A stretch of 64,000 bases of DNA from an uncultured Acidobacteriota bacterium (GTDB taxonomy: Bacteria > Acidobacteriota > Thermoanaerobaculia > UBA5066), in NCBI GenBank assembly GCA_963779415.1, contig CAVZYA010000001.1, positions 1,728,001 through 1,792,000 on the forward strand. The letters run 5' to 3'. The notes below the pieces were generated by a model. The model was not told where the DNA came from and did not search any database. It saw only the letters and a list, made by a program, of their open reading frames with translations. The translations under genes and the position numbers were made by a program. This document shows positions 1 to 64,000 of the stretch, one piece after another (within the stretch, counting starts at the first letter, position 1; every line of letters starts with the position of its first letter).

Positions 1-80
1 GCGAAGCGTTTCACGCCGAGCCGCTGGCTGTTGCTGTCCCGCCCGTTCCGGGAGGAACCCTGACCTTTCTTGTGAGCCAT
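1..80 (-). CDS. rpmA: 50S ribosomal protein L27 (5' part; runs off the window edge)
   Basis: Read manually: ATG at 80 gives [26 protein letters not shown]; lies directly downstream of rplU. Confidence 0.97.
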
Positions 81-102
81 GGTGAAGACCTCCGCCGGCG
101 TC

Positions 103-423
103 TCAGGCCGTGATGGACGCGATCCGGATCTCGACGAGGTTCTGCCGGTGTCCGTGCATCCGTTTGAACTGCTTCCGGCGCTTCTTCTTGAAGACGATCA
201 GCCGGGGGCCGCGCATCTCGCGGACGACGACCCCCTTGACGGACGCCCCGGGAACGAGCGGCGTGCCGAGGTGCAGGCCGTCGTCCTTGCCGATGGCGAG
301 GACCTCGGAGAGGACGACTTCGGCCCCCTTCACGAGGGGCTCTTTCGTGAGGCGCTCGACACGGACCACGTCCCCTTCGGCGACGCGGACCTGCTTGCCC
401 CCCGACTGGATCACGGCGTACAT
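103..423 (-). CDS. rplU: 50S ribosomal protein L21
   Basis: [14 protein letters not shown]...[16 protein letters not shown]; GGAGG RBS before ATG 423. Confidence 0.97.
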
Positions 424-457
424 GGTTTCGAAACCTCCCCAAAGACAAGGGCCCGAG

Positions 458-486
458 AAGGTACCACCGCGGACCCGAACTGTCAA
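458..486 (-). promoter_or_regulatory. sigma70-type promoter of rplU-rpmA
   Basis: Minus strand TTGACA (486-481), N17, TACCTT (463-458), with an extended -10 TG. Confidence 0.7.
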
Positions 487-498
487 AGTCCGGCCCGC

Positions 499-960
499 TC
501 AGGGCTTTCCGCCCTCGGTCACGTCGTTCGGAAGCTCGTCGACGTCCCTCTCGCCGGAAGGTCTCGGAAAGTGCTTCGCGAGAATGTCTCCGATCCGGTC
601 GACGGCCGACACGATTCCCTCGGCGAAACGCCCTTCCGCGAAGCGGGCTGCGGCCGCGTCTCGCGCCGCGAGCCAGAAGGCGTCCCCCACCTTCTCGTGG
701 ACGGCCACGTCCCCGATGACGGCGAACGACCTCTCGTCCGGCACGATGAAGATGAGGCACCCCGTCCGGTGAACGGTCCGGTTCATCCCGAGCTTCAGAA
801 AGGTCGCTTCCGCCGCTTTCCGGACATCCCCGACACGGCCGTGCTGGAGGTGGACCCGGATCTCGCCGCGCCCCTTCGCCTCGGCCCGCCGGATCGCCTC
901 GACGATCGCGGGGCGGTCGAGATTTTCGAAGAACTCTCTCGCGCCCGATTTCTTCGCCAT
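499..960 (-). CDS. TPM domain protein (small partner in LemA clusters)
   Basis: AIRRAE..GEIRVH, TGCLIFIVPDERSFAVIGD, DELPN; adjacent to TPM and LemA genes. Confidence 0.85.
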   Translation of the reverse strand: MAKKSGAREFFENLDRPAIVEAIRRAEAKGRGEIRVHLQHGRVGDVRKAAEATFLKLGMNRTVHRTGCLIFIVPDERSFAVIGDVAVHEKVGDAFWLAARDAAAARFAEGRFAEGIVSAVDRIGDILAKHFPRPSGERDVDELPNDVTEGGKP

Positions 961-968
961 GGCCCTCC

Positions 969-1718
969 TCACCAGCTTCCGCTCGCGCCGCCGCCGCCAA
1001 ACGAGCCCCCTCCGCCCGAGAATCCGCCCCCTCCCCCGCCCCAGCCGCCACCGCCTCCGAAGCCGCCACCCCCAAAGCCTCCCCCGCCGATGTACCAGTA
1101 CCGGCCGCGGCGGCCTCCCCCGGCCCCGAGGCCACCGAAGACCATCGGGAGGACGAGAAAGAGGACGAGGAGGACGACCCAGAAAGGAATTCCGCTTTCG
1201 CGGCGCGACGAGGTCCGCCGGCTGGTCCCGACGTACTCCCCTTTCGTGGCGGCGATCGCGCCGTCGACGGCGGCCTTGACGCCGCCATCCCAGTCGCCCG
1301 CCCGGAAGTGCGGAATCGCCTCGTCCCGGAGGATCCTCCCCGCGAGGGCATCGGGAAGACTCCCTTCGAGGCCGTAACCGACCTCGAAGCGGGCCGACCT
1401 CGATTCCGGAAAGACAAAGAGGACGAGGCCGTTGTTCCGGACCTTGTCGCCCGCCCGCCACGCCCGGGCCACCGCCACCGTGAACTCTTCGAGCGTCGTC
1501 CCATCGGGGATCCGGCGATCGATGTAGACGAGAAACTGGTTCGAGGTGGCGGCTTCGAACTCCCTCAGGCGGCTCTCGAGCGACGCGCGCACCCCCGGCG
1601 AGAGGACCCCTGCCCGGTCCGTCACGAACTCCTTCGGGACGGGCGGCACGACGGGCGCCGCCGCGATCGAGACGGCGAGGAGCGCGAGCCCGAGGAAGAG
1701 CGACGCCGGGCGCTTCAT
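969..1718 (-). CDS. TPM domain (YgcG-like) membrane protein with Gly-rich tail
   Basis: Signal peptide, VTDRAGVLS, FEVGYGLEGSLPD, TM helix, GGGSFGGGGASGSW end. Confidence 0.9.
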   Translation of the reverse strand: MKRPASLFLGLALLAVSIAAAPVVPPVPKEFVTDRAGVLSPGVRASLESRLREFEAATSNQFLVYIDRRIPDGTTLEEFTVAVARAWRAGDKVRNNGLVLFVFPESRSARFEVGYGLEGSLPDALAGRILRDEAIPHFRAGDWDGGVKAAVDGAIAATKGEYVGTSRRTSSRRESGIPFWVVLLVLFLVLPMVFGGLGAGGGRRGRYWYIGGGGFGGGGFGGGGGWGGGGGGFSGGGGSFGGGGASGSW

Positions 1719-1770
1719 GCGGGAGACCTCGCTTCCCGGGAGGCGCCTTCGCACCCCCCGAGAGGACGGT

Positions 1771-2370
1771 TCAGAACTTGACGGCCGGCGGCGTCGCCGC
1801 GCCTTCGACGGCTTTGAAGTACGGCCGCTCCTTGAAGCCGGCGAAGTTCGCGACGATGACCGTGGGGAACGAGCGCCGGAGCGTGTTGTAGGCGAGCGCC
1901 GCGTTGTTGAAGTCGAGCCGCGCCACGGCAATCCGGTTCTCCGTCCCCTCGAGCTGGACCTGAAGGTCGCGGAATCCCTGGACCGCCTTCAGCTCGGGAT
2001 ACTTCTCCACCGCGACGAGGAGCCGCGAGAGGGCGCCCCCCAGCTGGTCCTGCGCCTTCTGGAACTGCTCGAACGCGGCAGGGTCCTTGATGCTGTTCGC
2101 ATCGATCTTCACCTGCGTCGCGGAGGCGCGGGCCTGGATCACGGCTTCGAGAGTCCCCTTCTCGAAGTTCGCGGCCCCCTTCACGGTCTCCACGACGTTC
2201 GGGATCAGGTCCATCCGGCGCTGGTACTGGTTCTCCACCTGCGCCCAGGCGGCCGTGAGCTTCTGGTCCGCCGCGTTGAGGCGGTTGTAGGTGCCGGCGG
2301 CCCAGCCGCCGAGGACGAGGACGCCCACGAGGACGAGGACGAGGCATCCGAGGACGAGGCCTTTACCCAT
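1771..2370 (-). CDS. lemA: LemA family protein
   Basis: N-terminal TM, WAQVENQYQRRMDLIPN, YPELKA, LEGTENRIAVAR. Confidence 0.95.
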   Translation of the reverse strand: MGKGLVLGCLVLVLVGVLVLGGWAAGTYNRLNAADQKLTAAWAQVENQYQRRMDLIPNVVETVKGAANFEKGTLEAVIQARASATQVKIDANSIKDPAAFEQFQKAQDQLGGALSRLLVAVEKYPELKAVQGFRDLQVQLEGTENRIAVARLDFNNAALAYNTLRRSFPTVIVANFAGFKERPYFKAVEGAATPPAVKF

Positions 2371-2439
2371 GACGGTCGATCTCCTCCCTTTCGGGGCGGG
2401 AATGCTATCAGGCCGGGGTGAACGTCGACCGGGCGCCCC

Positions 2440-2931
2440 TCAGACCATCTCCTCGAGGAGGCGAGGGGAGAGAAGCCACTTCAGCTCCGCCCGGGCGATC
2501 GACGGATCGCCGTCGACCTCGAACTCGGCGAGCCCCGCCTTCTTCATCGGGATCTCGGTGTCCCGCCGTCCCGTGGCGAGCCGGCCGAGGAGCCTCCCCA
2601 CGTGCGGCTGGTGGCCGACGAGGAGGACGCTCCCCGCCCCGAGCCTTCCGAGCTCCACGAGAAGCTCCTCGGGATCGGCGTTCGGCAGGAGGCTTTTCGT
2701 CTCGAGGAGGGTCTTGCGAAAGCCGCACGCCGCGGCGACGGGTTCTGCCGTCTGCCGCGACCGGACGAGGGGCGAAACGAGGACGGCATCATAGGCGGGG
2801 TCCAGCTTCGCGATCGCCTTCGCGACGAGCCGCATTCTCTTTTTCCCCGTGTCCGTGAGCCGCCGGTCCGCGTCCCGTCCGGAAGGCGAGGCCTCCTCGG
2901 CTTCGGCGTGGCGGAGGAGATGGATCTTCAC
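2440..2931 (-). CDS. sixA: Phosphohistidine phosphatase SixA
   Basis: LLRHAEA, RRLTDTG, SPLVRSRQTA, LLVGHQP; GTG start at 2931 inferred. Confidence 0.9.
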   Translation of the reverse strand: MKIHLLRHAEAEEASPSGRDADRRLTDTGKKRMRLVAKAIAKLDPAYDAVLVSPLVRSRQTAEPVAAACGFRKTLLETKSLLPNADPEELLVELGRLGAGSVLLVGHQPHVGRLLGRLATGRRDTEIPMKKAGLAEFEVDGDPSIARAELKWLLSPRLLEEMV

Positions 2932-2935
2932 GCCG

Positions 2936-3529
2936 TCACTCCGTTCCGAGATCGCGGGCCAGCTCTCCACGCGTCTCGAGGGAAAGGGGCGTGGACGCCC
3001 GGTAGTTCGGATGCTCCGCGCGGATCGCCGCGGGGACGCCGGAATCGAGGAGAGCGACGCGGGTTGCCGCGTCGTCCCCGAGGGGAAAGCGGAGGTACTG
3101 CACGGCCGCGATCCGGTCCTCCCGGCTCTGGCCGCCGAGGAAACGGGCCGGCACCCGGCGATCCCCCAGCTCGAAAAGGAGGTGGCGCCCTGTCGTCAGG
3201 CCGAGGAGGCCGTCCAGCTGCGACTGGATCTGCCGCTCCTCGGTGATCTCGATGAGGAGCGTCGCCGCCACCTCTCCCGGATCGGGGAGGAGCTCGTTGT
3301 AGGTGTCGATCTCGTGCTGGACGGCTTCGGGCCTCACGATCTTCTCGGCGCGGCACATCTCCTGGATCTGCCCCAGCACCGTCAGGCGGTTCTCGAAGAC
3401 GAGCGACATGATCGGTCCGAGGAGGACACGCCGCCGCATCTTCTCCGCGATGATGCTCTTCCGCCACTCCTCGCGGATCAGCTCGTAATCCTGCAGGTTC
3501 TTGACGTCGGAGAGCTGGATCTTCTTCAT
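2936..3529 (-). CDS. DUF3501 family protein
   Basis: FENRLTVLGQIQEM, EIDTYNELLP, ATLLIEI; typical partner of aerobic-type rubrerythrin. Confidence 0.85.
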   Translation of the reverse strand: MKKIQLSDVKNLQDYELIREEWRKSIIAEKMRRRVLLGPIMSLVFENRLTVLGQIQEMCRAEKIVRPEAVQHEIDTYNELLPDPGEVAATLLIEITEERQIQSQLDGLLGLTTGRHLLFELGDRRVPARFLGGQSREDRIAAVQYLRFPLGDDAATRVALLDSGVPAAIRAEHPNYRASTPLSLETRGELARDLGTE

Positions 3530-4792
3530 TCGGGAATCCCATAGGCGTTCCGGAGCACCTCCGCCGGGTGAAGGACCGGGACTTTCATCCCCTGGCGGAT
3601 CTGGACGCCGGCGAGCGGGCAGTCGGAGGCCACGACCTCGGCCCCGGCGGCGGCGAGGCCGTCGAAGAGCTTCTGCCCGACCTTCATCGACTCGTCGAAG
3701 TACTCGGCCTTCATCGCCCAGGTCCCGTCGTGTCCCGAGCACTTCTCGACCATCGTCACCGTCGCTCCCGTCAGGGCGAGAAGGTCACGAGACTTGAACC
3801 CGATGTTCTGCACCTTCAGATGGCAGGGAAGGTGGTAGGCGATCGACTTCGGAGCCCGGGGAAAGTCGAGGACGAGCCGCTGCTTCCCTTTCAGCTCCAT
3901 CAGGAACTCGAAGAGGTCCCGCGTCGCCTTTCCGACGCGTTCCACGTCCTCTCCCCCTCCGAGCCAGGGGTACTCCTTCTTGATCATGAGCGAACAGGAG
4001 GGGCCCGGCGTCACGACCGTGTACCCCTTTTCCACCCAGGGGAGGAGCGCGCGGACCACGTCCGTCCGCGCCTCGACCGCCGCCGGAACGTCGCCGACGT
4101 CGAAGAAGGGCATTCCGCAGCAGCGCGGATACTCGACGACGACCTCGACGCCGGAGTGTTCGAGGACCTGGACTGCCGCCTTTCCGATCTCCGGCCGGTT
4201 CCATTCGACGGAACAGGTCGGATAGAAGACGACCTTCGCCGAAGGCTCCGCCGTCCGCGCCGGTTTCGGCCGCTTCCGGAACCATGCCGTGAACGTCTCG
4301 CCGGCGAAGCGCGGCAGCTCCTTTCGCGCGGAGATGCCGGCCGTCTTCTCCATCGCCCACCGGACGACGGGGAGCCCGTTCACGAAGTTCGCGAGCGGGC
4401 GCGACCGGCGAGGCGAGGCGCCCGAGCCGGTCGGGGTTCGATAGCATCCGCTCGCGAAGGGGAAGGCCCACGGCCTCGCGCCGCACCCGCCGCGCGTCGA
4501 GGACGAGGTGAGGGATATCGACGTGCCAACGGTGCGGCGGGATGTACGGGCAGTGCGGAATGCAGAGCTTGCACTCGTAGCAGAGGTCCACGAAGTCGTC
4601 GAAGACCTTGCTTGGAAGCTTCTCGACGTCGCCGTCCACCTCCGTGGCGTCGAGCCCCTTGAACAGGACGTCGAAAGATGGACAGAGCGAAAAGCAGCGC
4701 CGACAGCCGTGACAGATGTCGGCGATGCGGGAAAGCTCGGCGGTGAGGGACTTTCCGTCGGTGACCTTGATCGGCTGGCCGACAGCTCCCAT
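3526..4792 (-). CDS. Rubrerythrin-associated Fe-S oxidoreductase (GlpC/HdrD-like, CCG domains); one frameshift near 4397
   Basis: [11 protein letters not shown] and [12 protein letters not shown] in ORF 3785-4792; CCGMP, PSCSLM, CSGHDG, SDCP in ORF 3526-4383; removing one base of GGG 4397-4399 joins them. Confidence 0.88.
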
Positions 4793-4820
4793 GGCGGTGT
4801 CCTTTCTTCGGACGGAGCGA

Positions 4821-4863
4821 GCGGGGGGCGCCGAGGGGCGCGGCGCGCCCCTCCGCCCCCCGC
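4821..4863. terminator. Strong GC hairpin between the rubrerythrin and Fe-S oxidoreductase genes
   Basis: gcggggggcg..gaggggcgcg-g-cgcgcccctc-cgccccccgc; about 20-bp stem, no U-tract. Confidence 0.5.
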
Positions 4864-4869
4864 GACCCC

Positions 4870-5292
4870 TCAGGCGGGCAAGGTGGAGAGGAGCTTCGAG
4901 AATCGGTTCGCGTGCGACTTCTCCGCGCGCGCGAGAGTCTCGAACCAGTCCGCGATCTCCGCGAAGCCCTCCTCGCGGGCGATCTTCGCGAAGCCCGGAT
5001 ACATCTGCGTGTACTCGTACGTCTCGCCTTCGATCGCCGACTTGAGGTTCAACTCCGTCGAGCCGAACGGAAGGCCGGTGGCCGGGTCGCCGGCGGCCTT
5101 GAGGTAGTCCATGTGGCCGTGGGCATGGCCGGTCTCTCCTTCCGCCGTGTCGCGGAAGTTCCCGGCGATCTCGGGATGCCCCTCGACGTCGGCCTTGTCG
5201 GCGAAGTAGAGATAGCGGCGGTTCGCCTGACTCTCTCCTGCGAAAGCATGCTTGAGGTTCTCGTGGGTCTTGGTGCTCTTCAGTTCTTTCAT
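4870..5292 (-). CDS. rbr: Rubrerythrin (short, no rubredoxin domain)
   Basis: [40 protein letters not shown] diiron motifs. Confidence 0.93.
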
Positions 5293-5324
5293 AGCGGATC
5301 CCCCTTTCGATGGTGGCCTGCCAA

Positions 5325-5385
5325 TTTAGACTCGGTATAAGAAAGAATCAAGGGGCTCTCGACTTCTCTTTAGATTAAGTCTAAA
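5325..5385. promoter_or_regulatory. Two Fur-family (PerR/Irr-like) operator candidates in the divergent promoter
   Basis: TTTAGA-ttaag-TCTAAA palindrome at 5369-5385 and TTTAGA-ctcgg-TATAAG at 5325-5341, within an AT-rich gap. Confidence 0.55.
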
Positions 5386-5449
5386 CTAATCGTAACCGGG
5401 AGGAACTTTATCTCCTGCTCCCGGAATCCGAAATGAGGAGTCTGAACCC

Positions 5450-6037
5450 ATGAGTCCGATCGTAGGCCAACGGGCCCCCGAATTCGCCCTCGAAGGCGTC
5501 CTGAACGGCAACTTCTCCACTTACCGCCTGACCGACTTCCGCGGAAAGTGGCTGGTCCTCTTCTTCTATCCGCTCGACTTCACCTTCGTCTGTCCGACGG
5601 AGATTCTCGCCTTCTCCGACCGGCTCGGAGAGTTCCAAAAGCTCGGCGCCGAGGTGCTGGGCGCGTCCGTCGACTCGAAGTACAGCCATCTGGCCTGGAC
5701 GGAGAGGCCCCGCGAGGAAGGGGGGATCAAGGGCCTCGCCTATCCGCTTCTCGAGGATCTCGGAAAGGAGCTCTCCCGCGGGTACGGCGTCCTCTCCCCG
5801 GACGGGCTCGTCGCCCTGCGGGGCCTCTTCCTGATCGATCCCGAAGGAGTCGTCCAGCACGCCACGATCAACAATCTCGGGGTCGGGCGCTCCGTGGACG
5901 AGACGCTGCGCGTCCTCCAGGCCTTCCAGTTCGTGCGCGAGCACGGAGAGGTCTGCCCGGCCGACTGGAAGCCCGGGACGAAGACGATGAAGGCCGACTG
6001 GAAGGGCTCGAAGGAGTATTTCGCCAAGGCGAAGTAA
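5450..6037 (+). CDS. Typical 2-Cys peroxiredoxin (AhpC/Prx1)
   Basis: [14 protein letters not shown] and GEVCPADW motifs. Confidence 0.96.
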
Positions 6038-6047
6038 AGTCCGCCCC

Positions 6048-7010
6048 ATGACCGCGAAGAGCCACTACCGGGTCGTCATCGTCGGCTCGGGCCCGGCGGG
6101 CCTGACGGCCGCCATCTACGCCTCCCGCGCCGGACTGGACCCCCTCGTCGTCGAAGGGGCCCAGCCCGGCGGCCAGCTCACGACCACGACCGAGGTCGAG
6201 AACTTCCCGGGCTTCGAGCACGGGATCCAGGGCCCGGAGCTCATGGACGTCACGCGCAAGCAGGCCGAGCGCTTCGGCGCGGAGATCGTAGTCGACTCGC
6301 TGACGGGCGCCGACATCGACGTTCACCCCTTCGTCCTGACTCTCGAAGGCGCCGGCCGCGTCACCGCGGACGCCCTGATCGTCGCCTCGGGCGCCTCGGC
6401 AAAGTACCTCGGCCTCCCGGCGGAAAAGAGGCTCCTCGGCTACGGAGTCTCGGCCTGCGCCACCTGCGACGGCTTCTTCTTCAAGGGGAAGGAGGTCGTC
6501 GTCGTGGGCGGCGGCGACACCGCCGTGGAAGAGGCCTCGTTCCTGACGAAGTTCGCGACGAAGGTTCACCTCGTCCACCGCCGCGAGGAGCTGCGCGCCT
6601 CGAAGATCATGCAGCAGCGGCTCCTCGCGAACCCGAAGGTGGAGCTCCACTGGAACACCGTCGTGGAGGACATCCTCGGCGAGCCGGGGGGCGGACGCGC
6701 CGCGAGCGGCGTCGTCGGCGTCGTCCTCAGGAACGCGAAGACGGACGAGCGCCGTACCCTTCCCGTCTCGGGCTATTTCGCGGCCATCGGACATCAGCCG
6801 AACACGGATGTCTTCCGCGGAAAGCTCGAGATGAACGAGACGGGATACCTCCTCGTCCGGCACCCCTCCACGCGGACTTCCGTCGAGGGGGTCTTCGCGG
6901 CCGGCGACGTGGCCGACCCGACGTACCGGCAGGCCGTCTCGGCCGCGGGCGAAGGCTGCAAGGCCGCGATCGACGCCGAGAGATGGCTGGAGGCCCGGGG
7001 GATCCACTGA
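6048..7010 (+). CDS. trxB: Thioredoxin-disulfide reductase
   Basis: GSGPAG, CATCDG, GGGDTA, HRR, FAAGDV. Confidence 0.97.
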   Translation: MTAKSHYRVVIVGSGPAGLTAAIYASRAGLDPLVVEGAQPGGQLTTTTEVENFPGFEHGIQGPELMDVTRKQAERFGAEIVVDSLTGADIDVHPFVLTLEGAGRVTADALIVASGASAKYLGLPAEKRLLGYGVSACATCDGFFFKGKEVVVVGGGDTAVEEASFLTKFATKVHLVHRREELRASKIMQQRLLANPKVELHWNTVVEDILGEPGGGRAASGVVGVVLRNAKTDERRTLPVSGYFAAIGHQPNTDVFRGKLEMNETGYLLVRHPSTRTSVEGVFAAGDVADPTYRQAVSAAGEGCKAAIDAERWLEARGIH

Positions 7011-7019
7011 CGCCGGGCG

Positions 7020-8168
7020 TCAGGACGGGCTCTTGGCCGTCTCCAGAAAGCTCTCCAGCGCGGCCAGCCACTCGAGCCTCGTGTCGCGGAACCGTCTCTC
7101 GTACTCGCGAACCTTCTGCTTCACGGCGTGGCGGACATCCGACGGAGGGTCTTGGCCGCGCGCTTTCGCCGCCCTCAGCTCTAGGTGCCGTGCGTACGCA
7201 TCCTTCCAGAGCCGAAGAGCCTCGTCGACCCGGGCGCGGCCCCGCTCCAGGCGCACCCGGAACTCGTCGACGACCTCCGTCGGGGTCCGTGCGAGCCGCT
7301 CTTCGGCCCGCGCCGCGAGGACGGCGAGCTTCGCGTTCTCGATGACGGGGGGCGGGGTCACGCGCAGGTTGCGGGCGAGGCCGGAGATCCGGAATGCCTG
7401 GATGCACCACTTGTTCGGATCCCACTGATACCAGCGGACGCCGTTCCGGAAGTCGGACGGAAAACGGTGATGGAAGTTGTGATACCCCTCACCGTGCGTG
7501 AAGAACGCGAGGAGCCAGTTGTCGCGCGCGGAATTCTCCGTCGAGTAGGGGCGGGACCCGTAGAGGTGCGCGACCGAATTCACCAGAAATGTCGTGTGGT
7601 GTACGAGGACGACCCTCAGGAAACCGCCCCAGAGGAGCCCGCCGAGCGGGCGGCCGAAGAGCGCGCCGACCAGGGTCGGGAGGCCGAGCCCCAGCCCGAC
7701 GCCGATCAGCCGGTACCAGCGGTGCTGCCACATGACGCGCGGATTCGAGAGAAGGTCGGGCACGTTCTCGAAGGTGCTCCCGGGGGGATCCTCGTAGAAG
7801 ACCCAGAGGACATGTGCCCAGAGCGCGCCCCGTCCGATGTTGTAGGGATCCCGGTCCGTGTCGACGAAGCGGTGGTGGTTCCGGTGGTCCCGTGCCCACC
7901 GCAGAGCCGAGTTCTGAAGCGCGAACGCCCCGAAGAAGAGGAGGGCCGCCTCGACCGCCGGGTCGCACTCGTAGGTTCGGTGGGAAAAGCAGCGGTGGTA
8001 GCCCGCCCCGACGGCGATCCCGACGGTCGCGAACAGGGAGAGGCAGAGGAGGGGCTCCCACCACGCCACGCCGAACCGCGACGCGTAGAGCGCCGTCCCC
8101 GCGATTCCCGCGGCCGGGGAGAGGATCAGAAAGAGAATATTCGTCCAATCGAGCTTCCGGTCCTGCAT
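7020..8168 (-). CDS. Delta-9 acyl-CoA/acyl-lipid fatty acid desaturase
   Basis: His boxes HRCFSH, HRNHH, HNFHH; WYQWDPNKW; helical C-terminal extension. Confidence 0.93.
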   Translation of the reverse strand: MQDRKLDWTNILFLILSPAAGIAGTALYASRFGVAWWEPLLCLSLFATVGIAVGAGYHRCFSHRTYECDPAVEAALLFFGAFALQNSALRWARDHRNHHRFVDTDRDPYNIGRGALWAHVLWVFYEDPPGSTFENVPDLLSNPRVMWQHRWYRLIGVGLGLGLPTLVGALFGRPLGGLLWGGFLRVVLVHHTTFLVNSVAHLYGSRPYSTENSARDNWLLAFFTHGEGYHNFHHRFPSDFRNGVRWYQWDPNKWCIQAFRISGLARNLRVTPPPVIENAKLAVLAARAEERLARTPTEVVDEFRVRLERGRARVDEALRLWKDAYARHLELRAAKARGQDPPSDVRHAVKQKVREYERRFRDTRLEWLAALESFLETAKSPS

Positions 8169-8213
8169 TAACGCAGTCTATACCCCGGAAGCCGTACCGG
8201 AAGCCCGAGCCCC

Positions 8214-8240
8214 GCGTCCGCGAGCCGCCAGGTCCCGTCC
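8214..8240. repeat. 27-bp direct repeat, left copy (displaced, degenerate 3' piece of the BamA-like gene)
   Basis: gcgtccgcgagccgccaggtcccgtcc identical to 11447-11473; minus translation GPLDGTWRLADAGLGL versus GPPDGTWRLADAGVGL. Confidence 0.85.
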
Positions 8241-8260
8241 AGGGGGCCTCCCCTTCCGCC

Positions 8261-8368
8261 TCAGTACCAGGCGTCCGGGCTCATCGAAAGCCAGCTCCCG
8301 TCCGACGTGACCGCGTCGTTCAGGACGCCATAGGTGAGGAACGTGTAGTCGCCGGAGATGCGCGTCAT
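8261..8368 (-). pseudogene. C-terminal remnant of a secreted protein
   Basis: Manual translation TRISGDYTFLTYGVLNDAVTSDGSWLSMSPDAWY*, resembling the neighbour's ending YVSVVDNVSGDTSWLPVS. Confidence 0.55.
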
Positions 8369-8394
8369 ACCAAGGGTCCGTCATACCAAGGGTC
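8363..8394. repeat. Perfect 16-bp tandem duplication abutting an AAGGGTCAG motif
   Basis: cgtcataccaagggtc at 8363-8378 and 8379-8394. Confidence 0.9.
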
Positions 8395-8448
8395 AGAACC
8401 CACGTCCTCTCTCGCCGGCCGTCGGGGCGCGTGGTTGGCCCTGGGTCC

Positions 8449-10157
8449 TCAGGGCCCGAACTCGTCGTCTGAAACCGGCAGCCACGACGTGTCGCCCGAG
8501 ACGTTGTCGACAACGCTGACGTAGGGGAAGACGGGCGCGCTGGCGGTCACGACGAGGTAGGCGTTGGACGTAACCACGGAACCCGCGCCGACCAGCTCGA
8601 AGATGTTCGGCGCGAGCTGGAGGGCTTCCTGCGGGCCCCATGTTCTCGTGAACTCTCCGAGAAGCGTCCCGTCTCCGCCCCAAAGAGCGAATGTGATGTC
8701 CACCGGGATCTCTTGCGGGTTGTACGCGCCGGCGTTCGAGCGCGAGCCGGCGTTGAGGCTTCCGCCCCACGCGAGGCCGAGGAAGAGCGCCCGCGTCCGG
8801 GCGTCCATCGCCGTCTGAGCCGGGATCATCGACCCGTACGCCGGGGTCGGAGGCAGAGGCGTCGAGACCTTCGAGGATGCGCTGACCGGACCCGTGGAAG
8901 TCGGCCATGAGATCTCAATGGCGCCCGAGGTCCCCGGAGCCATGAACGTCTGTCCGATGACGTCAGTCAGCATCAGCTCCTGCCGTGCCGGAATGCTCCA
9001 ACCCGACCCTCCAGTGCCGCACGCGCCGCCGCCTGTACAGCGATAGACGAGCGTCACCGATGCGGGGGCCGTGTAGGACCGGTTCATCAGCCAGAGGTCG
9101 GTGTGGAAGAGGGTCCCGTTGATGCCTGCCTTCGACGCGGCGGTCGGGATCGTCAACGTGACCGTCCCCGAGGCCGACCCGGAGAGGTCGAGCCGGCCGA
9201 TCTTGTTGCCGATCCACTCCGTGAACCAGATAGCGCCGTCGGGGCCGGAGCTGATGCCGTGCGGCTGGGCGCTCCGACGTCGGGACAGGGAACACGGTGA
9301 TGGTGCCGTCGGTGAAGATCCGGCCGATCGCTTCGCTCGTTGAGCTCGGTGAACCAGAGGGCGCCGTCGGGGCCGAGGCAGATGCCGGAGGGGGTGCCAT
9401 TCGCCGTGAACTCGGTGATGGTGCCGCCGGTGGTGATCCGGCCGATCCCGCCGTTGGACTCCGTGAACCAGAGAGCGCCATCGGGGCCGAGGCAGATGCC
9501 GTAAGGGGCGCTGCCCGCCGTCGGGACCGGGTACTCCGTAATCATGCCCGCAGTCGTGATCCGGCCGATCTTGTTCCCCTTGAGCTCTGTGAACCAGAGG
9601 TTTCCGTCGGGGCCGGAGGCAATCGCATTGGCCTCGCTGCCCGCCGTCGGGATCGGGAACTCGGTGATGACGCCGACAGGTGTGATCCGGCCAATCCTGT
9701 TGCCGTCGGGGCCACTCTCCGTGAACCAGAGGTTGCCGTCGGGGCCGGAGGTAATCCCTTCCGGCGAGCTGTATGCCTGCGGGATCGGGAACTCGGTAAT
9801 GACGCCGGCAGGTGTGATCCGGCCGATCTTGTTGCCGATCAACTCCGTGAACCAGAGAGCGCCGTCGGGGCCGGAGCTGATGCCTTCGGGCTGGGCGCTT
9901 GGCGTCGGGACAGGGAACTCGGTGATGGTGCCGCCGATGGTGATCCGCCCGATCTTGTGGCCGGCGGCCTCGGTGAACCAGAGAGCGCCGTCGGGGCCGC
10001 GGCAGATGCTGATGGGGTAACTGCTCGGCGTCGGGAGCGAGAACTCAGTGATTACGGGCTGCCCGTAGCTCGCTGTCGGCCAGCCGAGGACGAAGCAGAG
10101 GACAAGCGTCACCGGGAAGCCGAACCAGCTACTGGGCTCTATCGGGATGTGTGACAT
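8449..10157 (-). CDS. Secreted Vgb (virginiamycin B lyase)-like beta-propeller plus C-terminal beta-rich domain; two apparent +1 frameshifts near 9275 and 9337
   Basis: Signal peptide; seven GPDGxxWFTE..IGRI repeats spread over ORFs 9153-10676, 8963-9481 and 8449-9156; TIPTAASKAGINGTLFHTDLW domain. Confidence 0.8.
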
Positions 10158-10336
10158 CGACTTTCTCCTGTTCGTGACGGGCAGACACTCATGCCCACGC
10201 CCTTCCTCGTAGTCCCAAGGATGAGGATCCCTCCGTAGTGTCGTGATGAGCCCGCCGACCAACGCTTCGGTCGAGCTGAGGTACCGGCGAAGCGACACTC
10301 TTGTCCAAGATCGGGCGTAAAACATTCGCGGAGTGA

Positions 10337-10561
10337 GTCGAAGCCCCAGCTCGTCCCCTGCAGCTTCCAGACGCCGCTGATCGTCCCGGCCCAGAGCGTC
10401 GTGCCGTCGGAGGCGAGGGCGTTCGTGTCGGCCCCTTCCAGACCGGCCACCGGCTGGAACCAGAGCCCGGCTTCTGACGGCGCCGCCCCGGAAGAACAGA
10501 AAGCCACGACGACGGCAAGCCACACGAACCGTCGATGTCGCCTCGATTCCCTTAGACGCAT
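10337..10561 (-). pseudogene. N-terminal remnant of a secreted propeller protein
   Basis: Signal peptide, then VAGLEGADTNALASDGTTLWAGTISGVWKL, then abrupt loss of protein-like sequence. Confidence 0.55.
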
Positions 10562-10726
10562 CTCGTGGGCGCTCTTCCGTGGGGGACCGGCCTGGCGGGG
10601 CATCGGGCGTCCTCCATTCGCTACGAATTCGGGAGGGTCGAGCCTCCGGCGCATCGCTCTGCGGGAATGATGCCACCGGCCGGGTGCGTCAGACTGCCGG
10701 AGGAGACGCGAGCCGGGCGGCAGGCC

Positions 10727-11038
10727 TCACCTACGGTCCGCCCAGTAGCCGGGCCGCCGCTTGTGATGCATGACAGCCACGATCCGAATGCGGTCCGGCT
10801 CGACGGCGTAGACGAGGCTGTAGGGGAATCCGGAGAGGACCTTGCGGCGAACGCCCCCTGGACGGACGACGGGAGCCGACTCGGGCGCGATCCGGATCCG
10901 GTCGATGCCGCGCACGACTTCGGCCTCGAACCGTGCTCCGAGCCCCCGCTCTTCTCTTTCGTAATATCGGACCGCTTCCGTCAGCTCGGCGTCGGCCCCG
11001 GGGTGGAGATGGACCTTACGAGCGGGCGGCTCGGGCAC
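10727..11038 (-). CDS. Type II toxin, RelE/ParE family
   Basis: HPGADAELTEAVRYYE..GLGARF, FPYSLVY, VAVMHHKRRPGYW. Confidence 0.9.
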   Translation of the reverse strand: MPEPPARKVHLHPGADAELTEAVRYYEREERGLGARFEAEVVRGIDRIRIAPESAPVVRPGGVRRKVLSGFPYSLVYAVEPDRIRIVAVMHHKRRPGYWADRR

Positions 11039-11240
11039 GGGCGAGGGACTCCTTCAGCGGGATCTCCTTGACCTTCCCGTCACGCATCTCGCGAAGGCGT
11101 CGCTCCGCCTCGTCGAGCCAGAGCGATTCGACCTCGGCCTCCGTCAGCTCGTCCAGGCTGTCCAGCAGGCGGCGGGCGATCCGGGCCCGGCTCTTGTGAT
11201 CGAGCTTCAGGGCCGCAGCGACGATCTGCTCCGTGCTCAT
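11016..11240 (-). CDS. Addiction module antitoxin (TIGR02574-like)
   Basis: ALKL..RARIARRLLDSLD..WLDEAERRLREMRDGKV; overlaps the toxin start. Confidence 0.88.
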   Translation of the reverse strand: MSTEQIVAAALKLDHKSRARIARRLLDSLDELTEAEVESLWLDEAERRLREMRDGKVKEIPLKESLARARAARS

Positions 11241-11307
11241 CGTCTCGGATTCTATCGTCCCTCCAATGTCGATCGGGCGGCGTCCTTCCGGACGGAATGC
11301 CTCAGGC

Positions 11308-12852
11308 TCAGAACGCCTGGCTCGAGGCGAACGAGACGAGCCAGCCGGTCCGTCCGAGCGGATCGGGATTGAAGGCTCGCGCGACGTCGAGGCGGAGGAG
11401 CGACATCTGCGACGCGCGCGTCAACCCGAATCGGAGGCCGACACCGGCGTCCGCGAGCCGCCAGGTCCCGTCCGGCGGGCCCCACGACACCCCGGTGTCG
11501 AAGAAGACCGCCGCTCCGATCGAGACGAGATGCAGGAGATCGCGGAAATAGACCTTGCGCAGCTCGAAGTTCCCGACGAGGTGGCCGGTCGCCGAGACGG
11601 CGTGGAGGCGGTAGGCCCGGACGCCCGTCTCTCCGTCGAGATAGATCTGGAACTCCGGGTCGAGGCGCCAGCCCGAGACGACGCCGATCCGGGCGACGAG
11701 CGTGCCGTCGGGAATCTGAAGGATGGCACGGAGGTCGAGGTTCACGATCGCGTTCTGGGGGCCGTTCTCGTAACGCGTCTCGGCGCTCACCGTCGCCAGC
11801 GAGAAGCCGTGCGGAAGGAGCGTTCCCATCGCGCCGCGCAGCGTCATCCGGGCGGCGCCCGTCGCGCCGAAGACCTGCGGGGAGAGGCCAAGCTGGATCT
11901 GCCCCACCGGTGCGAGGTTGAAGTCCTCGACCCGGTCGATCCTGTCGACGTCCATCCGTTGAATCCATCCCAGGGCCTCCCGCTCGACTCCCGTGCCGAT
12001 GAAGAAAAAGCGGCGCGGGAGCGAGGGCGGAGGCGGCGGCGGCCCGAAAGGCCCGGCCGTGACGGTCGTGTCGTTGAACTCCAAGAAACCGAGAACCCGG
12101 TTCGCCGTGGTCTCCGAGAGGGAGACCCGGAGCCCCCCGTCGGCGCGAAGGAACTCCCGGCGCTCCGAATAGATCGCCGCCTCCTCGCCCCCGGCGTAGA
12201 TCTTCGGCTCGAAGCGGGCCTGCTGGAGATCCGTCCCCCACGCCCACTTCGTGTCGAGCGCGTAGAAGGGTCGGTTCAGACCCGCTTCATAGTACGTACC
12301 GTCCGAGAGGTTCGAGTAGACGAGCTTCAGGAGGGTGTACGGCTCGAGGAAGGCCGGGTCCGCGAAAGTGAACGACCGCGAGGTTCTTTCCGTCCCCTTG
12401 TCGTACAGGAACTTCAGCTGGCGTCCCGTGCCGAGGAGGTTCGCCTCCTCCACGCCGACCTGATAGGACGTGAAGCCCCCCTTGCTGGAGTAGGCCCCTC
12501 GAAGAAGGAGCGTCCATGTGTCGCCGGTCTCGACGATGACCTTCGTCCCTTCGTACCGGACGACGACGAAGCGAAAGAGACCCGTGGCACGGAGGTTCCG
12601 CTCCGTCTCGGCGAATTTTTCCGGGTCGATCGGATCGCCGACGTCAAAGAGGAGGAACTTCCGGATCAGACTCTTCCGGCTGACGGCATGGAGGGCGTTC
12701 GCGAGGCCGTACGGGAAGAACGAAGCCGCCGCTTCGGTGGGGCTGAAGACGTTGTCCGACCGGATCTCGATCTCGGTGATCCGGGCCGGCTCTCCGAAAG
12801 CCGCCCGGGCGAGGAGGAGGGCGATCAGCGCCGCTCCCGAGCGAGCCCTCAC
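11308..12852 (-). CDS. BamA/TamA-like outer membrane beta-barrel protein with POTRA-like N-terminus
   Basis: Signal peptide, AETERNLRATGLF, EANLLGTG, VRAY, DAGVGLRFG, C-terminal Phe. Confidence 0.8.
   Translation of the reverse strand: MRARSGAALIALLLARAAFGEPARITEIEIRSDNVFSPTEAAASFFPYGLANALHAVSRKSLIRKFLLFDVGDPIDPEKFAETERNLRATGLFRFVVVRYEGTKVIVETGDTWTLLLRGAYSSKGGFTSYQVGVEEANLLGTGRQLKFLYDKGTERTSRSFTFADPAFLEPYTLLKLVYSNLSDGTYYEAGLNRPFYALDTKWAWGTDLQQARFEPKIYAGGEEAAIYSERREFLRADGGLRVSLSETTANRVLGFLEFNDTTVTAGPFGPPPPPPSLPRRFFFIGTGVEREALGWIQRMDVDRIDRVEDFNLAPVGQIQLGLSPQVFGATGAARMTLRGAMGTLLPHGFSLATVSAETRYENGPQNAIVNLDLRAILQIPDGTLVARIGVVSGWRLDPEFQIYLDGETGVRAYRLHAVSATGHLVGNFELRKVYFRDLLHLVSIGAAVFFDTGVSWGPPDGTWRLADAGVGLRFGLTRASQMSLLRLDVARAFNPDPLGRTGWLVSFASSQAF
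11447..11473. repeat. 27-bp direct repeat, right copy, inside the 3' end of the BamA-like gene
   Basis: Identical to 8214-8240. Confidence 0.85.
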
Positions 12853-13442
12853 GGGCGGCGGGGATCCCAGAGCGTCTCGCCGTCGCCGCGCGACCGAGCG
12901 ACCCAGCGCGAGAGGACGAAGAGGAGATCCGAGAGACGGTTCAGGTAGGGGAGGCAGTGCTCGCCGATCGCCTCCTGCCGCGCGAGCGTCGTCACGGAGC
13001 GCTCCGCCCGCCGGCAGACGGTCCGGGCCTGATGCAGGAAGGCCCCCACCGGGCCCCCGCCGGGAAGAACGAAGGACGTCAGTTCGGGGAGCCCTTCGTT
13101 GAACGCGTCGATCTCCGACTCGATCCCGGCGACGTGGCGCGCCTCGACGACCGGCTGGTTCGGATGGCGGTCGCCGGGAAGGGTCGCGAGGTCGGAGCCG
13201 AGGTTGAAGAGGTCGTTCTGGAGCCGGTCGAGAAGCGCGTCGAGGCGCGCCCTCCCGGCCTCCTCCCCGCCCGGCGTGACGCGATTGGCGACCCGCACGA
13301 GGCCGAGAACGGCGTTCAGCTCGTCCACCGTTCCGTAGCTCTCGATCCGGATCGAGTCTTTCGCGATCCGTTGTCCCCCCACGAGGCTCGTCTCCCCGCG
13401 GTCGCCCCCTCGCGTATAGACGCGGTTGATCCGGATCGGCAT
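12849..13442 (-). CDS. pduO: Cob(I)alamin adenosyltransferase, PduO type
   Basis: VYTRGGDRGETSL, YGTVDELN, FVLPGG, RTVCRRAER, YLNRLSD. Confidence 0.95.
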   Translation of the reverse strand: MPIRINRVYTRGGDRGETSLVGGQRIAKDSIRIESYGTVDELNAVLGLVRVANRVTPGGEEAGRARLDALLDRLQNDLFNLGSDLATLPGDRHPNQPVVEARHVAGIESEIDAFNEGLPELTSFVLPGGGPVGAFLHQARTVCRRAERSVTTLARQEAIGEHCLPYLNRLSDLLFVLSRWVARSRGDGETLWDPRRP

Positions 13443-13485
13443 CCTCGGCGCTCTCCCTCAGGCCGGCAGCTTACACTCCGTCGTC

Positions 13486-14307
13486 ATGCCTCCGGCGGAT
13501 TACGGGACCGACTATCACCTCCACACGGCGCGGTGCGGCCACGCGGGGGGAACGATGCGCGAGTTCGTCGAGTCCGCTCTCGCGAACGGCCTCGCCGAGA
13601 TCGCCTTCACCGACCACAGCCCGCTCTATTTCCTCCCGGGCGAGGACCCCGATCCGAATCTCGCGATGACGCGCTCCGAACTGCCGGGGTACGTGGAGGA
13701 GGTGCGCACGCTCCGCGACGAGTACCACGGGCGGATCGACGTCCTCCTCGGCCTCGAGGCCGACTACGCCGAAGGGCACGAAGCGGCCCTCCGGGAGATT
13801 CTCGAGGCGTACGACTGGGACGTCGTCCTCGGCTCGGTCCACTGGGTGGCCGGGGGCTGGATCGACGCGCCCGGCTCCGCGACACGCCACCGGGACGAAG
13901 GGACCGTCTTCCTCTGGTGGGAATACTGGCGTCTCGTCGCGAAGGCCTGTGGGACAGGGCTCTTCGACGTCATCTCCCACTTCGATCTCCCGAAGAAATT
14001 CGGGAACCGGATGCCGGAGTCGCTCCGGGGGGCCGAGGACCGCGCCGTGGAGGCGGCACGGAAGGCGCGCGTCGCGGTCGAGGTCTCGAGCGCCGGTCTC
14101 CGGAAGCCCGTCGGCGAGGAATACCCGGCCCCGGACCTTCTCCGGCGGCTCGTGGCCGCCGGCGTTCCGATCGTCTTCTCCTCCGACGCCCACGCCCCGG
14201 CCGAGGTCGCCTGGGGCCGGAGCCGCATCGTCGAGGCCGCCCTTCAGGCCGGCGCCACCGAGCAGCTCTCCTTCCGCCGCCGGAAGCCGCGGCCGCACCC
14301 GATCTGA
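13486..14307 (+). CDS. hisJ: Histidinol-phosphatase, PHP/HisJ family
   Basis: DYHLHT, FTDHSP, LGSVH, HFDLPKKF, SSDAH. Confidence 0.85.
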   Translation: MPPADYGTDYHLHTARCGHAGGTMREFVESALANGLAEIAFTDHSPLYFLPGEDPDPNLAMTRSELPGYVEEVRTLRDEYHGRIDVLLGLEADYAEGHEAALREILEAYDWDVVLGSVHWVAGGWIDAPGSATRHRDEGTVFLWWEYWRLVAKACGTGLFDVISHFDLPKKFGNRMPESLRGAEDRAVEAARKARVAVEVSSAGLRKPVGEEYPAPDLLRRLVAAGVPIVFSSDAHAPAEVAWGRSRIVEAALQAGATEQLSFRRRKPRPHPI

Positions 14308-14311
14308 GCGG

Positions 14312-14752
14312 TCAGCGCGCGGTCGATTCGCCCGCCGCGCCCTCCAGCTCGACCGCGAAGGAAGGCGTCACACGGAGCGTGAGCGAAACGAGCTGGCAGC
14401 GCCACCCTTCGCGCGCGATCCGCGCCGCCACCCGGTCCCAGATCCAGCGGGCGAGGTTCTCCGCCGTCGGGACGGTCCGCGCGAACTCGGGGATCTCGGC
14501 GTTGAGGTGGCGGTGGTCCAGCGGCCGGTCGACTTCCTCCTTCAGGATCCGGTCGAGGTCGGACAGATTCACGATCATCCCGTCCTCGGCGTCGACGGGG
14601 CCCGCGACGGAGACCTCGAGCACGTAGTTGTGCCCGTAGCCCGACGGGCTCGTGGCATCTCCGTACGTCTCGCGGTTCCACGCCTCGCTCTTCTCCGGAT
14701 TCCAGAGACGGTGAGCCGCGTTGAAGTGGATGGTCCGGGAAAGAGAGATCAA
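14312..14752 (-). CDS. queD: 6-carboxytetrahydropterin / 6-pyruvoyl-tetrahydropterin synthase
   Basis: FNAAHRL, GHNYVLEV, LDHRHLN, PTAENLA; the usual Cys and terminal ET motif are altered. Confidence 0.8.
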   Translation of the reverse strand: MISLSRTIHFNAAHRLWNPEKSEAWNRETYGDATSPSGYGHNYVLEVSVAGPVDAEDGMIVNLSDLDRILKEEVDRPLDHRHLNAEIPEFARTVPTAENLARWIWDRVAARIAREGWRCQLVSLTLRVTPSFAVELEGAAGESTAR

Positions 14753-14759
14753 GACTCTC

Positions 14760-15227
14760 TTATTTCACTCCGACCAGCTCGACATCGAAGATCAGCGTCG
14801 CGTTCGGCGGGATGACGCCGCCGGCGCCGCGGGCGCCATAGCCGAGGTCGGGCGGGATCAGCAGCGTGCGCTTGCCGCCGACCTTCATCGTGGCGACGCC
14901 CTCGTCCCATCCCTTGATGACGCGCCCCATCCCGAGAGGGAACTCGAAGGGCTTTCCGCGGTCGAAGGAGCTGTCGAACTTCGCCCCCTTCGCCCCGTTC
15001 ACCCAGAGCCAGCCCGTGTAGTGCATGACGCAGGTCTGGCCCGCCTTCGGCGACGCGCCCGTGCCGACTTTCGTCTCCTCGTACTGGAGGCCGGAGGGGG
15101 TCTTGACCATCTTCGACTCCTTCTTCTCCGCCGCGGCCGGCGGGGCGGCCTTCTCTTCGGCGGGCGCGGGCGCGGTCCAGAGGACGGCGACGGCCGGGAG
15201 GAGAAGGAGAGAGGCGTGCTTTTTCAT
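14760..15227 (-). CDS. FKBP-type peptidyl-prolyl isomerase (exported)
   Basis: Signal peptide, HYTGWL, FDSS, VIKGWDEG, LGYG, IPPNATLIFDVEL. Confidence 0.95.
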   Translation of the reverse strand: MKKHASLLLLPAVAVLWTAPAPAEEKAAPPAAAEKKESKMVKTPSGLQYEETKVGTGASPKAGQTCVMHYTGWLWVNGAKGAKFDSSFDRGKPFEFPLGMGRVIKGWDEGVATMKVGGKRTLLIPPDLGYGARGAGGVIPPNATLIFDVELVGVK

Positions 15228-15279
15228 CTTCCGGAAGCTTCCTTTCGTCGGTTTCGGCCCCGGGGGGCCGACGCGGAGT

Positions 15280-16623
15280 CTAACGCGCCCGCGCCGGAAT
15301 CCCGGCGACGACCCGGGCCACCTCCCCGGCGAGCTGCCCGGGGACGACCTCCTGAAGCTCGTACCGGACGCGAACGGACGGCTTCGACATCGTGACGACG
15401 CGTGCAAGGTCGATCGGTGTCCCGACGACGACGACGTCGCACGGCGTCCGCGCGATCGTCTCGGAAAGCTCTTCGACCTGCGTCGGACCGTAGCCCATCG
15501 CCGGGAGGATCCCGGCCGCGTTCGGGTACTTCCGGAAGGTCGACTCGATCGAGCCGACCGCGAAGGGGCGCGGGTCGACGATCTCCGCCGCTCCCGCGTT
15601 CTTCGCCGCGACGAGCCCGGCCCCGAAGCTCATGCCGCCGTGCGTGAGCGTCGGGCCGTCCTCGACGACGAGGGCCCTCCGGTTCCGCACGAGCTCCGGA
15701 TGCTCGCAGACGACCGGCGAGTTGCACCGGAGCACGCGTGCCTTCGGGTTCAGCCGCGCGGCCGCCGTCTCGACGAGGTGGATGTTCCCGGCGTCGGCCG
15801 TGTCGCACTTCCCGACGAGGATGAGGTCGGCGCGGCGGAAGTTCGCCTCGCCCGGGTGATAGCCGGTCTCGTGCCCGGGGCGGTGCGGGTCCGCCATGCA
15901 GATGTGGAGGGCGGGCTCGTAGAACGGGAGGTCGTTGTTGCCGCCGTCCCAGAGGATGACGTCGGCCTCGGCCTCCGCGCTCCGGAGGATCCGCTCGTAA
16001 TCGACCCCGGCGTAGACGACGAAGCCGTTGTCGAGGAGCGGCTCGTACTCCTCGCGCTCCTCGATCGTGCACTTCTCCCGGTCGAGGTCGGCGTACGCGG
16101 CGAAACGCTGGCAGGCCTGTGCCGCGAGGTCCCCGTAAGGCATCGGGTGGCGCACGGCGACGGCCCGAACCCCCAGCTCCTTGAGGAGCCGCGAAAGGTA
16201 GCGCGTCGTCTGGCTCTTCCCGGCGCCCGTCCGGACGGCGGTCACGGCGATGACCGGGACCTTCGCCTTCAGCATGGTGCGCGACGCGCCGAGAAGTGTG
16301 AAGTCCGCCCCCGCGGCGACGACGAGCGAGGCGAGGTGCATGACGGTCGCGTGGGCGACGTCGGAGTAGGAGAAGACGCAGAGGTCGATCTTCTCGTCGC
16401 GGATCAGGCGTGGAAGCTCCTCTTCGGGAAAGATCGGGATCCCGTCCGGGTAGAGCGGACCTGCGAGCGCGGCCGGATAGCGACGCCCTTCGATCCCCGG
16501 AATCTGGGTCGCCGTGAAGGCGACGACCCGGAGCGCCGGGTCGTCTCGGAAGACCGTGTTGAAGTCGTGGAAGTCGCGTCCGGCCGCACCGAGAATGACG
16601 ACTCGCCGCTGGGAACGCAGCAT
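15280..16623 (-). CDS. COG2403 P-loop ligase (cyclic 2,3-diphosphoglycerate synthetase-like / arginine synthetase ArcE-like)
   Basis: GAAGRDFHDFN, FTATQIP, AVRTGAGKS, RHPMPYG, EEREEYE, WDGGNND, EDGPTLTHG. Confidence 0.85.
   Translation of the reverse strand: MLRSQRRVVILGAAGRDFHDFNTVFRDDPALRVVAFTATQIPGIEGRRYPAALAGPLYPDGIPIFPEEELPRLIRDEKIDLCVFSYSDVAHATVMHLASLVVAAGADFTLLGASRTMLKAKVPVIAVTAVRTGAGKSQTTRYLSRLLKELGVRAVAVRHPMPYGDLAAQACQRFAAYADLDREKCTIEEREEYEPLLDNGFVVYAGVDYERILRSAEAEADVILWDGGNNDLPFYEPALHICMADPHRPGHETGYHPGEANFRRADLILVGKCDTADAGNIHLVETAAARLNPKARVLRCNSPVVCEHPELVRNRRALVVEDGPTLTHGGMSFGAGLVAAKNAGAAEIVDPRPFAVGSIESTFRKYPNAAGILPAMGYGPTQVEELSETIARTPCDVVVVGTPIDLARVVTMSKPSVRVRYELQEVVPGQLAGEVARVVAGIPARAR
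16556..16584. repeat. 29-bp direct repeat, left copy, in the 5' end of the COG2403 gene
   Basis: gtgttgaagtcgtggaagtcgcgtccggc identical to 20117-20145. Confidence 0.9.
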
Positions 16624-16865
16624 GGAAGCCCCCCGCGGCGCTGATTCTAGGGAGAAGCCCTCGGCAAGACTCTGATTCGGATGCCTCAGGGCGCGGAAGT
16701 TTCATCGCTCATGAGACGGTGACTTCGTAGGGCTCATGAGAAAGGGACCCACCCCCCGCAGGTCGTCGGAAATCGTCGATCCTACGGAGGGAAGGCCGCG
16801 AGGGGGTCGATTCTTCGTGATCGCGAGGGGGTCAGTCTTTCATGAGCGCGGGCACCTGATCCTAA

Positions 16866-17075
16866 TCACCCTTTTTCGATCATCGACCGGGGCGCCGCGT
16901 TGACGGCCGTCGACGCGGGAAATGCCGACGCGACGTCCGGGTCGAAAACCATGGCGATGACGCCCTTCGTCATGCGCGCCGCGAAGCGGTTTCGCCGCGA
17001 CTTCGCATAGTCGAAGCGGTACTCTGTGCGGAGTCCGGATGTCCCGACCTGCCTTCCAGCGCTGGCCTTCTTCGT
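16866..17075 (-). pseudogene. BrnA-like antitoxin remnant
   Basis: LRTEYRFDYAKSRRNRFA..FDPDVASAFP..AVNAA; expected ATG reads ACG. Confidence 0.65.
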
Positions 17076-17341
17076 AGTCGTGTCGTTCGCTCTTCGTGGC
17101 GCGGTGCGCGCTGAAAGATTCTGACGGATTCGCCGCGCTCCGCGAACGATACGACCAGGAGCTGTCGGCGCTGCGAGTGCCCCACGAGGATCTCCCGCGA
17201 TTCGCCGTCGGCGTGTGCGGGGTCGTCGAAGATCCGGCCCAGCGGATCGGCGAACGCCGTCAGGGCTTCGCCGAAGGAGACGCCATGCTTCGCGCGGTTC
17301 CTTCGCGCCTTCTCGCGGTTCCACTCGAAGATGAGCGACAT
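17060..17341 (-). pseudogene. BrnT toxin, frameshifted
   Basis: FEWNREKARRNRAKHGVSFGEA..FADP..ESREILVG..VRIF, then shifted SAHRATKSERHDYEE. Confidence 0.8.
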
Positions 17342-17786
17342 CGGCGGTTCCTGGAGGCTACAGCATGAGGCGACCGGCCGAGCCCCCCGTCTGCGCCGTC
17401 AGACCGGTCACGAAGAGCCCCCGCCGGCGGCGCGAAGAGCCGCGAGGTCCTCGTTACCCCCGACGAGTTCGACCAGATCGACCGGAACCGGAGGGCGTGA
17501 CGGGAGGGCACCGCGCGCCCCGGCGTTACGGAGGGCGGATCCAAATCTCCTGATCGCTACCGGATCACTTTCTCATGAGCGGTGACAGCGTGCGCGACAG
17601 TATGTTCCCAAGCGGAGACGCCCCCTGGTACGAGCCGTGCTGAGCGCCCGGCCCCTTCTCCCCGCCAGGCCGGAGCGCGCAGGGGGCGCCGACTCTTGGG
17701 TCGTGCTCTTCGAGCTGGATCACTGGGACGACGCCGGTTACATCACCACGGCGTCGCGGGCACGACCGCAAGCAGACTATAGATAT

Positions 17787-17838
17787 GAGACCTGACCCTT
17801 AGCCCTTACCCTTAGCCCTTCTTAGCCCTTTCTTAACC
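17787..17838. repeat. GAGACCTGACCCTT motif followed by short tandem repeats
   Basis: CTTAGCCCTT at 17798, 17811 and 17821. Confidence 0.85.
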
Positions 17839-17920
17839 GAAACGCGCGGCCGATCCGCTGGTCCTACTCCGATCCGTCTCACAGAATCCAACCCGCTTCC
17901 GCTTCTTCACGTACGAGCCA

Positions 17921-19561
17921 CTAGAGGAGGCGCTTAGCGAGCAGCATGCCCGCCGCGGCGAGCACCAGGGCGAGGAGCGCCAGAGACCTCCCGTCGAGGG
18001 TCGGGACCACAGTGGGGATCCCGGGGGTCACGGTGGGTGTCGGTGTCGGCCCCCCCTGGCAAATCGCCTCGTAGTCGATGGTGTCGCTGAAGACGTTCGA
18101 TTCCGTTCCACCCGACGTTTTGAGCTTGGCGTAGACGGTCTTCAGGCCGAATCCCGCCGACAGAGTCCAGTTCTTCGTCGCCGCGTACGGCTCGTAGACC
18201 GCGCCCGCGAAAAATGGGTCTTCGGAGATGATCATCTGCGTGATCGAGGGGTCCCCGAAGTTGTTGATCGAGAGCACGACATTCGCCGAGGTTGTGCAGG
18301 CCGCACCATCGTTGATGCTGATACCGCCCTGCGGCGGCGGGGTCCCCGAGGCGTAGAAGGCATACAGCCCGCCCCCGTCCAGCATCGCGAACACCCAACC
18401 GTCGGATATGGCGGGTGAGCAGGTATCGAAACCCTGAGTGTCCGCGGAAAACGTCGCGTACTCCGCCAGCACCTGGCCTGCCGAGCCGCTTCCGGCGGCG
18501 CCGACCACCTTCAGCTTCTGCGTTGTGCCCGCGCCGACGAACACCTTGTCGCCAGCGACGGAAGGCGAAGAGTAGTCGCGGCCCCCTGAGTCGCCGAGCT
18601 GAACCGAAGGGAAGCCAGTGAGCGTCGCGCCCGTGTTCTCGTCGAAGGCGTACAGGCGGCCGTCCCACCCGTACGTATACACGGCGCCGCCAGAGACGGC
18701 CGGGGAGCCGGAGTACGTGCTATCTCCCCCGTCAGGCTTGGACCACGCGAGAGTCCCATCGGAGAGCCTGTACACGTAGAGCTGATCGGCCTTGAAGAAG
18801 ATGAGGCCATCGACGACCGTCAAGCTCGAGACGCTCGACGCCGTCGAGATCGGGAAGCCGCCTACGACGACCTCGGCGCCGGTCGCCTTGTCATACTTGC
18901 GAATCGTGCTCGCCCCCGAGTTCGAGTACAGAAAGGATCCGGAGAGCGCCGGCTGGGTGTCGCTACCGGGGCATGGTACGGAATACTGCTGCACCCCCGC
19001 GGAGTTGTACTTCAGGAGGTTTCCGCCCGCCTTCACGTAGACGAAGCCTCCGTCGAGGAGGGGCCCTTCGTCATAGTTATACCCCAGGCTGCCAACGTTG
19101 GCGGTCCAGGCCGAACTCCCGTTCAGGTTGAACGCGAAGAGCGTCGAGCCGCCTCCCAGGGCGTAGATCTTGCCGTTCGCCACATCCACGGCGGGCGTGC
19201 CGTAGGTGGCCCCGATTGTTACCGGGAAGCCGGGTACGGCGACTCCCGTGGCGACCGTGAAGGCATACAGTTGGCCGGTGGTGGCCGCCATATACGCGAT
19301 GCCCCCGGCGACGACAACGCCGTTCTCCTCGACGAGAGGTGCCGTCGTATGCCAGCCGAGCGTCAGCGGAAGGTTGATCGTCTCCGATGACGCGGCAGCA
19401 TTCGAAGGCGTATTGCGCCACGTCGGCCAGTCGGCGCCAAAGGCGGCCGAGGTAGCGAACGCCATGCAGGTAACGAGGAAAGCAACGCAAGCGAGGCCCA
19501 GGAAGCCATTACGGTTGCTTTCCGGCGGCTGATTCGTAGTGAATCGAACTGTCCGTTCCAT
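17921..19561 (-). CDS. Secreted PQQ-like beta-propeller protein with IPTL-CTERM-like sorting signal
   Basis: Signal peptide, ADWPTWR, repeated SPAV..G..YAF..TG blades, PT linker, VVPTLDGRSLALLALVLAAAGMLLAKRLL tail. Confidence 0.85.
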   Translation of the reverse strand: MERTVRFTTNQPPESNRNGFLGLACVAFLVTCMAFATSAAFGADWPTWRNTPSNAAASSETINLPLTLGWHTTAPLVEENGVVVAGGIAYMAATTGQLYAFTVATGVAVPGFPVTIGATYGTPAVDVANGKIYALGGGSTLFAFNLNGSSAWTANVGSLGYNYDEGPLLDGGFVYVKAGGNLLKYNSAGVQQYSVPCPGSDTQPALSGSFLYSNSGASTIRKYDKATGAEVVVGGFPISTASSVSSLTVVDGLIFFKADQLYVYRLSDGTLAWSKPDGGDSTYSGSPAVSGGAVYTYGWDGRLYAFDENTGATLTGFPSVQLGDSGGRDYSSPSVAGDKVFVGAGTTQKLKVVGAAGSGSAGQVLAEYATFSADTQGFDTCSPAISDGWVFAMLDGGGLYAFYASGTPPPQGGISINDGAACTTSANVVLSINNFGDPSITQMIISEDPFFAGAVYEPYAATKNWTLSAGFGLKTVYAKLKTSGGTESNVFSDTIDYEAICQGGPTPTPTVTPGIPTVVPTLDGRSLALLALVLAAAGMLLAKRLL

Positions 19562-19671
19562 GCGGGTCCTCCTCAAGAAAGAAGCCAGCATCGGGGTGGT
19601 GCGCTTCTGGCATACCGCCACCGATGAATTCCAGGGCCGTGTTTTTGTCGCCTCCAGCTAAATCATCGGGG

Positions 19672-19699
19672 ATTCTGTTACATTTCAAGAGCATGTCAA
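19672..19699 (-). promoter_or_regulatory. sigma70-like promoter of the PQQ-propeller gene
   Basis: Minus strand TTGACA-N16-CAGAAT. Confidence 0.5.
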
Positions 19700-19746
19700 G
19701 TGGTCTTAGCAGAAATCAGCGGACAGATCCGTAGCAGCCGTCGCGC

Positions 19747-19924
19747 TGTGGACAAGTGGAAATGGGTGCCCTGGGTTCCTCCGGCGGTAGATTTGAGGTG
19801 AGAACAACAAGTCTGCCGAAAGGAGGGAACCGTGAGCACGCGCGAAAAGCTCATCAGGGCCCGGATGGGGATGCTGGCGCTGGCCGAAGAGCTCTCGAAC
19901 GTGTCGAGAGCGTGCCGAAGGGCC
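19747..19924 (+). mobile_element. IS481-family left-end remnant
   Basis: TGT terminus at 19747, AGGAGG RBS, GTG at 19832 giving VSTREKLIRARMGMLALAEELSNVSRACRRA, then truncated. Confidence 0.75.
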
Positions 19925-20110
19925 CTCCCGCCGGGTAGTCAGCCCGGGTGAGCTGGTATAGGGGGTCGAAGTAATACTTCGAAAGCGCCCCGTTCAGCCC
20001 CTGCGGCGGGACAGTCGCGGTCATTGACGTCCGTTGCCCGAGCATCGTGCTCTGGCCCGTCTGGTTGTTGACGTCGTAGCCGTAGGCGAAGCTCGCCAGG
20101 GTCGTTCCGG
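19915..20110 (-). pseudogene. RHS/YD-repeat protein internal fragment
   Basis: TTLASFAYGYD..GQRTSMT..YYFDPLYQLTRADYP. Confidence 0.7.
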
Positions 20111-20184
20111 AAGACTGTGTTGAAGTCGTGGAAGTCGCGTCCGGCGGCACCGAGGATGACGACGCGACGCACCGTGTAAGCCAT
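20095..20184 (-). pseudogene. Displaced 5' end of the COG2403 gene (contains the right 29-bp repeat, 20117-20145)
   Basis: GGAGG RBS plus MAYTVRRVVILGAAGRDFHDFNTVFRNDP, 11 bp after the fbp stop. Confidence 0.85.
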
Positions 20185-20195
20185 GAAAACCTCCG

Positions 20196-21239
20196 TCAGA
20201 TTCTCGCGAGGGAGTATGCCTTCGGCTCCGCCACCATGTCGTTCAGACGCGTCACATCGGCTTTCGATCCGATGAAGATCGGCGTTCGCTGGTGGTTCCT
20301 CTCCGGGAGGAGGTCGAGGATCCGTCCGTGGCCGTCGCTCGCCGCGCCGCCGGCCGCTTCCGAGACCGCAGCGAGCGGCGCCGCTTCGTACATGAGGCGG
20401 ATCTTCCCTTTGGGCCTCGTGTACGTCGCGGGGTACATGTAGATCCCCCCCTTGAGGAGGATCCGGTGGAAGTCCGAGACGAGGGCGCCCGAGTAGCGGG
20501 TCGAGTAGGGGCGTCCCGTCTCCGGGTCCCGCTGCTGGACCCATTCGACGAAGAGCCGTGCCCCTTCCTCCCATTCCTGGATCGCCCCTTCGTTCGCGCC
20601 GTAGTACGCCCCTTTTTCGGGGATCCTCACGTCGGGATTCGACAGGAGAAACTCGCCGATTCCCGGATCGAGCGTGAAGATGTGGACGCCCGGGTTCCCC
20701 TCGGCCGTGTAGACGAGCGTCGTCGACGGGCCGTAGGAGAAGTACCCCGCGACGACCTGCTCGCGGGAGATGCGCGCCATCAGCTCGGCTTCCGACGAGA
20801 TCGGGCCGCTCTTCGTCAGACGCCGGACCGAGAAGATCGACCCGACCCCGCCGTTGACGTCCAGATTCGAGGAGCCGTCGAGCGGGTCGAGAAAGACGAT
20901 GTACTTTCCGGCCTGCGTGTTCTCGGGCAGGTGCGCCGGAAGGTCCATCTCCTCCGTCACGATCAGCGGCACGAGCTGCCCGTACGAGAACGCCTCGAGG
21001 AAGACCTCGTTCGCAATGGCGTCCAGCTTCTGCTGCTGCTCTCCCTGCACGTTCATATCGCCCGAGGCCCCGAGGACGTCCATGAGCCCCGACGCCGAGA
21101 GGAGGCGCGAGATCCTCTTCCCCGCGAGGCCGAGCTGCGAGAGAAGGGCGGAGAGCTCGCCGGTGGCCTCCGGAAAGTGCCGCTCCGACTCGAAGAGGTA
21201 CCGGTGGAGCCGCATGCCGACACGGGGATCCCGGCTCAT
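20196..21239 (-). CDS. fbp: Fructose-1,6-bisphosphatase class 1
   Basis: NVQGEQQQKLD, DPLDGSSN, RYSGALVSDFHRIL, GKIRLMYEA. Confidence 0.96.
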   Translation of the reverse strand: MSRDPRVGMRLHRYLFESERHFPEATGELSALLSQLGLAGKRISRLLSASGLMDVLGASGDMNVQGEQQQKLDAIANEVFLEAFSYGQLVPLIVTEEMDLPAHLPENTQAGKYIVFLDPLDGSSNLDVNGGVGSIFSVRRLTKSGPISSEAELMARISREQVVAGYFSYGPSTTLVYTAEGNPGVHIFTLDPGIGEFLLSNPDVRIPEKGAYYGANEGAIQEWEEGARLFVEWVQQRDPETGRPYSTRYSGALVSDFHRILLKGGIYMYPATYTRPKGKIRLMYEAAPLAAVSEAAGGAASDGHGRILDLLPERNHQRTPIFIGSKADVTRLNDMVAEPKAYSLARI

Positions 21240-22231
21240 GAGACCGCCTTTCCTTCCGCGCTCCGCGCGGCAGCACGCGCCGCGCCGAAAAGCGCGCACG
21301 CGTCGTTCAGGACGACCCGGACCGGAATTCGCGAAAGGAGGGGCGCGAGCCGCCCCTTGTCACGGAAGGCTCCGAAGAACGTCCCGTCGAGGAGCTTCGG
21401 AAGGACCTTCGGCGCGATCCCGCCCCCCAGATAGACGCCCGCCGTCGCCATCACCTTGAGCGCCAGATTACCCGCCTCCGCCCCCCAGATCGACATCCAG
21501 TGATCGAGAGCCCGGGCGGCCACCGGATCGGTCCCGGCGATCGCGGAGCCGGAGACGGCCGGCGCCGCGTCGCCCTGCCGGACGATCTCCTCCGCGAGAA
21601 AGGCGGGCTCGGGCACTCCCGAGCGCTCGCGTTCGAACCGGTAGACGGCGGCAAGGCCCGGCCCGGAGACGACGCGCTCGACGGACACGTGCGGTAACCC
21701 CCTCTGGAAGTGCCGAAGGAGATCGACCTCCCACGGCGTTCGCGGCGCGAAGCTCGCGTGTCCTCCCTCGGAAGGAAGCGCCCGCCAACTTCTCCCCTCG
21801 CGGACGAGGAACCCTTCTCCGAGACCGGTACCGGGCGAGATCAGCGCGGCGCACCCCTCGGGGTCTTCGTCTCCACGGTTGACGACGGCGAAGTCGTCCG
21901 GCCCGAGCTCGGCGAGACCGAGGCCGTTTGCGACGAGATCGTTGAGGAGGACGACACCGGGGAGACCGAGACCGGCCGCGAGGCCGGAAGCGTCCACCAC
22001 CCACGGAAGGTTCGTCGCTTCGCAGCGCGCCTTCCGGACCGGGCCCGCAACGCCGAAGCCCGCGGCACGGAAGTCACGCCGCGAGCCGACGTAGTGCCGG
22101 ACCGCGTCGCCGAGGCTCCCGAAGTCGCGGCTCCGGAGCTTCGCCTCGTCGCGCCGGACCAGGCGATCCCCCTCGACGGAGAAGAGCGCGAGACGGAGAT
22201 TCGTACCGCCGACGTCGCCGGCCAGGATCAC
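21236..22231 (-). CDS. glk: Glucokinase
   Basis: AGDVGGTN, GVAGPV, TNLPW, PGTGLG, SEGGH, GGIAPK. Confidence 0.96.
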   Translation of the reverse strand: MILAGDVGGTNLRLALFSVEGDRLVRRDEAKLRSRDFGSLGDAVRHYVGSRRDFRAAGFGVAGPVRKARCEATNLPWVVDASGLAAGLGLPGVVLLNDLVANGLGLAELGPDDFAVVNRGDEDPEGCAALISPGTGLGEGFLVREGRSWRALPSEGGHASFAPRTPWEVDLLRHFQRGLPHVSVERVVSGPGLAAVYRFERERSGVPEPAFLAEEIVRQGDAAPAVSGSAIAGTDPVAARALDHWMSIWGAEAGNLALKVMATAGVYLGGGIAPKVLPKLLDGTFFGAFRDKGRLAPLLSRIPVRVVLNDACALFGAARAAARSAEGKAVS

Positions 22232-22244
22232 GTCGTCCTCCGTC

Positions 22245-23747
22245 CTAGGGACGCCGCCAGCGGCGGCCGTCGCGCGCGAGGAGGGCCACGGCGGCCTCGG
22301 GACCCCAGGTCCCCGCGTCGTAGTTCGGGTGGTCCGCCGGCGGGTTGTCGCGCCAGGCGTCGAGAACGGGCGTCACGAGCTCCCACGCCGCCTCCACCTC
22401 GTCGCGCCGCGCGAAGAGGGTCGAATCGCCGTTCAGGGCGTCCATCAGGAGCCTCTCGTACGCCTCGGGCTGCGACGTGCCGAAGAACTCCGAGTACTTG
22501 AAGTTCATCGTCACGGTGTCGATCTTCATCGACGTTCCCGGCTGCTTCGCGCCGAACTTCAGCGCGATTCCCTCGTCCGGCTGGATCCGGAGAATCAGCG
22601 TGTTCGGCTCCTGCCGCGCCATCCCCGTCTTCCGGAAGAACGCGATCGGCGGCGTCCGGAACTGGATCGCGATCTCCGTGACGCGCCTCGGCATCCGCTT
22701 TCCGGCGCGGAGGTAGAACGGCACGCCCGCCCAGCGCCAGTTCTCCACCTGCACTTTCCACGCGGCATAGGTCTCCCGGAGCGACATCGGGTGGACGTCC
22801 TTCTCGCTCCGGTACCCGGAGACCGGCTGCCCGGCGATCGCGCCCGGACCGTACTGCCCGCGCACCGTGTCCGCGAGGATCTCCTCCGGCGTCTGCGGCC
22901 GGATCGACCGGAGGACCTTCACCTTCTCGTCGCGGACCGCGTTCGGCTCGAAGGCCACCGGAGGCTCCATCGCGACGAGGCAGAGGAGCTGGAGGGCGTG
23001 GTTCTGGATGATGTCGCGGAGGATCCCCGCCTCCTCGTAGAACTTCCCGCGCCCCTCGACGCCGATCGACTCGGCCACCGTGATCTGGACGTGGTCGACG
23101 TACCGCCGGTTCCAGAGCGGCTCGAAGAGGCCGTTCCCGAGGCGGAAGACGAGGATGTTCTGCGTCGTCTCCTTCCCGAGGTAGTGGTCGATCCGGAAGA
23201 CCTGCCGCTCGCGGAAGACGGAGGCGATCTCGTCGTTCAGGGCGTGTGCGGTCGCGAGGTCCTGTCCGAACGGCTTCTCGACGATGACACGCGACCACGG
23301 GCCGTGGTCGACCGGGCGGACGAGGCCCGCCTCGCCGAGATCCCGGACGGCGGCGCCGATCGCCGACGGAGGAATGGCGAGGTAGTAGAGGCGGTTTCCC
23401 GCGAGGCCGCGTGCCTCCTCGAGCGTCTGAAGTCGCTCCTTCAGCTCGGCGAACCTCTTCGGGGCGTTCAGGTCCCCCCGGAAGAAGAAGAGGCGCGAGG
23501 CGAACGCGTCCCATTCGGCGCTCTCCACCGGTTTCGTCCGGGCGAATTCCGAGACCGCCGCTTTCATCTCGGCCCGGTAGGTCTCGTCCGATTTCCCGGT
23601 TCTCGCGTACCCGACGATCGCGGTCTCCGGGGGGAGCTGCTTCTCCCGGTGAAGCGCGAAGAGGGCCGGGACGAGCTTCCGCTTCGAGAGGTCCCCGGAG
23701 CCTCCGAAGATGACGATCGTCGCCGGGCCGGGAGGGGCGCCGCTCAT
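22245..23747 (-). CDS. zwf: Glucose-6-phosphate 1-dehydrogenase
   Basis: GGSGDL, EKPFG, RIDHYLGKE, RWAGVPFYLR. Confidence 0.97.
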   Translation of the reverse strand: MSGAPPGPATIVIFGGSGDLSKRKLVPALFALHREKQLPPETAIVGYARTGKSDETYRAEMKAAVSEFARTKPVESAEWDAFASRLFFFRGDLNAPKRFAELKERLQTLEEARGLAGNRLYYLAIPPSAIGAAVRDLGEAGLVRPVDHGPWSRVIVEKPFGQDLATAHALNDEIASVFRERQVFRIDHYLGKETTQNILVFRLGNGLFEPLWNRRYVDHVQITVAESIGVEGRGKFYEEAGILRDIIQNHALQLLCLVAMEPPVAFEPNAVRDEKVKVLRSIRPQTPEEILADTVRGQYGPGAIAGQPVSGYRSEKDVHPMSLRETYAAWKVQVENWRWAGVPFYLRAGKRMPRRVTEIAIQFRTPPIAFFRKTGMARQEPNTLILRIQPDEGIALKFGAKQPGTSMKIDTVTMNFKYSEFFGTSQPEAYERLLMDALNGDSTLFARRDEVEAAWELVTPVLDAWRDNPPADHPNYDAGTWGPEAAVALLARDGRRWRRP

Positions 23748-25675
23748 CCCGCGAGCTCGAGGACGGCGGCGGCGATCGACGCTCCGTCGAGCCCCATCCT
23801 CCGGTAAAGCTCCTTCGCCGGCCCCGACGACGCGTAGGCCGTCACTCCGAGCTTTCGGACGCGGGGGGCGATGCCGAGTTCCGAGAGGCGGACCTGGAGC
23901 CACGTTCCGAGCCCCGTCTTCGGGTTGTGGTCCTCGACGGTGACGATCTTCCCGTGGCGCGCGGCGAAACTAACGTCCTCGTCGGAAAGGTCGCTCCAGC
24001 AGGCGACCGAGACGAGGTCCGGGGCCTTTCCCTCCTTCGCAAGGAGGTTCCAGGCGTCGAGCGCGTAAGGGAGCATGTTTCCCGCGCAGACGATCGTCGC
24101 CTTGGCCCCCGGGCGGATCCGGTCGGCCTTCGTCGGGTGAAAAGCGTAGGCGCCCGCGAAAAAGGGCGATCCGTCCTCGCGCGCGATCACGGGGACCTTC
24201 GACCGCCCCATGACGATCGCGTGATTCCCCCGGTGCGCCGCCATCCACCGGACGATTCGGTCCGTCTGATTCGGGTCGGCCGGCGTCAACACCTTCCAGC
24301 CGAACGTCGAGTTCAGAAGGCCGAAGTAGTCGATGGAGTGGTGCGTCTTGCCGTCCTCGCCGACGTCGATCCCCGCGTGCGTCACGGCGAGCTTCACGTT
24401 CGCCTCGTTGACGTCGTTCAGACGCTGCTGGTTGTACGTTTCCGCCACGCCGAACATCGCGAAGTCGCCCCAAAAGGCCAGAACGCCCGAGAGCGAGAGC
24501 GCCCCCGTGACGACGGCGGCGTTGTGCTCGGCGATGCCGCCCTGGAAAAAGCCCGTCGGGTGCTTCGCCGCGAAGAGGTCCGTCTTCGTCGACTTCAGAA
24601 GGTCGCAGTCGAGAACGGTCATCGGAACCTTCGCCGCCAGAGCGGCGTCGCCGACTTCCTGGAGCGCCTGGCCGAAGGCCGTCCGGTTGTCCGTGGAGGC
24701 ATCCGTTCCGTAGGTTCGCGGGGCTCCCGCGTCGGGAAGGACGACGCTCTCGGAGGGACGCGCCGGGAGGGCGGCATGCCAGTCGGGAGCGGGTTTCTTC
24801 CGCTCGGCGATCCAGTGGTCGAGATCGTCGGAGAGGCCGAGGATCGCGAGCGCCTCGCGGCACTTCTCGACGGAGAGGGCCGCGCCGTGCCACTTGTACC
24901 CCTCCTTCTCCATGAAGGGGATCCCCTTCGACATGACCGTGTGGCAGGCGACGAGCGTCGGCTTCGCCGCGCAGAGCGCGGCACGGACCGCCCGGTAGAC
25001 GGCGCGGACGTCGTGTCCGTCCACCTCGACGACTTCCCAGCCGTCCGCCCTCCAGCCGGAGAGGATGTGCTGCGGCATGATGTCGGCGTTGGTGCCGGAG
25101 AGCTGGATCCGGTTCCAGTCGAGGAGGGCGACGAGGTTCGATAGGCCGTATTTGGCCGCGAAACGCCGCGCCTCGGCGAGCTGCCCCTTCTGCTGCTCGC
25201 CGTCCCCCATGGCGCAGAAGACTTTCGCGCCGGTTCCCTGGATCTTCGCCGACAAGGCGAAGCCGACGGCGGCCGAGAGTCCCTGTCCGAGGTTCCCCGT
25301 TCCCCACTCGATTCCGGGAACGTCGCGCTCGACGTGCCCCTCGAAAGGCGCTCCCGCGCGACGGAAGCCGAGGAGCGGAAGCGCGACGTCGAAGTACCCG
25401 AGCCTCGCGAGCGCGGCATACGCCGCGGGCGAGGTGTGCCCGTGCGAGATGACGATGCGGTCCCGGCCCCGACGGAAGGGATTCTTCGGATCGCAGCTCG
25501 CGAAGCCCCAGAGGACGAGCTCGAAGTCGATAGAGGACATCGACCCCCCCGGATGGCCGGAGGCGGCGAGCGTCGTCATTTTCAGGATGTCGCCGCGGCA
25601 GAGCCGGCCGAGCTCTCCGAGGCGGGCGGCCTGTGCGTCGGAGAGCTCCTCCGGGACGAAGTCGCCGAGAATCAC
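23744..25675 (-). CDS. tkt: Transketolase
   Basis: SGHPGG, GDGEQQKG, IAEHN, GEDGKTH; GTG start overlaps the tal stop. Confidence 0.94.
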   Translation of the reverse strand: MILGDFVPEELSDAQAARLGELGRLCRGDILKMTTLAASGHPGGSMSSIDFELVLWGFASCDPKNPFRRGRDRIVISHGHTSPAAYAALARLGYFDVALPLLGFRRAGAPFEGHVERDVPGIEWGTGNLGQGLSAAVGFALSAKIQGTGAKVFCAMGDGEQQKGQLAEARRFAAKYGLSNLVALLDWNRIQLSGTNADIMPQHILSGWRADGWEVVEVDGHDVRAVYRAVRAALCAAKPTLVACHTVMSKGIPFMEKEGYKWHGAALSVEKCREALAILGLSDDLDHWIAERKKPAPDWHAALPARPSESVVLPDAGAPRTYGTDASTDNRTAFGQALQEVGDAALAAKVPMTVLDCDLLKSTKTDLFAAKHPTGFFQGGIAEHNAAVVTGALSLSGVLAFWGDFAMFGVAETYNQQRLNDVNEANVKLAVTHAGIDVGEDGKTHHSIDYFGLLNSTFGWKVLTPADPNQTDRIVRWMAAHRGNHAIVMGRSKVPVIAREDGSPFFAGAYAFHPTKADRIRPGAKATIVCAGNMLPYALDAWNLLAKEGKAPDLVSVACWSDLSDEDVSFAARHGKIVTVEDHNPKTGLGTWLQVRLSELGIAPRVRKLGVTAYASSGPAKELYRRMGLDGASIAAAVLELAG

Positions 25676-26817
25676 CTCCGCACCCCCGTCTTCGGCGCCG
25701 CCGCGAGCCGCCGCGCCTCGATCGTGGCGAGGAGGTCGTCGTACGACTTCGAAAAGGAGGCGACGCCGTCCGCCTGGAGCTTCTCCCCGAGCGCCTCGAC
25801 GTCGAGACCGAAGGTCCGGAGGTCGTCGAGGACCTTCCGGGCATCGTCGACCCCTTCGAGAACCGTATCGCCGGAACATCTTCCGTGGTCGAGGAGCGCG
25901 CCGAGCGTCTTCTCCGGCATCGTGTTCACCGTGTCGGGGCCGATCAGGTTCTCGACGTAGAGAAGATCGCTGTACGCGGGGTTCTTCGTCCCGGTCGAGG
26001 CCCAGAGCGGGCGCTGGACGCGCGCCCCCTTTTCCGCGAGCGCGCGGACCTCCGTGCCGCCGAAGATGGAGAGATAGTCCTGATAGACCACCTTCGCGTT
26101 CGCGAGGGCGGCCTTTCCCTTCAGCGACTCGAGCTTCGCCTTCTCCGCTCCGCCGGCCTTCGCGATCCGATCGTCGAGAAGCTTGTCGGCGAGGGTGTCG
26201 ACGCGGGAGACGAAGAACGAGGCGACGGAGGCCACTTTCGACAGATCGCCCCCTTTCGCCGCGAGGTCCCGGAGGCCCCCGATGTAGGCGGCCGCGACGT
26301 CGCGGTAGTGCCTCCGGTTGAACATCAGGGTGACGTTGACCGGAATGCCGCCCCCGATGAGCCGCTGGATCGCCGGAATTCCCTCCGGAGTCGCCGGGAC
26401 CTTGATGAAGACGTTCGGCCGAGAGAGGAGCTTCGAGAGCCGCGTCGCCTCCCGCACCGTCTCCTCCTCGCGGTGCGCGAGCGACGGAAGGACCTCCAGC
26501 GAGATCCAGCCGTCCTCCGGATGGACGGCATGCTGCGCGGCGAAGAGGTCCGCGCCCCGTCCGATGTCGTGCCGTGTCAGCTCGTCGTAGATCGCGAACG
26601 CATCGGCTCCGGCCGCCGCCCTCCGCCCGATCGCCGCGCTGTAGTCTCCCTCGTCCTTCTCGATCGCCTGCCCGAAGATCGTCGGGTTCGAGGTGACGCC
26701 GTAGACGGTCCCCGCCCCGATCCAGCCGGCGAGCCTCCCGGACGTGATCATCCGGTCCGAGATGCTGTCCATCCAGACGGCCTGCCCGCGGCGGCGGTAT
26801 TCGACCGGAACACTCAT
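25672..26817 (-). CDS. tal: Transaldolase
   Basis: GVTSNPTIF, FIKVPAT, NVTLMF, VASFFVSRVD, LWASTGTK. Confidence 0.96.
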   Translation of the reverse strand: MSVPVEYRRRGQAVWMDSISDRMITSGRLAGWIGAGTVYGVTSNPTIFGQAIEKDEGDYSAAIGRRAAAGADAFAIYDELTRHDIGRGADLFAAQHAVHPEDGWISLEVLPSLAHREEETVREATRLSKLLSRPNVFIKVPATPEGIPAIQRLIGGGIPVNVTLMFNRRHYRDVAAAYIGGLRDLAAKGGDLSKVASVASFFVSRVDTLADKLLDDRIAKAGGAEKAKLESLKGKAALANAKVVYQDYLSIFGGTEVRALAEKGARVQRPLWASTGTKNPAYSDLLYVENLIGPDTVNTMPEKTLGALLDHGRCSGDTVLEGVDDARKVLDDLRTFGLDVEALGEKLQADGVASFSKSYDDLLATIEARRLAAAPKTGVRR

Positions 26818-26880
26818 TCGTATCCCTCCTCGCTCCTCGATCCTATTACGCCGGCGGAGCGCCCCGGGGATGCGAAGCCC

Positions 26881-28025
26881 TCACGCGCCGGCGGGCGGAC
26901 CGTAGAGCGGGATCTTCACGCCGAGGAGCTCGAGGCGCGCCACGATGGCGGCGCGCAGTTCGGCGAGCCCCGTTCCCGAAGCCGCCGAAATCCGGATTGC
27001 GTCCGGGTCGCCCGCGACGCCAGACGGGAGGTCCGTCTTGTTGCAGACGGTCAGGACGCGCCGGCGCTCGACCCCCATCTCGTCGAGCACCTCTTCCACC
27101 GCCGTCCGCTGCGCGTCCGCCTGCGGCGAGGCGGCGTCGACGACGTGGACGAGGAGATCGGCCTCTTCGACCTCGGCGAGGGTGGAGCGGAAAGACGCCA
27201 CGAGCTGGTGCGGGAGCTTCCGGAGGAATCCGACCGTGTCGGAGACGACGATCGCCCGTCCGGCCACGCCATGGAGCCGCGCGTGGCGCGGGTCGAGCGT
27301 GGCGAAGAGACGGTCCTCCGCGAACTCCTTCGACGCGCTCAGCCGGTTGAAGAGCGTCGTCTTCCCCGCGTTCGTGTAGCCGACGAGGGCGACGACCGGA
27401 ACCTGCCGGAGGCGCTTCTTCCGCACCTCGCGGGAGCGCTCGATTTTCCGGAGCTCCTCCTTCAGCGTCGCGATCCGTCGGCGGATCTTCCGCCGGTCGA
27501 GCTCGATCTTCCGCTCGCCCGCGCCTCCCCGGAACGCGCCGCCCCCCGCTGCTGCGCGAGGCCGGTCACTCCCCCGGCGAGGCGCGGCAGAAGGTACTCC
27601 ATCTGGGCCAGCTCCACCTGCGTCATCGCCTCCCGCGAGCGCGCCCGCGCCGCGAAGATCTGGAGGATGACGCCGGGGCGGTCGAGGACGCGGGTCGGAA
27701 GGGTCTTCTCCAGGTTCCGCACCTGCGACGGGGAGAGTTCGTCGTCGAAGACCGTCCACCCCGCCCCGAGGTTCCGCCCCAGCTCGGCGAGTTCCTCGAG
27801 CTTCCCTTTTCCGACGAAGGTGGCCGGATCGGGCGACTTCCGCTCCTGAAGAGCGCGCGTGACGACCCTTCCCCCCGCGGTCTCGACCAGCCGTTCCAGC
27901 TCGTCGAGGTGGTCCTCCGCCATCGCCCGGTCGCTCTCCCGGCCGAAGACGCCGACGAGGATCGTCCTGGCGCTCCGGGGCTTCTCGGCCTCGTTGGCTT
28001 GCGGAGAGGCCGGTGACGGTTTCAC
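26881..28025 (-). CDS. hflX: GTPase HflX; frameshift at the C6 run 27542-27547
   Basis: GKGKLEE, IFAARA (ORF 27462-28025); GYTNAGKT, LFATLD, DTVGF, NKTD (ORF 26881-28419). Confidence 0.93.
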
Positions 28026-28053
28026 GCGAAGAGATGCTAGCGTATCGGCTCCG

Positions 28054-29028
28054 ATGGCTTCGCGACGCTTCCTTCCCCCCGACCTTCCGCGCCTTGGCGA
28101 ACACCTCGAAGTCCTTCGCGCCGAGTGGAGCGGCCGGAGGCTCGACTCCGACCCGCTTGCCTTTCCGCACCGCTATGCCGAGTCCGGCGACCGCGAGGTC
28201 GTCGCCTTTCTCGCGGCCTCGCTCGCCTTCGGACGGGTGGCGTCGATCAGGGCCTCGGTCGAGCGCGTCCTCGGGGAAATCGGTCCGCACCCCGCGGCGT
28301 TCCTCGAGTCGTGGGACGAGCGGCCGATCCCGGAGCTCGCGCGCTTCGTCCACCGGTGGGTCACCGGAAAGGACGTCGAAGAGTTTCTTCGAATGGTGAA
28401 GAGAGCGCGGCACGCACACGGCTCTTTGGGCGCGCTTTTCGCGAAGGGAGACGAAGAAGGGAATCTGACCGGGGTTTTCTTGGAAGGTGAAGGACCCTGC
28501 GGCGAGGCCAATCGCCCTGGCGAAGCGGACTACTCGGCGGCCCTTTCTTCCTTTCTAAGAAATCTCCGGGGTCTCTCCCCGGGTCGCGTTCCCCTCTCCC
28601 GCGGTCTCGGCTTCCTTCTCCCGTCCCCCTCTTCGACGTCGGCCCTGAAGCGCCAGCACCTGTTCCTTCGCTGGATGGTCCGGACGGAGGGCTTCGACCT
28701 CGGCCTCTGGAGGGGCGGGCGCTTCTCGCCCGCACGCCTCCTCCTCCCGATGGACACGCACGTCCACCGGATCTCCCGCTACCTCGGGCTGACGCGCCGG
28801 CCCTCCGCCGATCTCGCCGCTTCCCGCGAGGCGACGGGGTTCCTGCGGCGCCTCGATCCCCAAGACCCCGTCGCTTTCGACTGGGCGCTTTCGCGTCTCG
28901 GCATCCTCGCCGAATGCGCGGGCTCCCCGGCGCGCCGCCATTGCCAGCGGTGCGCCATCGCTCCCGTCTGCCGTGAACGGATCGGGCCCTCCCGGCCCCG
29001 GTCCGAGGAGAGAGTCGTTACCGCATGA
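28054..29028 (+). CDS. TIGR02757/DUF2400 family protein
   Basis: DPLAFPHRY, AFGRV, SALKRQHLFLRWMVR, PMDTHV, DPVAFDWAL; Cys-rich C-terminus. Confidence 0.88.
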   Translation: MASRRFLPPDLPRLGEHLEVLRAEWSGRRLDSDPLAFPHRYAESGDREVVAFLAASLAFGRVASIRASVERVLGEIGPHPAAFLESWDERPIPELARFVHRWVTGKDVEEFLRMVKRARHAHGSLGALFAKGDEEGNLTGVFLEGEGPCGEANRPGEADYSAALSSFLRNLRGLSPGRVPLSRGLGFLLPSPSSTSALKRQHLFLRWMVRTEGFDLGLWRGGRFSPARLLLPMDTHVHRISRYLGLTRRPSADLAASREATGFLRRLDPQDPVAFDWALSRLGILAECAGSPARRHCQRCAIAPVCRERIGPSRPRSEERVVTA

Positions 29029-29612
29029 TCGACCGGAAGAGTCTTTCCGTCCTCGCCGTGGCGGCGGTGGCCGCCGCCGTTCTCGCTTACGTCGCCAGGG
29101 ACTCGCTCCGCGCGCCGACGACCATCCGGGCCCTCCCGGCCGCGTCGGCGAGCCTCCCGGCGACGGCCACCGCCTCGTCCCGGACGGTCTCCCTTCCGGA
29201 CGGCGGAACGCGCGACCTCGCCGATCCGCCGGGGAAGCTCCTGATCCTCCACTACTGGGCCACCTGGTGCCCTCCCTGCGTCTCGGAGTTTCCGGATCTC
29301 GCCCGCTTCTGGAAGGAGTACGGAAAGAAGCCGGGCCTCGAGCTCCTCGCCGTCTCCGTAGACGAGGATTGGCGAACGGTGGACGACTGGCTGAAAAAGA
29401 ACGGGATCACCGGCATCCCGCTGGCCCTCGACCCGCGGCGCACGAGCGCGAAGGCGTTCGGGACGGAGAAGTTCCCCGAGACTTACGTCCTCTCCCCCTC
29501 CGGGGAGGTGGTGGACAAGTTCGTCGGGGCGATCCTCTGGTCGGATCCGGCCCTCCGGAAGCGGATCGACGAGCTTCTGGCGGCCTACCCCCCGGTCCGC
29601 GCCGGGGGATGA
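29025..29612 (+). CDS. TlpA/ResA-like thiol-disulfide oxidoreductase
   Basis: N-terminal anchor, YWATWCPPC, FPETY. Confidence 0.92.
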   Translation: MIDRKSLSVLAVAAVAAAVLAYVARDSLRAPTTIRALPAASASLPATATASSRTVSLPDGGTRDLADPPGKLLILHYWATWCPPCVSEFPDLARFWKEYGKKPGLELLAVSVDEDWRTVDDWLKKNGITGIPLALDPRRTSAKAFGTEKFPETYVLSPSGEVVDKFVGAILWSDPALRKRIDELLAAYPPVRAGG

Positions 29613-29663
29613 AGCCGAACTTTTTCCCGTGGAGCTTCGTTTAACCCGAGGAGGAGAGACGCG

Positions 29664-30245
29664 ATGCGAGAGCTCCGGTCCGCCGTAAATGCCGTTTTCC
29701 TCTTCTTCGTCTTCCTCTTCGTCTATGCGGTCGTCTCTCCCGGCCACGCCAGGGCGAGCGCCCACTCCCCCCGCTTTCTCCGGATGACGATCGAGGACCC
29801 GGAGGGGCGCCACGGCCACCCCGACCGGATCTCCTTCTCGGTCCCGTACGGCTTCATCCGGGGGGGGCTCCGGTTCGCCAGCCTCGGCAGGCTGCATCGC
29901 GAGCTGGACCTTCACCTCGGGGATCCCGTGGCGGCGGACGAGGTTCAGTCGATATGGAAGGAGATCTCGGAGAAACCGGAAGGAACCGAGATCGTCCGGA
30001 AGCGGGACGGAGAGGAGCTGACGCTCAAACGCGAAGGGGCCACCCTCACGGTCGTCCAGAAGAAGGACGACAGCCCCGACGAGACGGTCACACTCCGGAT
30101 CCCGGTGAAGCTCCTCGAGGCCGTCGCCGCGAAAGACCGGAGCCTCGACGTCGACGCGATCCTCTCCGAGCTCAAGAATCTCGACCGGGGAGAGCTTCTG
30201 GACGTCAAAGCCCGGGACGCCCGGGTCCGCGTCTGGATCGAATGA
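29664..30245 (+). CDS. Exported hypothetical protein
   Basis: GAGGAGG RBS, signal peptide, protein-like composition. Confidence 0.75.
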   Translation: MRELRSAVNAVFLFFVFLFVYAVVSPGHARASAHSPRFLRMTIEDPEGRHGHPDRISFSVPYGFIRGGLRFASLGRLHRELDLHLGDPVAADEVQSIWKEISEKPEGTEIVRKRDGEELTLKREGATLTVVQKKDDSPDETVTLRIPVKLLEAVAAKDRSLDVDAILSELKNLDRGELLDVKARDARVRVWIE

Positions 30246-30249
30246 TGTT

Positions 30250-30302
30250 CGGGGGGTGCGACGTCCCTTCGATCAGGAGTCATGCCGGGTTCGCACCCCC
30301 CG
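30250..30302. repeat. REP-like palindrome, copy 1
   Basis: cggggggtgcga...tcgcaccccccg 12-bp inverted repeat between convergent genes; homologous to 44923-44975. Confidence 0.7.
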
Positions 30303-30338
30303 CGCCCCCCTGATCCGTCACCAGGTCATCCGGCGACG

Positions 30339-30881
30339 CTACTCGTCTTCGAAGGGATCCCGCCCCATCTCCTCGATGATCCGGTCGAGCCGGTAGTGGC
30401 ACGGCCCGAAGACGAACTTGATCTCGCCGTGCTCGCAGACGACGTCCCTCACGTGGACCGAAAGCTCCGGCGGGAGAACCGGGTTCAGGTTGATCACGAC
30501 GACGCGCTCGTCCGGGTAGAAGAAGGCCCGTCCGGGAGGCTGGTGCATCACGACTTTCCGGAGGATCCAGTTCGGGATCGGGATGACGCCGAAGACCTTG
30601 AGGTCGACGATCGCGAATCCGAGGAAGCCGTCCTTGAGGCGGAGAGACTCGAGGTGGCCGCGAAAGAGAATCCGGATCCGCTTCCGGACCCGGACCGTGA
30701 GCCCCAGCCGGCCGTTCTCCGGCTCGACGAGGATCTCCTCGATCTCGGGGACGTTCCGGACGGCTTTTCGGGCGACGGCGTTCAGCGTCGTCGCGTCGAC
30801 GGCCACCACGAGCCCGTCCCAGCGAACGGTCAAGGACGGCAGATCGGCGAAAGGCGTGACGAGTTCGGCGCCAGGTTTCAC
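30339..30881 (-). CDS. Hypothetical protein (possibly lipid-binding beta fold)
   Basis: Protein-like ORF with alternating hydrophobic strands; start uncertain. Confidence 0.65.
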   Translation of the reverse strand: MKPGAELVTPFADLPSLTVRWDGLVVAVDATTLNAVARKAVRNVPEIEEILVEPENGRLGLTVRVRKRIRILFRGHLESLRLKDGFLGFAIVDLKVFGVIPIPNWILRKVVMHQPPGRAFFYPDERVVVINLNPVLPPELSVHVRDVVCEHGEIKFVFGPCHYRLDRIIEEMGRDPFEDE

Positions 30882-30927
30882 GGAGCCATGAGAAACCCGG
30901 CGGACGCCCCGCGTCAAGGGGCCGGAG

Positions 30928-31914
30928 TCACCGGATGACATAGGCGACGGCAAAGCCGATCTGAGCCGACATCATCATCAGGTACATATGGGTCCAGGAC
31001 GGGTGGTTTTCGGTGGCCGAAAGCTCGTCCGGATTCCGCATCAGGAGCCAGACCGTATAGGAGCCCCAGGCCGCAAGGAGAAGGCCGAGGGCCGAGAGGA
31101 GCACCGGATTCCCCGTGAGGAGGCGCTGGCCGGGCACCAGGGGATCGTCGAGGTGCGCGAGGAGCGGGAGGAGCAGCCATGGAGCGATGAAGAACGGGGC
31201 GATGATCCGGACGGCTTTCCGGTTGCCGTAGACGACCGGAAGAGTGCGGCACCCTCCCGCGCGATCGCCCGCGACGTCCGAGAAGTCCTTCGTCGAGGTC
31301 GCCCCGACGAGGAAGAGGGCGAAGAGGAGCCCGATCACCCACGGCTCGAGGCAGCCGGCCGAGGCGACGAGCGTCCACCCCGCGACCTTCAGCCAGCAGC
31401 CGCGTGGAAGCGCGATCGTGATGTTGGCCCAGATCCCGAATCGCTTGGTCCGTCCGAAGGCGGGAGCGGAGTAGACGAGCGTCGCGAGAAATCCGCCGAG
31501 GAAGAGGAAGAAGCACTGGTGTCGCGAGAGAGGCGCCGCCGCCCGCTCCCAGAAGGATCCCGTCGACGGCACCACGATCCACCAGACCGGGACGAGGGCG
31601 AGGACGTAGAGGGCCACCGTGAGCCGCCACGCCGACGGAACGGACGCTTCGCCCGTCACGAGCGGCCGGTCGGGTTTGTTGACACGGTCCACCTCGAGAT
31701 CCGTGATCTGGTTCAGCACGTTCGAGGCGGCGTTCAGGAGCGACGCGCAGAGCGATCCGAATGTGACGACCGCGAGGATCGCGAGCGTGACGCGTCTTGC
31801 GGGATCCGGGTTGTGGGCGCTGCCGAAGGCGCAGACCGCCCCGGAGAGGATCCCGAGAAGCGGCGGCAGGAGGGTGAAGGGACGCGTCAGCCGGACGACG
31901 ATCGAAAGCTTCAC
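30928..31914 (-). CDS. UbiA-superfamily prenyltransferase (DGGGPS/HPT/ChlG-like)
   Basis: LTRPFT, NQITDLEVDRVNKPDRPL, YSAP, KDFSDVAGDRAGGCRTLPV; multiple TM helices. Confidence 0.9.
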   Translation of the reverse strand: MKLSIVVRLTRPFTLLPPLLGILSGAVCAFGSAHNPDPARRVTLAILAVVTFGSLCASLLNAASNVLNQITDLEVDRVNKPDRPLVTGEASVPSAWRLTVALYVLALVPVWWIVVPSTGSFWERAAAPLSRHQCFFLFLGGFLATLVYSAPAFGRTKRFGIWANITIALPRGCWLKVAGWTLVASAGCLEPWVIGLLFALFLVGATSTKDFSDVAGDRAGGCRTLPVVYGNRKAVRIIAPFFIAPWLLLPLLAHLDDPLVPGQRLLTGNPVLLSALGLLLAAWGSYTVWLLMRNPDELSATENHPSWTHMYLMMMSAQIGFAVAYVIR

Positions 31915-33254
31915 GGAAGACCTCCCGCTCCGGAGACGAGAAGGGCGACCCAGGCTCCGGTGAGCGTGTTGACGAAATTGAGGACGTGCCCGCTCGAGAG
32001 GCGCCACGGCGCGCCGTCCCTCCCGAGAAGGCTCTCGACGACCGTCCCGGCCGTCGCCGCGAGGACGACGACGGGAATGCCGGCCGGGGCGATCCAGCCG
32101 GAAAGGGCCGCAACGGTCCCGACGAGGAGCGCACCGAGAAGCCCGGCGAGCGTCCCGGCGATGGAGACCGCTCCGTCGGTTCCGGGAGCGACTCGCCGGA
32201 AGTCCGGAAGGAGGACGGTCGCCGACCGGATCGCCTGTCCCATCTCGGTTCCCGTCGTATCCATCAGCGCCGTCGCGAAGGCCGCCGCCACCGCGAGCCG
32301 AAAGGACGCCGCCCCGGCCGGTGCGAGGGCCGCGGCGAGAACGAAGAAGGCCGGGACGGAGACGTTCGCGAGGACGTTCGCGGCGCCCCGGCGCCCGCCC
32401 GCCTCCTCTCCCTTTCCCATCGCCTCCTTCCGCCGGCGACCGAAGCGGGTCGCGAGCGTCCCGGCGCCGAAGAAGAGCCAGAGGAGGGCGTAGGCCGGAG
32501 CCCCGCCGAACGCGAGCACGGCGGTACCGAAAACGAAACCCGAAAGGGCGCCTGACGGCCGGACGATCCGGAGCCACGCGGCGAGAAGGGCAATCGCGAG
32601 GTTGATCGCTGCGCTCCACGCCAGCGTTCGCCCGAAAGCGGGTGAAAGAAGAAGGCCCCATCCCGGCAGGGTCGCCAGAAGGGTGGCGAGCGATCCCGCT
32701 CCGACGAGAGGAGGGAGGATGTTGTCGTTCAGCTCGGCGGGAAGGCTCTCCACGGCGGCTCCCACGAGCGAGGCGAGGACGATCGCGAGCAACTCCGCGG
32801 GAGATGCCGGGATGTGGCGGACGAATCCGAAGACGAGCGCCGCCGTGAGGCTTCCGACGAGGACGTAGGCGAAAAGGCCGACGAGACTCTTCTTCCTGTT
32901 CCAGGAGAGTCGCGGGCCGCCGAGGGACATCCCCGCAAGCGCCGCCGCAGCGTCTCCGAACGCGAGAAGAGCCCACCCCGCCGCGGCAATCTCGAGGCGG
33001 TCCCGCCAGAGGAGGATCAGGATGAGAACGACGACCGGGTAGACGAGGATTCCCGCGGAGTGGGTCCGCCCCTCTTCCTCCTCCCGGAGAAGCCCCCGCC
33101 CGCCGAGCCTCGGAAGGGCGAGGACGTTGAAGAGGAAGGCGGCGAGCGCCGCGGCCGCGGCCACCTTCCACGAGAGGATGCGGAGAAAGAGCGAGAAGAG
33201 CCCCGACCCGCAGTGGACGGCCTTGCGGGCCCACTCGACGCGCGGGATCCTCAC
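31911..33254 (-). CDS. Polyprenol-kinase-like (SEC59/VTE5) domain fused to DUF92 (VTE6/TMEM19-like)
   Basis: RKAVH, FGDAAAALAG, KKSLVG, NDNI; then GRRGAANVLAN, DTTGTEMG, PGTDGAVS, ESLLG, LNFVNT. Confidence 0.85.
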   Translation of the reverse strand: MRIPRVEWARKAVHCGSGLFSLFLRILSWKVAAAAALAAFLFNVLALPRLGGRGLLREEEEGRTHSAGILVYPVVVLILILLWRDRLEIAAAGWALLAFGDAAAALAGMSLGGPRLSWNRKKSLVGLFAYVLVGSLTAALVFGFVRHIPASPAELLAIVLASLVGAAVESLPAELNDNILPPLVGAGSLATLLATLPGWGLLLSPAFGRTLAWSAAINLAIALLAAWLRIVRPSGALSGFVFGTAVLAFGGAPAYALLWLFFGAGTLATRFGRRRKEAMGKGEEAGGRRGAANVLANVSVPAFFVLAAALAPAGAASFRLAVAAAFATALMDTTGTEMGQAIRSATVLLPDFRRVAPGTDGAVSIAGTLAGLLGALLVGTVAALSGWIAPAGIPVVVLAATAGTVVESLLGRDGAPWRLSSGHVLNFVNTLTGAWVALLVSGAGGLP

Positions 33255-35458
33255 TGGGCGAGGCTCCCTCTCACGTCGAGGAAGCTCCCGATGTTCTTCA
33301 GGTTGAGGGCGATCCGGAAGTCGCGCGAGGGGATCGTGCCGACCAGGATGTCGCGATACTCAAAAAGGATCTTGTAGCAGGAGCCCTGGAACGTCAGGAG
33401 CGAGCGCCACTCGAGCATCTTCGAGTTCGTCAGGTCGTAGTTCGCGGAGAGATCGAGGCGCAGGAGGTTCTTGAGAATCGGAGCCCCGCCGAAGAAGCGG
33501 ATCTGCGAGGAGGCTGCGGACGGCACGTCCACGCCGGGGGGCGGCGGAGCGACGACGGGATTCGAGTAGAAATACGAAAGCGCGACCGACGAGTCGCCCG
33601 AGACCCAGTTCGTCGTGAGGCTCGACGAGGTCAGCTGTTTCGCGTTCATGTCCCATGACGCCCGCCCGTCGAGGTTGAAGCCCGGACCGGCGACGACCCG
33701 GAGGATCGTGTCGATCGGGCCCTGCTTCGACGCGAGAGGGCTCGGACCGAAGCTGGTCCCGGCCCCCGGGAGCGTGAAGTAGTAGGTCTGTCCGATCTCG
33801 AGCGAAGCGATCTCGCGGGCGCTCCCCGTCTTGGCCTTCGCGAGAAGCCGCTGGACCAGAGCGTACCGGACGGCGTTCGTCGCGGTCACGGCGTCGATCT
33901 CGTCGAAGAGAGGTGTTTGCGCGAGGGTCCCGGGGTCGCTCTGGTAGGTGTAGTCGATCCGCGGCTCGATCACGTGCTTGAGCTTCGTGTAGTCGCCCCA
34001 CTTTACGTCGAAGATCCGCGAGAACGACGGCCCCGTCAGCTCCAGAGCGGCCGTGCCGTAGAGACGGTTATACGTTTCGGGGAGGAGCAGGGTGCCCGTC
34101 GGGTCGAGCGACATTCCGTAGGACGTCAGACGGGCGCCGCCGGACGCCTGGGCCGAGAACCACGGAGCGATCGGAAGCGGGACGGAGACGCTGGGGAAGA
34201 GGTCGAACCGGCTGTACGACCCGGAAGGCTGTCCGGGCCCGCGGTTGGCGAGGAGAAGGCCCGCCTGGCCGGTCGCCTCGACGAAGGCCGCGTTCGAGAA
34301 GACGGGGATCGGGCGGAGAGACGCCTCGAGCGCCGGCTCGCGCTCGAGGATCACGTTCGTCGTCCCGAGAATCGCCTCCTCCCGGGTGTACCGCAGGTTC
34401 AGCGAGAACGGGTCCGGGTTCCACGTCAGAAAGGCGTCGGAGCCGATGCTCCGGGCGGAGGCGAGATTGAAGCTCGTCTCGTAGCCCTGCCAGAAGTTGA
34501 CGTCCGAGTAGTTGAGCCAGTTCACGACCCCGCGGATCCGCGGGGCGATGTCGTCGCTCACGAGGGTCCCCGCGGTCTTCCACTGCCAGGTGCTCGCGCC
34601 GGGGTCCCAGACCGTGTAGTAAAGGCCCGAGAAGCGCGTCCCGACGGTCGGGCGGGCCCGGAACTCGGTCCCGATGCCGTACCACCCCTTCGTGTAGAGG
34701 TCGCCGACGAACGTCGCGTCTGCGGAGCGGGAGATGGCCCAGTAGTACGAGAGTCCGAGGTAGCCCCCGCGGTCCGAGTTGTAGCCGACGGTCGGGATCA
34801 TGAATCCGGAGGCCCTGTCACGCAGGACGGGCCAGACGAGATAGGGAAGGTAGAGGAGCGGGACTCCTCCCATCCGGAAGGTCGTCGCCGAGAAGTGCGC
34901 GTACTCCTCGAGAGTGAAGCGCCCCCGGCTCGTCGTGAACTCCCAGGCCGGCTTCTCTCCTTCACACCCCGTGATCCGACCATCGGTCATCGTGAAGCTG
35001 CGCGGTCCGACCTTCGCGAGGAGGGCGCCGCGCAGGTGGACGCCTCCCTCGAGATCCAGCTTTCCGTCCGTGACGACACCCACCTTCTCGGCGAGGTCGA
35101 AGTCGATCCTCTCTCCGGTGAGGCGCGACTTTCCCTGCTCGAGGACGACGTCTCCTTCGGCCACGACCGTCTTCTTCCCGAGGTTCGCCCTCACCTTCCG
35201 GGCCGTGAGCCGGATGTCCTGGTAGGTGACCGTCACGAACTTCCCGGGCGGCGCTTCCGCCTCCCAGGTCGATTCCCCGACGAGCGTCTGGTGGCCCGGG
35301 GCCCCCCCCGCCTCCCCCTCCGGCACGGAGACGTGGATCTCGCCTCCCTTCTCCGGCGCCCGGAACTTCAGGTCGAAGTTCGCCCGCTCCTTGAAGCGGG
35401 TGGCGAAGGGGTCCGTGTCGAAGGACGACTGCGCGGCGACCTCCAGGGGCGAGGCCAC
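33251..35458 (-). CDS. lptD: LPS-assembly outer membrane protein LptD (start may be slightly upstream)
   Basis: Jelly-roll N-domain, ITGCE..PAWEF, PLLYLPY, RASGFMIP, KHVIEP, C-terminal beta-barrel. Confidence 0.9.
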   Translation of the reverse strand: MASPLEVAAQSSFDTDPFATRFKERANFDLKFRAPEKGGEIHVSVPEGEAGGAPGHQTLVGESTWEAEAPPGKFVTVTYQDIRLTARKVRANLGKKTVVAEGDVVLEQGKSRLTGERIDFDLAEKVGVVTDGKLDLEGGVHLRGALLAKVGPRSFTMTDGRITGCEGEKPAWEFTTSRGRFTLEEYAHFSATTFRMGGVPLLYLPYLVWPVLRDRASGFMIPTVGYNSDRGGYLGLSYYWAISRSADATFVGDLYTKGWYGIGTEFRARPTVGTRFSGLYYTVWDPGASTWQWKTAGTLVSDDIAPRIRGVVNWLNYSDVNFWQGYETSFNLASARSIGSDAFLTWNPDPFSLNLRYTREEAILGTTNVILEREPALEASLRPIPVFSNAAFVEATGQAGLLLANRGPGQPSGSYSRFDLFPSVSVPLPIAPWFSAQASGGARLTSYGMSLDPTGTLLLPETYNRLYGTAALELTGPSFSRIFDVKWGDYTKLKHVIEPRIDYTYQSDPGTLAQTPLFDEIDAVTATNAVRYALVQRLLAKAKTGSAREIASLEIGQTYYFTLPGAGTSFGPSPLASKQGPIDTILRVVAGPGFNLDGRASWDMNAKQLTSSSLTTNWVSGDSSVALSYFYSNPVVAPPPPGVDVPSAASSQIRFFGGAPILKNLLRLDLSANYDLTNSKMLEWRSLLTFQGSCYKILFEYRDILVGTIPSRDFRIALNLKNIGSFLDVRGSLAQ

Positions 35459-35499
35459 AAGGAGAAGGACGAGGACGGCGCGCTGCGCCGCCGCCCGGC

Positions 35500-36162
35500 T
35501 CAGAGACGCATCTCCAGGACCGTCCCGAAGGCCTCGAGGGGCGGCTCCGTCGCGGCCCGGATCTCCTCGACCGAAACGCCCGGAGCCCGCTCGACGAGCC
35601 GGAGGCCGCCCCCCGGCTTCACGTCGAGGACGGCGAGGTCGGTGATGATCCGGTGGACGCAGCGGCGCCCCGTGAGGGGAAGCGTGCAGCGCGTCAGGAT
35701 CTTCTTCTCGCCGCTCTTCGCGACGTGCTCCATCGTCACGACGACGCGTCTCGCTGCCGCGACGAGGTCCATCGCGCCCCCCATCCCCTTGACGAGCCGG
35801 CCCGGGATCATCCAGTTCGCGAGCGAGCCCTCCGCGTCCACCTGCATCGCTCCGAGGATGCAGAGGTCGACATGGCCGCCGCGGATCATCGCGAACGACT
35901 CGGCCGAGGAGAAGAAGGACGCGCCGGGAAGGACAGTGACCGTCTCCTTGCCGGCGTTGATCAGGTCGGCGTCCACCTCGGCCTCGGTCGGATACGGACC
36001 CATCCCGAGGATCCCGTTCTCGGACTGGAGGATCACCTCCATCCCGGCGGGAATGGCGTTCGAGACGAGGGTCGGCATCCCGATTCCGAGGTTCACGTAC
36101 ATGCCGTCGCGGAGCTCCTGCGCCGCGCGCTTCACGATTCCATCCCGGTCCAGCTTCGGCAT
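35500..36162 (-). CDS. scoB: 3-oxoacid CoA-transferase subunit B
   Basis: [21 protein letters not shown]. Confidence 0.93.
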
Positions 36163-36165
36163 GGC

Positions 36166-36879
36166 CTACCCCTTCCTCACGGTCCGCCGCTCGATCCGCT
36201 TGACGCGGGGCGCGACGACGACTCGGTGGACGTAGATGCCAGGGGTGTCGATCTCGTCGGGTGGAAGAGCGCCCACCGGTACCAGCTCCTCCACCTCGGC
36301 GATCGTGACGCGGCCCGCGGTCGCGACCATCGGGTTGAAGTTCCGGGCCGTCTTCCGGTAGACGAGATTGCCGAGCCGGTCTCCCTTCCAGGCCGCCACG
36401 AGCGCGAACTCCCCCGTGATGCCCCGTTCGAGGACGTACTCGCGCCCGTCGAACTCGCGCGTCTCCTTCCCCTCCGCCACGACCGTTCCGACTCCGGCGG
36501 GCGTGTAGAACCCGGCGATTCCCGCCCCTCCCGCCCGCAGTCGCTCGGCAAGCGTCCCCTGAGGGCAGAACTCGAGCTCCAGCTCCTTCGCGAGATATTG
36601 CCGCTCGAACTCGGCGTTCTCGCCCACGTAGGAGGAGAGCATCTTCCGGATCTTCCGCTTCCCGAGGAGGATCCCGAGCCCCCAGTCGTCGACGCCGCAG
36701 TTGTTCGAAACGCAGGTCAGGTCCGAGACGTCCCGCTCCGCGAGCGCGAGGATGAGGTTCTCGGGAATGCCGCAGAGGCCGAAACCCCCGACGAGGAGCG
36801 TGGCTCCCGAGGGAATGTCCGCGACCGCCGCGGTGGCGGCCTCCCGCGGCGTCGCCGCCTTCATCACCTTGTCGATCAT
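36166..36879 (-). CDS. scoA: 3-oxoacid CoA-transferase subunit A
   Basis: [30 protein letters not shown]. Confidence 0.93.
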
Positions 36880-36937
36880 GTCGTCTCCAAAGGGACGCAC
36901 TATCGCGTCCCCCGTCCCCCTTGGCCGCCTCGCGCCG

Positions 36938-38122
36938 TCAGAGCGCTTCCACCACCATGGCGACCGCTTCGCCGCCGCCGATGCAGATCGAGGCGAGGCC
37001 GTATTTCTTCTTCCGCGCCCGGAGGGCGTGGACGAGCGTCGTCAGGATACGGGCCCCGGAGGCCCCGATCGGGTGCCCGAGCGCCACGGCCCCCCCATTG
37101 ACGTTGACCCGGTTCGGGTCGAGGTCGAGATCCCTGATGAACGCCATCCCGACGACGGCGAAGGCTTCGTTGACCTCGACGAGGTCGATGTCCGAGAGGG
37201 CGAGGCCCGCACGCTCGACGGCCTTGCGAGCCGCGGCGATGGGCGCCGTCGTGAACCATTCCGGCTCCTGGGCATGCGAGGCCTGGGCCAGGATCCGGGC
37301 GATCGGGCGCGAAGCCTCGGCCGCGGCCGCCGCCTCGGTCGCCAGGACGAGAGCCGACGCCCCGTCGTTGATCTTGGAGGCGTTCGCCGCCGTGACGGTG
37401 CCGTCCTTCTGGAAGGCCGGCTTGAGCGATCCCATCTTCTCGAGCTTCTCCAGCGGGGTCGCGAACGGTTCCTCGTCCCGGTCCACGGTCGTGGGCCCTT
37501 TCTTTCCTTCGATCGTCACGTTCGCGAACTCGGCCTTGAAATCGCCCGCCTCGTTCGCGCGCCGGGCCCGCTGATAGCTCTCGAGGGCGTAAGCGTCCTG
37601 CGCCTCGCGCGAGAGCGCGTATTTGCCCGCGCAGAGCTCGGCGCAGTTTCCCATGTGGACGTTCTTGTAGGGGTCCCAGAGCCCGTCCGAGATCATGGAG
37701 TCGAGGAGTTGGGCGTGTCCCATCCGGTAGCCGGTCCGCGCTTTCGGGAGAAGGTAGGGAGCGTTCGACATCGACTCCATCCCGCCCGCGACGACCACGG
37801 AGAACTCCCCTGTCCGGAGGGCATTGGCGCCGTCCATGACCGAGCGGAGCCCCGACCCGCAGACCTTGTGTACCGTCACGCATCCGGTTCCCTTCGGGAG
37901 GCCGGCGCCCAGGGCGGCCTGGCGCGCCGGCGCCTGGCCGGAGCCCGCCTGAAGGACGTTGCCGAACCAGACGTGCTCCACCTGCTCGGGGGCCACGTCG
38001 GCCCTCTCGACGGCGGCCTTGATGGCCACCGCGCCGAGCTGGGGGGCGGTGAGAGTCGAGAGCGCTCCGAGAAACGACCCGATGGGGGTCCGGACCGCGG
38101 AGAGGATGAGGACGTCGTTCAT
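36938..38122 (-). CDS. atoB: Acetyl-CoA acetyltransferase (thiolase)
   Basis: [29 protein letters not shown]. Confidence 0.96.
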
Positions 38123-38243
38123 GGGAAGGAAACCTCCATCCGGCAGCCGGCACGCCGGGAGGCGACCGGGCATCGGCCGCGATTGTAGCCGCAGGCTCCC
38201 TCCCCGTATGCGGCGATCCGGAGGCGGCTGCTACGATTCCCCC

Positions 38244-38660
38244 GTGCGCCTCCTCGCCGTCGATTTCGGGGAGAAACGGATCGGCCTCGCCGTCTCCGAC
38301 GCCCGTGGCACGGTCGTCGTCCCGGTCGGCGCGGTGGCCCGCAAAAGCGATGGGCAGGCCGCGGCCGCGATCGCCGAGGAAGCCCGGGAGCGCGGCGTCG
38401 GGAGGCTCGTGGTGGGTCATCCGCTCCGCAGCGGCGGGGTGGAGACGCTTCTCGCCCGCCGGGCGCGCAACTTCGCCCGCCGGCTCGCCGAGGTCTCTGG
38501 GCTCCCCGTCGACCTCCACGGCGAGGCGCTCACGTCCCGTGCCGCCGAGGAGGCACTCGAAGGGGCGGGAGTCCCGGCGGCGCGTCGCGCCGCCGCGCGC
38601 GACGCGGAGGCCGCTGCCGTGCTCCTTCGCGACTACCTGGCCGCTCGGGACGGTCCCTAG
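38244..38660 (+). CDS. ruvX: Holliday junction resolvase-like RuvX/YqgF
   Basis: LAVDFGEKRIGLAVSD, VVGHP, EALTS, DAEAAAVLL. Confidence 0.9.
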   Translation: MRLLAVDFGEKRIGLAVSDARGTVVVPVGAVARKSDGQAAAAIAEEARERGVGRLVVGHPLRSGGVETLLARRARNFARRLAEVSGLPVDLHGEALTSRAAEEALEGAGVPAARRAAARDAEAAAVLLRDYLAARDGP

Positions 38661-38670
38661 GGGAGTGCGC

Positions 38671-39744
38671 ATGTTCGGGAGCACCCACGCCCGAAAGCGC
38701 CACGTCTACCCGATCCTCGTCTGGGCGGTGGTCGCGATCCTCGTCGTCGCGGCCGCCTTCGCCGGTCTCGTCTTCGTCGCCGTGAAGATGCCGTTCAAGG
38801 GTTACGCGGCGGATTCGGCCTTCCTCGACATCGCCCCGAGGACGACGACTTTCGCGATCCTCGAATCGCTCGAGAAGGAAGGGGTCCTCCGCGACTGGAG
38901 GCTCGGCCTCGTCGCGCTCCGCCTCCTCCATCCCGGAAAGACGCTCAAGGCGGGCGAATACCGCTTCGCGGGGGAAAGAACTCCGGAGCAGGTGATTCTC
39001 ACGATCGTGGCGGGGGACGTCGTCACCTACCGGATCACCGTCCCCGAAGGATTTTCCGCGGACGAGGTTTTCACCCTCTTCGCCTCCCAGGGTTTCGGCT
39101 TTGCGGCCGACTACCGCTATCTGGACGCGCACCCGGCCGAGCTGGAAGGAGTCCCCGCGGGCGCCCCGTCCCTGGAAGGATTCCTCTTCCCCGAGACCTA
39201 CACGGTCACCCGGTCGATGTCGGCGCGCGAGATCGTCGCGATGATGACGCGGGCGTTCGCACGACGGCTTCCGCCCGATTACGAGGAGGAGGCTCGCCGC
39301 GTCGGGCTCACGCTGGTGGGGGCCGTGACGCTCGCCTCGCTCGTCGAGAAGGAGACCGCGATTTCTTATGAGCGGCCTCTCGTCTCGGCCGTCTACCTCA
39401 ACCGGATGAAGCACCGGATGCTCCTCCAGGCAGACCCGACGACGATCTATGCGCTGAAGCGCCTCGGCCAGTGGCGCGGGACGCTCGCCCGGTCGCAGCT
39501 CGCCGCGGAGGATCCGTACAACACGTACGTCACCCCGGGCCTCCCGCCCGGCCCGATCTGCAACCCCGGCCTCCCCGCGCTCGAGGCCGCGGTCCACCCC
39601 GCGCCGGAGGACTACCTCTTCTTCGTCTCCGCCGGCGACGGCTCCCACCAGTTTTCGTCCACCTTCGACGAGCACGGACGAAACGTGGCCCGCTATCTCG
39701 AGACGCGGCGCGCGCAGCGTGAATCTGCCCGGTCGCAACGCTAG
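38671..39744 (+). CDS. mltG: Endolytic transglycosylase MltG
   Basis: LKAGEY, VPEG, LEGFLFPETY, LASLVEKE, LQADPT, PYNTY, GLPPGPI. Confidence 0.96.
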   Translation: MFGSTHARKRHVYPILVWAVVAILVVAAAFAGLVFVAVKMPFKGYAADSAFLDIAPRTTTFAILESLEKEGVLRDWRLGLVALRLLHPGKTLKAGEYRFAGERTPEQVILTIVAGDVVTYRITVPEGFSADEVFTLFASQGFGFAADYRYLDAHPAELEGVPAGAPSLEGFLFPETYTVTRSMSAREIVAMMTRAFARRLPPDYEEEARRVGLTLVGAVTLASLVEKETAISYERPLVSAVYLNRMKHRMLLQADPTTIYALKRLGQWRGTLARSQLAAEDPYNTYVTPGLPPGPICNPGLPALEAAVHPAPEDYLFFVSAGDGSHQFSSTFDEHGRNVARYLETRRAQRESARSQR

Positions 39745-39765
39745 AATGCCGTCCGAGACCCCTCG

Positions 39766-41640
39766 ATGAGCAGCGAAGTCCCGGCGATCCGGCCGTTCGG
39801 GCCGTACCTTCTCCTCCGGAACACCGGAGCCGACGTCCTCGGGAAGCTCTACCGGGCGGGGACTCTCGGCCAGCCTGGCCTCAGGCCGCTCCTTCACCTC
39901 CGCGTCTTTGACGGCCCTGCCGTGGACCGTGGCGCGCTTCTCAAAGCCATGGAACAGACGGTCGACGTCCTGGAGGGGGTGGTCGGCCCTTCCGTTGCGG
40001 CGGGCGCCGTCCTCGGCTCCGTGGACGATCTGCCCATCGCCGGCGTCGACGTCCCCCCGGGGCAGGCCCTCGACGCCGTCCTCGCGGCGGGAAGCGGCGG
40101 CGGAGGCTTCACGCCGGAGCAGGCGCTCTCCATGACCGAGCGGATCCTCGCGGCGCTCAGTGCGGCCCGGCCCGTCGCGCTCGTCGCCGAGGCGCCGCAC
40201 GGCTTCCTCGTCCCCTCGTTCGTCCTCCTCTCTTACGACGGCGAGGTCCGTCTCTTCGGTTTCGGGCTCGGGCCGGGGCTTCTCCCGACCCTCCGGGATC
40301 CGAAGGCCCGCGAGGCTCTCGCGCCGTACATGGCCCCGGAGGTGCTCGCCTCCGGCAGGCCGTCGCCGGCCGGTGACGTCTACTCGGCTGCCGCGATCCT
40401 CTTCGAGGCGCTGACGGGGCGCCCGCCGGAGGCCGGAGCCGCCGAAGCGAACATCGAGACCGCCCTTCTCGCCGAAGGAGGAGCGCCGCTTCCCGAGCCG
40501 ATCCGTCAGTTGCTCCGCCGCGGACTCGCATCCGACCCGGCGCGGCGTGAGGCCGAGCCCGACTCCTACCGGACCGCGGTCGGTGCGCTGGACTACGGCG
40601 AGAACGTCTCTTCCTCCACCTTCAGCCTCGCGTTTTTCATGCAGCGACGATTCGAACGGACGATCCGGACGGAGGCGCGCCAGCGCGAGGCCGAAGAACG
40701 GCTGGCCGCATCGCGGCCTGCCGCGATCGAACCCCGCCCGGCGGCACAGGCCCGTCCCTCCCTCGCCGCACCCCGCGCGCGCGCACCCTCCGCACCGGCC
40801 CCGCGGCCGGCACCGAAGGAAGCGGCTCCCGTCCGGACCGTCGCGCCCTCTGCCCCGAAAAGCCCGCCGTCGGGCTATCCGCTCCCGATCATCGTCCTCG
40901 GCGTCGTCTTCGTCCTCGCGATCGCCGGCCTCTGGTTCTGGAAGTTCCGGCAGGGCGCCGTACCCGCGCCGGCCCCCGTCGCCGCGCCGACGCCGGCCCC
41001 AACGGCCCCGCCCGCTCCCCCCGCGCCGGTCGTCGTCGGCAAGGAGGACCCGCTCTTTCAGGCTGCGGTACAGGCCCGCCTCGAGGAGGAGCTGAAGAAG
41101 CGCGAGCGGCTGCGCACGGCCGAGCAGGAGAAGGAGCAGAAGAAGAAGCAGGCCGGCGTGGATCGCGCCGCCGAGGAAGCCCGAAAGGCACAGGAAGCCG
41201 AGGACGCCGCGCGCGCCGCCCGTGACCGGAACGATCGCCAGGAGGCCCTGCGCCTCGCCAGGGAAGCCCAGGAGGCCCGGCGCCGGGCCGACGAGGCGGC
41301 CGCCGCCGCTGCCAAGGCCGCCGTCCCGACGGTCCGGGAAGGCGACCTCGTGGAGATCACGCAGGTGGATGTCGTACCGGCCGTCGTCTCCACCGTCCAC
41401 CCCGACGTGCCGACGCTCGCGAAGCGCATGAAGGTCGGCGGAACCGTGCTGCTGCGCGTCCTCGTGACCGAATCCGGTCAGACTGCCGAGGTCGAGATCC
41501 TCCGCGACACGGCTCCCCGGGTCGGCCTCGGGGAGAGCGCCAAGGCGGCCGTGGAGAAATGGACGTGGACCCCGGCCATGAAGGACGGCAAGAAGGTCCG
41601 CACGTGGACCACGGTCCCCATCCCCTTCGTCGTCCAGTAG
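39766..41640 (+). CDS. Pseudokinase - TM - helical linker - TonB C-terminal domain fusion
   Basis: Kinase fold with HGFLVPSFV, FGFG, YMAPE, DVYS; TM helix; Ala/Glu/Arg coil; GTVLLRVLV..AVEKWTWTPAMKDG. Confidence 0.8.
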   Translation: MSSEVPAIRPFGPYLLLRNTGADVLGKLYRAGTLGQPGLRPLLHLRVFDGPAVDRGALLKAMEQTVDVLEGVVGPSVAAGAVLGSVDDLPIAGVDVPPGQALDAVLAAGSGGGGFTPEQALSMTERILAALSAARPVALVAEAPHGFLVPSFVLLSYDGEVRLFGFGLGPGLLPTLRDPKAREALAPYMAPEVLASGRPSPAGDVYSAAAILFEALTGRPPEAGAAEANIETALLAEGGAPLPEPIRQLLRRGLASDPARREAEPDSYRTAVGALDYGENVSSSTFSLAFFMQRRFERTIRTEARQREAEERLAASRPAAIEPRPAAQARPSLAAPRARAPSAPAPRPAPKEAAPVRTVAPSAPKSPPSGYPLPIIVLGVVFVLAIAGLWFWKFRQGAVPAPAPVAAPTPAPTAPPAPPAPVVVGKEDPLFQAAVQARLEEELKKRERLRTAEQEKEQKKKQAGVDRAAEEARKAQEAEDAARAARDRNDRQEALRLAREAQEARRRADEAAAAAAKAAVPTVREGDLVEITQVDVVPAVVSTVHPDVPTLAKRMKVGGTVLLRVLVTESGQTAEVEILRDTAPRVGLGESAKAAVEKWTWTPAMKDGKKVRTWTTVPIPFVVQ

Positions 41641-41646
41641 GCGGCG

Positions 41647-42858
41647 TTACTTCGATCCGGCCGGCTTCGGAAGGGGGAGCCCCTTCCCGCCGAGGTACGT
41701 CCGTCGGAGGAACTCCTCCATCAGCGGGTCCGCGAACCAGGAGACGGCCACGCCGTCGATGAAGTAGGTCGGCGTCGCCCGGACGCGAACGAACCAGCCT
41801 TCCGACATGTCGGCGAAGATCTTCTCGTCGGTCTTCGCCTGCAGATAACACCCCTTGAAGTACGCCTCGGGGACGCCGTTGTCGACCGCGAACGCGAGCG
41901 AGAAGGCGTCCACCGCCGCGACGTTCATCTCGTCCTGCCGGGCGTAGATGTTCGACTTGTACCGGAAATAGAGCTCCGGGCTCCGTTCGAAGAAGCAGCG
42001 TCCGGCCGAAGCGGCGCGGAAGGCCCAGGGATGCGAGTCCGTGAGGGGAAAGCTCTTGATATAACGCCGGATCTTCAGCTCTCCCGCGAGCTTCGCCTGC
42101 AGGGTGTCCCAGTCGCTAGTCCGCCTCTTGCACGAGGGGCACTCCATGTCGGAGAACTCGACCACGGTCACGCGCGCGTCCGGGGGCCCCACCGCGGGGG
42201 TGTCCGCCAGCTTGAGGATCTCGCGCCGCTGCTCGGCCACGGTACGGTTCCGGTCCCAGAAGTGCCCGAGGAAGAGGACGGCACCGTCCCGCGCCGAGAT
42301 GTAGGCGGGGATCGAGTATTCCCCGTACCCCGTCTCGCGCCGGATGGCGATCCCCTTCCACTCCTTCCGGTCGAGGGACGGCTCGAGCGTGAGGCGGGGC
42401 GTGCCGGGAAAGTACCGCTTGAGAAGTTCGCTCATGTTCGCGAGGTCGGCGTTCGTCCGGACGGGGACCGGGTTCTTGAGGCGCGCCTCGTCTCCGATCG
42501 CGTCGCCGACGAGGACGCCCTTTCCCCCCTCCTCGACCGCCGCGAAGAGCTGATCCGCCATCTTGGTTTCGATGCTGAAGCTCTTCTCGGCGCGGTAGAC
42601 CCGGTAACCCGGGACCTTGATGAGGGTCACTTCCTCGAGCTTCGACTCGCCGGGGCCCCACGGGAAGAACGTCTCGAGCCACGAAAGCAGCGGGTCCGCC
42701 TTCGCCTCGACGGCCTTTGCGGCCGCGTCCTTCGGCCGCGCGGGCTCCTGAGCGGCATGGAGGGCACCGGCGGCGATCAGCATGAAAGACGCGAGGGCAA
42801 CGCGCAGACGCGGCGGCTTCTTTTCGGTCGACATTCTCCGGATTGTACGGGGCATCAC
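41647..42858 (-). CDS. DsbA/thioredoxin-domain exported protein
   Basis: VTVVEFSDMECPSC, HPWA, TPTYFIDG. Confidence 0.85.
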   Translation of the reverse strand: MMPRTIRRMSTEKKPPRLRVALASFMLIAAGALHAAQEPARPKDAAAKAVEAKADPLLSWLETFFPWGPGESKLEEVTLIKVPGYRVYRAEKSFSIETKMADQLFAAVEEGGKGVLVGDAIGDEARLKNPVPVRTNADLANMSELLKRYFPGTPRLTLEPSLDRKEWKGIAIRRETGYGEYSIPAYISARDGAVLFLGHFWDRNRTVAEQRREILKLADTPAVGPPDARVTVVEFSDMECPSCKRRTSDWDTLQAKLAGELKIRRYIKSFPLTDSHPWAFRAASAGRCFFERSPELYFRYKSNIYARQDEMNVAAVDAFSLAFAVDNGVPEAYFKGCYLQAKTDEKIFADMSEGWFVRVRATPTYFIDGVAVSWFADPLMEEFLRRTYLGGKGLPLPKPAGSK

Positions 42859-42877
42859 CGGGAGACCCCGGACGCCC

Positions 42878-43408
42878 CTATCCGTCTTCGCTCTTGAGCC
42901 GGATCAGAACCTCTCCGGCGCTCACGGCCTGGCCCGGGGCGACGGCGATGGCCTCGACGACGCCGTCCCGGGGAGCCTTCACCTCGTTTTCCATTTTCAT
43001 CGCCTCGAGGACGAGGAGAGGTTCTCCCGCCGTGACCAGCTGGCCGGCCGCGACGGCGACACGCAGGACGCGCCCCGGCATCGCGGCGCTCACGACGTTT
43101 CCTTTTTTCGACCGGCCTCGGCCACCCGTGGCCGCCGCCCGCGCCGTCAGCTCGTCCTTGAGGTCGAAGGCGGCGCGCGCGTTGCCGAACCGGGCCGCGA
43201 CTTCGCCGTCCGGAGCCGGTTCGAGGCTCACCTCCCACTGACTTCCGTCCTCGAAGACGAGCGACCAGATCCCCGGGCGGATGAGCGCCGCCTCGCCCGA
43301 GAGGAGGCGTCCTTCCACGAGGACGCGAAACTCCGGGGCCGTCGCCGCCACCTCGACCGGACACGTGGAGCCGGCGGCATCACCGGAAAAGCGAGCCTGA
43401 AATTTCAT
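42878..43408 (-). CDS. Biotin carboxyl carrier subunit
   Basis: MPGRV, LEAMKMEN. Confidence 0.93.
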   Translation of the reverse strand: MKFQARFSGDAAGSTCPVEVAATAPEFRVLVEGRLLSGEAALIRPGIWSLVFEDGSQWEVSLEPAPDGEVAARFGNARAAFDLKDELTARAAATGGRGRSKKGNVVSAAMPGRVLRVAVAAGQLVTAGEPLLVLEAMKMENEVKAPRDGVVEAIAVAPGQAVSAGEVLIRLKSEDG

Positions 43409-44904
43409 TCCCTCACCCCGAAGGTCGGCCGCGCCGTCCGCCACGGCGAGAGGCCGCGGGACTCACCGGCGGCGGACGGGCGCGTCGACCGCGCCCCCTC
43501 GGAGGCATCCAGCGCGGCGGCCACGAGCGCGACCGTCCGCTCGTCGTTCGTCTCGGGACGCCGCCGGTAGCTCCAGCGGTCGAGAAACTGCGTGGACACG
43601 CGGTTGACGAGGTAGTCCGGGTCTTCCAGCATCGCGAGGAAGAACGGAATCGACGTTTCGATCCCCTCGACTCGCGCCTCCAGAAGGACGCGCCGCCCCC
43701 GCCGGATCGCCTCGCCCCGGTCCTTCCCCCAGACGACGAACTTCGCGAGCATCGGGTCGTAGTCGAGAGGGACGACGTCTCCTTCCTCGACGCCCGAGTC
43801 GACGCGGACCCCGGGCCCCTGCGGCCGGCGGAGGCGTCGGATCTTCCCGGGTGACGGCGCGAAGCCGCGGGCGGGATCCTCGGCGTAGATCCGGAACTGA
43901 AGGGCGTGGCCCCGGGGCTCCGGGCGCCGGTCGATCGACATCGGCTCGCCACGGGCGATCCGGATCATCTCCGCGACGAGGTCGACGCCGTAGACGACCT
44001 CCGTGACCGGGTGCTCGACCTGGATCCTCGTGTTCATCTCGAGGAAATAGAAGTGCCCGTCCGGGGCGAGGAGGAACTCCACCGTACCGGCCGAAACGTA
44101 GTCGGCGGCCTTCGCGGCGGCCACGGCGACCGCTTCCATCTTCGCTCGAAGCTCCGGCGTCACGGCCGCGGAGGGGCACTCCTCCAGCACCTTCTGGTGC
44201 CGGCGCTGCAGGGAACACTCCCTCTCGCCGAGGGCGATCACCTTCCCCGTACGATCCCCGAGGACCTGCACCTCGATGTGGCGCGGGTTCTCGACGAAGA
44301 GCTCCGCGTAGACGGCGGAATCGGCGAAGTAGGACTTTGCCTCGCTTCGCGCCCGCTCGAACGCCGCCGGAACCTCGTCGGCGCTCCGGACGACGCGCAT
44401 CCCCTTGCCGCCCCCTCCGGCCGCCGCCTTCAGGAGGAGAGGAAAGCCGTTCTTCTTTCCGAAGGTGACGATCTCGTGCGCGTCCTTTGCGGGCGTCGTC
44501 ATGCCGGGCACGACCGGCACCCCGGCGGCCATGACCTTCGCGCGCGACGCGGTCTTCGAGCCCATCGCCGAGATCGAAGCCGGGGACGGGCCGACCCAGA
44601 CGAGCCCGGCGTCGATCACCATCTGGGCGAAGGCGGCGTTCTCCGCGAGGAACCCGTAGCCGGGGTGGACGAACGAGGCACCGGTCTTCTTCGCGGCCGC
44701 GATCAGCTTCTCGGCCACGAGGTACGACTCGCGCGCGGGGGGCGGCCCGATGTGGACCGCGGCATCGGCGAGACGGACGTGAAGGGCGCGGCGGTCGGTG
44801 TCGGAGTAGACGGCGACGGGCGAGATATCGAGATCCCGGCAGGCCCGGATGATCCGGACGGCAATCTCGCCGCGGTTGGCAATCAGAAGGCGAGGTCGGT
44901 TCAT
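43405..44904 (-). CDS. accC: Biotin carboxylase subunit (acetyl/propionyl-CoA carboxylase)
   Basis: IANRGEIA, HPGYGFLAEN, GGGGKGMR, EMNTRIQVEH. Confidence 0.93.
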   Translation of the reverse strand: MNRPRLLIANRGEIAVRIIRACRDLDISPVAVYSDTDRRALHVRLADAAVHIGPPPARESYLVAEKLIAAAKKTGASFVHPGYGFLAENAAFAQMVIDAGLVWVGPSPASISAMGSKTASRAKVMAAGVPVVPGMTTPAKDAHEIVTFGKKNGFPLLLKAAAGGGGKGMRVVRSADEVPAAFERARSEAKSYFADSAVYAELFVENPRHIEVQVLGDRTGKVIALGERECSLQRRHQKVLEECPSAAVTPELRAKMEAVAVAAAKAADYVSAGTVEFLLAPDGHFYFLEMNTRIQVEHPVTEVVYGVDLVAEMIRIARGEPMSIDRRPEPRGHALQFRIYAEDPARGFAPSPGKIRRLRRPQGPGVRVDSGVEEGDVVPLDYDPMLAKFVVWGKDRGEAIRRGRRVLLEARVEGIETSIPFFLAMLEDPDYLVNRVSTQFLDRWSYRRRPETNDERTVALVAAALDASEGARSTRPSAAGESRGLSPWRTARPTFGVRE

Positions 44905-44922
44905 AAGCAGTCCAGGGGGGGC

Positions 44923-44975
44923 CGGGGGGTGCGTACCCGGCGCAGCCCGAACCCCGAGAGGCGTCGCACCCCCCG
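44923..44975. repeat. REP-like palindrome, copy 2 (opposite orientation)
   Basis: cggggggtgcg...cgcaccccccg 11-bp inverted repeat; flanks match the 30248-30313 copy. Confidence 0.7.
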
Positions 44976-44980
44976 AATGT

Positions 44981-46540
44981 TCATAGCGGAATGTTCCCGT
45001 GTTTCTTGGGCGGCATCGAGTCGCGCTTGTTGCCGAGCGCGTCGAGGGCGCGGATGAGCCGGCGCCGCGTCGACCGGGGCTCGATCACGTCGTCGATGTA
45101 GCCCTTCCGCGCCGCGATGAACGGGTTCGCGAATTTCTCTTCGTACTCGGTCACCTTCTCGCGGCGCAGCTCGACGGGGTCCGGCGCCGCGGCGATCTCT
45201 TTCCCGTACAGGATGTTCACGGCCCCCTCCGGGCCCATCACGGCGATCTCGGCCGTCGGGAACGCGACGTTGAAGTCGGTCCGGATGTGCTTGGAAGCCA
45301 TCACGCAGTACGCGCCGCCGTACGCCTTCCGGGTAATGACGGTCAGCTTCGGAACCGTCGCCTCGGCGAAGGCGAAGAGAAGCTTCGCACCGTGCCGGAT
45401 GATCCCGCCGAACTCCTGCTTCGTCCCGGGGAGGAAGCCGGGGACGTCCTCGAAGACGACGAGCGGTACGTTGAAGGCGTCGCAGAAGCGGACGAACCGC
45501 GCGCCCTTGTCCGACGAATCGATGTCGAGGACCCCGGCGAGGTGGTCCGGCTGGTTCGCGACGACGCCGACGGGCCGCCCGCCGAGCCGCGCGAAGCCGA
45601 CGACGATGTTCTTCGCCCAGTCCGCGTGGATCTCGAAGAGGTCGCCGTCGTCGACGACCTTCCGGATGAGCGTCGTCATGTCGTACGGCTGGTTCGGCGA
45701 CGCCGGAATGAACGTGTCCAGCTCGGGGATCTCCCGGTCCACCGGATCCGAGACCGGGCGCCGCGGCGGGTCCTCGCGGTTGTTGAGCGGGAGGAAGGAG
45801 AGGAGCGTCCGGATCTTGAGGAGGCAGTCGGCGTCGCTGTCGGCGACGAGGTTCGCGACCCCCGACGTCCCGGCGTGCGTGTCGGCGCCGCCGAGCTCCT
45901 CCTTCGTCACGTCCTCGTGAGTGACCGTCTTGATGACGTCCGGCCCCGTGACGAACATCGAGCTCGTCCCGCGCACCATCACGATGAAGTCCGTGATGGC
46001 CGGCGAGTAGACCGCGCCCCCGGCGCACGGGCCGAGGATCGCGGAGATCTGGGGGATGACCCCCGACGCGAGGGTGTTGCGGAGGAAGATGTCGGCGTAG
46101 CCCGCGAGCGAGTCGACGCCTTCCTGGATCCGCGCCCCCCCCGAGTCGTTCAGGCCGACGACCGGCGCGCCGACCTTCATCGCGAGGTCCATGATCTTGC
46201 AGATCTTCAAGGCGTTCGTCTCCGACAGCGAGCCGCCGAAAACCGTGAAATCCTGGGCGAAGACGAAGACCGTGCGCCCCTCGACACGGATGCTTCCCGC
46301 CACGACGCCGTCGCCCGGAATCAGGTTGGCCGGCGCCCCCATTCCGAAGTCGCGGCACTGGTGGATGACGAAGGGGTCGATCTCCTCGAACGACCCCGGA
46401 TCCGCGAGGAGCTCGACGCGCTCACGTGCGGAGAGCTTTCCGGCGGCATGCTGCTTCCTGAGCCGCTCCACCCCGCCTCCCCCGCGGGAGGCGGCCCGGA
46501 GCTCGGCGAGTCGTTCGAGTTTCGTTTCGATCGTCGTCAC
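44981..46540 (-). CDS. pccB: Acyl-CoA carboxylase carboxyltransferase beta subunit
   Basis: [43 protein letters not shown]. Confidence 0.95.
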
Positions 46541-46554
46541 GGTGCGCCCTTCTG

Positions 46555-46833
46555 CTACAGCGGGATCTTCTTCTTCTCCGCGAGCATCCTCTTCGCTTTC
46601 CGAAACATCTCCGCGTAGTCGACGTTCTGCACGCGGAGCGCCGCGGCGTTCTTCTGGAGGACTGCCTTCACCTCGTCGTCCAGCTGCCGCTCGCGCTCCC
46701 GGTCGAAGACGAGAACGGCCTCCAGCGCCCGCCGGAGCTCCGCCGGAGCCGCCGTCCGGACGAGGCCCTCGGCCAGAAGGCGCCTCGCGACGAAGGCCGC
46801 CTGCGCGCGCATACGCGTGTCGGAGAGCGCCAT
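46555..46833 (-). CDS. DUF507 family protein
   Basis: [27 protein letters not shown]. Confidence 0.75.
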
Positions 46834-46881
46834 GTGCCGGAAGGATAGCGGAAGTCCGGGGGCCTCCTACAATCCCCCAGA

Positions 46882-48237
46882 TTGCTCAGGGCCGATCTCG
46901 AGCTCGCCGAGGACGCCGACGACGCGATCCGCATCGTCTCCGGGCTCCTGCGCCGCGCCGACCACGGGGAGGCGTTTCGCGAGCGGCGGACCGCCGTCGC
47001 GTGGAGCGCCACGGAGGCCGGGCTTCAGACTCCGTCCGTCTCCGAGGAGCGGGGAACGGCCGTCCGGATCCGCTCGGGGCGCGAGGCGCTTCTCTTCGCC
47101 CGCGAGGGTGACGGTCCCGAGTCGCTTCGTGAGGCCGTGCGGGACGCCTCCCGACGCGTCGGAGGCGCGCCGTTCTTGAAGGCCCGCCTCGGCACGCAGA
47201 GAATGCCCTCCGGAGCGCGGACCGGCGTGGCGGAGAGCGAGACCGCTCTCCTGTCGTCCGCCCTCGCGCGCGCCCTCCCCGACCCGCGGGGCCTCTCGCT
47301 GGAGCTGACCGTCTCCCGCGTCTCGGTGACCCGAGCCGTCATCACTTCCCGCGACGTCCACCTCTGCGGCACGACGGCAAGGCTCGTGGCTTCCGGTCTC
47401 GTCCGGCGCGCCTCGGGATCGCGTCCCTTCGCGTTCCAGTCGGCCGAGCCGTACCCCAAGGCGATCGACGCGCTCGCGAGCGCCCTCAAAGCGGCGGCAC
47501 GGCCGGTCGCGACCGCCCCCCCGCCCGAAGGACCGGTCGGCGTCGTTCTCTCTCCGGCGGCGGCCTCGGTCTTCTGGCACGAGGTCGTCGGCCATCCGCT
47601 GGAGGCCGACGGCGGCCGGCGTCACTCCGCTCTGGCGCGCGTCGCGAGCGCGTCCGTGGCCCCTCCGGGCCTCGACGTCACCGACGATCCCACGCCGCCG
47701 CAGCTGCCGGGGAGCTTCCGGTACGACGACGAAGGGACTCCGGCACGTCGTGTTCCCCTCATCGAAGACGGGCGCGTCGTCGGGTTTCTGACGGATCGCC
47801 GGACGGGAGGGGACGAATCGAACGGGCATGGCCGGGCCGCCGACTACCGCCGGCCGCCGCGGCCTCGACTCTCGAATCTCGTGGTCGCGCCGGGTGACGC
47901 GTCCCTCCCGGAGCTTCTCGAGCGGTGCGGAACGGGACTCCTCGTGCATGAAATCGCCGCGGGAAGCCTCGAGCCGGAGTCGGGGCGCTTCCTTCTCCTC
48001 GTGGTCGCCGCCGAGAGCGTCCGGCGCGGCCGGGTCGCCGCGCCGGTAGCCCCCTTCGCCCTCTCGGGCGACGTCCTCTCCGCGCTCCGCCACCTCGACG
48101 CCGCCCGCGGCGACACGGCATTCCCGGCGGAAGGGCTCGGCCTCTGTCTGAAGGGGGGCGAGGCGGTGCCGGTCGGCGGCATCTCGCCGGCGATCCTCCT
48201 GCACGGGCTCCGCGTCTCGCCGGGGCGCTCCGGATGA
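46882..48237 (+). CDS. tldD: TldD-like metalloprotease
   Basis: [39 protein letters not shown]. Confidence 0.85.
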
Positions 48238-49592
48238 GGTCCGAACCGATGCGCGACGACGACCTCTTCGAAGCCCTCTTCTCCCGCGCGGCGCGCCAGA
48301 CGGCCCGCGAAGGGGAGAGCGCCGAGCTCTACGAGAGACGCGGCGCCCTCCTCGAGATCTCGGAGGACGAGGAGGGCTCGCGCCTTCTCGTCTCGCACGA
48401 GAGAGGATTCGCCCTCCGCCTCTTCCGGAGCGGCCGGTCGGCGTTCGGCGCGGCGACCCCGGAGGCCGCCGAGTCGCTCGTCGAGAGCGCCCGGGAGGCT
48501 CTCCCGCGGGCACGCGCCCGGCGCGGGGCCCGCGCCGCGCCCCCCGTCCCCGGAGACCAGGAGACACCCTCCGCGGGCGGCGCTCCCGCGCTCCCGGAGG
48601 AGGCGCCGGCGCGGGAGATCCTCGCCGCATTTCGCCGGTACGTGACCGCGGTCGGTGAGGGTGCCGCCGTACTCACGGCCGCGAGCGTCTCGCTCGGGGA
48701 ACGAATCGAGCGGGTCGCGACGACGGCCGGCCGGGACGCGGTCTGGAAGAGCCGCGCCGCCTCGCTCGTGGCGACCGTCATCGGCCGGAGCGGCGCGGAC
48801 AGGTTCTCGGCCCGCGTCGTCGCCACCGCCGCTCGCCCCGAGGAGCTTCCGCTCGCGCGTCTCGCCCGATACGCCGTCGACCGGGCACTCCTTCCCCTGC
48901 TCGGCCGCCCCCTCGACGGCTCCCGGCGCGATCTTCTTCTCGACGCCCACGTCGCCGCTCACGTCGTCGGGCGGCTGGCGCCGCTCTTTCTCGGCGACGA
49001 GGGTGCGGCACTCCTCGGAGCCCGAACGCGCGACTCCCGGGACCCTTTCGCCGCCCCCGCCGTCACGCTCGTGGACGACGCCGGCGTCTCCGGCGGTCCC
49101 GTCCGGACCCTCCGCGACGGAGAGGGGACGCCTCAGGAGCGCCACGTCGTCGTGGCGCACGGCGTTCCGGTCCTTCGCCTCTCGGACTGGGCCGAAGCGG
49201 CGCGGCACGGCACGGCCTCGACGGGAAACGCCGTCCGCCGCGCCTGGTCGGAGCCGCCCCTCCTCGGCGTCACGAACTTCTTCATCGACCCGGGCGGCGG
49301 GGTCGCCCCGCTCCAGCTCCTCTCCGGCGCGGCACGCGGGCTTTATGCGGCGGTCCTTCTCGAGCGCCCGTCCGTCGACGTCGCCGCCGACCGCTTCCGC
49401 CTCAACGTCGCGGGCTACTCGCTCGAGAAGGGGCGTGCCTCCGGCCGCGTTTCCGACGCCGTCGTGTCGGGCCGGATCTCCGAGTTTCTCAGGCGGATCG
49501 AAGCGGTCGGCGACGATCTCCGCTTCGTCTCCGGAGCCGGCGGCGGCGTCGGGTCGCCAACACTCTACGTCCCCCGCTGGAAGAGCGAGTGA
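48234..49592 (+). CDS. pmbA: PmbA/TldE-like protein
   Basis: TLVDD, DGEGTP, STGNA, TNFFI, VGDDL, GSPTL; coupled to tldD. Confidence 0.82.
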   Translation: MRSEPMRDDDLFEALFSRAARQTAREGESAELYERRGALLEISEDEEGSRLLVSHERGFALRLFRSGRSAFGAATPEAAESLVESAREALPRARARRGARAAPPVPGDQETPSAGGAPALPEEAPAREILAAFRRYVTAVGEGAAVLTAASVSLGERIERVATTAGRDAVWKSRAASLVATVIGRSGADRFSARVVATAARPEELPLARLARYAVDRALLPLLGRPLDGSRRDLLLDAHVAAHVVGRLAPLFLGDEGAALLGARTRDSRDPFAAPAVTLVDDAGVSGGPVRTLRDGEGTPQERHVVVAHGVPVLRLSDWAEAARHGTASTGNAVRRAWSEPPLLGVTNFFIDPGGGVAPLQLLSGAARGLYAAVLLERPSVDVAADRFRLNVAGYSLEKGRASGRVSDAVVSGRISEFLRRIEAVGDDLRFVSGAGGGVGSPTLYVPRWKSE

Positions 49593-49599
49593 GATCGGA

Positions 49600-50394
49600 T
49601 CAGGTTCGCGGCGGGTGAGGCGTGGGGGCGGGGGGAGCCGCGGCCGGTGCCGGCCGGGCTGCCATTGCCGGCTGAGGGGCCGCCATGTCGGAGGCCGAAG
49701 GCGCGGGTTTCCCCACGGCGGGAGGCGCGGGCGCCCGTGCGGGCCCCGGCGTGGGCGCGAGCGGCGCCGCGGGCGCCGCGGGACGGCTCCTCTGGAAGAA
49801 CGAGCCGACGCGGGCCGGATCCTCGAGCTGCTCCTGCTGCGCCATGGCGGCCTTGACGAGGCGGGAGTCGTACGTCTCGAGCAGGACGCGCCCCTTGAGC
49901 CTCGTCATCGCCGCGAACGGGTTCTTCCGGATGTCGTAGAGGGACGTGTCGACGATGATCGCGTGCTTGTAGGCGTCGACCGCCGCGTTCGTGTTTCCCA
50001 TCTGCTCTTCCGTCCAGCCGCGCATCCACCAGGCCTGGAAATTTCCCGGATCGCGCTTCGTCGCCTTCTTGAAGTCGCTCCGGGCCGTCGACCAGTTTCC
50101 CTTCAGGACCTGGACGAGGCCGGCATTGAAGAGCGGCTTGGAGTCCTTCGGGTCGAGGGTGGCCGCCTTCTCGAAGCTCTCGAGCGCGTTGGCGTACGTC
50201 CCGTTCCAGGCGAGAAGCGCCCCGAGATCGTTCTGGAGCGCGGCGTCGTTCGGGTTCTTCTCGACGAGGGCGAGCGTCTCCTTGATGGCCCGGTGAAGGG
50301 GAATCCCGTCGTCGAGCACGGCCTTGTAGCCTTCGTCGGCCCGGCCGATGCCGGAGAGAAGAAGCGGGAGGAGAAACGCGAGGAGCTTTCTCAT
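49600..50394 (-). CDS. Exported TPR-repeat protein with Pro/Ala tail
   Basis: Signal peptide, NDLGALL..FEKA..LDP, FNAGLV, AWWMRG. Confidence 0.8.
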   Translation of the reverse strand: MRKLLAFLLPLLLSGIGRADEGYKAVLDDGIPLHRAIKETLALVEKNPNDAALQNDLGALLAWNGTYANALESFEKAATLDPKDSKPLFNAGLVQVLKGNWSTARSDFKKATKRDPGNFQAWWMRGWTEEQMGNTNAAVDAYKHAIIVDTSLYDIRKNPFAAMTRLKGRVLLETYDSRLVKAAMAQQEQLEDPARVGSFFQRSRPAAPAAPLAPTPGPARAPAPPAVGKPAPSASDMAAPQPAMAARPAPAAAPPAPTPHPPRT

Positions 50395-50972
50395 GAAGGG
50401 CCTTTCGGGTGGGCCGGGCGGCCGATGAGCCGCACCTTGCCGTCGACGGTCTGGACCTCGAAAACGAGCCGTTTGGCTCCGGTCGCCTTGCGGATCTCGG
50501 CGGCCTGCCGGCGGAGAAGCTCCTCGAAGCGCTCGTATCGGAGGCGCGAGACGTCCTCGCCGAGCGCGCGCCGCGCTTCGCAGAATCGTTCGAAGAGGGG
50601 CATGAGACTCTTCCGCTCCCTGCGTCCTACGGACGTCGAGCCTTCCGCGTCGCTTTCGGCCCCGGCCGATGCCGCCTTCACCGGCCGCGGCGGCCGGCCG
50701 ACGCGGAGGCGCCCCTCCTCCCTCGCGAGGAGGCGCTTTTCCCAGAGCTCCTTCATCGACTGGAACCGGTTCTGGACGTTCTGGAGCCGGAAGCGCTCGG
50801 CCGCCCGTTCGACATTCACGCCCGCCATCCGCTTGAGGAGGTCCTCGAGCCGGCGCCTCGTGTCGACCGGAGGGACCTTCAGCTCGCCGATGTAGAAGCG
50901 CTCGTACTCGACGTGAAGGGCCTTGAGGCCCCGCTCGAGAACGGCGATCTCGTTTTCGAAGCTCTCGGGCAT
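50391..50972 (-). CDS. MXAN_5187 C-terminal domain-like protein
   Basis: YERFYIG..PP, ERFRLQN; LFERFCEARR..FEVQTVDGKVRL. Confidence 0.7.
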   Translation of the reverse strand: MPESFENEIAVLERGLKALHVEYERFYIGELKVPPVDTRRRLEDLLKRMAGVNVERAAERFRLQNVQNRFQSMKELWEKRLLAREEGRLRVGRPPRPVKAASAGAESDAEGSTSVGRRERKSLMPLFERFCEARRALGEDVSRLRYERFEELLRRQAAEIRKATGAKRLVFEVQTVDGKVRLIGRPAHPKGPS

Positions 50973-51002
50973 CGGACCGGGAATAGTCTACAGTCCCCGC
51001 GC

Positions 51003-52382
51003 ATGAGCGACCTCGTGCGGCCGCCATCGATCGACAGCCTCCTCTCGCATCCGGAGGGAGTCCGCCTCTCGGCGGTTCACGGGCGGGCGCGGGTGAAGGA
51101 GCGGCTCCGCGACCTCGTCGGGAGGTTTCGCGCCGGAGAGTTCGACCTCCCGGCGGGACCGGAGGCCCGGAGAGATGCCCTTCTCGCCGCCGCCTCGACC
51201 TCCCTCAGCGACCGCCCTCCGGCCGGACCGCGGCCGGTGATCAATGCCACCGGCGTCCTCCTCCACACGAATCTCGGCCGGGCGCCCCTCGCGCGGGAGG
51301 CCGTCGAGGCCGTGAGGCGCGCGAGCGGCTACTGCACGCTGGAATACGACCCCGAGAGCGGCCGCCGTGGACGCCGCGGCGAGCACGTGCGGCCCCTCCT
51401 CGTCTCTCTCTTCGCTCCGGGGCGCGCGGACGTGGATGCCCTCGCCGTGACGAACGCCGCGGCCGCCCTCCTCCTCGCGCTGGACACGGTCGCCAACGGC
51501 CGCCCCGTCGCCGTGTCGCGCGGAGAGCTCGTCGCCATCGGCGGGGATTTCCGCGTTCCTTCGATCCTCGCCCGGAGCGGTGCCTCCCTCCTCGAGGTCG
51601 GAACGACGAACCGGACGACCGCCGCGGACTACGCCGAAGCGCTCGATGCCGGCGCGGCCGCGGTCCTCAAGGTCCGCCCTTCGAACTACCGGATCGTCGG
51701 CTTCACGGAGGAGGTCGATCTCGCCGGGATTTCCGCCCTCGCGCGTCCGCGGGGAGTCCCCGTCCTCTTCGACGCCGGCGCCGGCGTCCCGGCGCGCCTC
51801 GAGGGAGCCGGCCTCCGCGACGAACCCGTACCGTCCGAGGCCCTCGACGCGGGCGCGGACATCGTGGTCTTCTCCGGCGACAAGCTCCTCGGCGGGCCTC
51901 AGGCCGGGATCCTCGTCGGCCGGGCCGCCCTCGTCGCGCGCGCCGCGGCGAACCCCCTCGCGCGCGCCCTCCGCCCCGACAAGCTCGTCCTCGCGGCCCT
52001 CGCGGCAACGCTCGATCTTCATCTCTCGGGACGAGCCGACGAGATTCCCCTCTTCCGGATGCTGGGCCGGACGCTCGAGGAGCTCGGGGCGCGTGCCGGA
52101 TCGCTCGCCGCCTTCGCGCGCGGGCTCGGGTTTTCCGCAGAGGTCGTCGAGGAATCCTCCGTCGTCGGAGGCGGCGCGGGGACCGAGTCGCTCGTCCCGA
52201 CCCGCGCGGTCGCGCTGACCCGCAATGGCGTTAACGCGGACGACCTCGCCGCCCGCCTCCGGAAGAGGTCACTTCCCGTCGTCACGCGGATCGCGGACGG
52301 GCGGCTCCTCCTCGACCTCCGGACGGTCGACCCCGGGGAGGACGACGAGATCCGCGCGGCGCTCACGGAGGCGGCCGGCTAG
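51003..52382 (+). CDS. selA: L-seryl-tRNA(Sec) selenium transferase
   Basis: VINATGVLLHTNLGRA, SRGELV, EVGTTNRT, FSGDKLLGGPQAG, LLDLRT. Confidence 0.93.
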   Translation: MSDLVRPPSIDSLLSHPEGVRLSAVHGRARVKERLRDLVGRFRAGEFDLPAGPEARRDALLAAASTSLSDRPPAGPRPVINATGVLLHTNLGRAPLAREAVEAVRRASGYCTLEYDPESGRRGRRGEHVRPLLVSLFAPGRADVDALAVTNAAAALLLALDTVANGRPVAVSRGELVAIGGDFRVPSILARSGASLLEVGTTNRTTAADYAEALDAGAAAVLKVRPSNYRIVGFTEEVDLAGISALARPRGVPVLFDAGAGVPARLEGAGLRDEPVPSEALDAGADIVVFSGDKLLGGPQAGILVGRAALVARAAANPLARALRPDKLVLAALAATLDLHLSGRADEIPLFRMLGRTLEELGARAGSLAAFARGLGFSAEVVEESSVVGGGAGTESLVPTRAVALTRNGVNADDLAARLRKRSLPVVTRIADGRLLLDLRTVDPGEDDEIRAALTEAAG

Positions 52383-53740
52383 AGCCCCAGTTCGCGGATC
52401 CGTTGGGCGAGGCGCCGGAGCGGGATGTCAAGATCCTCGGCTGCCCGCGATCGGTCTCCTGCGGCGGCCTCCAGAGCCTGACGGATCCGGGCCACCTCGC
52501 CGGAGCGTCGCCAGCGCTCGACGACCTCGTCCAGCGTCCCGTCGAGGGAGGGGTGCGGCCGCGCCGTCTCGCCGGGGACACCCACGACGACGTCCGCCGC
52601 CCGGATCGTCTCCCCCCGTGTCAGGAGGACGGAGCGCTCCACGACGTTTCGCAGCTCGCGGACGTTTCCCGGCCAGTCGTGCTCGGCGAGTCGCTCCAGC
52701 GCCCCGGGCGAGAAGACCGGCGCCTTCCGCCTCATCTGCCGCGCCGAAGCTTCCGAGAAGCTCCGCGCGAGGGCCGGAATGTCCTCTTTTCGCGCCCGGA
52801 GGGGAGGGAGGCGGACCGGAAAGACCTCCAGCCGGTAGAAGAGATCCTCGCGGAAGGAGCCGGCGCGGACGAGCGCGGAGAGGTCCCGGTTCGTCGCGAC
52901 GACGATCCGGACGTCCACCGTGATCGGAACCGTCCCGCCGACACGTAGGAACTGTTTCTCTTCCACGACCCGGAGGAACTTCGACTGGGCGCCCGACGGC
53001 AGCTCCGAGATCTCGTCGAGGAAAAGCGTCCCGCCGTCTGCCAGCTCGAAACGGCCCGCGCGGCGCTCGATGGCGCCCGTGTAGGCGCCCCGCTCGTGCC
53101 CGAAGAGCTCGTTCTCCACGAGCCCCTCCGGCAGCGCCGCGACGTTCACCGGGACGAACGGGCCTGCCGCCCGCGCGGAGAGCGCGTGGAGCGCCCTTGC
53201 GAACAGCTCCTTGCCCGTGCCGGACTCCCCGGTGAGGACCACCGTAACGTCCGATTCCGCGGCGCGCCGGATCCGCTCGAAGGCCTCGGCGAGCGACGGC
53301 GAGGAGCCGACGATGGCCGGCATTCCGGCGAGGCCCGCCTCCTCGGCCAGGAGGGCCCGCGCCACGGCCTCGCGACGGGCCGCCACGTGACGGCGGACGA
53401 GAAGGAGGAGGAGGTCGGGATCGACCGGCTTTCCGAGGAAGTCGGCGGCGCCGGCCTTCATCGCGGCGACGGCCGTCTCCACCGTGCCGAAGCCCGTCAG
53501 GACGACGACCGGGACGCCGCGGTCCCCCTCCACGGCGGCGCGGAGGACGGCGATCCCGTCCGCGCCGGGGAGCTTCAGGTCGGTGAGGACCAGCGCGTAC
53601 CGGCGACCCTCCTGGAGCCTCCGGATCGCTTCGTCCCCCGTGGCGACCGCCTCGACGGAATAGCTCTCGCGCTCGAGGGTCTCCGCGAGCATCGCCCGGA
53701 GCGAGGCACGGTCCTCGACGAGGAGGATCTCAGCGGGCAC
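52379..53740 (-). CDS. Sigma54-dependent response regulator (NtrC/PilR family)
   Basis: Receiver domain LTDLKLPG, GESGTGKE, GAYTGA, LFLDEI, WPGNVREL, Fis-type HTH. Confidence 0.95.
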   Translation of the reverse strand: MPAEILLVEDRASLRAMLAETLERESYSVEAVATGDEAIRRLQEGRRYALVLTDLKLPGADGIAVLRAAVEGDRGVPVVVLTGFGTVETAVAAMKAGAADFLGKPVDPDLLLLLVRRHVAARREAVARALLAEEAGLAGMPAIVGSSPSLAEAFERIRRAAESDVTVVLTGESGTGKELFARALHALSARAAGPFVPVNVAALPEGLVENELFGHERGAYTGAIERRAGRFELADGGTLFLDEISELPSGAQSKFLRVVEEKQFLRVGGTVPITVDVRIVVATNRDLSALVRAGSFREDLFYRLEVFPVRLPPLRARKEDIPALARSFSEASARQMRRKAPVFSPGALERLAEHDWPGNVRELRNVVERSVLLTRGETIRAADVVVGVPGETARPHPSLDGTLDEVVERWRRSGEVARIRQALEAAAGDRSRAAEDLDIPLRRLAQRIRELGL

Positions 53741-53749
53741 CGGCGCCGT

Positions 53750-54709
53750 TCAGTTCCCGTCCGGAGGCTTCGGCTGGTCGCCGGTCGGTTTGGGAAGGAA
53801 GGTCCCGCCGGGCTTGTCCGGGGCTCCGATCGGTGCGTTCGCCGGGGGAGACGGCACGTCGGGCGAAGGGATCCGGACGAGCTTGGGCGTCGGAACGGGG
53901 GTCGGCTCCGTGCTCTTCTCGCCGGCAGTCTCCGACTTCGCGGCGTCGGCCCCTTCGGGCGGCTTCGGCGGGGGCGTCACCCCCGCGCCCCAGTCGGAGG
54001 CGCTCGCGCTCTTGACCGCGACCCTCGTCTGCCAGGCGGCGACGTAGCGGAAGGTCTGGATGTCGGCCGTCTCTTTCAGCTCCGCCGTGAACGTGCTCTT
54101 CTCGCCCGGCGCAAGCTGGTCCTTCGCCACCTTCCCGAACGTCGTCGCAACCGTCTTCCCGCCGGCGACGCCTTCGATCGTCACGGAGATCCCGGAGACG
54201 CCGACGTTGCCGCTGTTGAGGACGGACCCCGAGATCCCGTAGCCTGAGGGGTTCTTCGTGGCGGCCGCGTTCACGACGTCGACGCGTTCCTCCGTCTCCT
54301 CGTCCTTCTTCTCGGCTTCTTCCTCGATATTTCCCTTCGCGATCTGGTCGTCCGTCAGGACGATCGCGGCCTTCCGCTCGCTCGTCTTTCCGGCGATCTC
54401 GGCCGGGCGGGCCGGTCGGAGGCTCGACGCGGCAACCGGCGTCGGCGTGGGAGCCACCCTTGCGCGCGCAGCCTCGGTCTTCGGTCCGTCGATCTCGTCC
54501 GCGGAGATCGAGAAGAGCGTACCGTCGCGCGTCTTCAGGAGAACCATCCGGCCCTTCGCCACCGGAGCCCCCACGATCTGGAGGGTCCGGCCGTCCTTCA
54601 GGACCACGACATCCTCCCCCGCCCCGCCCGAGGCGAGGAGGAGAAGGATCGCGAGCGCGGGTACCGTGATGATCCGACGCATCGACTTCTCTCCGATCGG
54701 AGTTCCCAT
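53750..54709 (-). CDS. Exported protein with Ig-like (FxLYD-like) domain and Pro-rich linkers
   Basis: Signal peptide, VVLKDG, ISGSVLNSG..LAPGEKSTF. Confidence 0.7.
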   Translation of the reverse strand: MGTPIGEKSMRRIITVPALAILLLLASGGAGEDVVVLKDGRTLQIVGAPVAKGRMVLLKTRDGTLFSISADEIDGPKTEAARARVAPTPTPVAASSLRPARPAEIAGKTSERKAAIVLTDDQIAKGNIEEEAEKKDEETEERVDVVNAAATKNPSGYGISGSVLNSGNVGVSGISVTIEGVAGGKTVATTFGKVAKDQLAPGEKSTFTAELKETADIQTFRYVAAWQTRVAVKSASASDWGAGVTPPPKPPEGADAAKSETAGEKSTEPTPVPTPKLVRIPSPDVPSPPANAPIGAPDKPGGTFLPKPTGDQPKPPDGN

Positions 54710-54739
54710 GATACTCCGTGCCCCCCTCTCCCGGGAGCG

Positions 54740-55999
54740 TCAATGCGTCTGGACGAACGGGATCGAGAGGGTGCGAGTCTCCCGCTCGAACCCGACGGAG
54801 GAGCGTGGATTCCCCGTCCAGCCGATCGGCGCGAGATCGCCGCGCTGCCGCGGCGCATCGAAGGGGAAGATCTCTTCGGGGAGATCGGAGGGCGTTCCGC
54901 CCGGGCGGCGCTCCCTCCCCTTGGCGACGACCGCAATCCGGACCGCGAGGAGCCGTTCGGAGCGCGTGAGCCCGTCCGGAGGGAAGGGACGCGAACCCGG
55001 CCTCTCCCCGTACCACTCCGCGTCCGCTCCCGCGGCGATCCGCCACGCCACCTGGAGGTTCTCGATGTCGTCGGCCACGCGCGTCACCTCCCAGCGTCCC
55101 CCTCCGATGTTCTCCGCCGCGGCGAGATATGGACGCGGGTGGGCGAGGGAGGCCGGATCGTTCACCACGAAGTAGTCCGGCGGACGCCCGAGGGGCCCCC
55201 GCGCCACGAAGTAGACGACGTCGTCGAAGAGGCCTCCCCATGCGAGCGGCCCGATCTCGCGAAGGTCCCCGGCGGAGCCGCGCGGATCGAGCCGGGTGGC
55301 GTTCTCGTCTGTGAAGTCGAGCGTCAGCTCGAAGTAACAGCCGTCCGGCGGTGGGGCGCACCCCTCCGGGGCCGAGGAGGTCCGGTCGAGGCTGCCGGCG
55401 ATCCGTCCGACGCCGAACCGGTTCACGGCGTCGCCGACGACGAAGAAGCTCGTCCGCCCCCTTTCGGCGAGCCGGGCCCTGAGGAGCGCAATCGACGCCG
55501 TCGGGTCGATCTCGCCCGGGGGCACGGACGCCCCGCCGCCGGCGCGGAGACGGAGCCGCACGCGCGCCGGCTGCGACTGGATCTCATCGCGCTCGCGCGA
55601 GATCCGCCCGAGCGGAAAGGGGGACGACCGGAGGATTCCCCGCAGCTCGAGCGCGTCCGTACCCGGCCGGACTTCGGTCGAAAGCTCGGAGCGCCCCCTG
55701 AAGCGCTGTCCGGTCGGGGCGTTCTCGAGGGCCGGACGAAAGGCCTCGCGAGCCGGGAGCCGTCCGGAAGCGGCGGCGCCGGCGTCCTTCGTCAGGGCCC
55801 GGACCGCGAGATCGAGGGCCGTACGTACCGCGGGACCCGCCGGGGCCCGCGCGGGGATCCTCGTCCAGCGGTTCACGAACTCGAGCGCGACGAAGAGGAG
55901 GAGGAGGAGGACGGCGAGCGTCGCGAGGAAGGCGGGAAACGAGACGCCCCGGCGCTTCCCTTCCCCCGGAAGACCGGCCGCGCCATCGCCCGCCCTCAT
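54740..55999 (-). CDS. Degenerate PilW-like minor pilin
   Basis: RRGVSF plus hydrophobic helix (prepilin-like, lacks E5); VADDIENLQVAW; AVRIAVVAK. Confidence 0.6.
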   Translation of the reverse strand: MRAGDGAAGLPGEGKRRGVSFPAFLATLAVLLLLLFVALEFVNRWTRIPARAPAGPAVRTALDLAVRALTKDAGAAASGRLPAREAFRPALENAPTGQRFRGRSELSTEVRPGTDALELRGILRSSPFPLGRISRERDEIQSQPARVRLRLRAGGGASVPPGEIDPTASIALLRARLAERGRTSFFVVGDAVNRFGVGRIAGSLDRTSSAPEGCAPPPDGCYFELTLDFTDENATRLDPRGSAGDLREIGPLAWGGLFDDVVYFVARGPLGRPPDYFVVNDPASLAHPRPYLAAAENIGGGRWEVTRVADDIENLQVAWRIAAGADAEWYGERPGSRPFPPDGLTRSERLLAVRIAVVAKGRERRPGGTPSDLPEEIFPFDAPRQRGDLAPIGWTGNPRSSVGFERETRTLSIPFVQTH

Positions 56000-56049
56000 C
56001 GACCCGGAATCTTAGGCCTGCCCGGGAGAATCGCCGCCCCGGCTCTCCC

Positions 56050-59000
56050 CTACTTGAGCTCCTTCCAGTAGACCGGGGTCACGTTCCCGAAGCCGCCGTA
56101 CTGGAGGATGTTGATCTTGGTCGTGAAGAGGCCGGCCGATTGCCCGGCGCCCACGCCGCTCTTTGCGACGACGACCTTTGTCCCCGCGATGGCGAAGCCG
56201 GAGGCGGCGCCCTCTCCCGCGCCGTAGACCTCCGTCTTCGTGACGTCCGTGGTGTCACACGTACCCGACAGGTTGAAGGTGAGAACGATGATGTAGGAGT
56301 AGCCGCGGCAGTAGCCGATCGCGTCCGGGTCGAAGAGGATGAAGAGTGCCTGGAACTCCCCTGTCCCCGAGAGCGGAACGAGGAGGAAGGGGGGGGCCGT
56401 CATCTGGGTCTTCGGGCCGAGCGTCGTCGAACTCGTGACTCCCGGCTTGCAGCCGGGCGCGTTGGGGTCGTATTCCGGATCGCTTGGATCGAGGCAGGGC
56501 GGAATCAGGATCGAGGAGATAATCCTCGAGTAGATGGCCTCGCCCGGGCCGGTCACGGTGATCGAGCCGAACGGCGCAGCTTTCGTCTTGTTGACGGCGA
56601 TGAAGAGGCGCGGAGTCCATGCGTAGTCGCTCTTGTTCTGACCCGACGGGTGGGAGTTGCCGGAAGGATCGCCCACGAGCAGACTCTTCTCGTAGGAGGT
56701 GCCGCTCCCGAAGGTGTAAAGCTGGCAGCCGCTCGTGCCGACGCCGCTCACGGCGGGCGGGTAGTAGAGCGGCGCCTGGTCGGCCGCTCCTTCGATCTGC
56801 AGGATCGCCGCCGGGACGTCGATGCCGAGCTGCACCTGGTCGAAGTCGGTCGTCCCCCCCGTCGCGTAGTTGAACCAGAGCCGCCCGTCGAGGTCGACCT
56901 GCACCCCGAGGTTCGCGATGTTGTTGCCGTAATAGGTCGGCTTCGTGGTGTCGAAGAGCTGGCTCGCCGCGAAGGCCTGCTGCCCGACGAGGGGGCGGTT
57001 CGAGGCGTCGAGCGCGGCGACCGGGAGCGTCACGTTGTTGTGCGTCCCCGTCGTGTAGCCGTCCGTCCCGTCGACCGCGTTCAGCTGGAACTGGTTCGCG
57101 TCGAGCTGGCTCGAGCCGTCCGGGTTCACCGCCGAACTGGCGGGGTTGAAGCCCGATCCGAAGATCGAGAGGAATTTCGACGGGGCGGCCTTCACCGCGG
57201 CGACAGCCGGAACGCTCCAGGCCTGGCCAAGGGCCGGAAGGTCGGCCACGGACCTCCGCCAGAGGACCTCCACGGGCTTCGAGGAATCGTAGTTCGGATC
57301 CGTGGAAGTCGGATGCGTGAGGTCGATCGCGGTGATCGACTTGCCGGCCGGCCCGAGCGCGAGATAGCCGACCGTCTTCCAGTTCGTCCCGTCATAGACG
57401 TCGTCGAAACGGAGGGAGTTCGCGACGCCCCAGATGTGCTTGTGGATGTCGGGCTCCTGTCCCGTCAGTGTCTTGTGCGACCCGTCCTTGAACAGCATCT
57501 TCGTGTAGTTATTGAAAAGCGTCACCTGCTGCGGGAGAAGCTCGGGAGGGAGGAGGGCCAGAAGCTCCTTCCCCGTGTTGAAGTCGAAGCAGTGGAGCAT
57601 GCCGTCGTCCGAGCCGACCCACACGACCGGGTTCCGGCTAGCGTACTGCACCTCGAAGGCGGCGTGGCTCGCGAGGGTGGCGCCGCTGTACTTCTCGGGT
57701 ACGCCGATGAGCGCCGGCGTCGAATTGATCGTGGCGCCGAAGACCCAGTCCCGGATCGTGCCGGTAAGCGCCCCGTCGTTCCCCCGGAGGAAGTCGATGA
57801 CCTTCTTGTCGAAAGACGCCGGGACGCCGCTGATCGCCTGCACCGCCGCGGCCGTCGCGTCGTCGGCCTTGAGCTCGATGAGGCCGCCCCCGAGGTTCGC
57901 GGGGTCCCACGTGTAGATCTTCCGCTCCGCCGGGGCGACGAAGGACGGGTTGCTCGGATTCGAGAGGATGTTTCCCGCGTCCCAGCGGTCGTATCCGACG
58001 TCCCCGGGATGTTTCAGGGTGTCTATGGCATACAAGTGTCCCAGCCATTTCGGGTAGTCGGTCGAGGGGATCACGACGATGTTCGACTGAGAGACGCTGC
58101 CGCCGGCCGAGGGGGGGCTCGTCGCGTAGTTTCCGACCGCCGTCCCCGCGATGATCTCCCCGAAGGCGCTGGCGATCGAGTCCGAGTCCGAGGCGAAGAA
58201 GGCGTAGTCGCCGTTGACGATCGACGCCGAGTAGCGGTTGACGTCCTTTTCATCTTCGCCCGGCTGGAGGAGGCGCGGGTCGCCCTGGTCGCCGGGGCCG
58301 AGCACGTAGCCGTATCCCGCGTCTCCATTCGGGGCGAGGGCGTCGGTCCGGCCGCGGAAGGCCGTGTAGTTCAGCTCGCAGCGGCCGACCGTCGAGCTGA
58401 GGCCGATGACGAACGTCCGGACGTTGACCGGCAGCTTCCCGGCGTCGGCGAATCCGTTGATGAAGAGCGACTCGGCGACGCCGGCGACGAAGCCCGGATC
58501 GACGTTGTTCCAGCCCGCGGGGACCGGGGCGTTCTTGAAATTATCGATCACCGCCGTGTTGCCGGAGATTTCTGCCGCGTATTCGTCCGCGTTGCAGTCG
58601 TACCCCGAGCCGCTGATCCGCGAGTACGGATCGCAGCAGTGGAGAAGGCGCGTCGTGCCGTCGGGGGCGAGAACCGGCACGTTGCACCCCTGATCGAATC
58701 CGTAATACCCCTCGCACGGGCTCGTCCACGGCTCGCCGGCGCTCGGATAGTCGCCGCCGTACCACTGGAACGGCCCCGGGTTGTCCATGCAGCCGGAGCA
58801 TGTCGTGTACGGGGAGGGCGGAGCCGGCGGGGTTTGCGTGCAGTCGCACGGCGGGACGGCCGGAGGGCCGGTCCAGTCCGTGTCGCTCCCGTTCGGGTTG
58901 CAGATGTTCGATGCGCCGTCCGTGGCGAAGATGAGACCGTACGGCCGGTCGCAGAAGACGATCTTCGGGTCGTTCTTGTAGGTGTAGTCGTAGAGGTCCC

Positions 59001-61897
59001 CCCCCGCTCTCTTGAGGCCCTCCTTCGACGGCGTTCCGCCCTGCGAGTACATCCCGCCGTAATAGACGAGCTGCATCGCCGCCTCGACGTCGTCGATCTT
59101 CCCGGAATCGGTCGGAAAGACGTGCTGGAAGAGCTGGTAATTCCCGTCGTACGAACAGGCTGTGTTCACGTTGGAGTCGCCGGAAACGTCGGAGAAGGAA
59201 TAGAGCCCCCAGTTCACGGTGTTCGCCGACTGCGAGACGATCTGCTTGGCCGTCTCGTAGCGAACGTAAGCCGCGGCATTCCCGACGGGTGTCCCGGTCA
59301 CGCCCGGAATCGAGGAGCCAATCTCGATCGAGAGCCCGTTGAGGTACGAAGGCGACAGGGGCGACGGGGGAAAATTGGATCCGTTGTAGAGGGTCTCGTC
59401 ATAGGCCTGGAACGGGCGTCCCGGATCGTCTCCGTAGATGGTGCCGTTCGCCGTCCGTCCCGAACGTGATCGTCCACGACCAGGTCGCCTGGTTTCCCTG
59501 CGGATCGAACGCCGCGAGTTTGTACGTGCCGCCGGCGTTCGGGCCGACCGCGAGGACGCCCGGGTAGAGGGGCGGCGGAAAGCGCGGGTCGATGGGAAAG
59601 TTGACGGCACCGGCTTGCACCGGCACCGTGACCGGGAGCGTGGCGATGTAGCTCTGGAGGTCCGTCCCCTGGTGGTACTCGACGGTGGCAGGGGCTGTCA
59701 CCTGCCAGGGGAGATCGAGCGACCCCGTCCAGCTGCTCCCGTCGCTCGCCCCTCCCACCGCGAGGCCGTTGCTGTCGCGCTGGATCGTCCAGGGGGTCGT
59801 CGTCTGGTCGGTGACGGTCGAGCCCGGCGGGTAGAACTCGGTGATGAGGTTCACCGAGTCTCCGAGCGCGTTCTTGAGCTGCGAAATCCGCGACGGGCGG
59901 TCCCAGTGGAGAAGATAGAGCCAGGCCGCGCAGCCGCCGTAGATCTTTCCGTCGGGGTTCGGCGTCGGGGTCGACGGCGGGGTCGGCGTCGGGAGGCGGA
60001 GGATCGCCCCGATCGGCGCCACGAACGGAGGCGGAACAGGCAGTTCCCCGGCGTCTGAGGCACCGACCCCCTGCCAGAGCGGGCTCCGGTTCGGCCCGGC
60101 CGCCGCCTCGGACGCGGCCGTCCCCGGGAAGGAACCGAGCGGTCGGGGCTGCGGCGACCGAGACGAGTGAGGCGACTGAGCCGATAGCGCCGCCAGAGCC
60201 TCGACCGGCCTCGGGGGCGCCCACGGCGGCGGCGGCTGGAAGAAGGTGTGTCCCGGCAGCGTCCGCGTCGGCGTCGGCGTCGACGTCGGCGTCGACGTCG
60301 GCGTGAGCGTCGGTGTCCCCGTCGGCGTCGGCGTGATCGTCGGCGTCACCGTCGGCGTCGGCGTGATCGTCGGCGTCACCGTCGGCGTCACCGTCGGCGT
60401 CGCCGTCGGCGTCGGCGTCGCCGTCGGCGTCACCGTCGGCGTCGGCGTCGCGGTCGGCGTCACCGTCGGCGTCCGCGTCGGCGTCGGCGTGATCGTCGGC
60501 GTCGCCGTCGGCGTGACCGTCGGCGTCGGCGTGATCGTCGGCGTGATCGTCGGCGTCGGCGTGATCGTCGTCGTCGGCGTGATCGTCGGCGTCCGTGTCG
60601 GCGTCGCCGTCGGCGTCACCGTCGGCGTGATCGTCGGCGTCGGCGTGATCGTCGGCGTCCGCGTCGGCGTCGCCGTCGGCGTGATCGTCGGCGTGATCGT
60701 CGGCGTCGGCGTCGGCGTCGCCGTCGCGGTCGGCGTGATGGTCGCCGTCGGAGTCGCCGTCGGGCTGACGGTCGCCGTCGGCGAGGCTGTCGGCGAGATC
60801 GTCGGTGTCGGCGTGATCGTCGGCGTCAGCGTCGGCGTCAGCGTCGGCGTCGGCGTGATCGTCGGTGTGATCGTCGGCGTCGGTGTCGGCGTGACCGTCG
60901 GTGTCCGCGTCGGCGTCTGGGTACCGGTCGGGGTTCTCGTCGCCGTCGGGGTTCTCGTCGGCGTCGGTGTCCGCGTCGGCGTCGGCGTCACGGTCGGAGT
61001 CCTCGTCGGCGTCGGTGTCCTCGTCGGCGTCGGCGTCCGCGTCGGCGTCCGCGTCGCCGTCGGGCTTGCCGTCGGGCTAACGGTCGGCGTCGGCGTCGCC
61101 GTCGGCGTGATCGTCGGCGTCGCCGTCGGCGTCGGCGTCAACGTCGGCGTCGGGGTCAGCGTCGGCGTCGGGGTGATCGTCGCCGTCGGCGTGGCGGTCG
61201 CCGTGATCGTCGGCGTCGGCGTCAGCGTCGGTGTCGGCGTCAGCGTCGCCGTCGGCGTGATCGTCGGCGTCGGCGTCGGCGTCGGCGTGATCGTCGGCGT
61301 CGCCGTGGCGGTCGGCGTGAGCGTCGGCGTCATCGTCGGCGTCGACGTCGGCGTGGCTGTCGGAGTGGCTGTCGGAGTCACTGTCGCGGTCGGCGTGAGC
61401 GTCGGCGTCTCGGTCGGCGTCGTCGTCGGCGTCACCGTCGGCGTCATCGTGAGCGTCGGTGTCGGCGTGATCGTCGGGGTCTCGGTCGCGGTGGAAGTCG
61501 GAGTGACTGTCGGCGTCGTCGTCGGCGAGATCGTCGGCGTCGTCGTCGGCGTCGCCGTCGCCGTCGGCGTCGCCGTCGGCGTCGGCGTCACCGTCGGCGT
61601 CGGCGTCGGTCCCGGATTCGGGTTCAGACAGATGCCGCCGTACCAGACGAGGCGTCCGATCGAGTCGTCCGCCTCGAACAGCTCGTTGCCGAAGATGTCC
61701 CATCGCATCGAGCCGCTCCGGTCCTGGACGATCATCAGGTTCGGGCGGATCACCTGCTGCGTGATCTGGGCGAGCGGGTCGTACCCTTCGGAGGCGGCGA
61801 GCGCGATCCCTTCACTTCCGAAGACGAGGAGAAGCCCGAGCAGGGCGGCGAGGATCTTCCGGAGCCGATCCGGAAGGAAGACGCGGATGCGCAGCAC
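56050..61897 (-). CDS. pilY1: PilY1-like type IV pilus adhesin (about 1950 aa): vWA + Pro/Thr repeat + beta-propeller; one frameshift near 59455
   Basis: Signal peptide, [28 protein letters not shown]; [46 protein letters not shown] end; joins ORFs 59399-61957 and 56050-59610. Confidence 0.8.
60262..61610 (-). repeat. Coding Pro/Thr low-complexity repeat (about 450 codons of xTPT)
   Basis: Degenerate gtcggc hexamer tandem repeat. Confidence 0.95.
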
Positions 61898-61976
61898 TTC
61901 CGCGGCGACTCTCCCGCCCCGTCCCGGATCCTTCGCCGATCTCCACGTTCCGAACATAAGAAATCTTCAGTACCTG

Positions 61977-61992
61977 AGCGAGTCCCGTGCCG
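61977..61992 (-). promoter_or_regulatory. sigma54 -24/-12 promoter candidate for pilY1
   Basis: Minus strand CGGCACGGGACTCGCT (GG-N10-GC). Confidence 0.55.
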
Positions 61993-62128
61993 CTCTCCCG
62001 ATCAGGCACGGAAGATATTCTGGCATAAAGACTTGACCTGAGTGGCTTCCCCGGAAACCGCGCCCGACAGGAACTCGAGACGACTCGTTTTGTAACAACT
62101 GTTCCGGCTCCGAAGCGTGGCGGCCGTT

Positions 62129-62752
62129 CTACTTGCTCTTCGCACCCGAGCTGGTTCCTCCGGCATTCGTCAGGTACTGGCCGCCGACGAGGGAGCCGAG
62201 GGCGCCGGTCAGGAGCTGCTCCTCGAGGATCTTCGTGAAGTTCCGTCCGCCGGCCCCCTGCACCTGCCCGACGGAGATGAGAAGAATGACACTGTCGGTG
62301 TCGATCGCCTCGAGACCCGAGGGATCGTCCGGATTGTTCCGGACGTAGATCGAGTAGGAGCCGCGGTCGACGACGTTCCCGGGAACCGGGACCACCTGGT
62401 TCACGAAATCCTTCGGGTTGCCGTCCTCGGGGTCCGTGGCGTGGAGAATGATCCCCTGCCAGCCGCCGCCGGGAACGTTCAGGGGGGGCGAACAGCCCCC
62501 ACAGGTCAGGATGGACGAGAGGGAGATTCCGACGCCGACGACCGCGTTGCTGATGACCGATTCGCCCTTCCGGAGGCCCACCTCCGCCACGTAGAACGAG
62601 GCGCGCGTCAGCCGGGCGTTCCCCGAGAGGCCCTCCTCGATCTGGGCGAAGTAGGCGACCCCCAGCCCGACGATCGTCAGGACGAGGATCACGAGGATGA
62701 CGGTGACGAGTGCGCTTCCGCGGGACGGGCGGCGGACGACGTCTCTTCTCAC
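62129..62752 (-). CDS. pilX: PilX-like minor pilin
   Basis: RGSALVTVILVILVLTIVGLG, ASFYVAEVGL, YVRNNPDD, ISVGQ. Confidence 0.8.
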   Translation of the reverse strand: MRRDVVRRPSRGSALVTVILVILVLTIVGLGVAYFAQIEEGLSGNARLTRASFYVAEVGLRKGESVISNAVVGVGISLSSILTCGGCSPPLNVPGGGWQGIILHATDPEDGNPKDFVNQVVPVPGNVVDRGSYSIYVRNNPDDPSGLEAIDTDSVILLISVGQVQGAGGRNFTKILEEQLLTGALGSLVGGQYLTNAGGTSSGAKSK

Positions 62753-62757
62753 GGCGT

Positions 62758-64000
62758 TCAACTCCCCAGCATCCGGTTCTTCAGCATGACCGTCACGGTG
62801 GCCCGGAAGTGCTCGAAGTCGTCCGGTGTGCCCGGCGTCGTCCGGTTCTCGACCGCCGGGCGGAAGCGGAGGAGCGAATTCGACATTTGCCTTGCGCCGA
62901 ACGTGACCGGGCGCGATCGGGCGACGACGGAGAAGCGAAGCCCCATCACCTGGGTGATGTCCCGTGCGGGGGCCGGGGCCGTCGGACCGGCCTGCCAGGG
63001 CACGTCGTCGATGCACTGGTTGTTGCAATCGGCCGGGATCGGCGTCGGCCCGGGGCCCGAGCCGCCAGGCGTCGGCGTCGGTCCCGGGGCGGGGGCCGTG
63101 TAGTTCTTCAGGTCGTACGTGGCGTTCGCCGTCTGCCAGAAAGTCCCGTCCGAGTAGAGCCACGAGACCTGGAGGTCCTCGATGTTCTCGATGATCGGGA
63201 CGAAGGCTGTGCCGGGGTTGTCGGTCGTCGGGTCGAAGAGCCCGGCCTTCTGCTGGAGGGTCGGAACATTGTTCACGGTCATGACGCGGAAGGAGAACGC
63301 CTCGAGCCCCGTGACGAGGTAGACCGGGTCGTTCATCGTCCCCGGGTGACCGCCGGGCGGGTCGAGAGGCCCGTCCCCGCCGGCCGAAGGAGGCGCCGTC
63401 CCGGGCTCCGTCTGTATGTGGACGTTCCAGCCGTTCATCACCGCACAGCCGTCGGTCGCCGGGTTCGCGTCGACGTAGGCCTTGATCCGGAAGTACTGCC
63501 AGAGGCCCTGGTTGTCCTGGAGGAGAAGCATGGCGTTGCTGTGCCCCGTCCCGTTCTCGCCCGTCACGGCCTTGAACGCCGTCATGTTCGCGGCGTCGTC
63601 GTTGCCGACGCCGCATCCTCCCCTGAAGCCGACGTAGTAGTCGCGCGTCGGGGGGGAATAGCCGAGCCAGTTCGGATAGAGGGGGTACTTCCCGGGGGGG
63701 CCCGTCGGGAGAAGAATCGAGATGACGTCGGTGCCGGCGTCGCCGAACGCGGTCAGCCCCGCCGAGAGGATCGAGTTTCCCGTCTCGCTCCCGGTCAGGT
63801 TGTCGTAGGTGGCCTGAACCCGGCTCGCGGGGTTCGACGCGTCGCTGTTGTAGTAGGTGACGATCGCGTTCTGGGCGCCGATGCCGACGTCCGTCGCCCC
63901 CTGCAGGAAGTGGGAGAGGTAGTCCACGGCGCGACGGGCCGTCTGGCGCGGCTCGATGGCGATCTGCACCCGCTCGGCGAAGGAGCGCATCGTGAAGAGG
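62758..64000 (-). CDS. pilW: PilW-like minor pilin (5' end outside the window)
   Basis: RQTARRAVDYL helix, IIENIEDLQVSW, GLRFSVVARS, TVMLKN. Confidence 0.75.
   Translation of the reverse strand, partial: LFTMRSFAERVQIAIEPRQTARRAVDYLSHFLQGATDVGIGAQNAIVTYYNSDASNPASRVQATYDNLTGSETGNSILSAGLTAFGDAGTDVISILLPTGPPGKYPLYPNWLGYSPPTRDYYVGFRGGCGVGNDDAANMTAFKAVTGENGTGHSNAMLLLQDNQGLWQYFRIKAYVDANPATDGCAVMNGWNVHIQTEPGTAPPSAGGDGPLDPPGGHPGTMNDPVYLVTGLEAFSFRVMTVNNVPTLQQKAGLFDPTTDNPGTAFVPIIENIEDLQVSWLYSDGTFWQTANATYDLKNYTAPAPGPTPTPGGSGPGPTPIPADCNNQCIDDVPWQAGPTAPAPARDITQVMGLRFSVVARSRPVTFGARQMSNSLLRFRPAVENRTTPGTPDDFEHFRATVTVMLKNRMLGS

Follow-up and report, generated by a model that had tools for sequence, protein, structure and literature searches.

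Two small accessory segments flank a conserved six-gene core block, one on either side, in the window, the whole 64 kb stretch of acidobacterial DNA that we analysed (Table 1). We refer to them as island 1 (on the desaturase side) and island 2 (on the fbp side). The block runs from a COG2403-type gene to a gene for an Omp85-like protein, which matches NCBIfam BamA at E 1.7e-9 and Pfam Omp85 at E 9.3e-4, the latter under the cutoff. Its homologues bear PF01103 and BamA names. The Omp85-like protein ends in ...SSQAF, and the C-terminus is conserved among the 59 homologues listed. Homologues of the COG2403-type protein are named "predicted GTPase" or "cyclic 2,3-diphosphoglycerate synthase" in the sources. 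The C-terminus encoded by fbp is of the type found in its closest relatives. The core gene hflX reads in two frames, and so do propeller gene 1 and BrnT.

Table 1. Features of the two islands, the core block and the outer flanks (window positions)
Feature	Position	Strand	Details
Fatty-acid desaturase gene, outer flank of island 1	7020-8168	-	Pfam FA_desaturase E 8.6e-22
Omp85-like stub	8189-8248	-	60 nt, reads GPLDGTWRLADAGLGL; exact 27-mer at 8214-8240
Tandem duplication	8363-8396		Exact 16 nt, twice; ends in 9-mer, minus-strand CTGACCCTT at 8388-8396
Propeller gene 1	8449-10160	-	Read in two frames, 9153-10160 and 8449-~9300
ORF fragment	10142-10561	-	N-terminus signal-peptide-like by eye
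Type II TA pair	10727-11240	-	Antitoxin 11016-11240 overlaps ParE-family toxin 10727-11038
Omp85/BamA-like outer-membrane protein gene, intact	11308-12852	-	Repeat copy 11423-11481
Core genes between islands	12849-15407		Cobalamin adenosyltransferase, PHP phosphoesterase (+ strand), 6-pyruvoyl-tetrahydropterin synthase, FKBP isomerase
COG2403-type gene, intact	15280-16623	-	Repeat copy 16534-16609
COG2403 leader	16624-16688	-	65 nt upstream of intact gene; homologous to fbp-COG2403 spacer of relative L001
BrnTA module and surrounding repeats	16702-17585		BrnT 16970-17341 (-); BrnA-like ORF ~16869-17060 (-)
Short tandem repeats	17791-17835		Periods 7, 10, 13; include plus-strand 9-mer 17792-17800
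Propeller gene 2	17921-19621	-	Likely start 19561
IS481-family transposase stub	19820-19933	+	33 aa, N-terminus only
Open-frame fragment	19932-20093	-	Between transposase stub and COG2403 stub
COG2403 5' stub	20094-20195	-	GGAGG, ATG at 20184, 30 codons = MAYTVRRVVILGAAGRDFHDFNTVFRNDPG
Fructose-1,6-bisphosphatase gene (fbp), outer flank of island 2	20196-21239	-	Pfam FBPase E 3.6e-50

Propeller gene 1, in island 1, encodes a protein with a signal-like N-terminus, six NHL/Vgb-lyase-type blades spaced 128 nt apart in the gene, and a C-terminal domain of 235 aa. It belongs to Pfam Vgb_lyase (E 2.9e-94), and the last blade is read in the second frame. The C-terminal domain falls in no known family, and its Atlas matches are unnamed Acidobacteriota clusters only. 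Upstream, the ORF fragment has no match in Pfam or NCBIfam, and Atlas Reg_prop clusters score 0.88-0.89, under the 0.9 mark; as a lead only, it could be what is left of a third propeller gene, of Reg_prop-like type. The TA pair of this island is recognised by Pfam as ParE_toxin (E 9.7e-9) and Unstab_antitox (E 1.2e-10), the antitoxin also by TIGR02574, and it lies 67 nt from the stop of the intact Omp85-like gene.

In island 2 the toxin is a BrnT (Pfam BrnT_toxin, E 8.7e-17) whose C-terminus runs on in another frame, and the BrnA match is weak (E 0.04-0.056, under the cutoff). Around this module, a motif of ~19 nt centred on the palindrome CTCATGAG has copies at 16708, 16733, ~16840 and 17572; the palindrome occurs four times where 0.55 would be expected. 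A 19-nt inverted repeat (89%) also encloses it, 16732-16750 pairing with 17562-17580. The second propeller protein has a signal-like N-terminus and is of the PQQ/BamB type (Pfam PQQ_2, E 3e-16). It carries a domain of ~90 aa that recurs as a repeat in giant proteins, and a candidate C-terminal anchor with a weak IPTL-CTERM match (E 0.0025, 18.1 bits against a cutoff of 20.5). A promoter-like site for this gene lies at 19699-19672. The transposase stub was identified by tblastn against plasmids, where 30 records, with E from 6e-5, match it under genes named "IS481 family transposase". The neighbouring open-frame fragment has no Pfam match at E<=10 and no plasmid tblastn match; judged by eye only, it has a YD/Rhs-like look.

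Each island is bounded by an exact direct repeat, of 27 nt for island 1 (8214-8240 = 11447-11473) and of 29 nt for island 2 (16556-16584 = 20117-20145). In extended form these become 60 nt with a single 1-nt gap (8189-8248 vs 11423-11481) and 76/77 nt (16534-16609 vs 20094-20170), with an identity of about 85-90%. A repeat scan of the whole window gave 17 families, and the other families longer than 29 nt are confined to two internally repetitive regions. In both islands the stub lies at the outer border and the working gene on the inner side. The duplicated piece is a subterminal 3' part of the gene in island 1 and the 5' end of the gene in island 2. The COG2403 stub is a true gene end that begins 11 nt past the fbp stop with its GGAGG, and its homology extends 22-23 nt beyond the exact core on the island side. 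The Omp85-like stub joins directly onto a native-like upstream region of the desaturase gene. Thus, the exact repeats and gene-end duplicates described in the original prediction are present in both islands, but the duplicate in island 1 is subterminal, and the last ~115 nt of the Omp85-like gene, its true end, are missing from it.

The sole syntenic comparator is the relative L001, which is distant (~80% nucleotide identity; 83% identity for COG2403). Its gene order is kept: transaldolase, transketolase, g6pd, fbp, COG2403, FKBP, PTPS, PHP, CobAT, Omp85-like, desaturase, TrxR. In this relative fbp is followed directly by COG2403, with a spacer of ~100 nt. Past its Omp85-like gene there is neither TA nor propeller gene, and 955 nt of a desaturase paralogue stand there instead. 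By blastn, window 16688-12856 aligns with L001 9921-13769, a match that includes the COG2403 leader. Window 8175-6021 aligns with L001 16348-18512, so that homology restarts at 8175, beside the desaturase. Empty-site alleles, for which the original prediction had proposed to look, are therefore found at both positions, and the two segments are true lineage-specific insertions.

Between the two copies of a gene end about 10-15% of bases differ, and 12 of the 16 changed codons across both pairs are silent (7/8 in island 2, 5/8 in island 1). At four-fold sites the copies differ at 6/14 and 5/11 positions; between the window genome and L001, four-fold identity is 0.47-0.66 over 14 genes. Since the silent-site divergence of the copies is about that between the genome and L001, one copy of each pair is foreign. 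Because the differences are mostly silent and of this level, each copy evolved as a functional gene in its own lineage; the stubs are xenologous. The exact cores lie in the most conserved parts of the proteins. That of island 2 encodes GAAGRDFH, present in 120/120 listed COG2403 homologues and followed by DFHDFNT or a close variant, and that of island 1 encodes DG.W.LADAG, conserved in most of the 59 listed Omp85-like homologues. The COG2403 stub begins with MAYTVRR, resembling the closest relatives (MASTVRR in P0002, P0004-P0007); the N-terminus of the working protein, MLRSQRR, is unique among the homologues listed. Compared with L001, the intact COG2403 copy has fewer differences before the core (2/24 vs 5/24 in the stub) and the stub has fewer after it (3/22 vs 5/22). 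With 2-5 differences this switch is not significant, and we take it as no more than weakly suggestive of a crossover within the core. A mosaic signal was sought in COG2403, the Omp85-like gene and fbp against their closest protein relatives, and none was found.

We suggest that the islands do not belong to a mobile cassette family but are static scars, left where recombination drove an insertion and displaced a gene end, and we give this reading an even chance of being right. Foreign DNA would have arrived with a diverged copy of one resident gene end, which would comprise the leader and first ~30 codons of COG2403 in one case and the last ~58 codons of the Omp85-like gene in the other. It would then have crossed over with the resident gene inside the 27-29 nt patch, identical because it is the most conserved part of the gene. 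This would leave a functional hybrid gene, with the displaced stub on the far side of the insert. The exchange could have occurred by homology-facilitated illegitimate recombination, or by a single crossover of the RecA type in a patch of minimal length. We infer both the topology of the crossover and the enzyme; most likely homology drove the recombination, and less likely a dedicated integrase. Later decay would include an IS481 insertion followed by truncation, a deletion of ~140 nt in the Omp85-like stub and the truncation of ORFs. Both the TA pairs and the propeller genes, whose products are secreted or at the surface, would be passenger cargo. Chromosomal type II TA modules (parDE-like, brnTA) stabilise islands or superintegrons. 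Here TA pairs likewise sit within small accessory segments and may slow the loss of the inserts, though with BrnT in two frames and BrnA weakly recognisable a stabilising role is putative. Against the scar reading stand the missing mosaic signal and the extra deletion that the Omp85-like stub requires. The reading also leaves a coincidence unexplained: the scars lie 5 kb from each other, and in both a TA pair adjoins the working gene end (by our own estimate, chance would place the TA pair there in about 1 in 4 cases).

The main rival is that the islands are decayed site-specific integrative elements, in which an attP with a replacement gene end would have recombined at the 27-29 nt core before the integrase gene was lost. 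Some integrative elements target genes and bring a duplicated gene end that restores them; phage 21 and e14, both in icd, and the tRNA-targeting islands are examples. Such elements share with our islands direct repeats with an identical core inside a gene, a gene kept intact by the element-borne end, and empty sites in relatives. An exact core with decaying, imperfect flanking homology also resembles an att site, so a lost integrase stays in play, and the weak switch around the COG2403 core suits a reciprocal crossover there. We regard this explanation as unlikely. No integrase, tRNA or Rfam element was found in or near the islands, which are also without excision genes, and the sole recombinase trace is the transposase stub. 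Moreover, the homology of the COG2403 stub continues past the core on the side where restoration has no use for it, the other stub is without the actual gene end, and two independent losses would be needed in islands without a common backbone. The position of both stubs at the outer borders, contiguous with native-like outer flanks, could instead reflect the import of a single foreign segment of ~11.9 kb (8249-20093), comprising the COG2403-to-Omp85-like block and its accessory flanks, which replaced the resident block and left the resident ends as stubs. One event would then account for neighbouring scars. However, inner and outer genes have equal, saturated silent-site divergence from L001, the best database protein identities are similar (COG2403 92%, fbp 92%, Omp85-like 88%), and two illegitimate joints would be required in one event, all of which makes this improbable. 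An assembly artefact, with strain variants of the gene ends strung around unrelated DNA, might be suspected from the indel errors that split hflX, propeller gene 1 and BrnT between frames. It is extremely unlikely: the window proteins are on a contig of 2,184,206 nt, a contiguity that repeats of 27-29 nt do not confuse, the base differences are unlike sequencing error in being mostly silent, and the junctions are clean.

The original prediction saw instead islands of one architecture, either TA-stabilised cassettes that swap surface or secreted proteins and are mobilised in trans by a recombinase elsewhere, or reduced relics of one element family. Much of what it described is there. Each island has one secreted or surface beta-propeller gene plus debris, the latter including the IS481 stub, and neither has an intact recombinase gene, although that stub means that island 2 is not wholly free of recombinase sequence. 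A TA pair does lie beside each intact gene end, with the reservations given for BrnTA, and the repeats around BrnTA would also suit a mobile unit. Yet the islands have no shared backbone: the best match between them is 18 nt by blastn (E 0.03) and 29 aa by tblastx (E 0.003), they have no common ends, and they target different kinds of gene end. Their TA pairs (ParE vs BrnT) come from different families, as do their propellers (Vgb_lyase vs PQQ_2), which are unrelated to each other. All genes lie on the minus strand, and yet the TA pair is upstream of the propeller gene in island 1 but downstream of it in island 2, which speaks against one layout in inverted copies. The common 9-mer beside tandem duplications exists, but only in island 1 does it share a strand with the propeller gene (island 2 has it on the opposite strand), and it is at chance level: at least one 9-mer was common to 1010/2000 shuffled pairs and to 1583/2000 random pairs of real segments of the island sizes. 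No further unit, integrase or TA occurs in the rest of the window. Thus, the claim of one architecture fails, one element family and mobilisation in trans are unsupported, and we consider this explanation very doubtful.

The scar reading has a precedent in PMC5361080, whose references include Jackson (2009), de Vries and Wackernagel (2002) and Prudhomme (2002). In the passages of PMC5361080 that concern Rhs loci and the Vibrio cholerae T6SS effector-immunity arrays, incoming modules leave displaced gene ends, which are explained by homology-facilitated illegitimate recombination. As here, a homologous anchor displaces the gene end, an orphan stub stays beside the insert, and there is no integrase. 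In contrast to what those passages describe, the targets here are housekeeping genes rather than polymorphic toxins, a TA pair and a propeller gene take the place of effector-immunity pairs as cargo, each site has a single stub instead of an array, and in one case the 5' end plus leader is displaced. Oliveira, Touchon and Rocha 2017 (PMC5635113) state that about half of the HGT hotspots are without recognisable mobile elements, that flanking core genes show recombination, and that hotspot turnover is proposed to proceed through it. Our islands are similar in having accessory genes between core genes and no recognisable mobile elements. With one comparator, they are at most candidate hotspots, and in their xenologous stubs they keep a further trace, of a kind that ordinary double crossovers in the flanks would not leave. 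If the scar reading is true, foreign DNA with a TA pair and a surface-protein gene can scar the ends of housekeeping genes by ordinary recombination.

Both segments are insertions. In a search of genome contigs with COG2403, the best match, at 83% identity, was L001 (contig CAWGDR010000011.1, from an Acidobacteriota MAG), and among the best 80 of 601 matching stretches this is the sole locus with neighbouring genes in common. The gene order from the transaldolase to the CCG-domain gene is the same in L001 and the window. In L001, COG2403 directly follows fbp after a spacer of ~100 nt, and after the Omp85-like gene come first a paralogue and then the orthologue of the desaturase. Island 1, which lies between the desaturase and the Omp85-like gene of the window, and island 2, between COG2403 and fbp, are both absent from this syntenic locus, the only one among those 80 stretches. 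The empty sites for which the original prediction proposed a search are thus seen in L001.

L001 differs from the window in other ways too. It has two tandem desaturase genes (15418-16295 and 16355-17501 of L001) versus one in the window, and the extra gene, 69% identical to that of the window, sits in the place of island 1. Two genes of the window are missing from the matching places in L001: the glucokinase gene glk, which the window has between g6pd and fbp, and the AhpC gene, which it has between TrxR and rubrerythrin. They make two further single-gene indels within the same 24 kb, so that the two genomes commonly differ by small indels. In five more distant loci (L002, L004, L010, L016 and L028), COG2403 lies in a context unrelated to that of the window. 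L028, from a distant Thermoanaerobaculia MAG with COG2403 at 63%, has a homologue of BrnT at 46% identity, some 5 kb upstream of COG2403, and an Omp85-family gene immediately upstream on the other strand (L028 features 4814-5020 and 8331-9806). Closer relatives are known from the protein collection, with COG2403 orthologues at 88-92% identity; four carry COG2403 and the Omp85-like gene on the same contig (61,924, 15,872, 17,537 and 7,994 nt).

The window has a G+C content of ~68%. The contig given for its proteins is 2,184,206 nt long, and their closest relatives are named Thermoanaerobaculia or Acidobacteriota in the sources. Genes were called from third-position G+C and then checked with Pfam. 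The remainder of the 64 kb consists of housekeeping genes. The search for further units of the same kind came back empty: outside the islands, neither TA genes nor integrases nor dispersed repeats were seen in the 64 kb window. The window lacks tRNA genes, and the stretch 7000-22000 lacks Rfam matches. Terminator-like sites (6 versus 5.8 expected) and promoter-like sites (1 versus 0.8) occur in chance numbers. One open reading frame far from the islands is highly repetitive, with alternating 12-nt and 18-nt periods in ~95 overlapping copies, and has no Pfam match.

Features of the two islands and their surroundings (window positions)
Feature	Position	Strand	Remark
AhpC gene	5425-6021
Desaturase	7020-8168	-	third-position G+C and Pfam
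Window-specific DNA, island 1	8176-11298		relative to L001
Stub, island 1	8189-8248
Exact repeat core, island 1	8214-8240 = 11447-11473		27 nt
Island 1	between desaturase and Omp85/BamA-like gene	-	all genes on this strand
Short ORF	10142-10561		island 1 debris; Reg_prop-like lead only
Omp85/BamA-like gene	11308-12852	-	third-position G+C and Pfam
Cobalamin adenosyltransferase, PHP, PTPS, FKBP	between Omp85-like gene and COG2403	- (PHP +)
COG2403-type 'GTPase / cyclic 2,3-diphosphoglycerate synthase'	15280-16623	-
Exact repeat core, island 2	16556-16584 = 20117-20145		29 nt
Window-specific DNA, island 2	16689-20253		relative to L001
Island 2	between COG2403 and fbp	-	all genes on this strand
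Copies of the ~19-nt motif	16702-16758, 16790-16848, 17529-17585		around palindrome CTCATGAG
Terminator-like hairpin	16764-16746
Propeller 2	17921-19561
IS481-family transposase stub	19820-19933		N-terminal 33 aa; island 2 debris
Open frame without family assignment	19932-20093		island 2 debris
Stub, island 2	20094-20184
fbp	20196-21239	-	then glk and g6pd
glk	21241-22245
hflX	26884-28554 and 27465-28172	-	two overlapping frames
Repetitive ORF	60246-62036	+	repetitive stretch ~60086-61800

The borders of the islands bear on how they may have come to be there. In each island a displaced, diverged piece of a gene end (the stub) runs on into a native-like outer flank, and the exact cores sit within imperfect direct repeats of 60 nt (island 1) and 76/77 nt (island 2), at roughly 85-90% identity. 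The stub of island 2, a true 5' end with GGAGG and 30 codons from the ATG at 20184, begins 11 nt past the fbp stop. The stub of island 1 is a subterminal 60-nt piece only, the last ~115 nt of the gene being missing. It adjoins sequence upstream of the desaturase that resembles its L001 counterpart, as though a deletion had removed ~140 nt. The copies of each gene end are xenologues from different lineages. Of the 16 codons that changed between the copies, 12 are synonymous (7/8 in island 2 and 5/8 in island 1), and 6/14 and 5/11 four-fold sites differ. Since this four-fold divergence is about that between the window and L001 (identity 0.47-0.66 over 14 genes), one copy in each pair comes from a lineage about as distant as L001. 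A stub drifting freely after duplication in place should show mostly protein-altering changes; by our own arithmetic, the probability of at most one non-synonymous change among eight is ~0.02, assuming that 55% of random changes are non-synonymous.

The longest identity falls at the cores because these encode invariant or nearly invariant family motifs, GAAGRDFH.FN among 120 COG2403 homologues and DG.W.LADAG among the 59 Omp85-like homologues printed. The N-terminus of the COG2403 stub (MAYTVRR) is near the MASTVRR of the closest relatives, and the fbp that precedes it has a C-terminus of the type of its nearest relatives. The working copy of COG2403 has a unique start (MLRSQRR) and a 65-nt leader that aligns with the L001 spacer. 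L001 is closer to the working copy ahead of the core (2/24 versus 5/24 differences) and closer to the stub past it (3/22 versus 5/22), numbers that are too small for significance. This switch would fit one reciprocal crossover within the core, in which the resident gene recombined with foreign DNA that spanned the leader and the codons up to 30. At the protein level, COG2403, the Omp85-like gene and fbp showed no mosaicism when tested against close relatives.

Much of what was first described at the two sites stands, namely the gene-end repeats, the TA genes, the propellers and the debris. The proposed identity of architecture does not. In island 1, ParE_toxin (E 9.7e-9) and Unstab_antitox (E 1.2e-10) matches in Pfam lie in overlapping ORFs and make up a type II TA pair. 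In island 2 the toxin is BrnT (E 8.7e-17), whose C-terminus continues in another frame, with possible assembly indels as in hflX, and the BrnA match is weak and below the cutoff (E 0.04-0.056). The two propeller genes belong to unrelated families, propeller 1 of island 1 being Vgb_lyase/NHL-type and split over two frames, and propeller 2 of island 2 PQQ_2-type with a sub-threshold IPTL-CTERM tail. The order in island 1 is working end, antitoxin, toxin, fragment, propeller, stub, and in island 2 stub, fragments, propeller, toxin, antitoxin, leader, working end; thus the layouts are neither colinear nor inverted copies. The best match between the islands is 18 nt in blastn (E 0.03) and 29 aa in tblastx (E 0.003). 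The 9-mer with adjacent tandem duplications is indeed present in both, in an orientation that differs relative to the propeller gene. At least one 9-mer is in common in 1010 of 2000 shuffled pairs and in 1583 of 2000 random pairs of real segments of these lengths, so a common 9-mer is expected by chance. That a TA pair lies beside the working end in both islands has an estimated chance of ~1 in 4.

Most of the debris frames had no match in Pfam or NCBIfam, and Atlas searches on the cargo gave leads only. The unassigned open frame of island 2 looked Rhs/YD-like by eye, an impression that was dropped when searches gave no support. The whole of propeller 2 is common to ~20 cluster representatives at 54-64% identity with very different total lengths, and its residues ~405-500 form a domain of ~90 aa, of which giant proteins in a representative library, the longest of 5363 aa, contain as many as 41 copies. 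The core GTPase gene hflX is split in its middle domain, with the N and M(1-40) domains in one frame and M(29-78) and the GTPase domain in the other. Indel errors in the assembly are therefore probable, and for this reason the frameshifts in propeller 1 and BrnT are not readable as pseudogenes.

No recombinase was found by Pfam and NCBIfam in any stop-to-stop frame of either island, where the sole trace of one is the IS481 transposase stub (the first 33 aa). A transposase paired with terminal inverted repeats at the borders, as in an IS or composite transposon, was not seen. Local inverted-repeat scans, which covered 8170-8480, 10100-11320 and 16600-17950, found none in the stub-side border stretch of island 1. 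A MITE-like mobile TA unit would have terminal inverted repeats and many copies in the genome; the surroundings of BrnTA hold a 19-nt inverted repeat at 89% and four motif copies, as counted in the 64 kb window. The palindrome CTCATGAG occurs four times in the window versus 0.55 expected, and three of the four are around BrnTA, within motif copies that flank the pair. One copy overlaps the terminator-like hairpin. The motif might act as an operator or terminator, or it might be a small repeat element.

The topology to be explained combines a hybrid gene that works with an insert and, beyond it, a displaced stub. It could result from one RecA-type crossover where the resident and incoming DNA shared a minimal length of identity, or from homology-facilitated illegitimate recombination. 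It can also arise from an integrase acting on the core. Some elements insert into genes and rebuild the end of their target, and both islands have att-like direct repeats with an identical core at both borders. We favor the homology-driven routes because there is no integrase or fragment of one in either island, because the homology of the COG2403 stub extends beyond the core, into a stretch not required for restoring the gene, because the islands have nothing in common that one element would share, and because the inserts themselves are mosaic, containing an IS stub and truncated ORFs. Import of all 11.9 kb (8249-20093) in one event would likewise account for the position of both stubs at the outer edges; silent sites in the inner and outer genes are saturated against L001 and uninformative on this reading.

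With nothing of a common element in the islands, the proposal of one family of cassettes mobilised in trans is not supported. A related idea is that small TA-bearing cassettes without a recombinase of their own spread in these Acidobacteriota through a copy of a core-gene end and a single crossover. A short, diverged core-gene end would be carried in, cross over at a minimal patch of identity and swap the gene end, leaving the old end as a stub, while the TA pair beside the new end would protect the insert from being lost by way of the repeats on either side. Gene-end swapping would then be a general route of insertion without an integrase. We regard this as improbable. The segments are probably immobile today. 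Recombination between the repeats of island 2 would restore a working gene, that between the repeats of island 1 would truncate the Omp85-like protein, and the TA pairs might oppose loss of the segments.

Comparable scars are known. At Rhs loci and in Vibrio T6SS effector-immunity arrays, incoming modules have left displaced gene ends behind, which PMC5361080 attributes to homology-facilitated illegitimate recombination, and the displaced stub beside foreign DNA is common to those loci and to our islands. Homology-assisted illegitimate recombination is also put forward for small variable segments in PMC2884548. In the hotspot survey of PMC5635113, half of the HGT hotspots are given as without recognisable mobile elements and 27% as without any integrase or transposase, and the core genes flanking hotspots as recombining more often. 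A literature search on Thermoanaerobaculia and genomic islands, judged by titles and abstract openings, found none on such islands. Our verdict, with confidence limited by a single distant comparator, is that the islands are a further example of this known kind of scar. No new mechanism is indicated, and the cargo, TA pairs together with propeller proteins of the surface, is ordinary accessory content.

For annotators, the islands are a caution that "att-like" repeats inside genes need not imply an integrative element. They also provide a clean natural example of accessory genes entering beside core genes without visible mobile-element machinery. The traces of such entry are short stubs of resident genes, diverged as much as another genus, and these stubs can be used for dating insertions and tracing donors in uncultured lineages.
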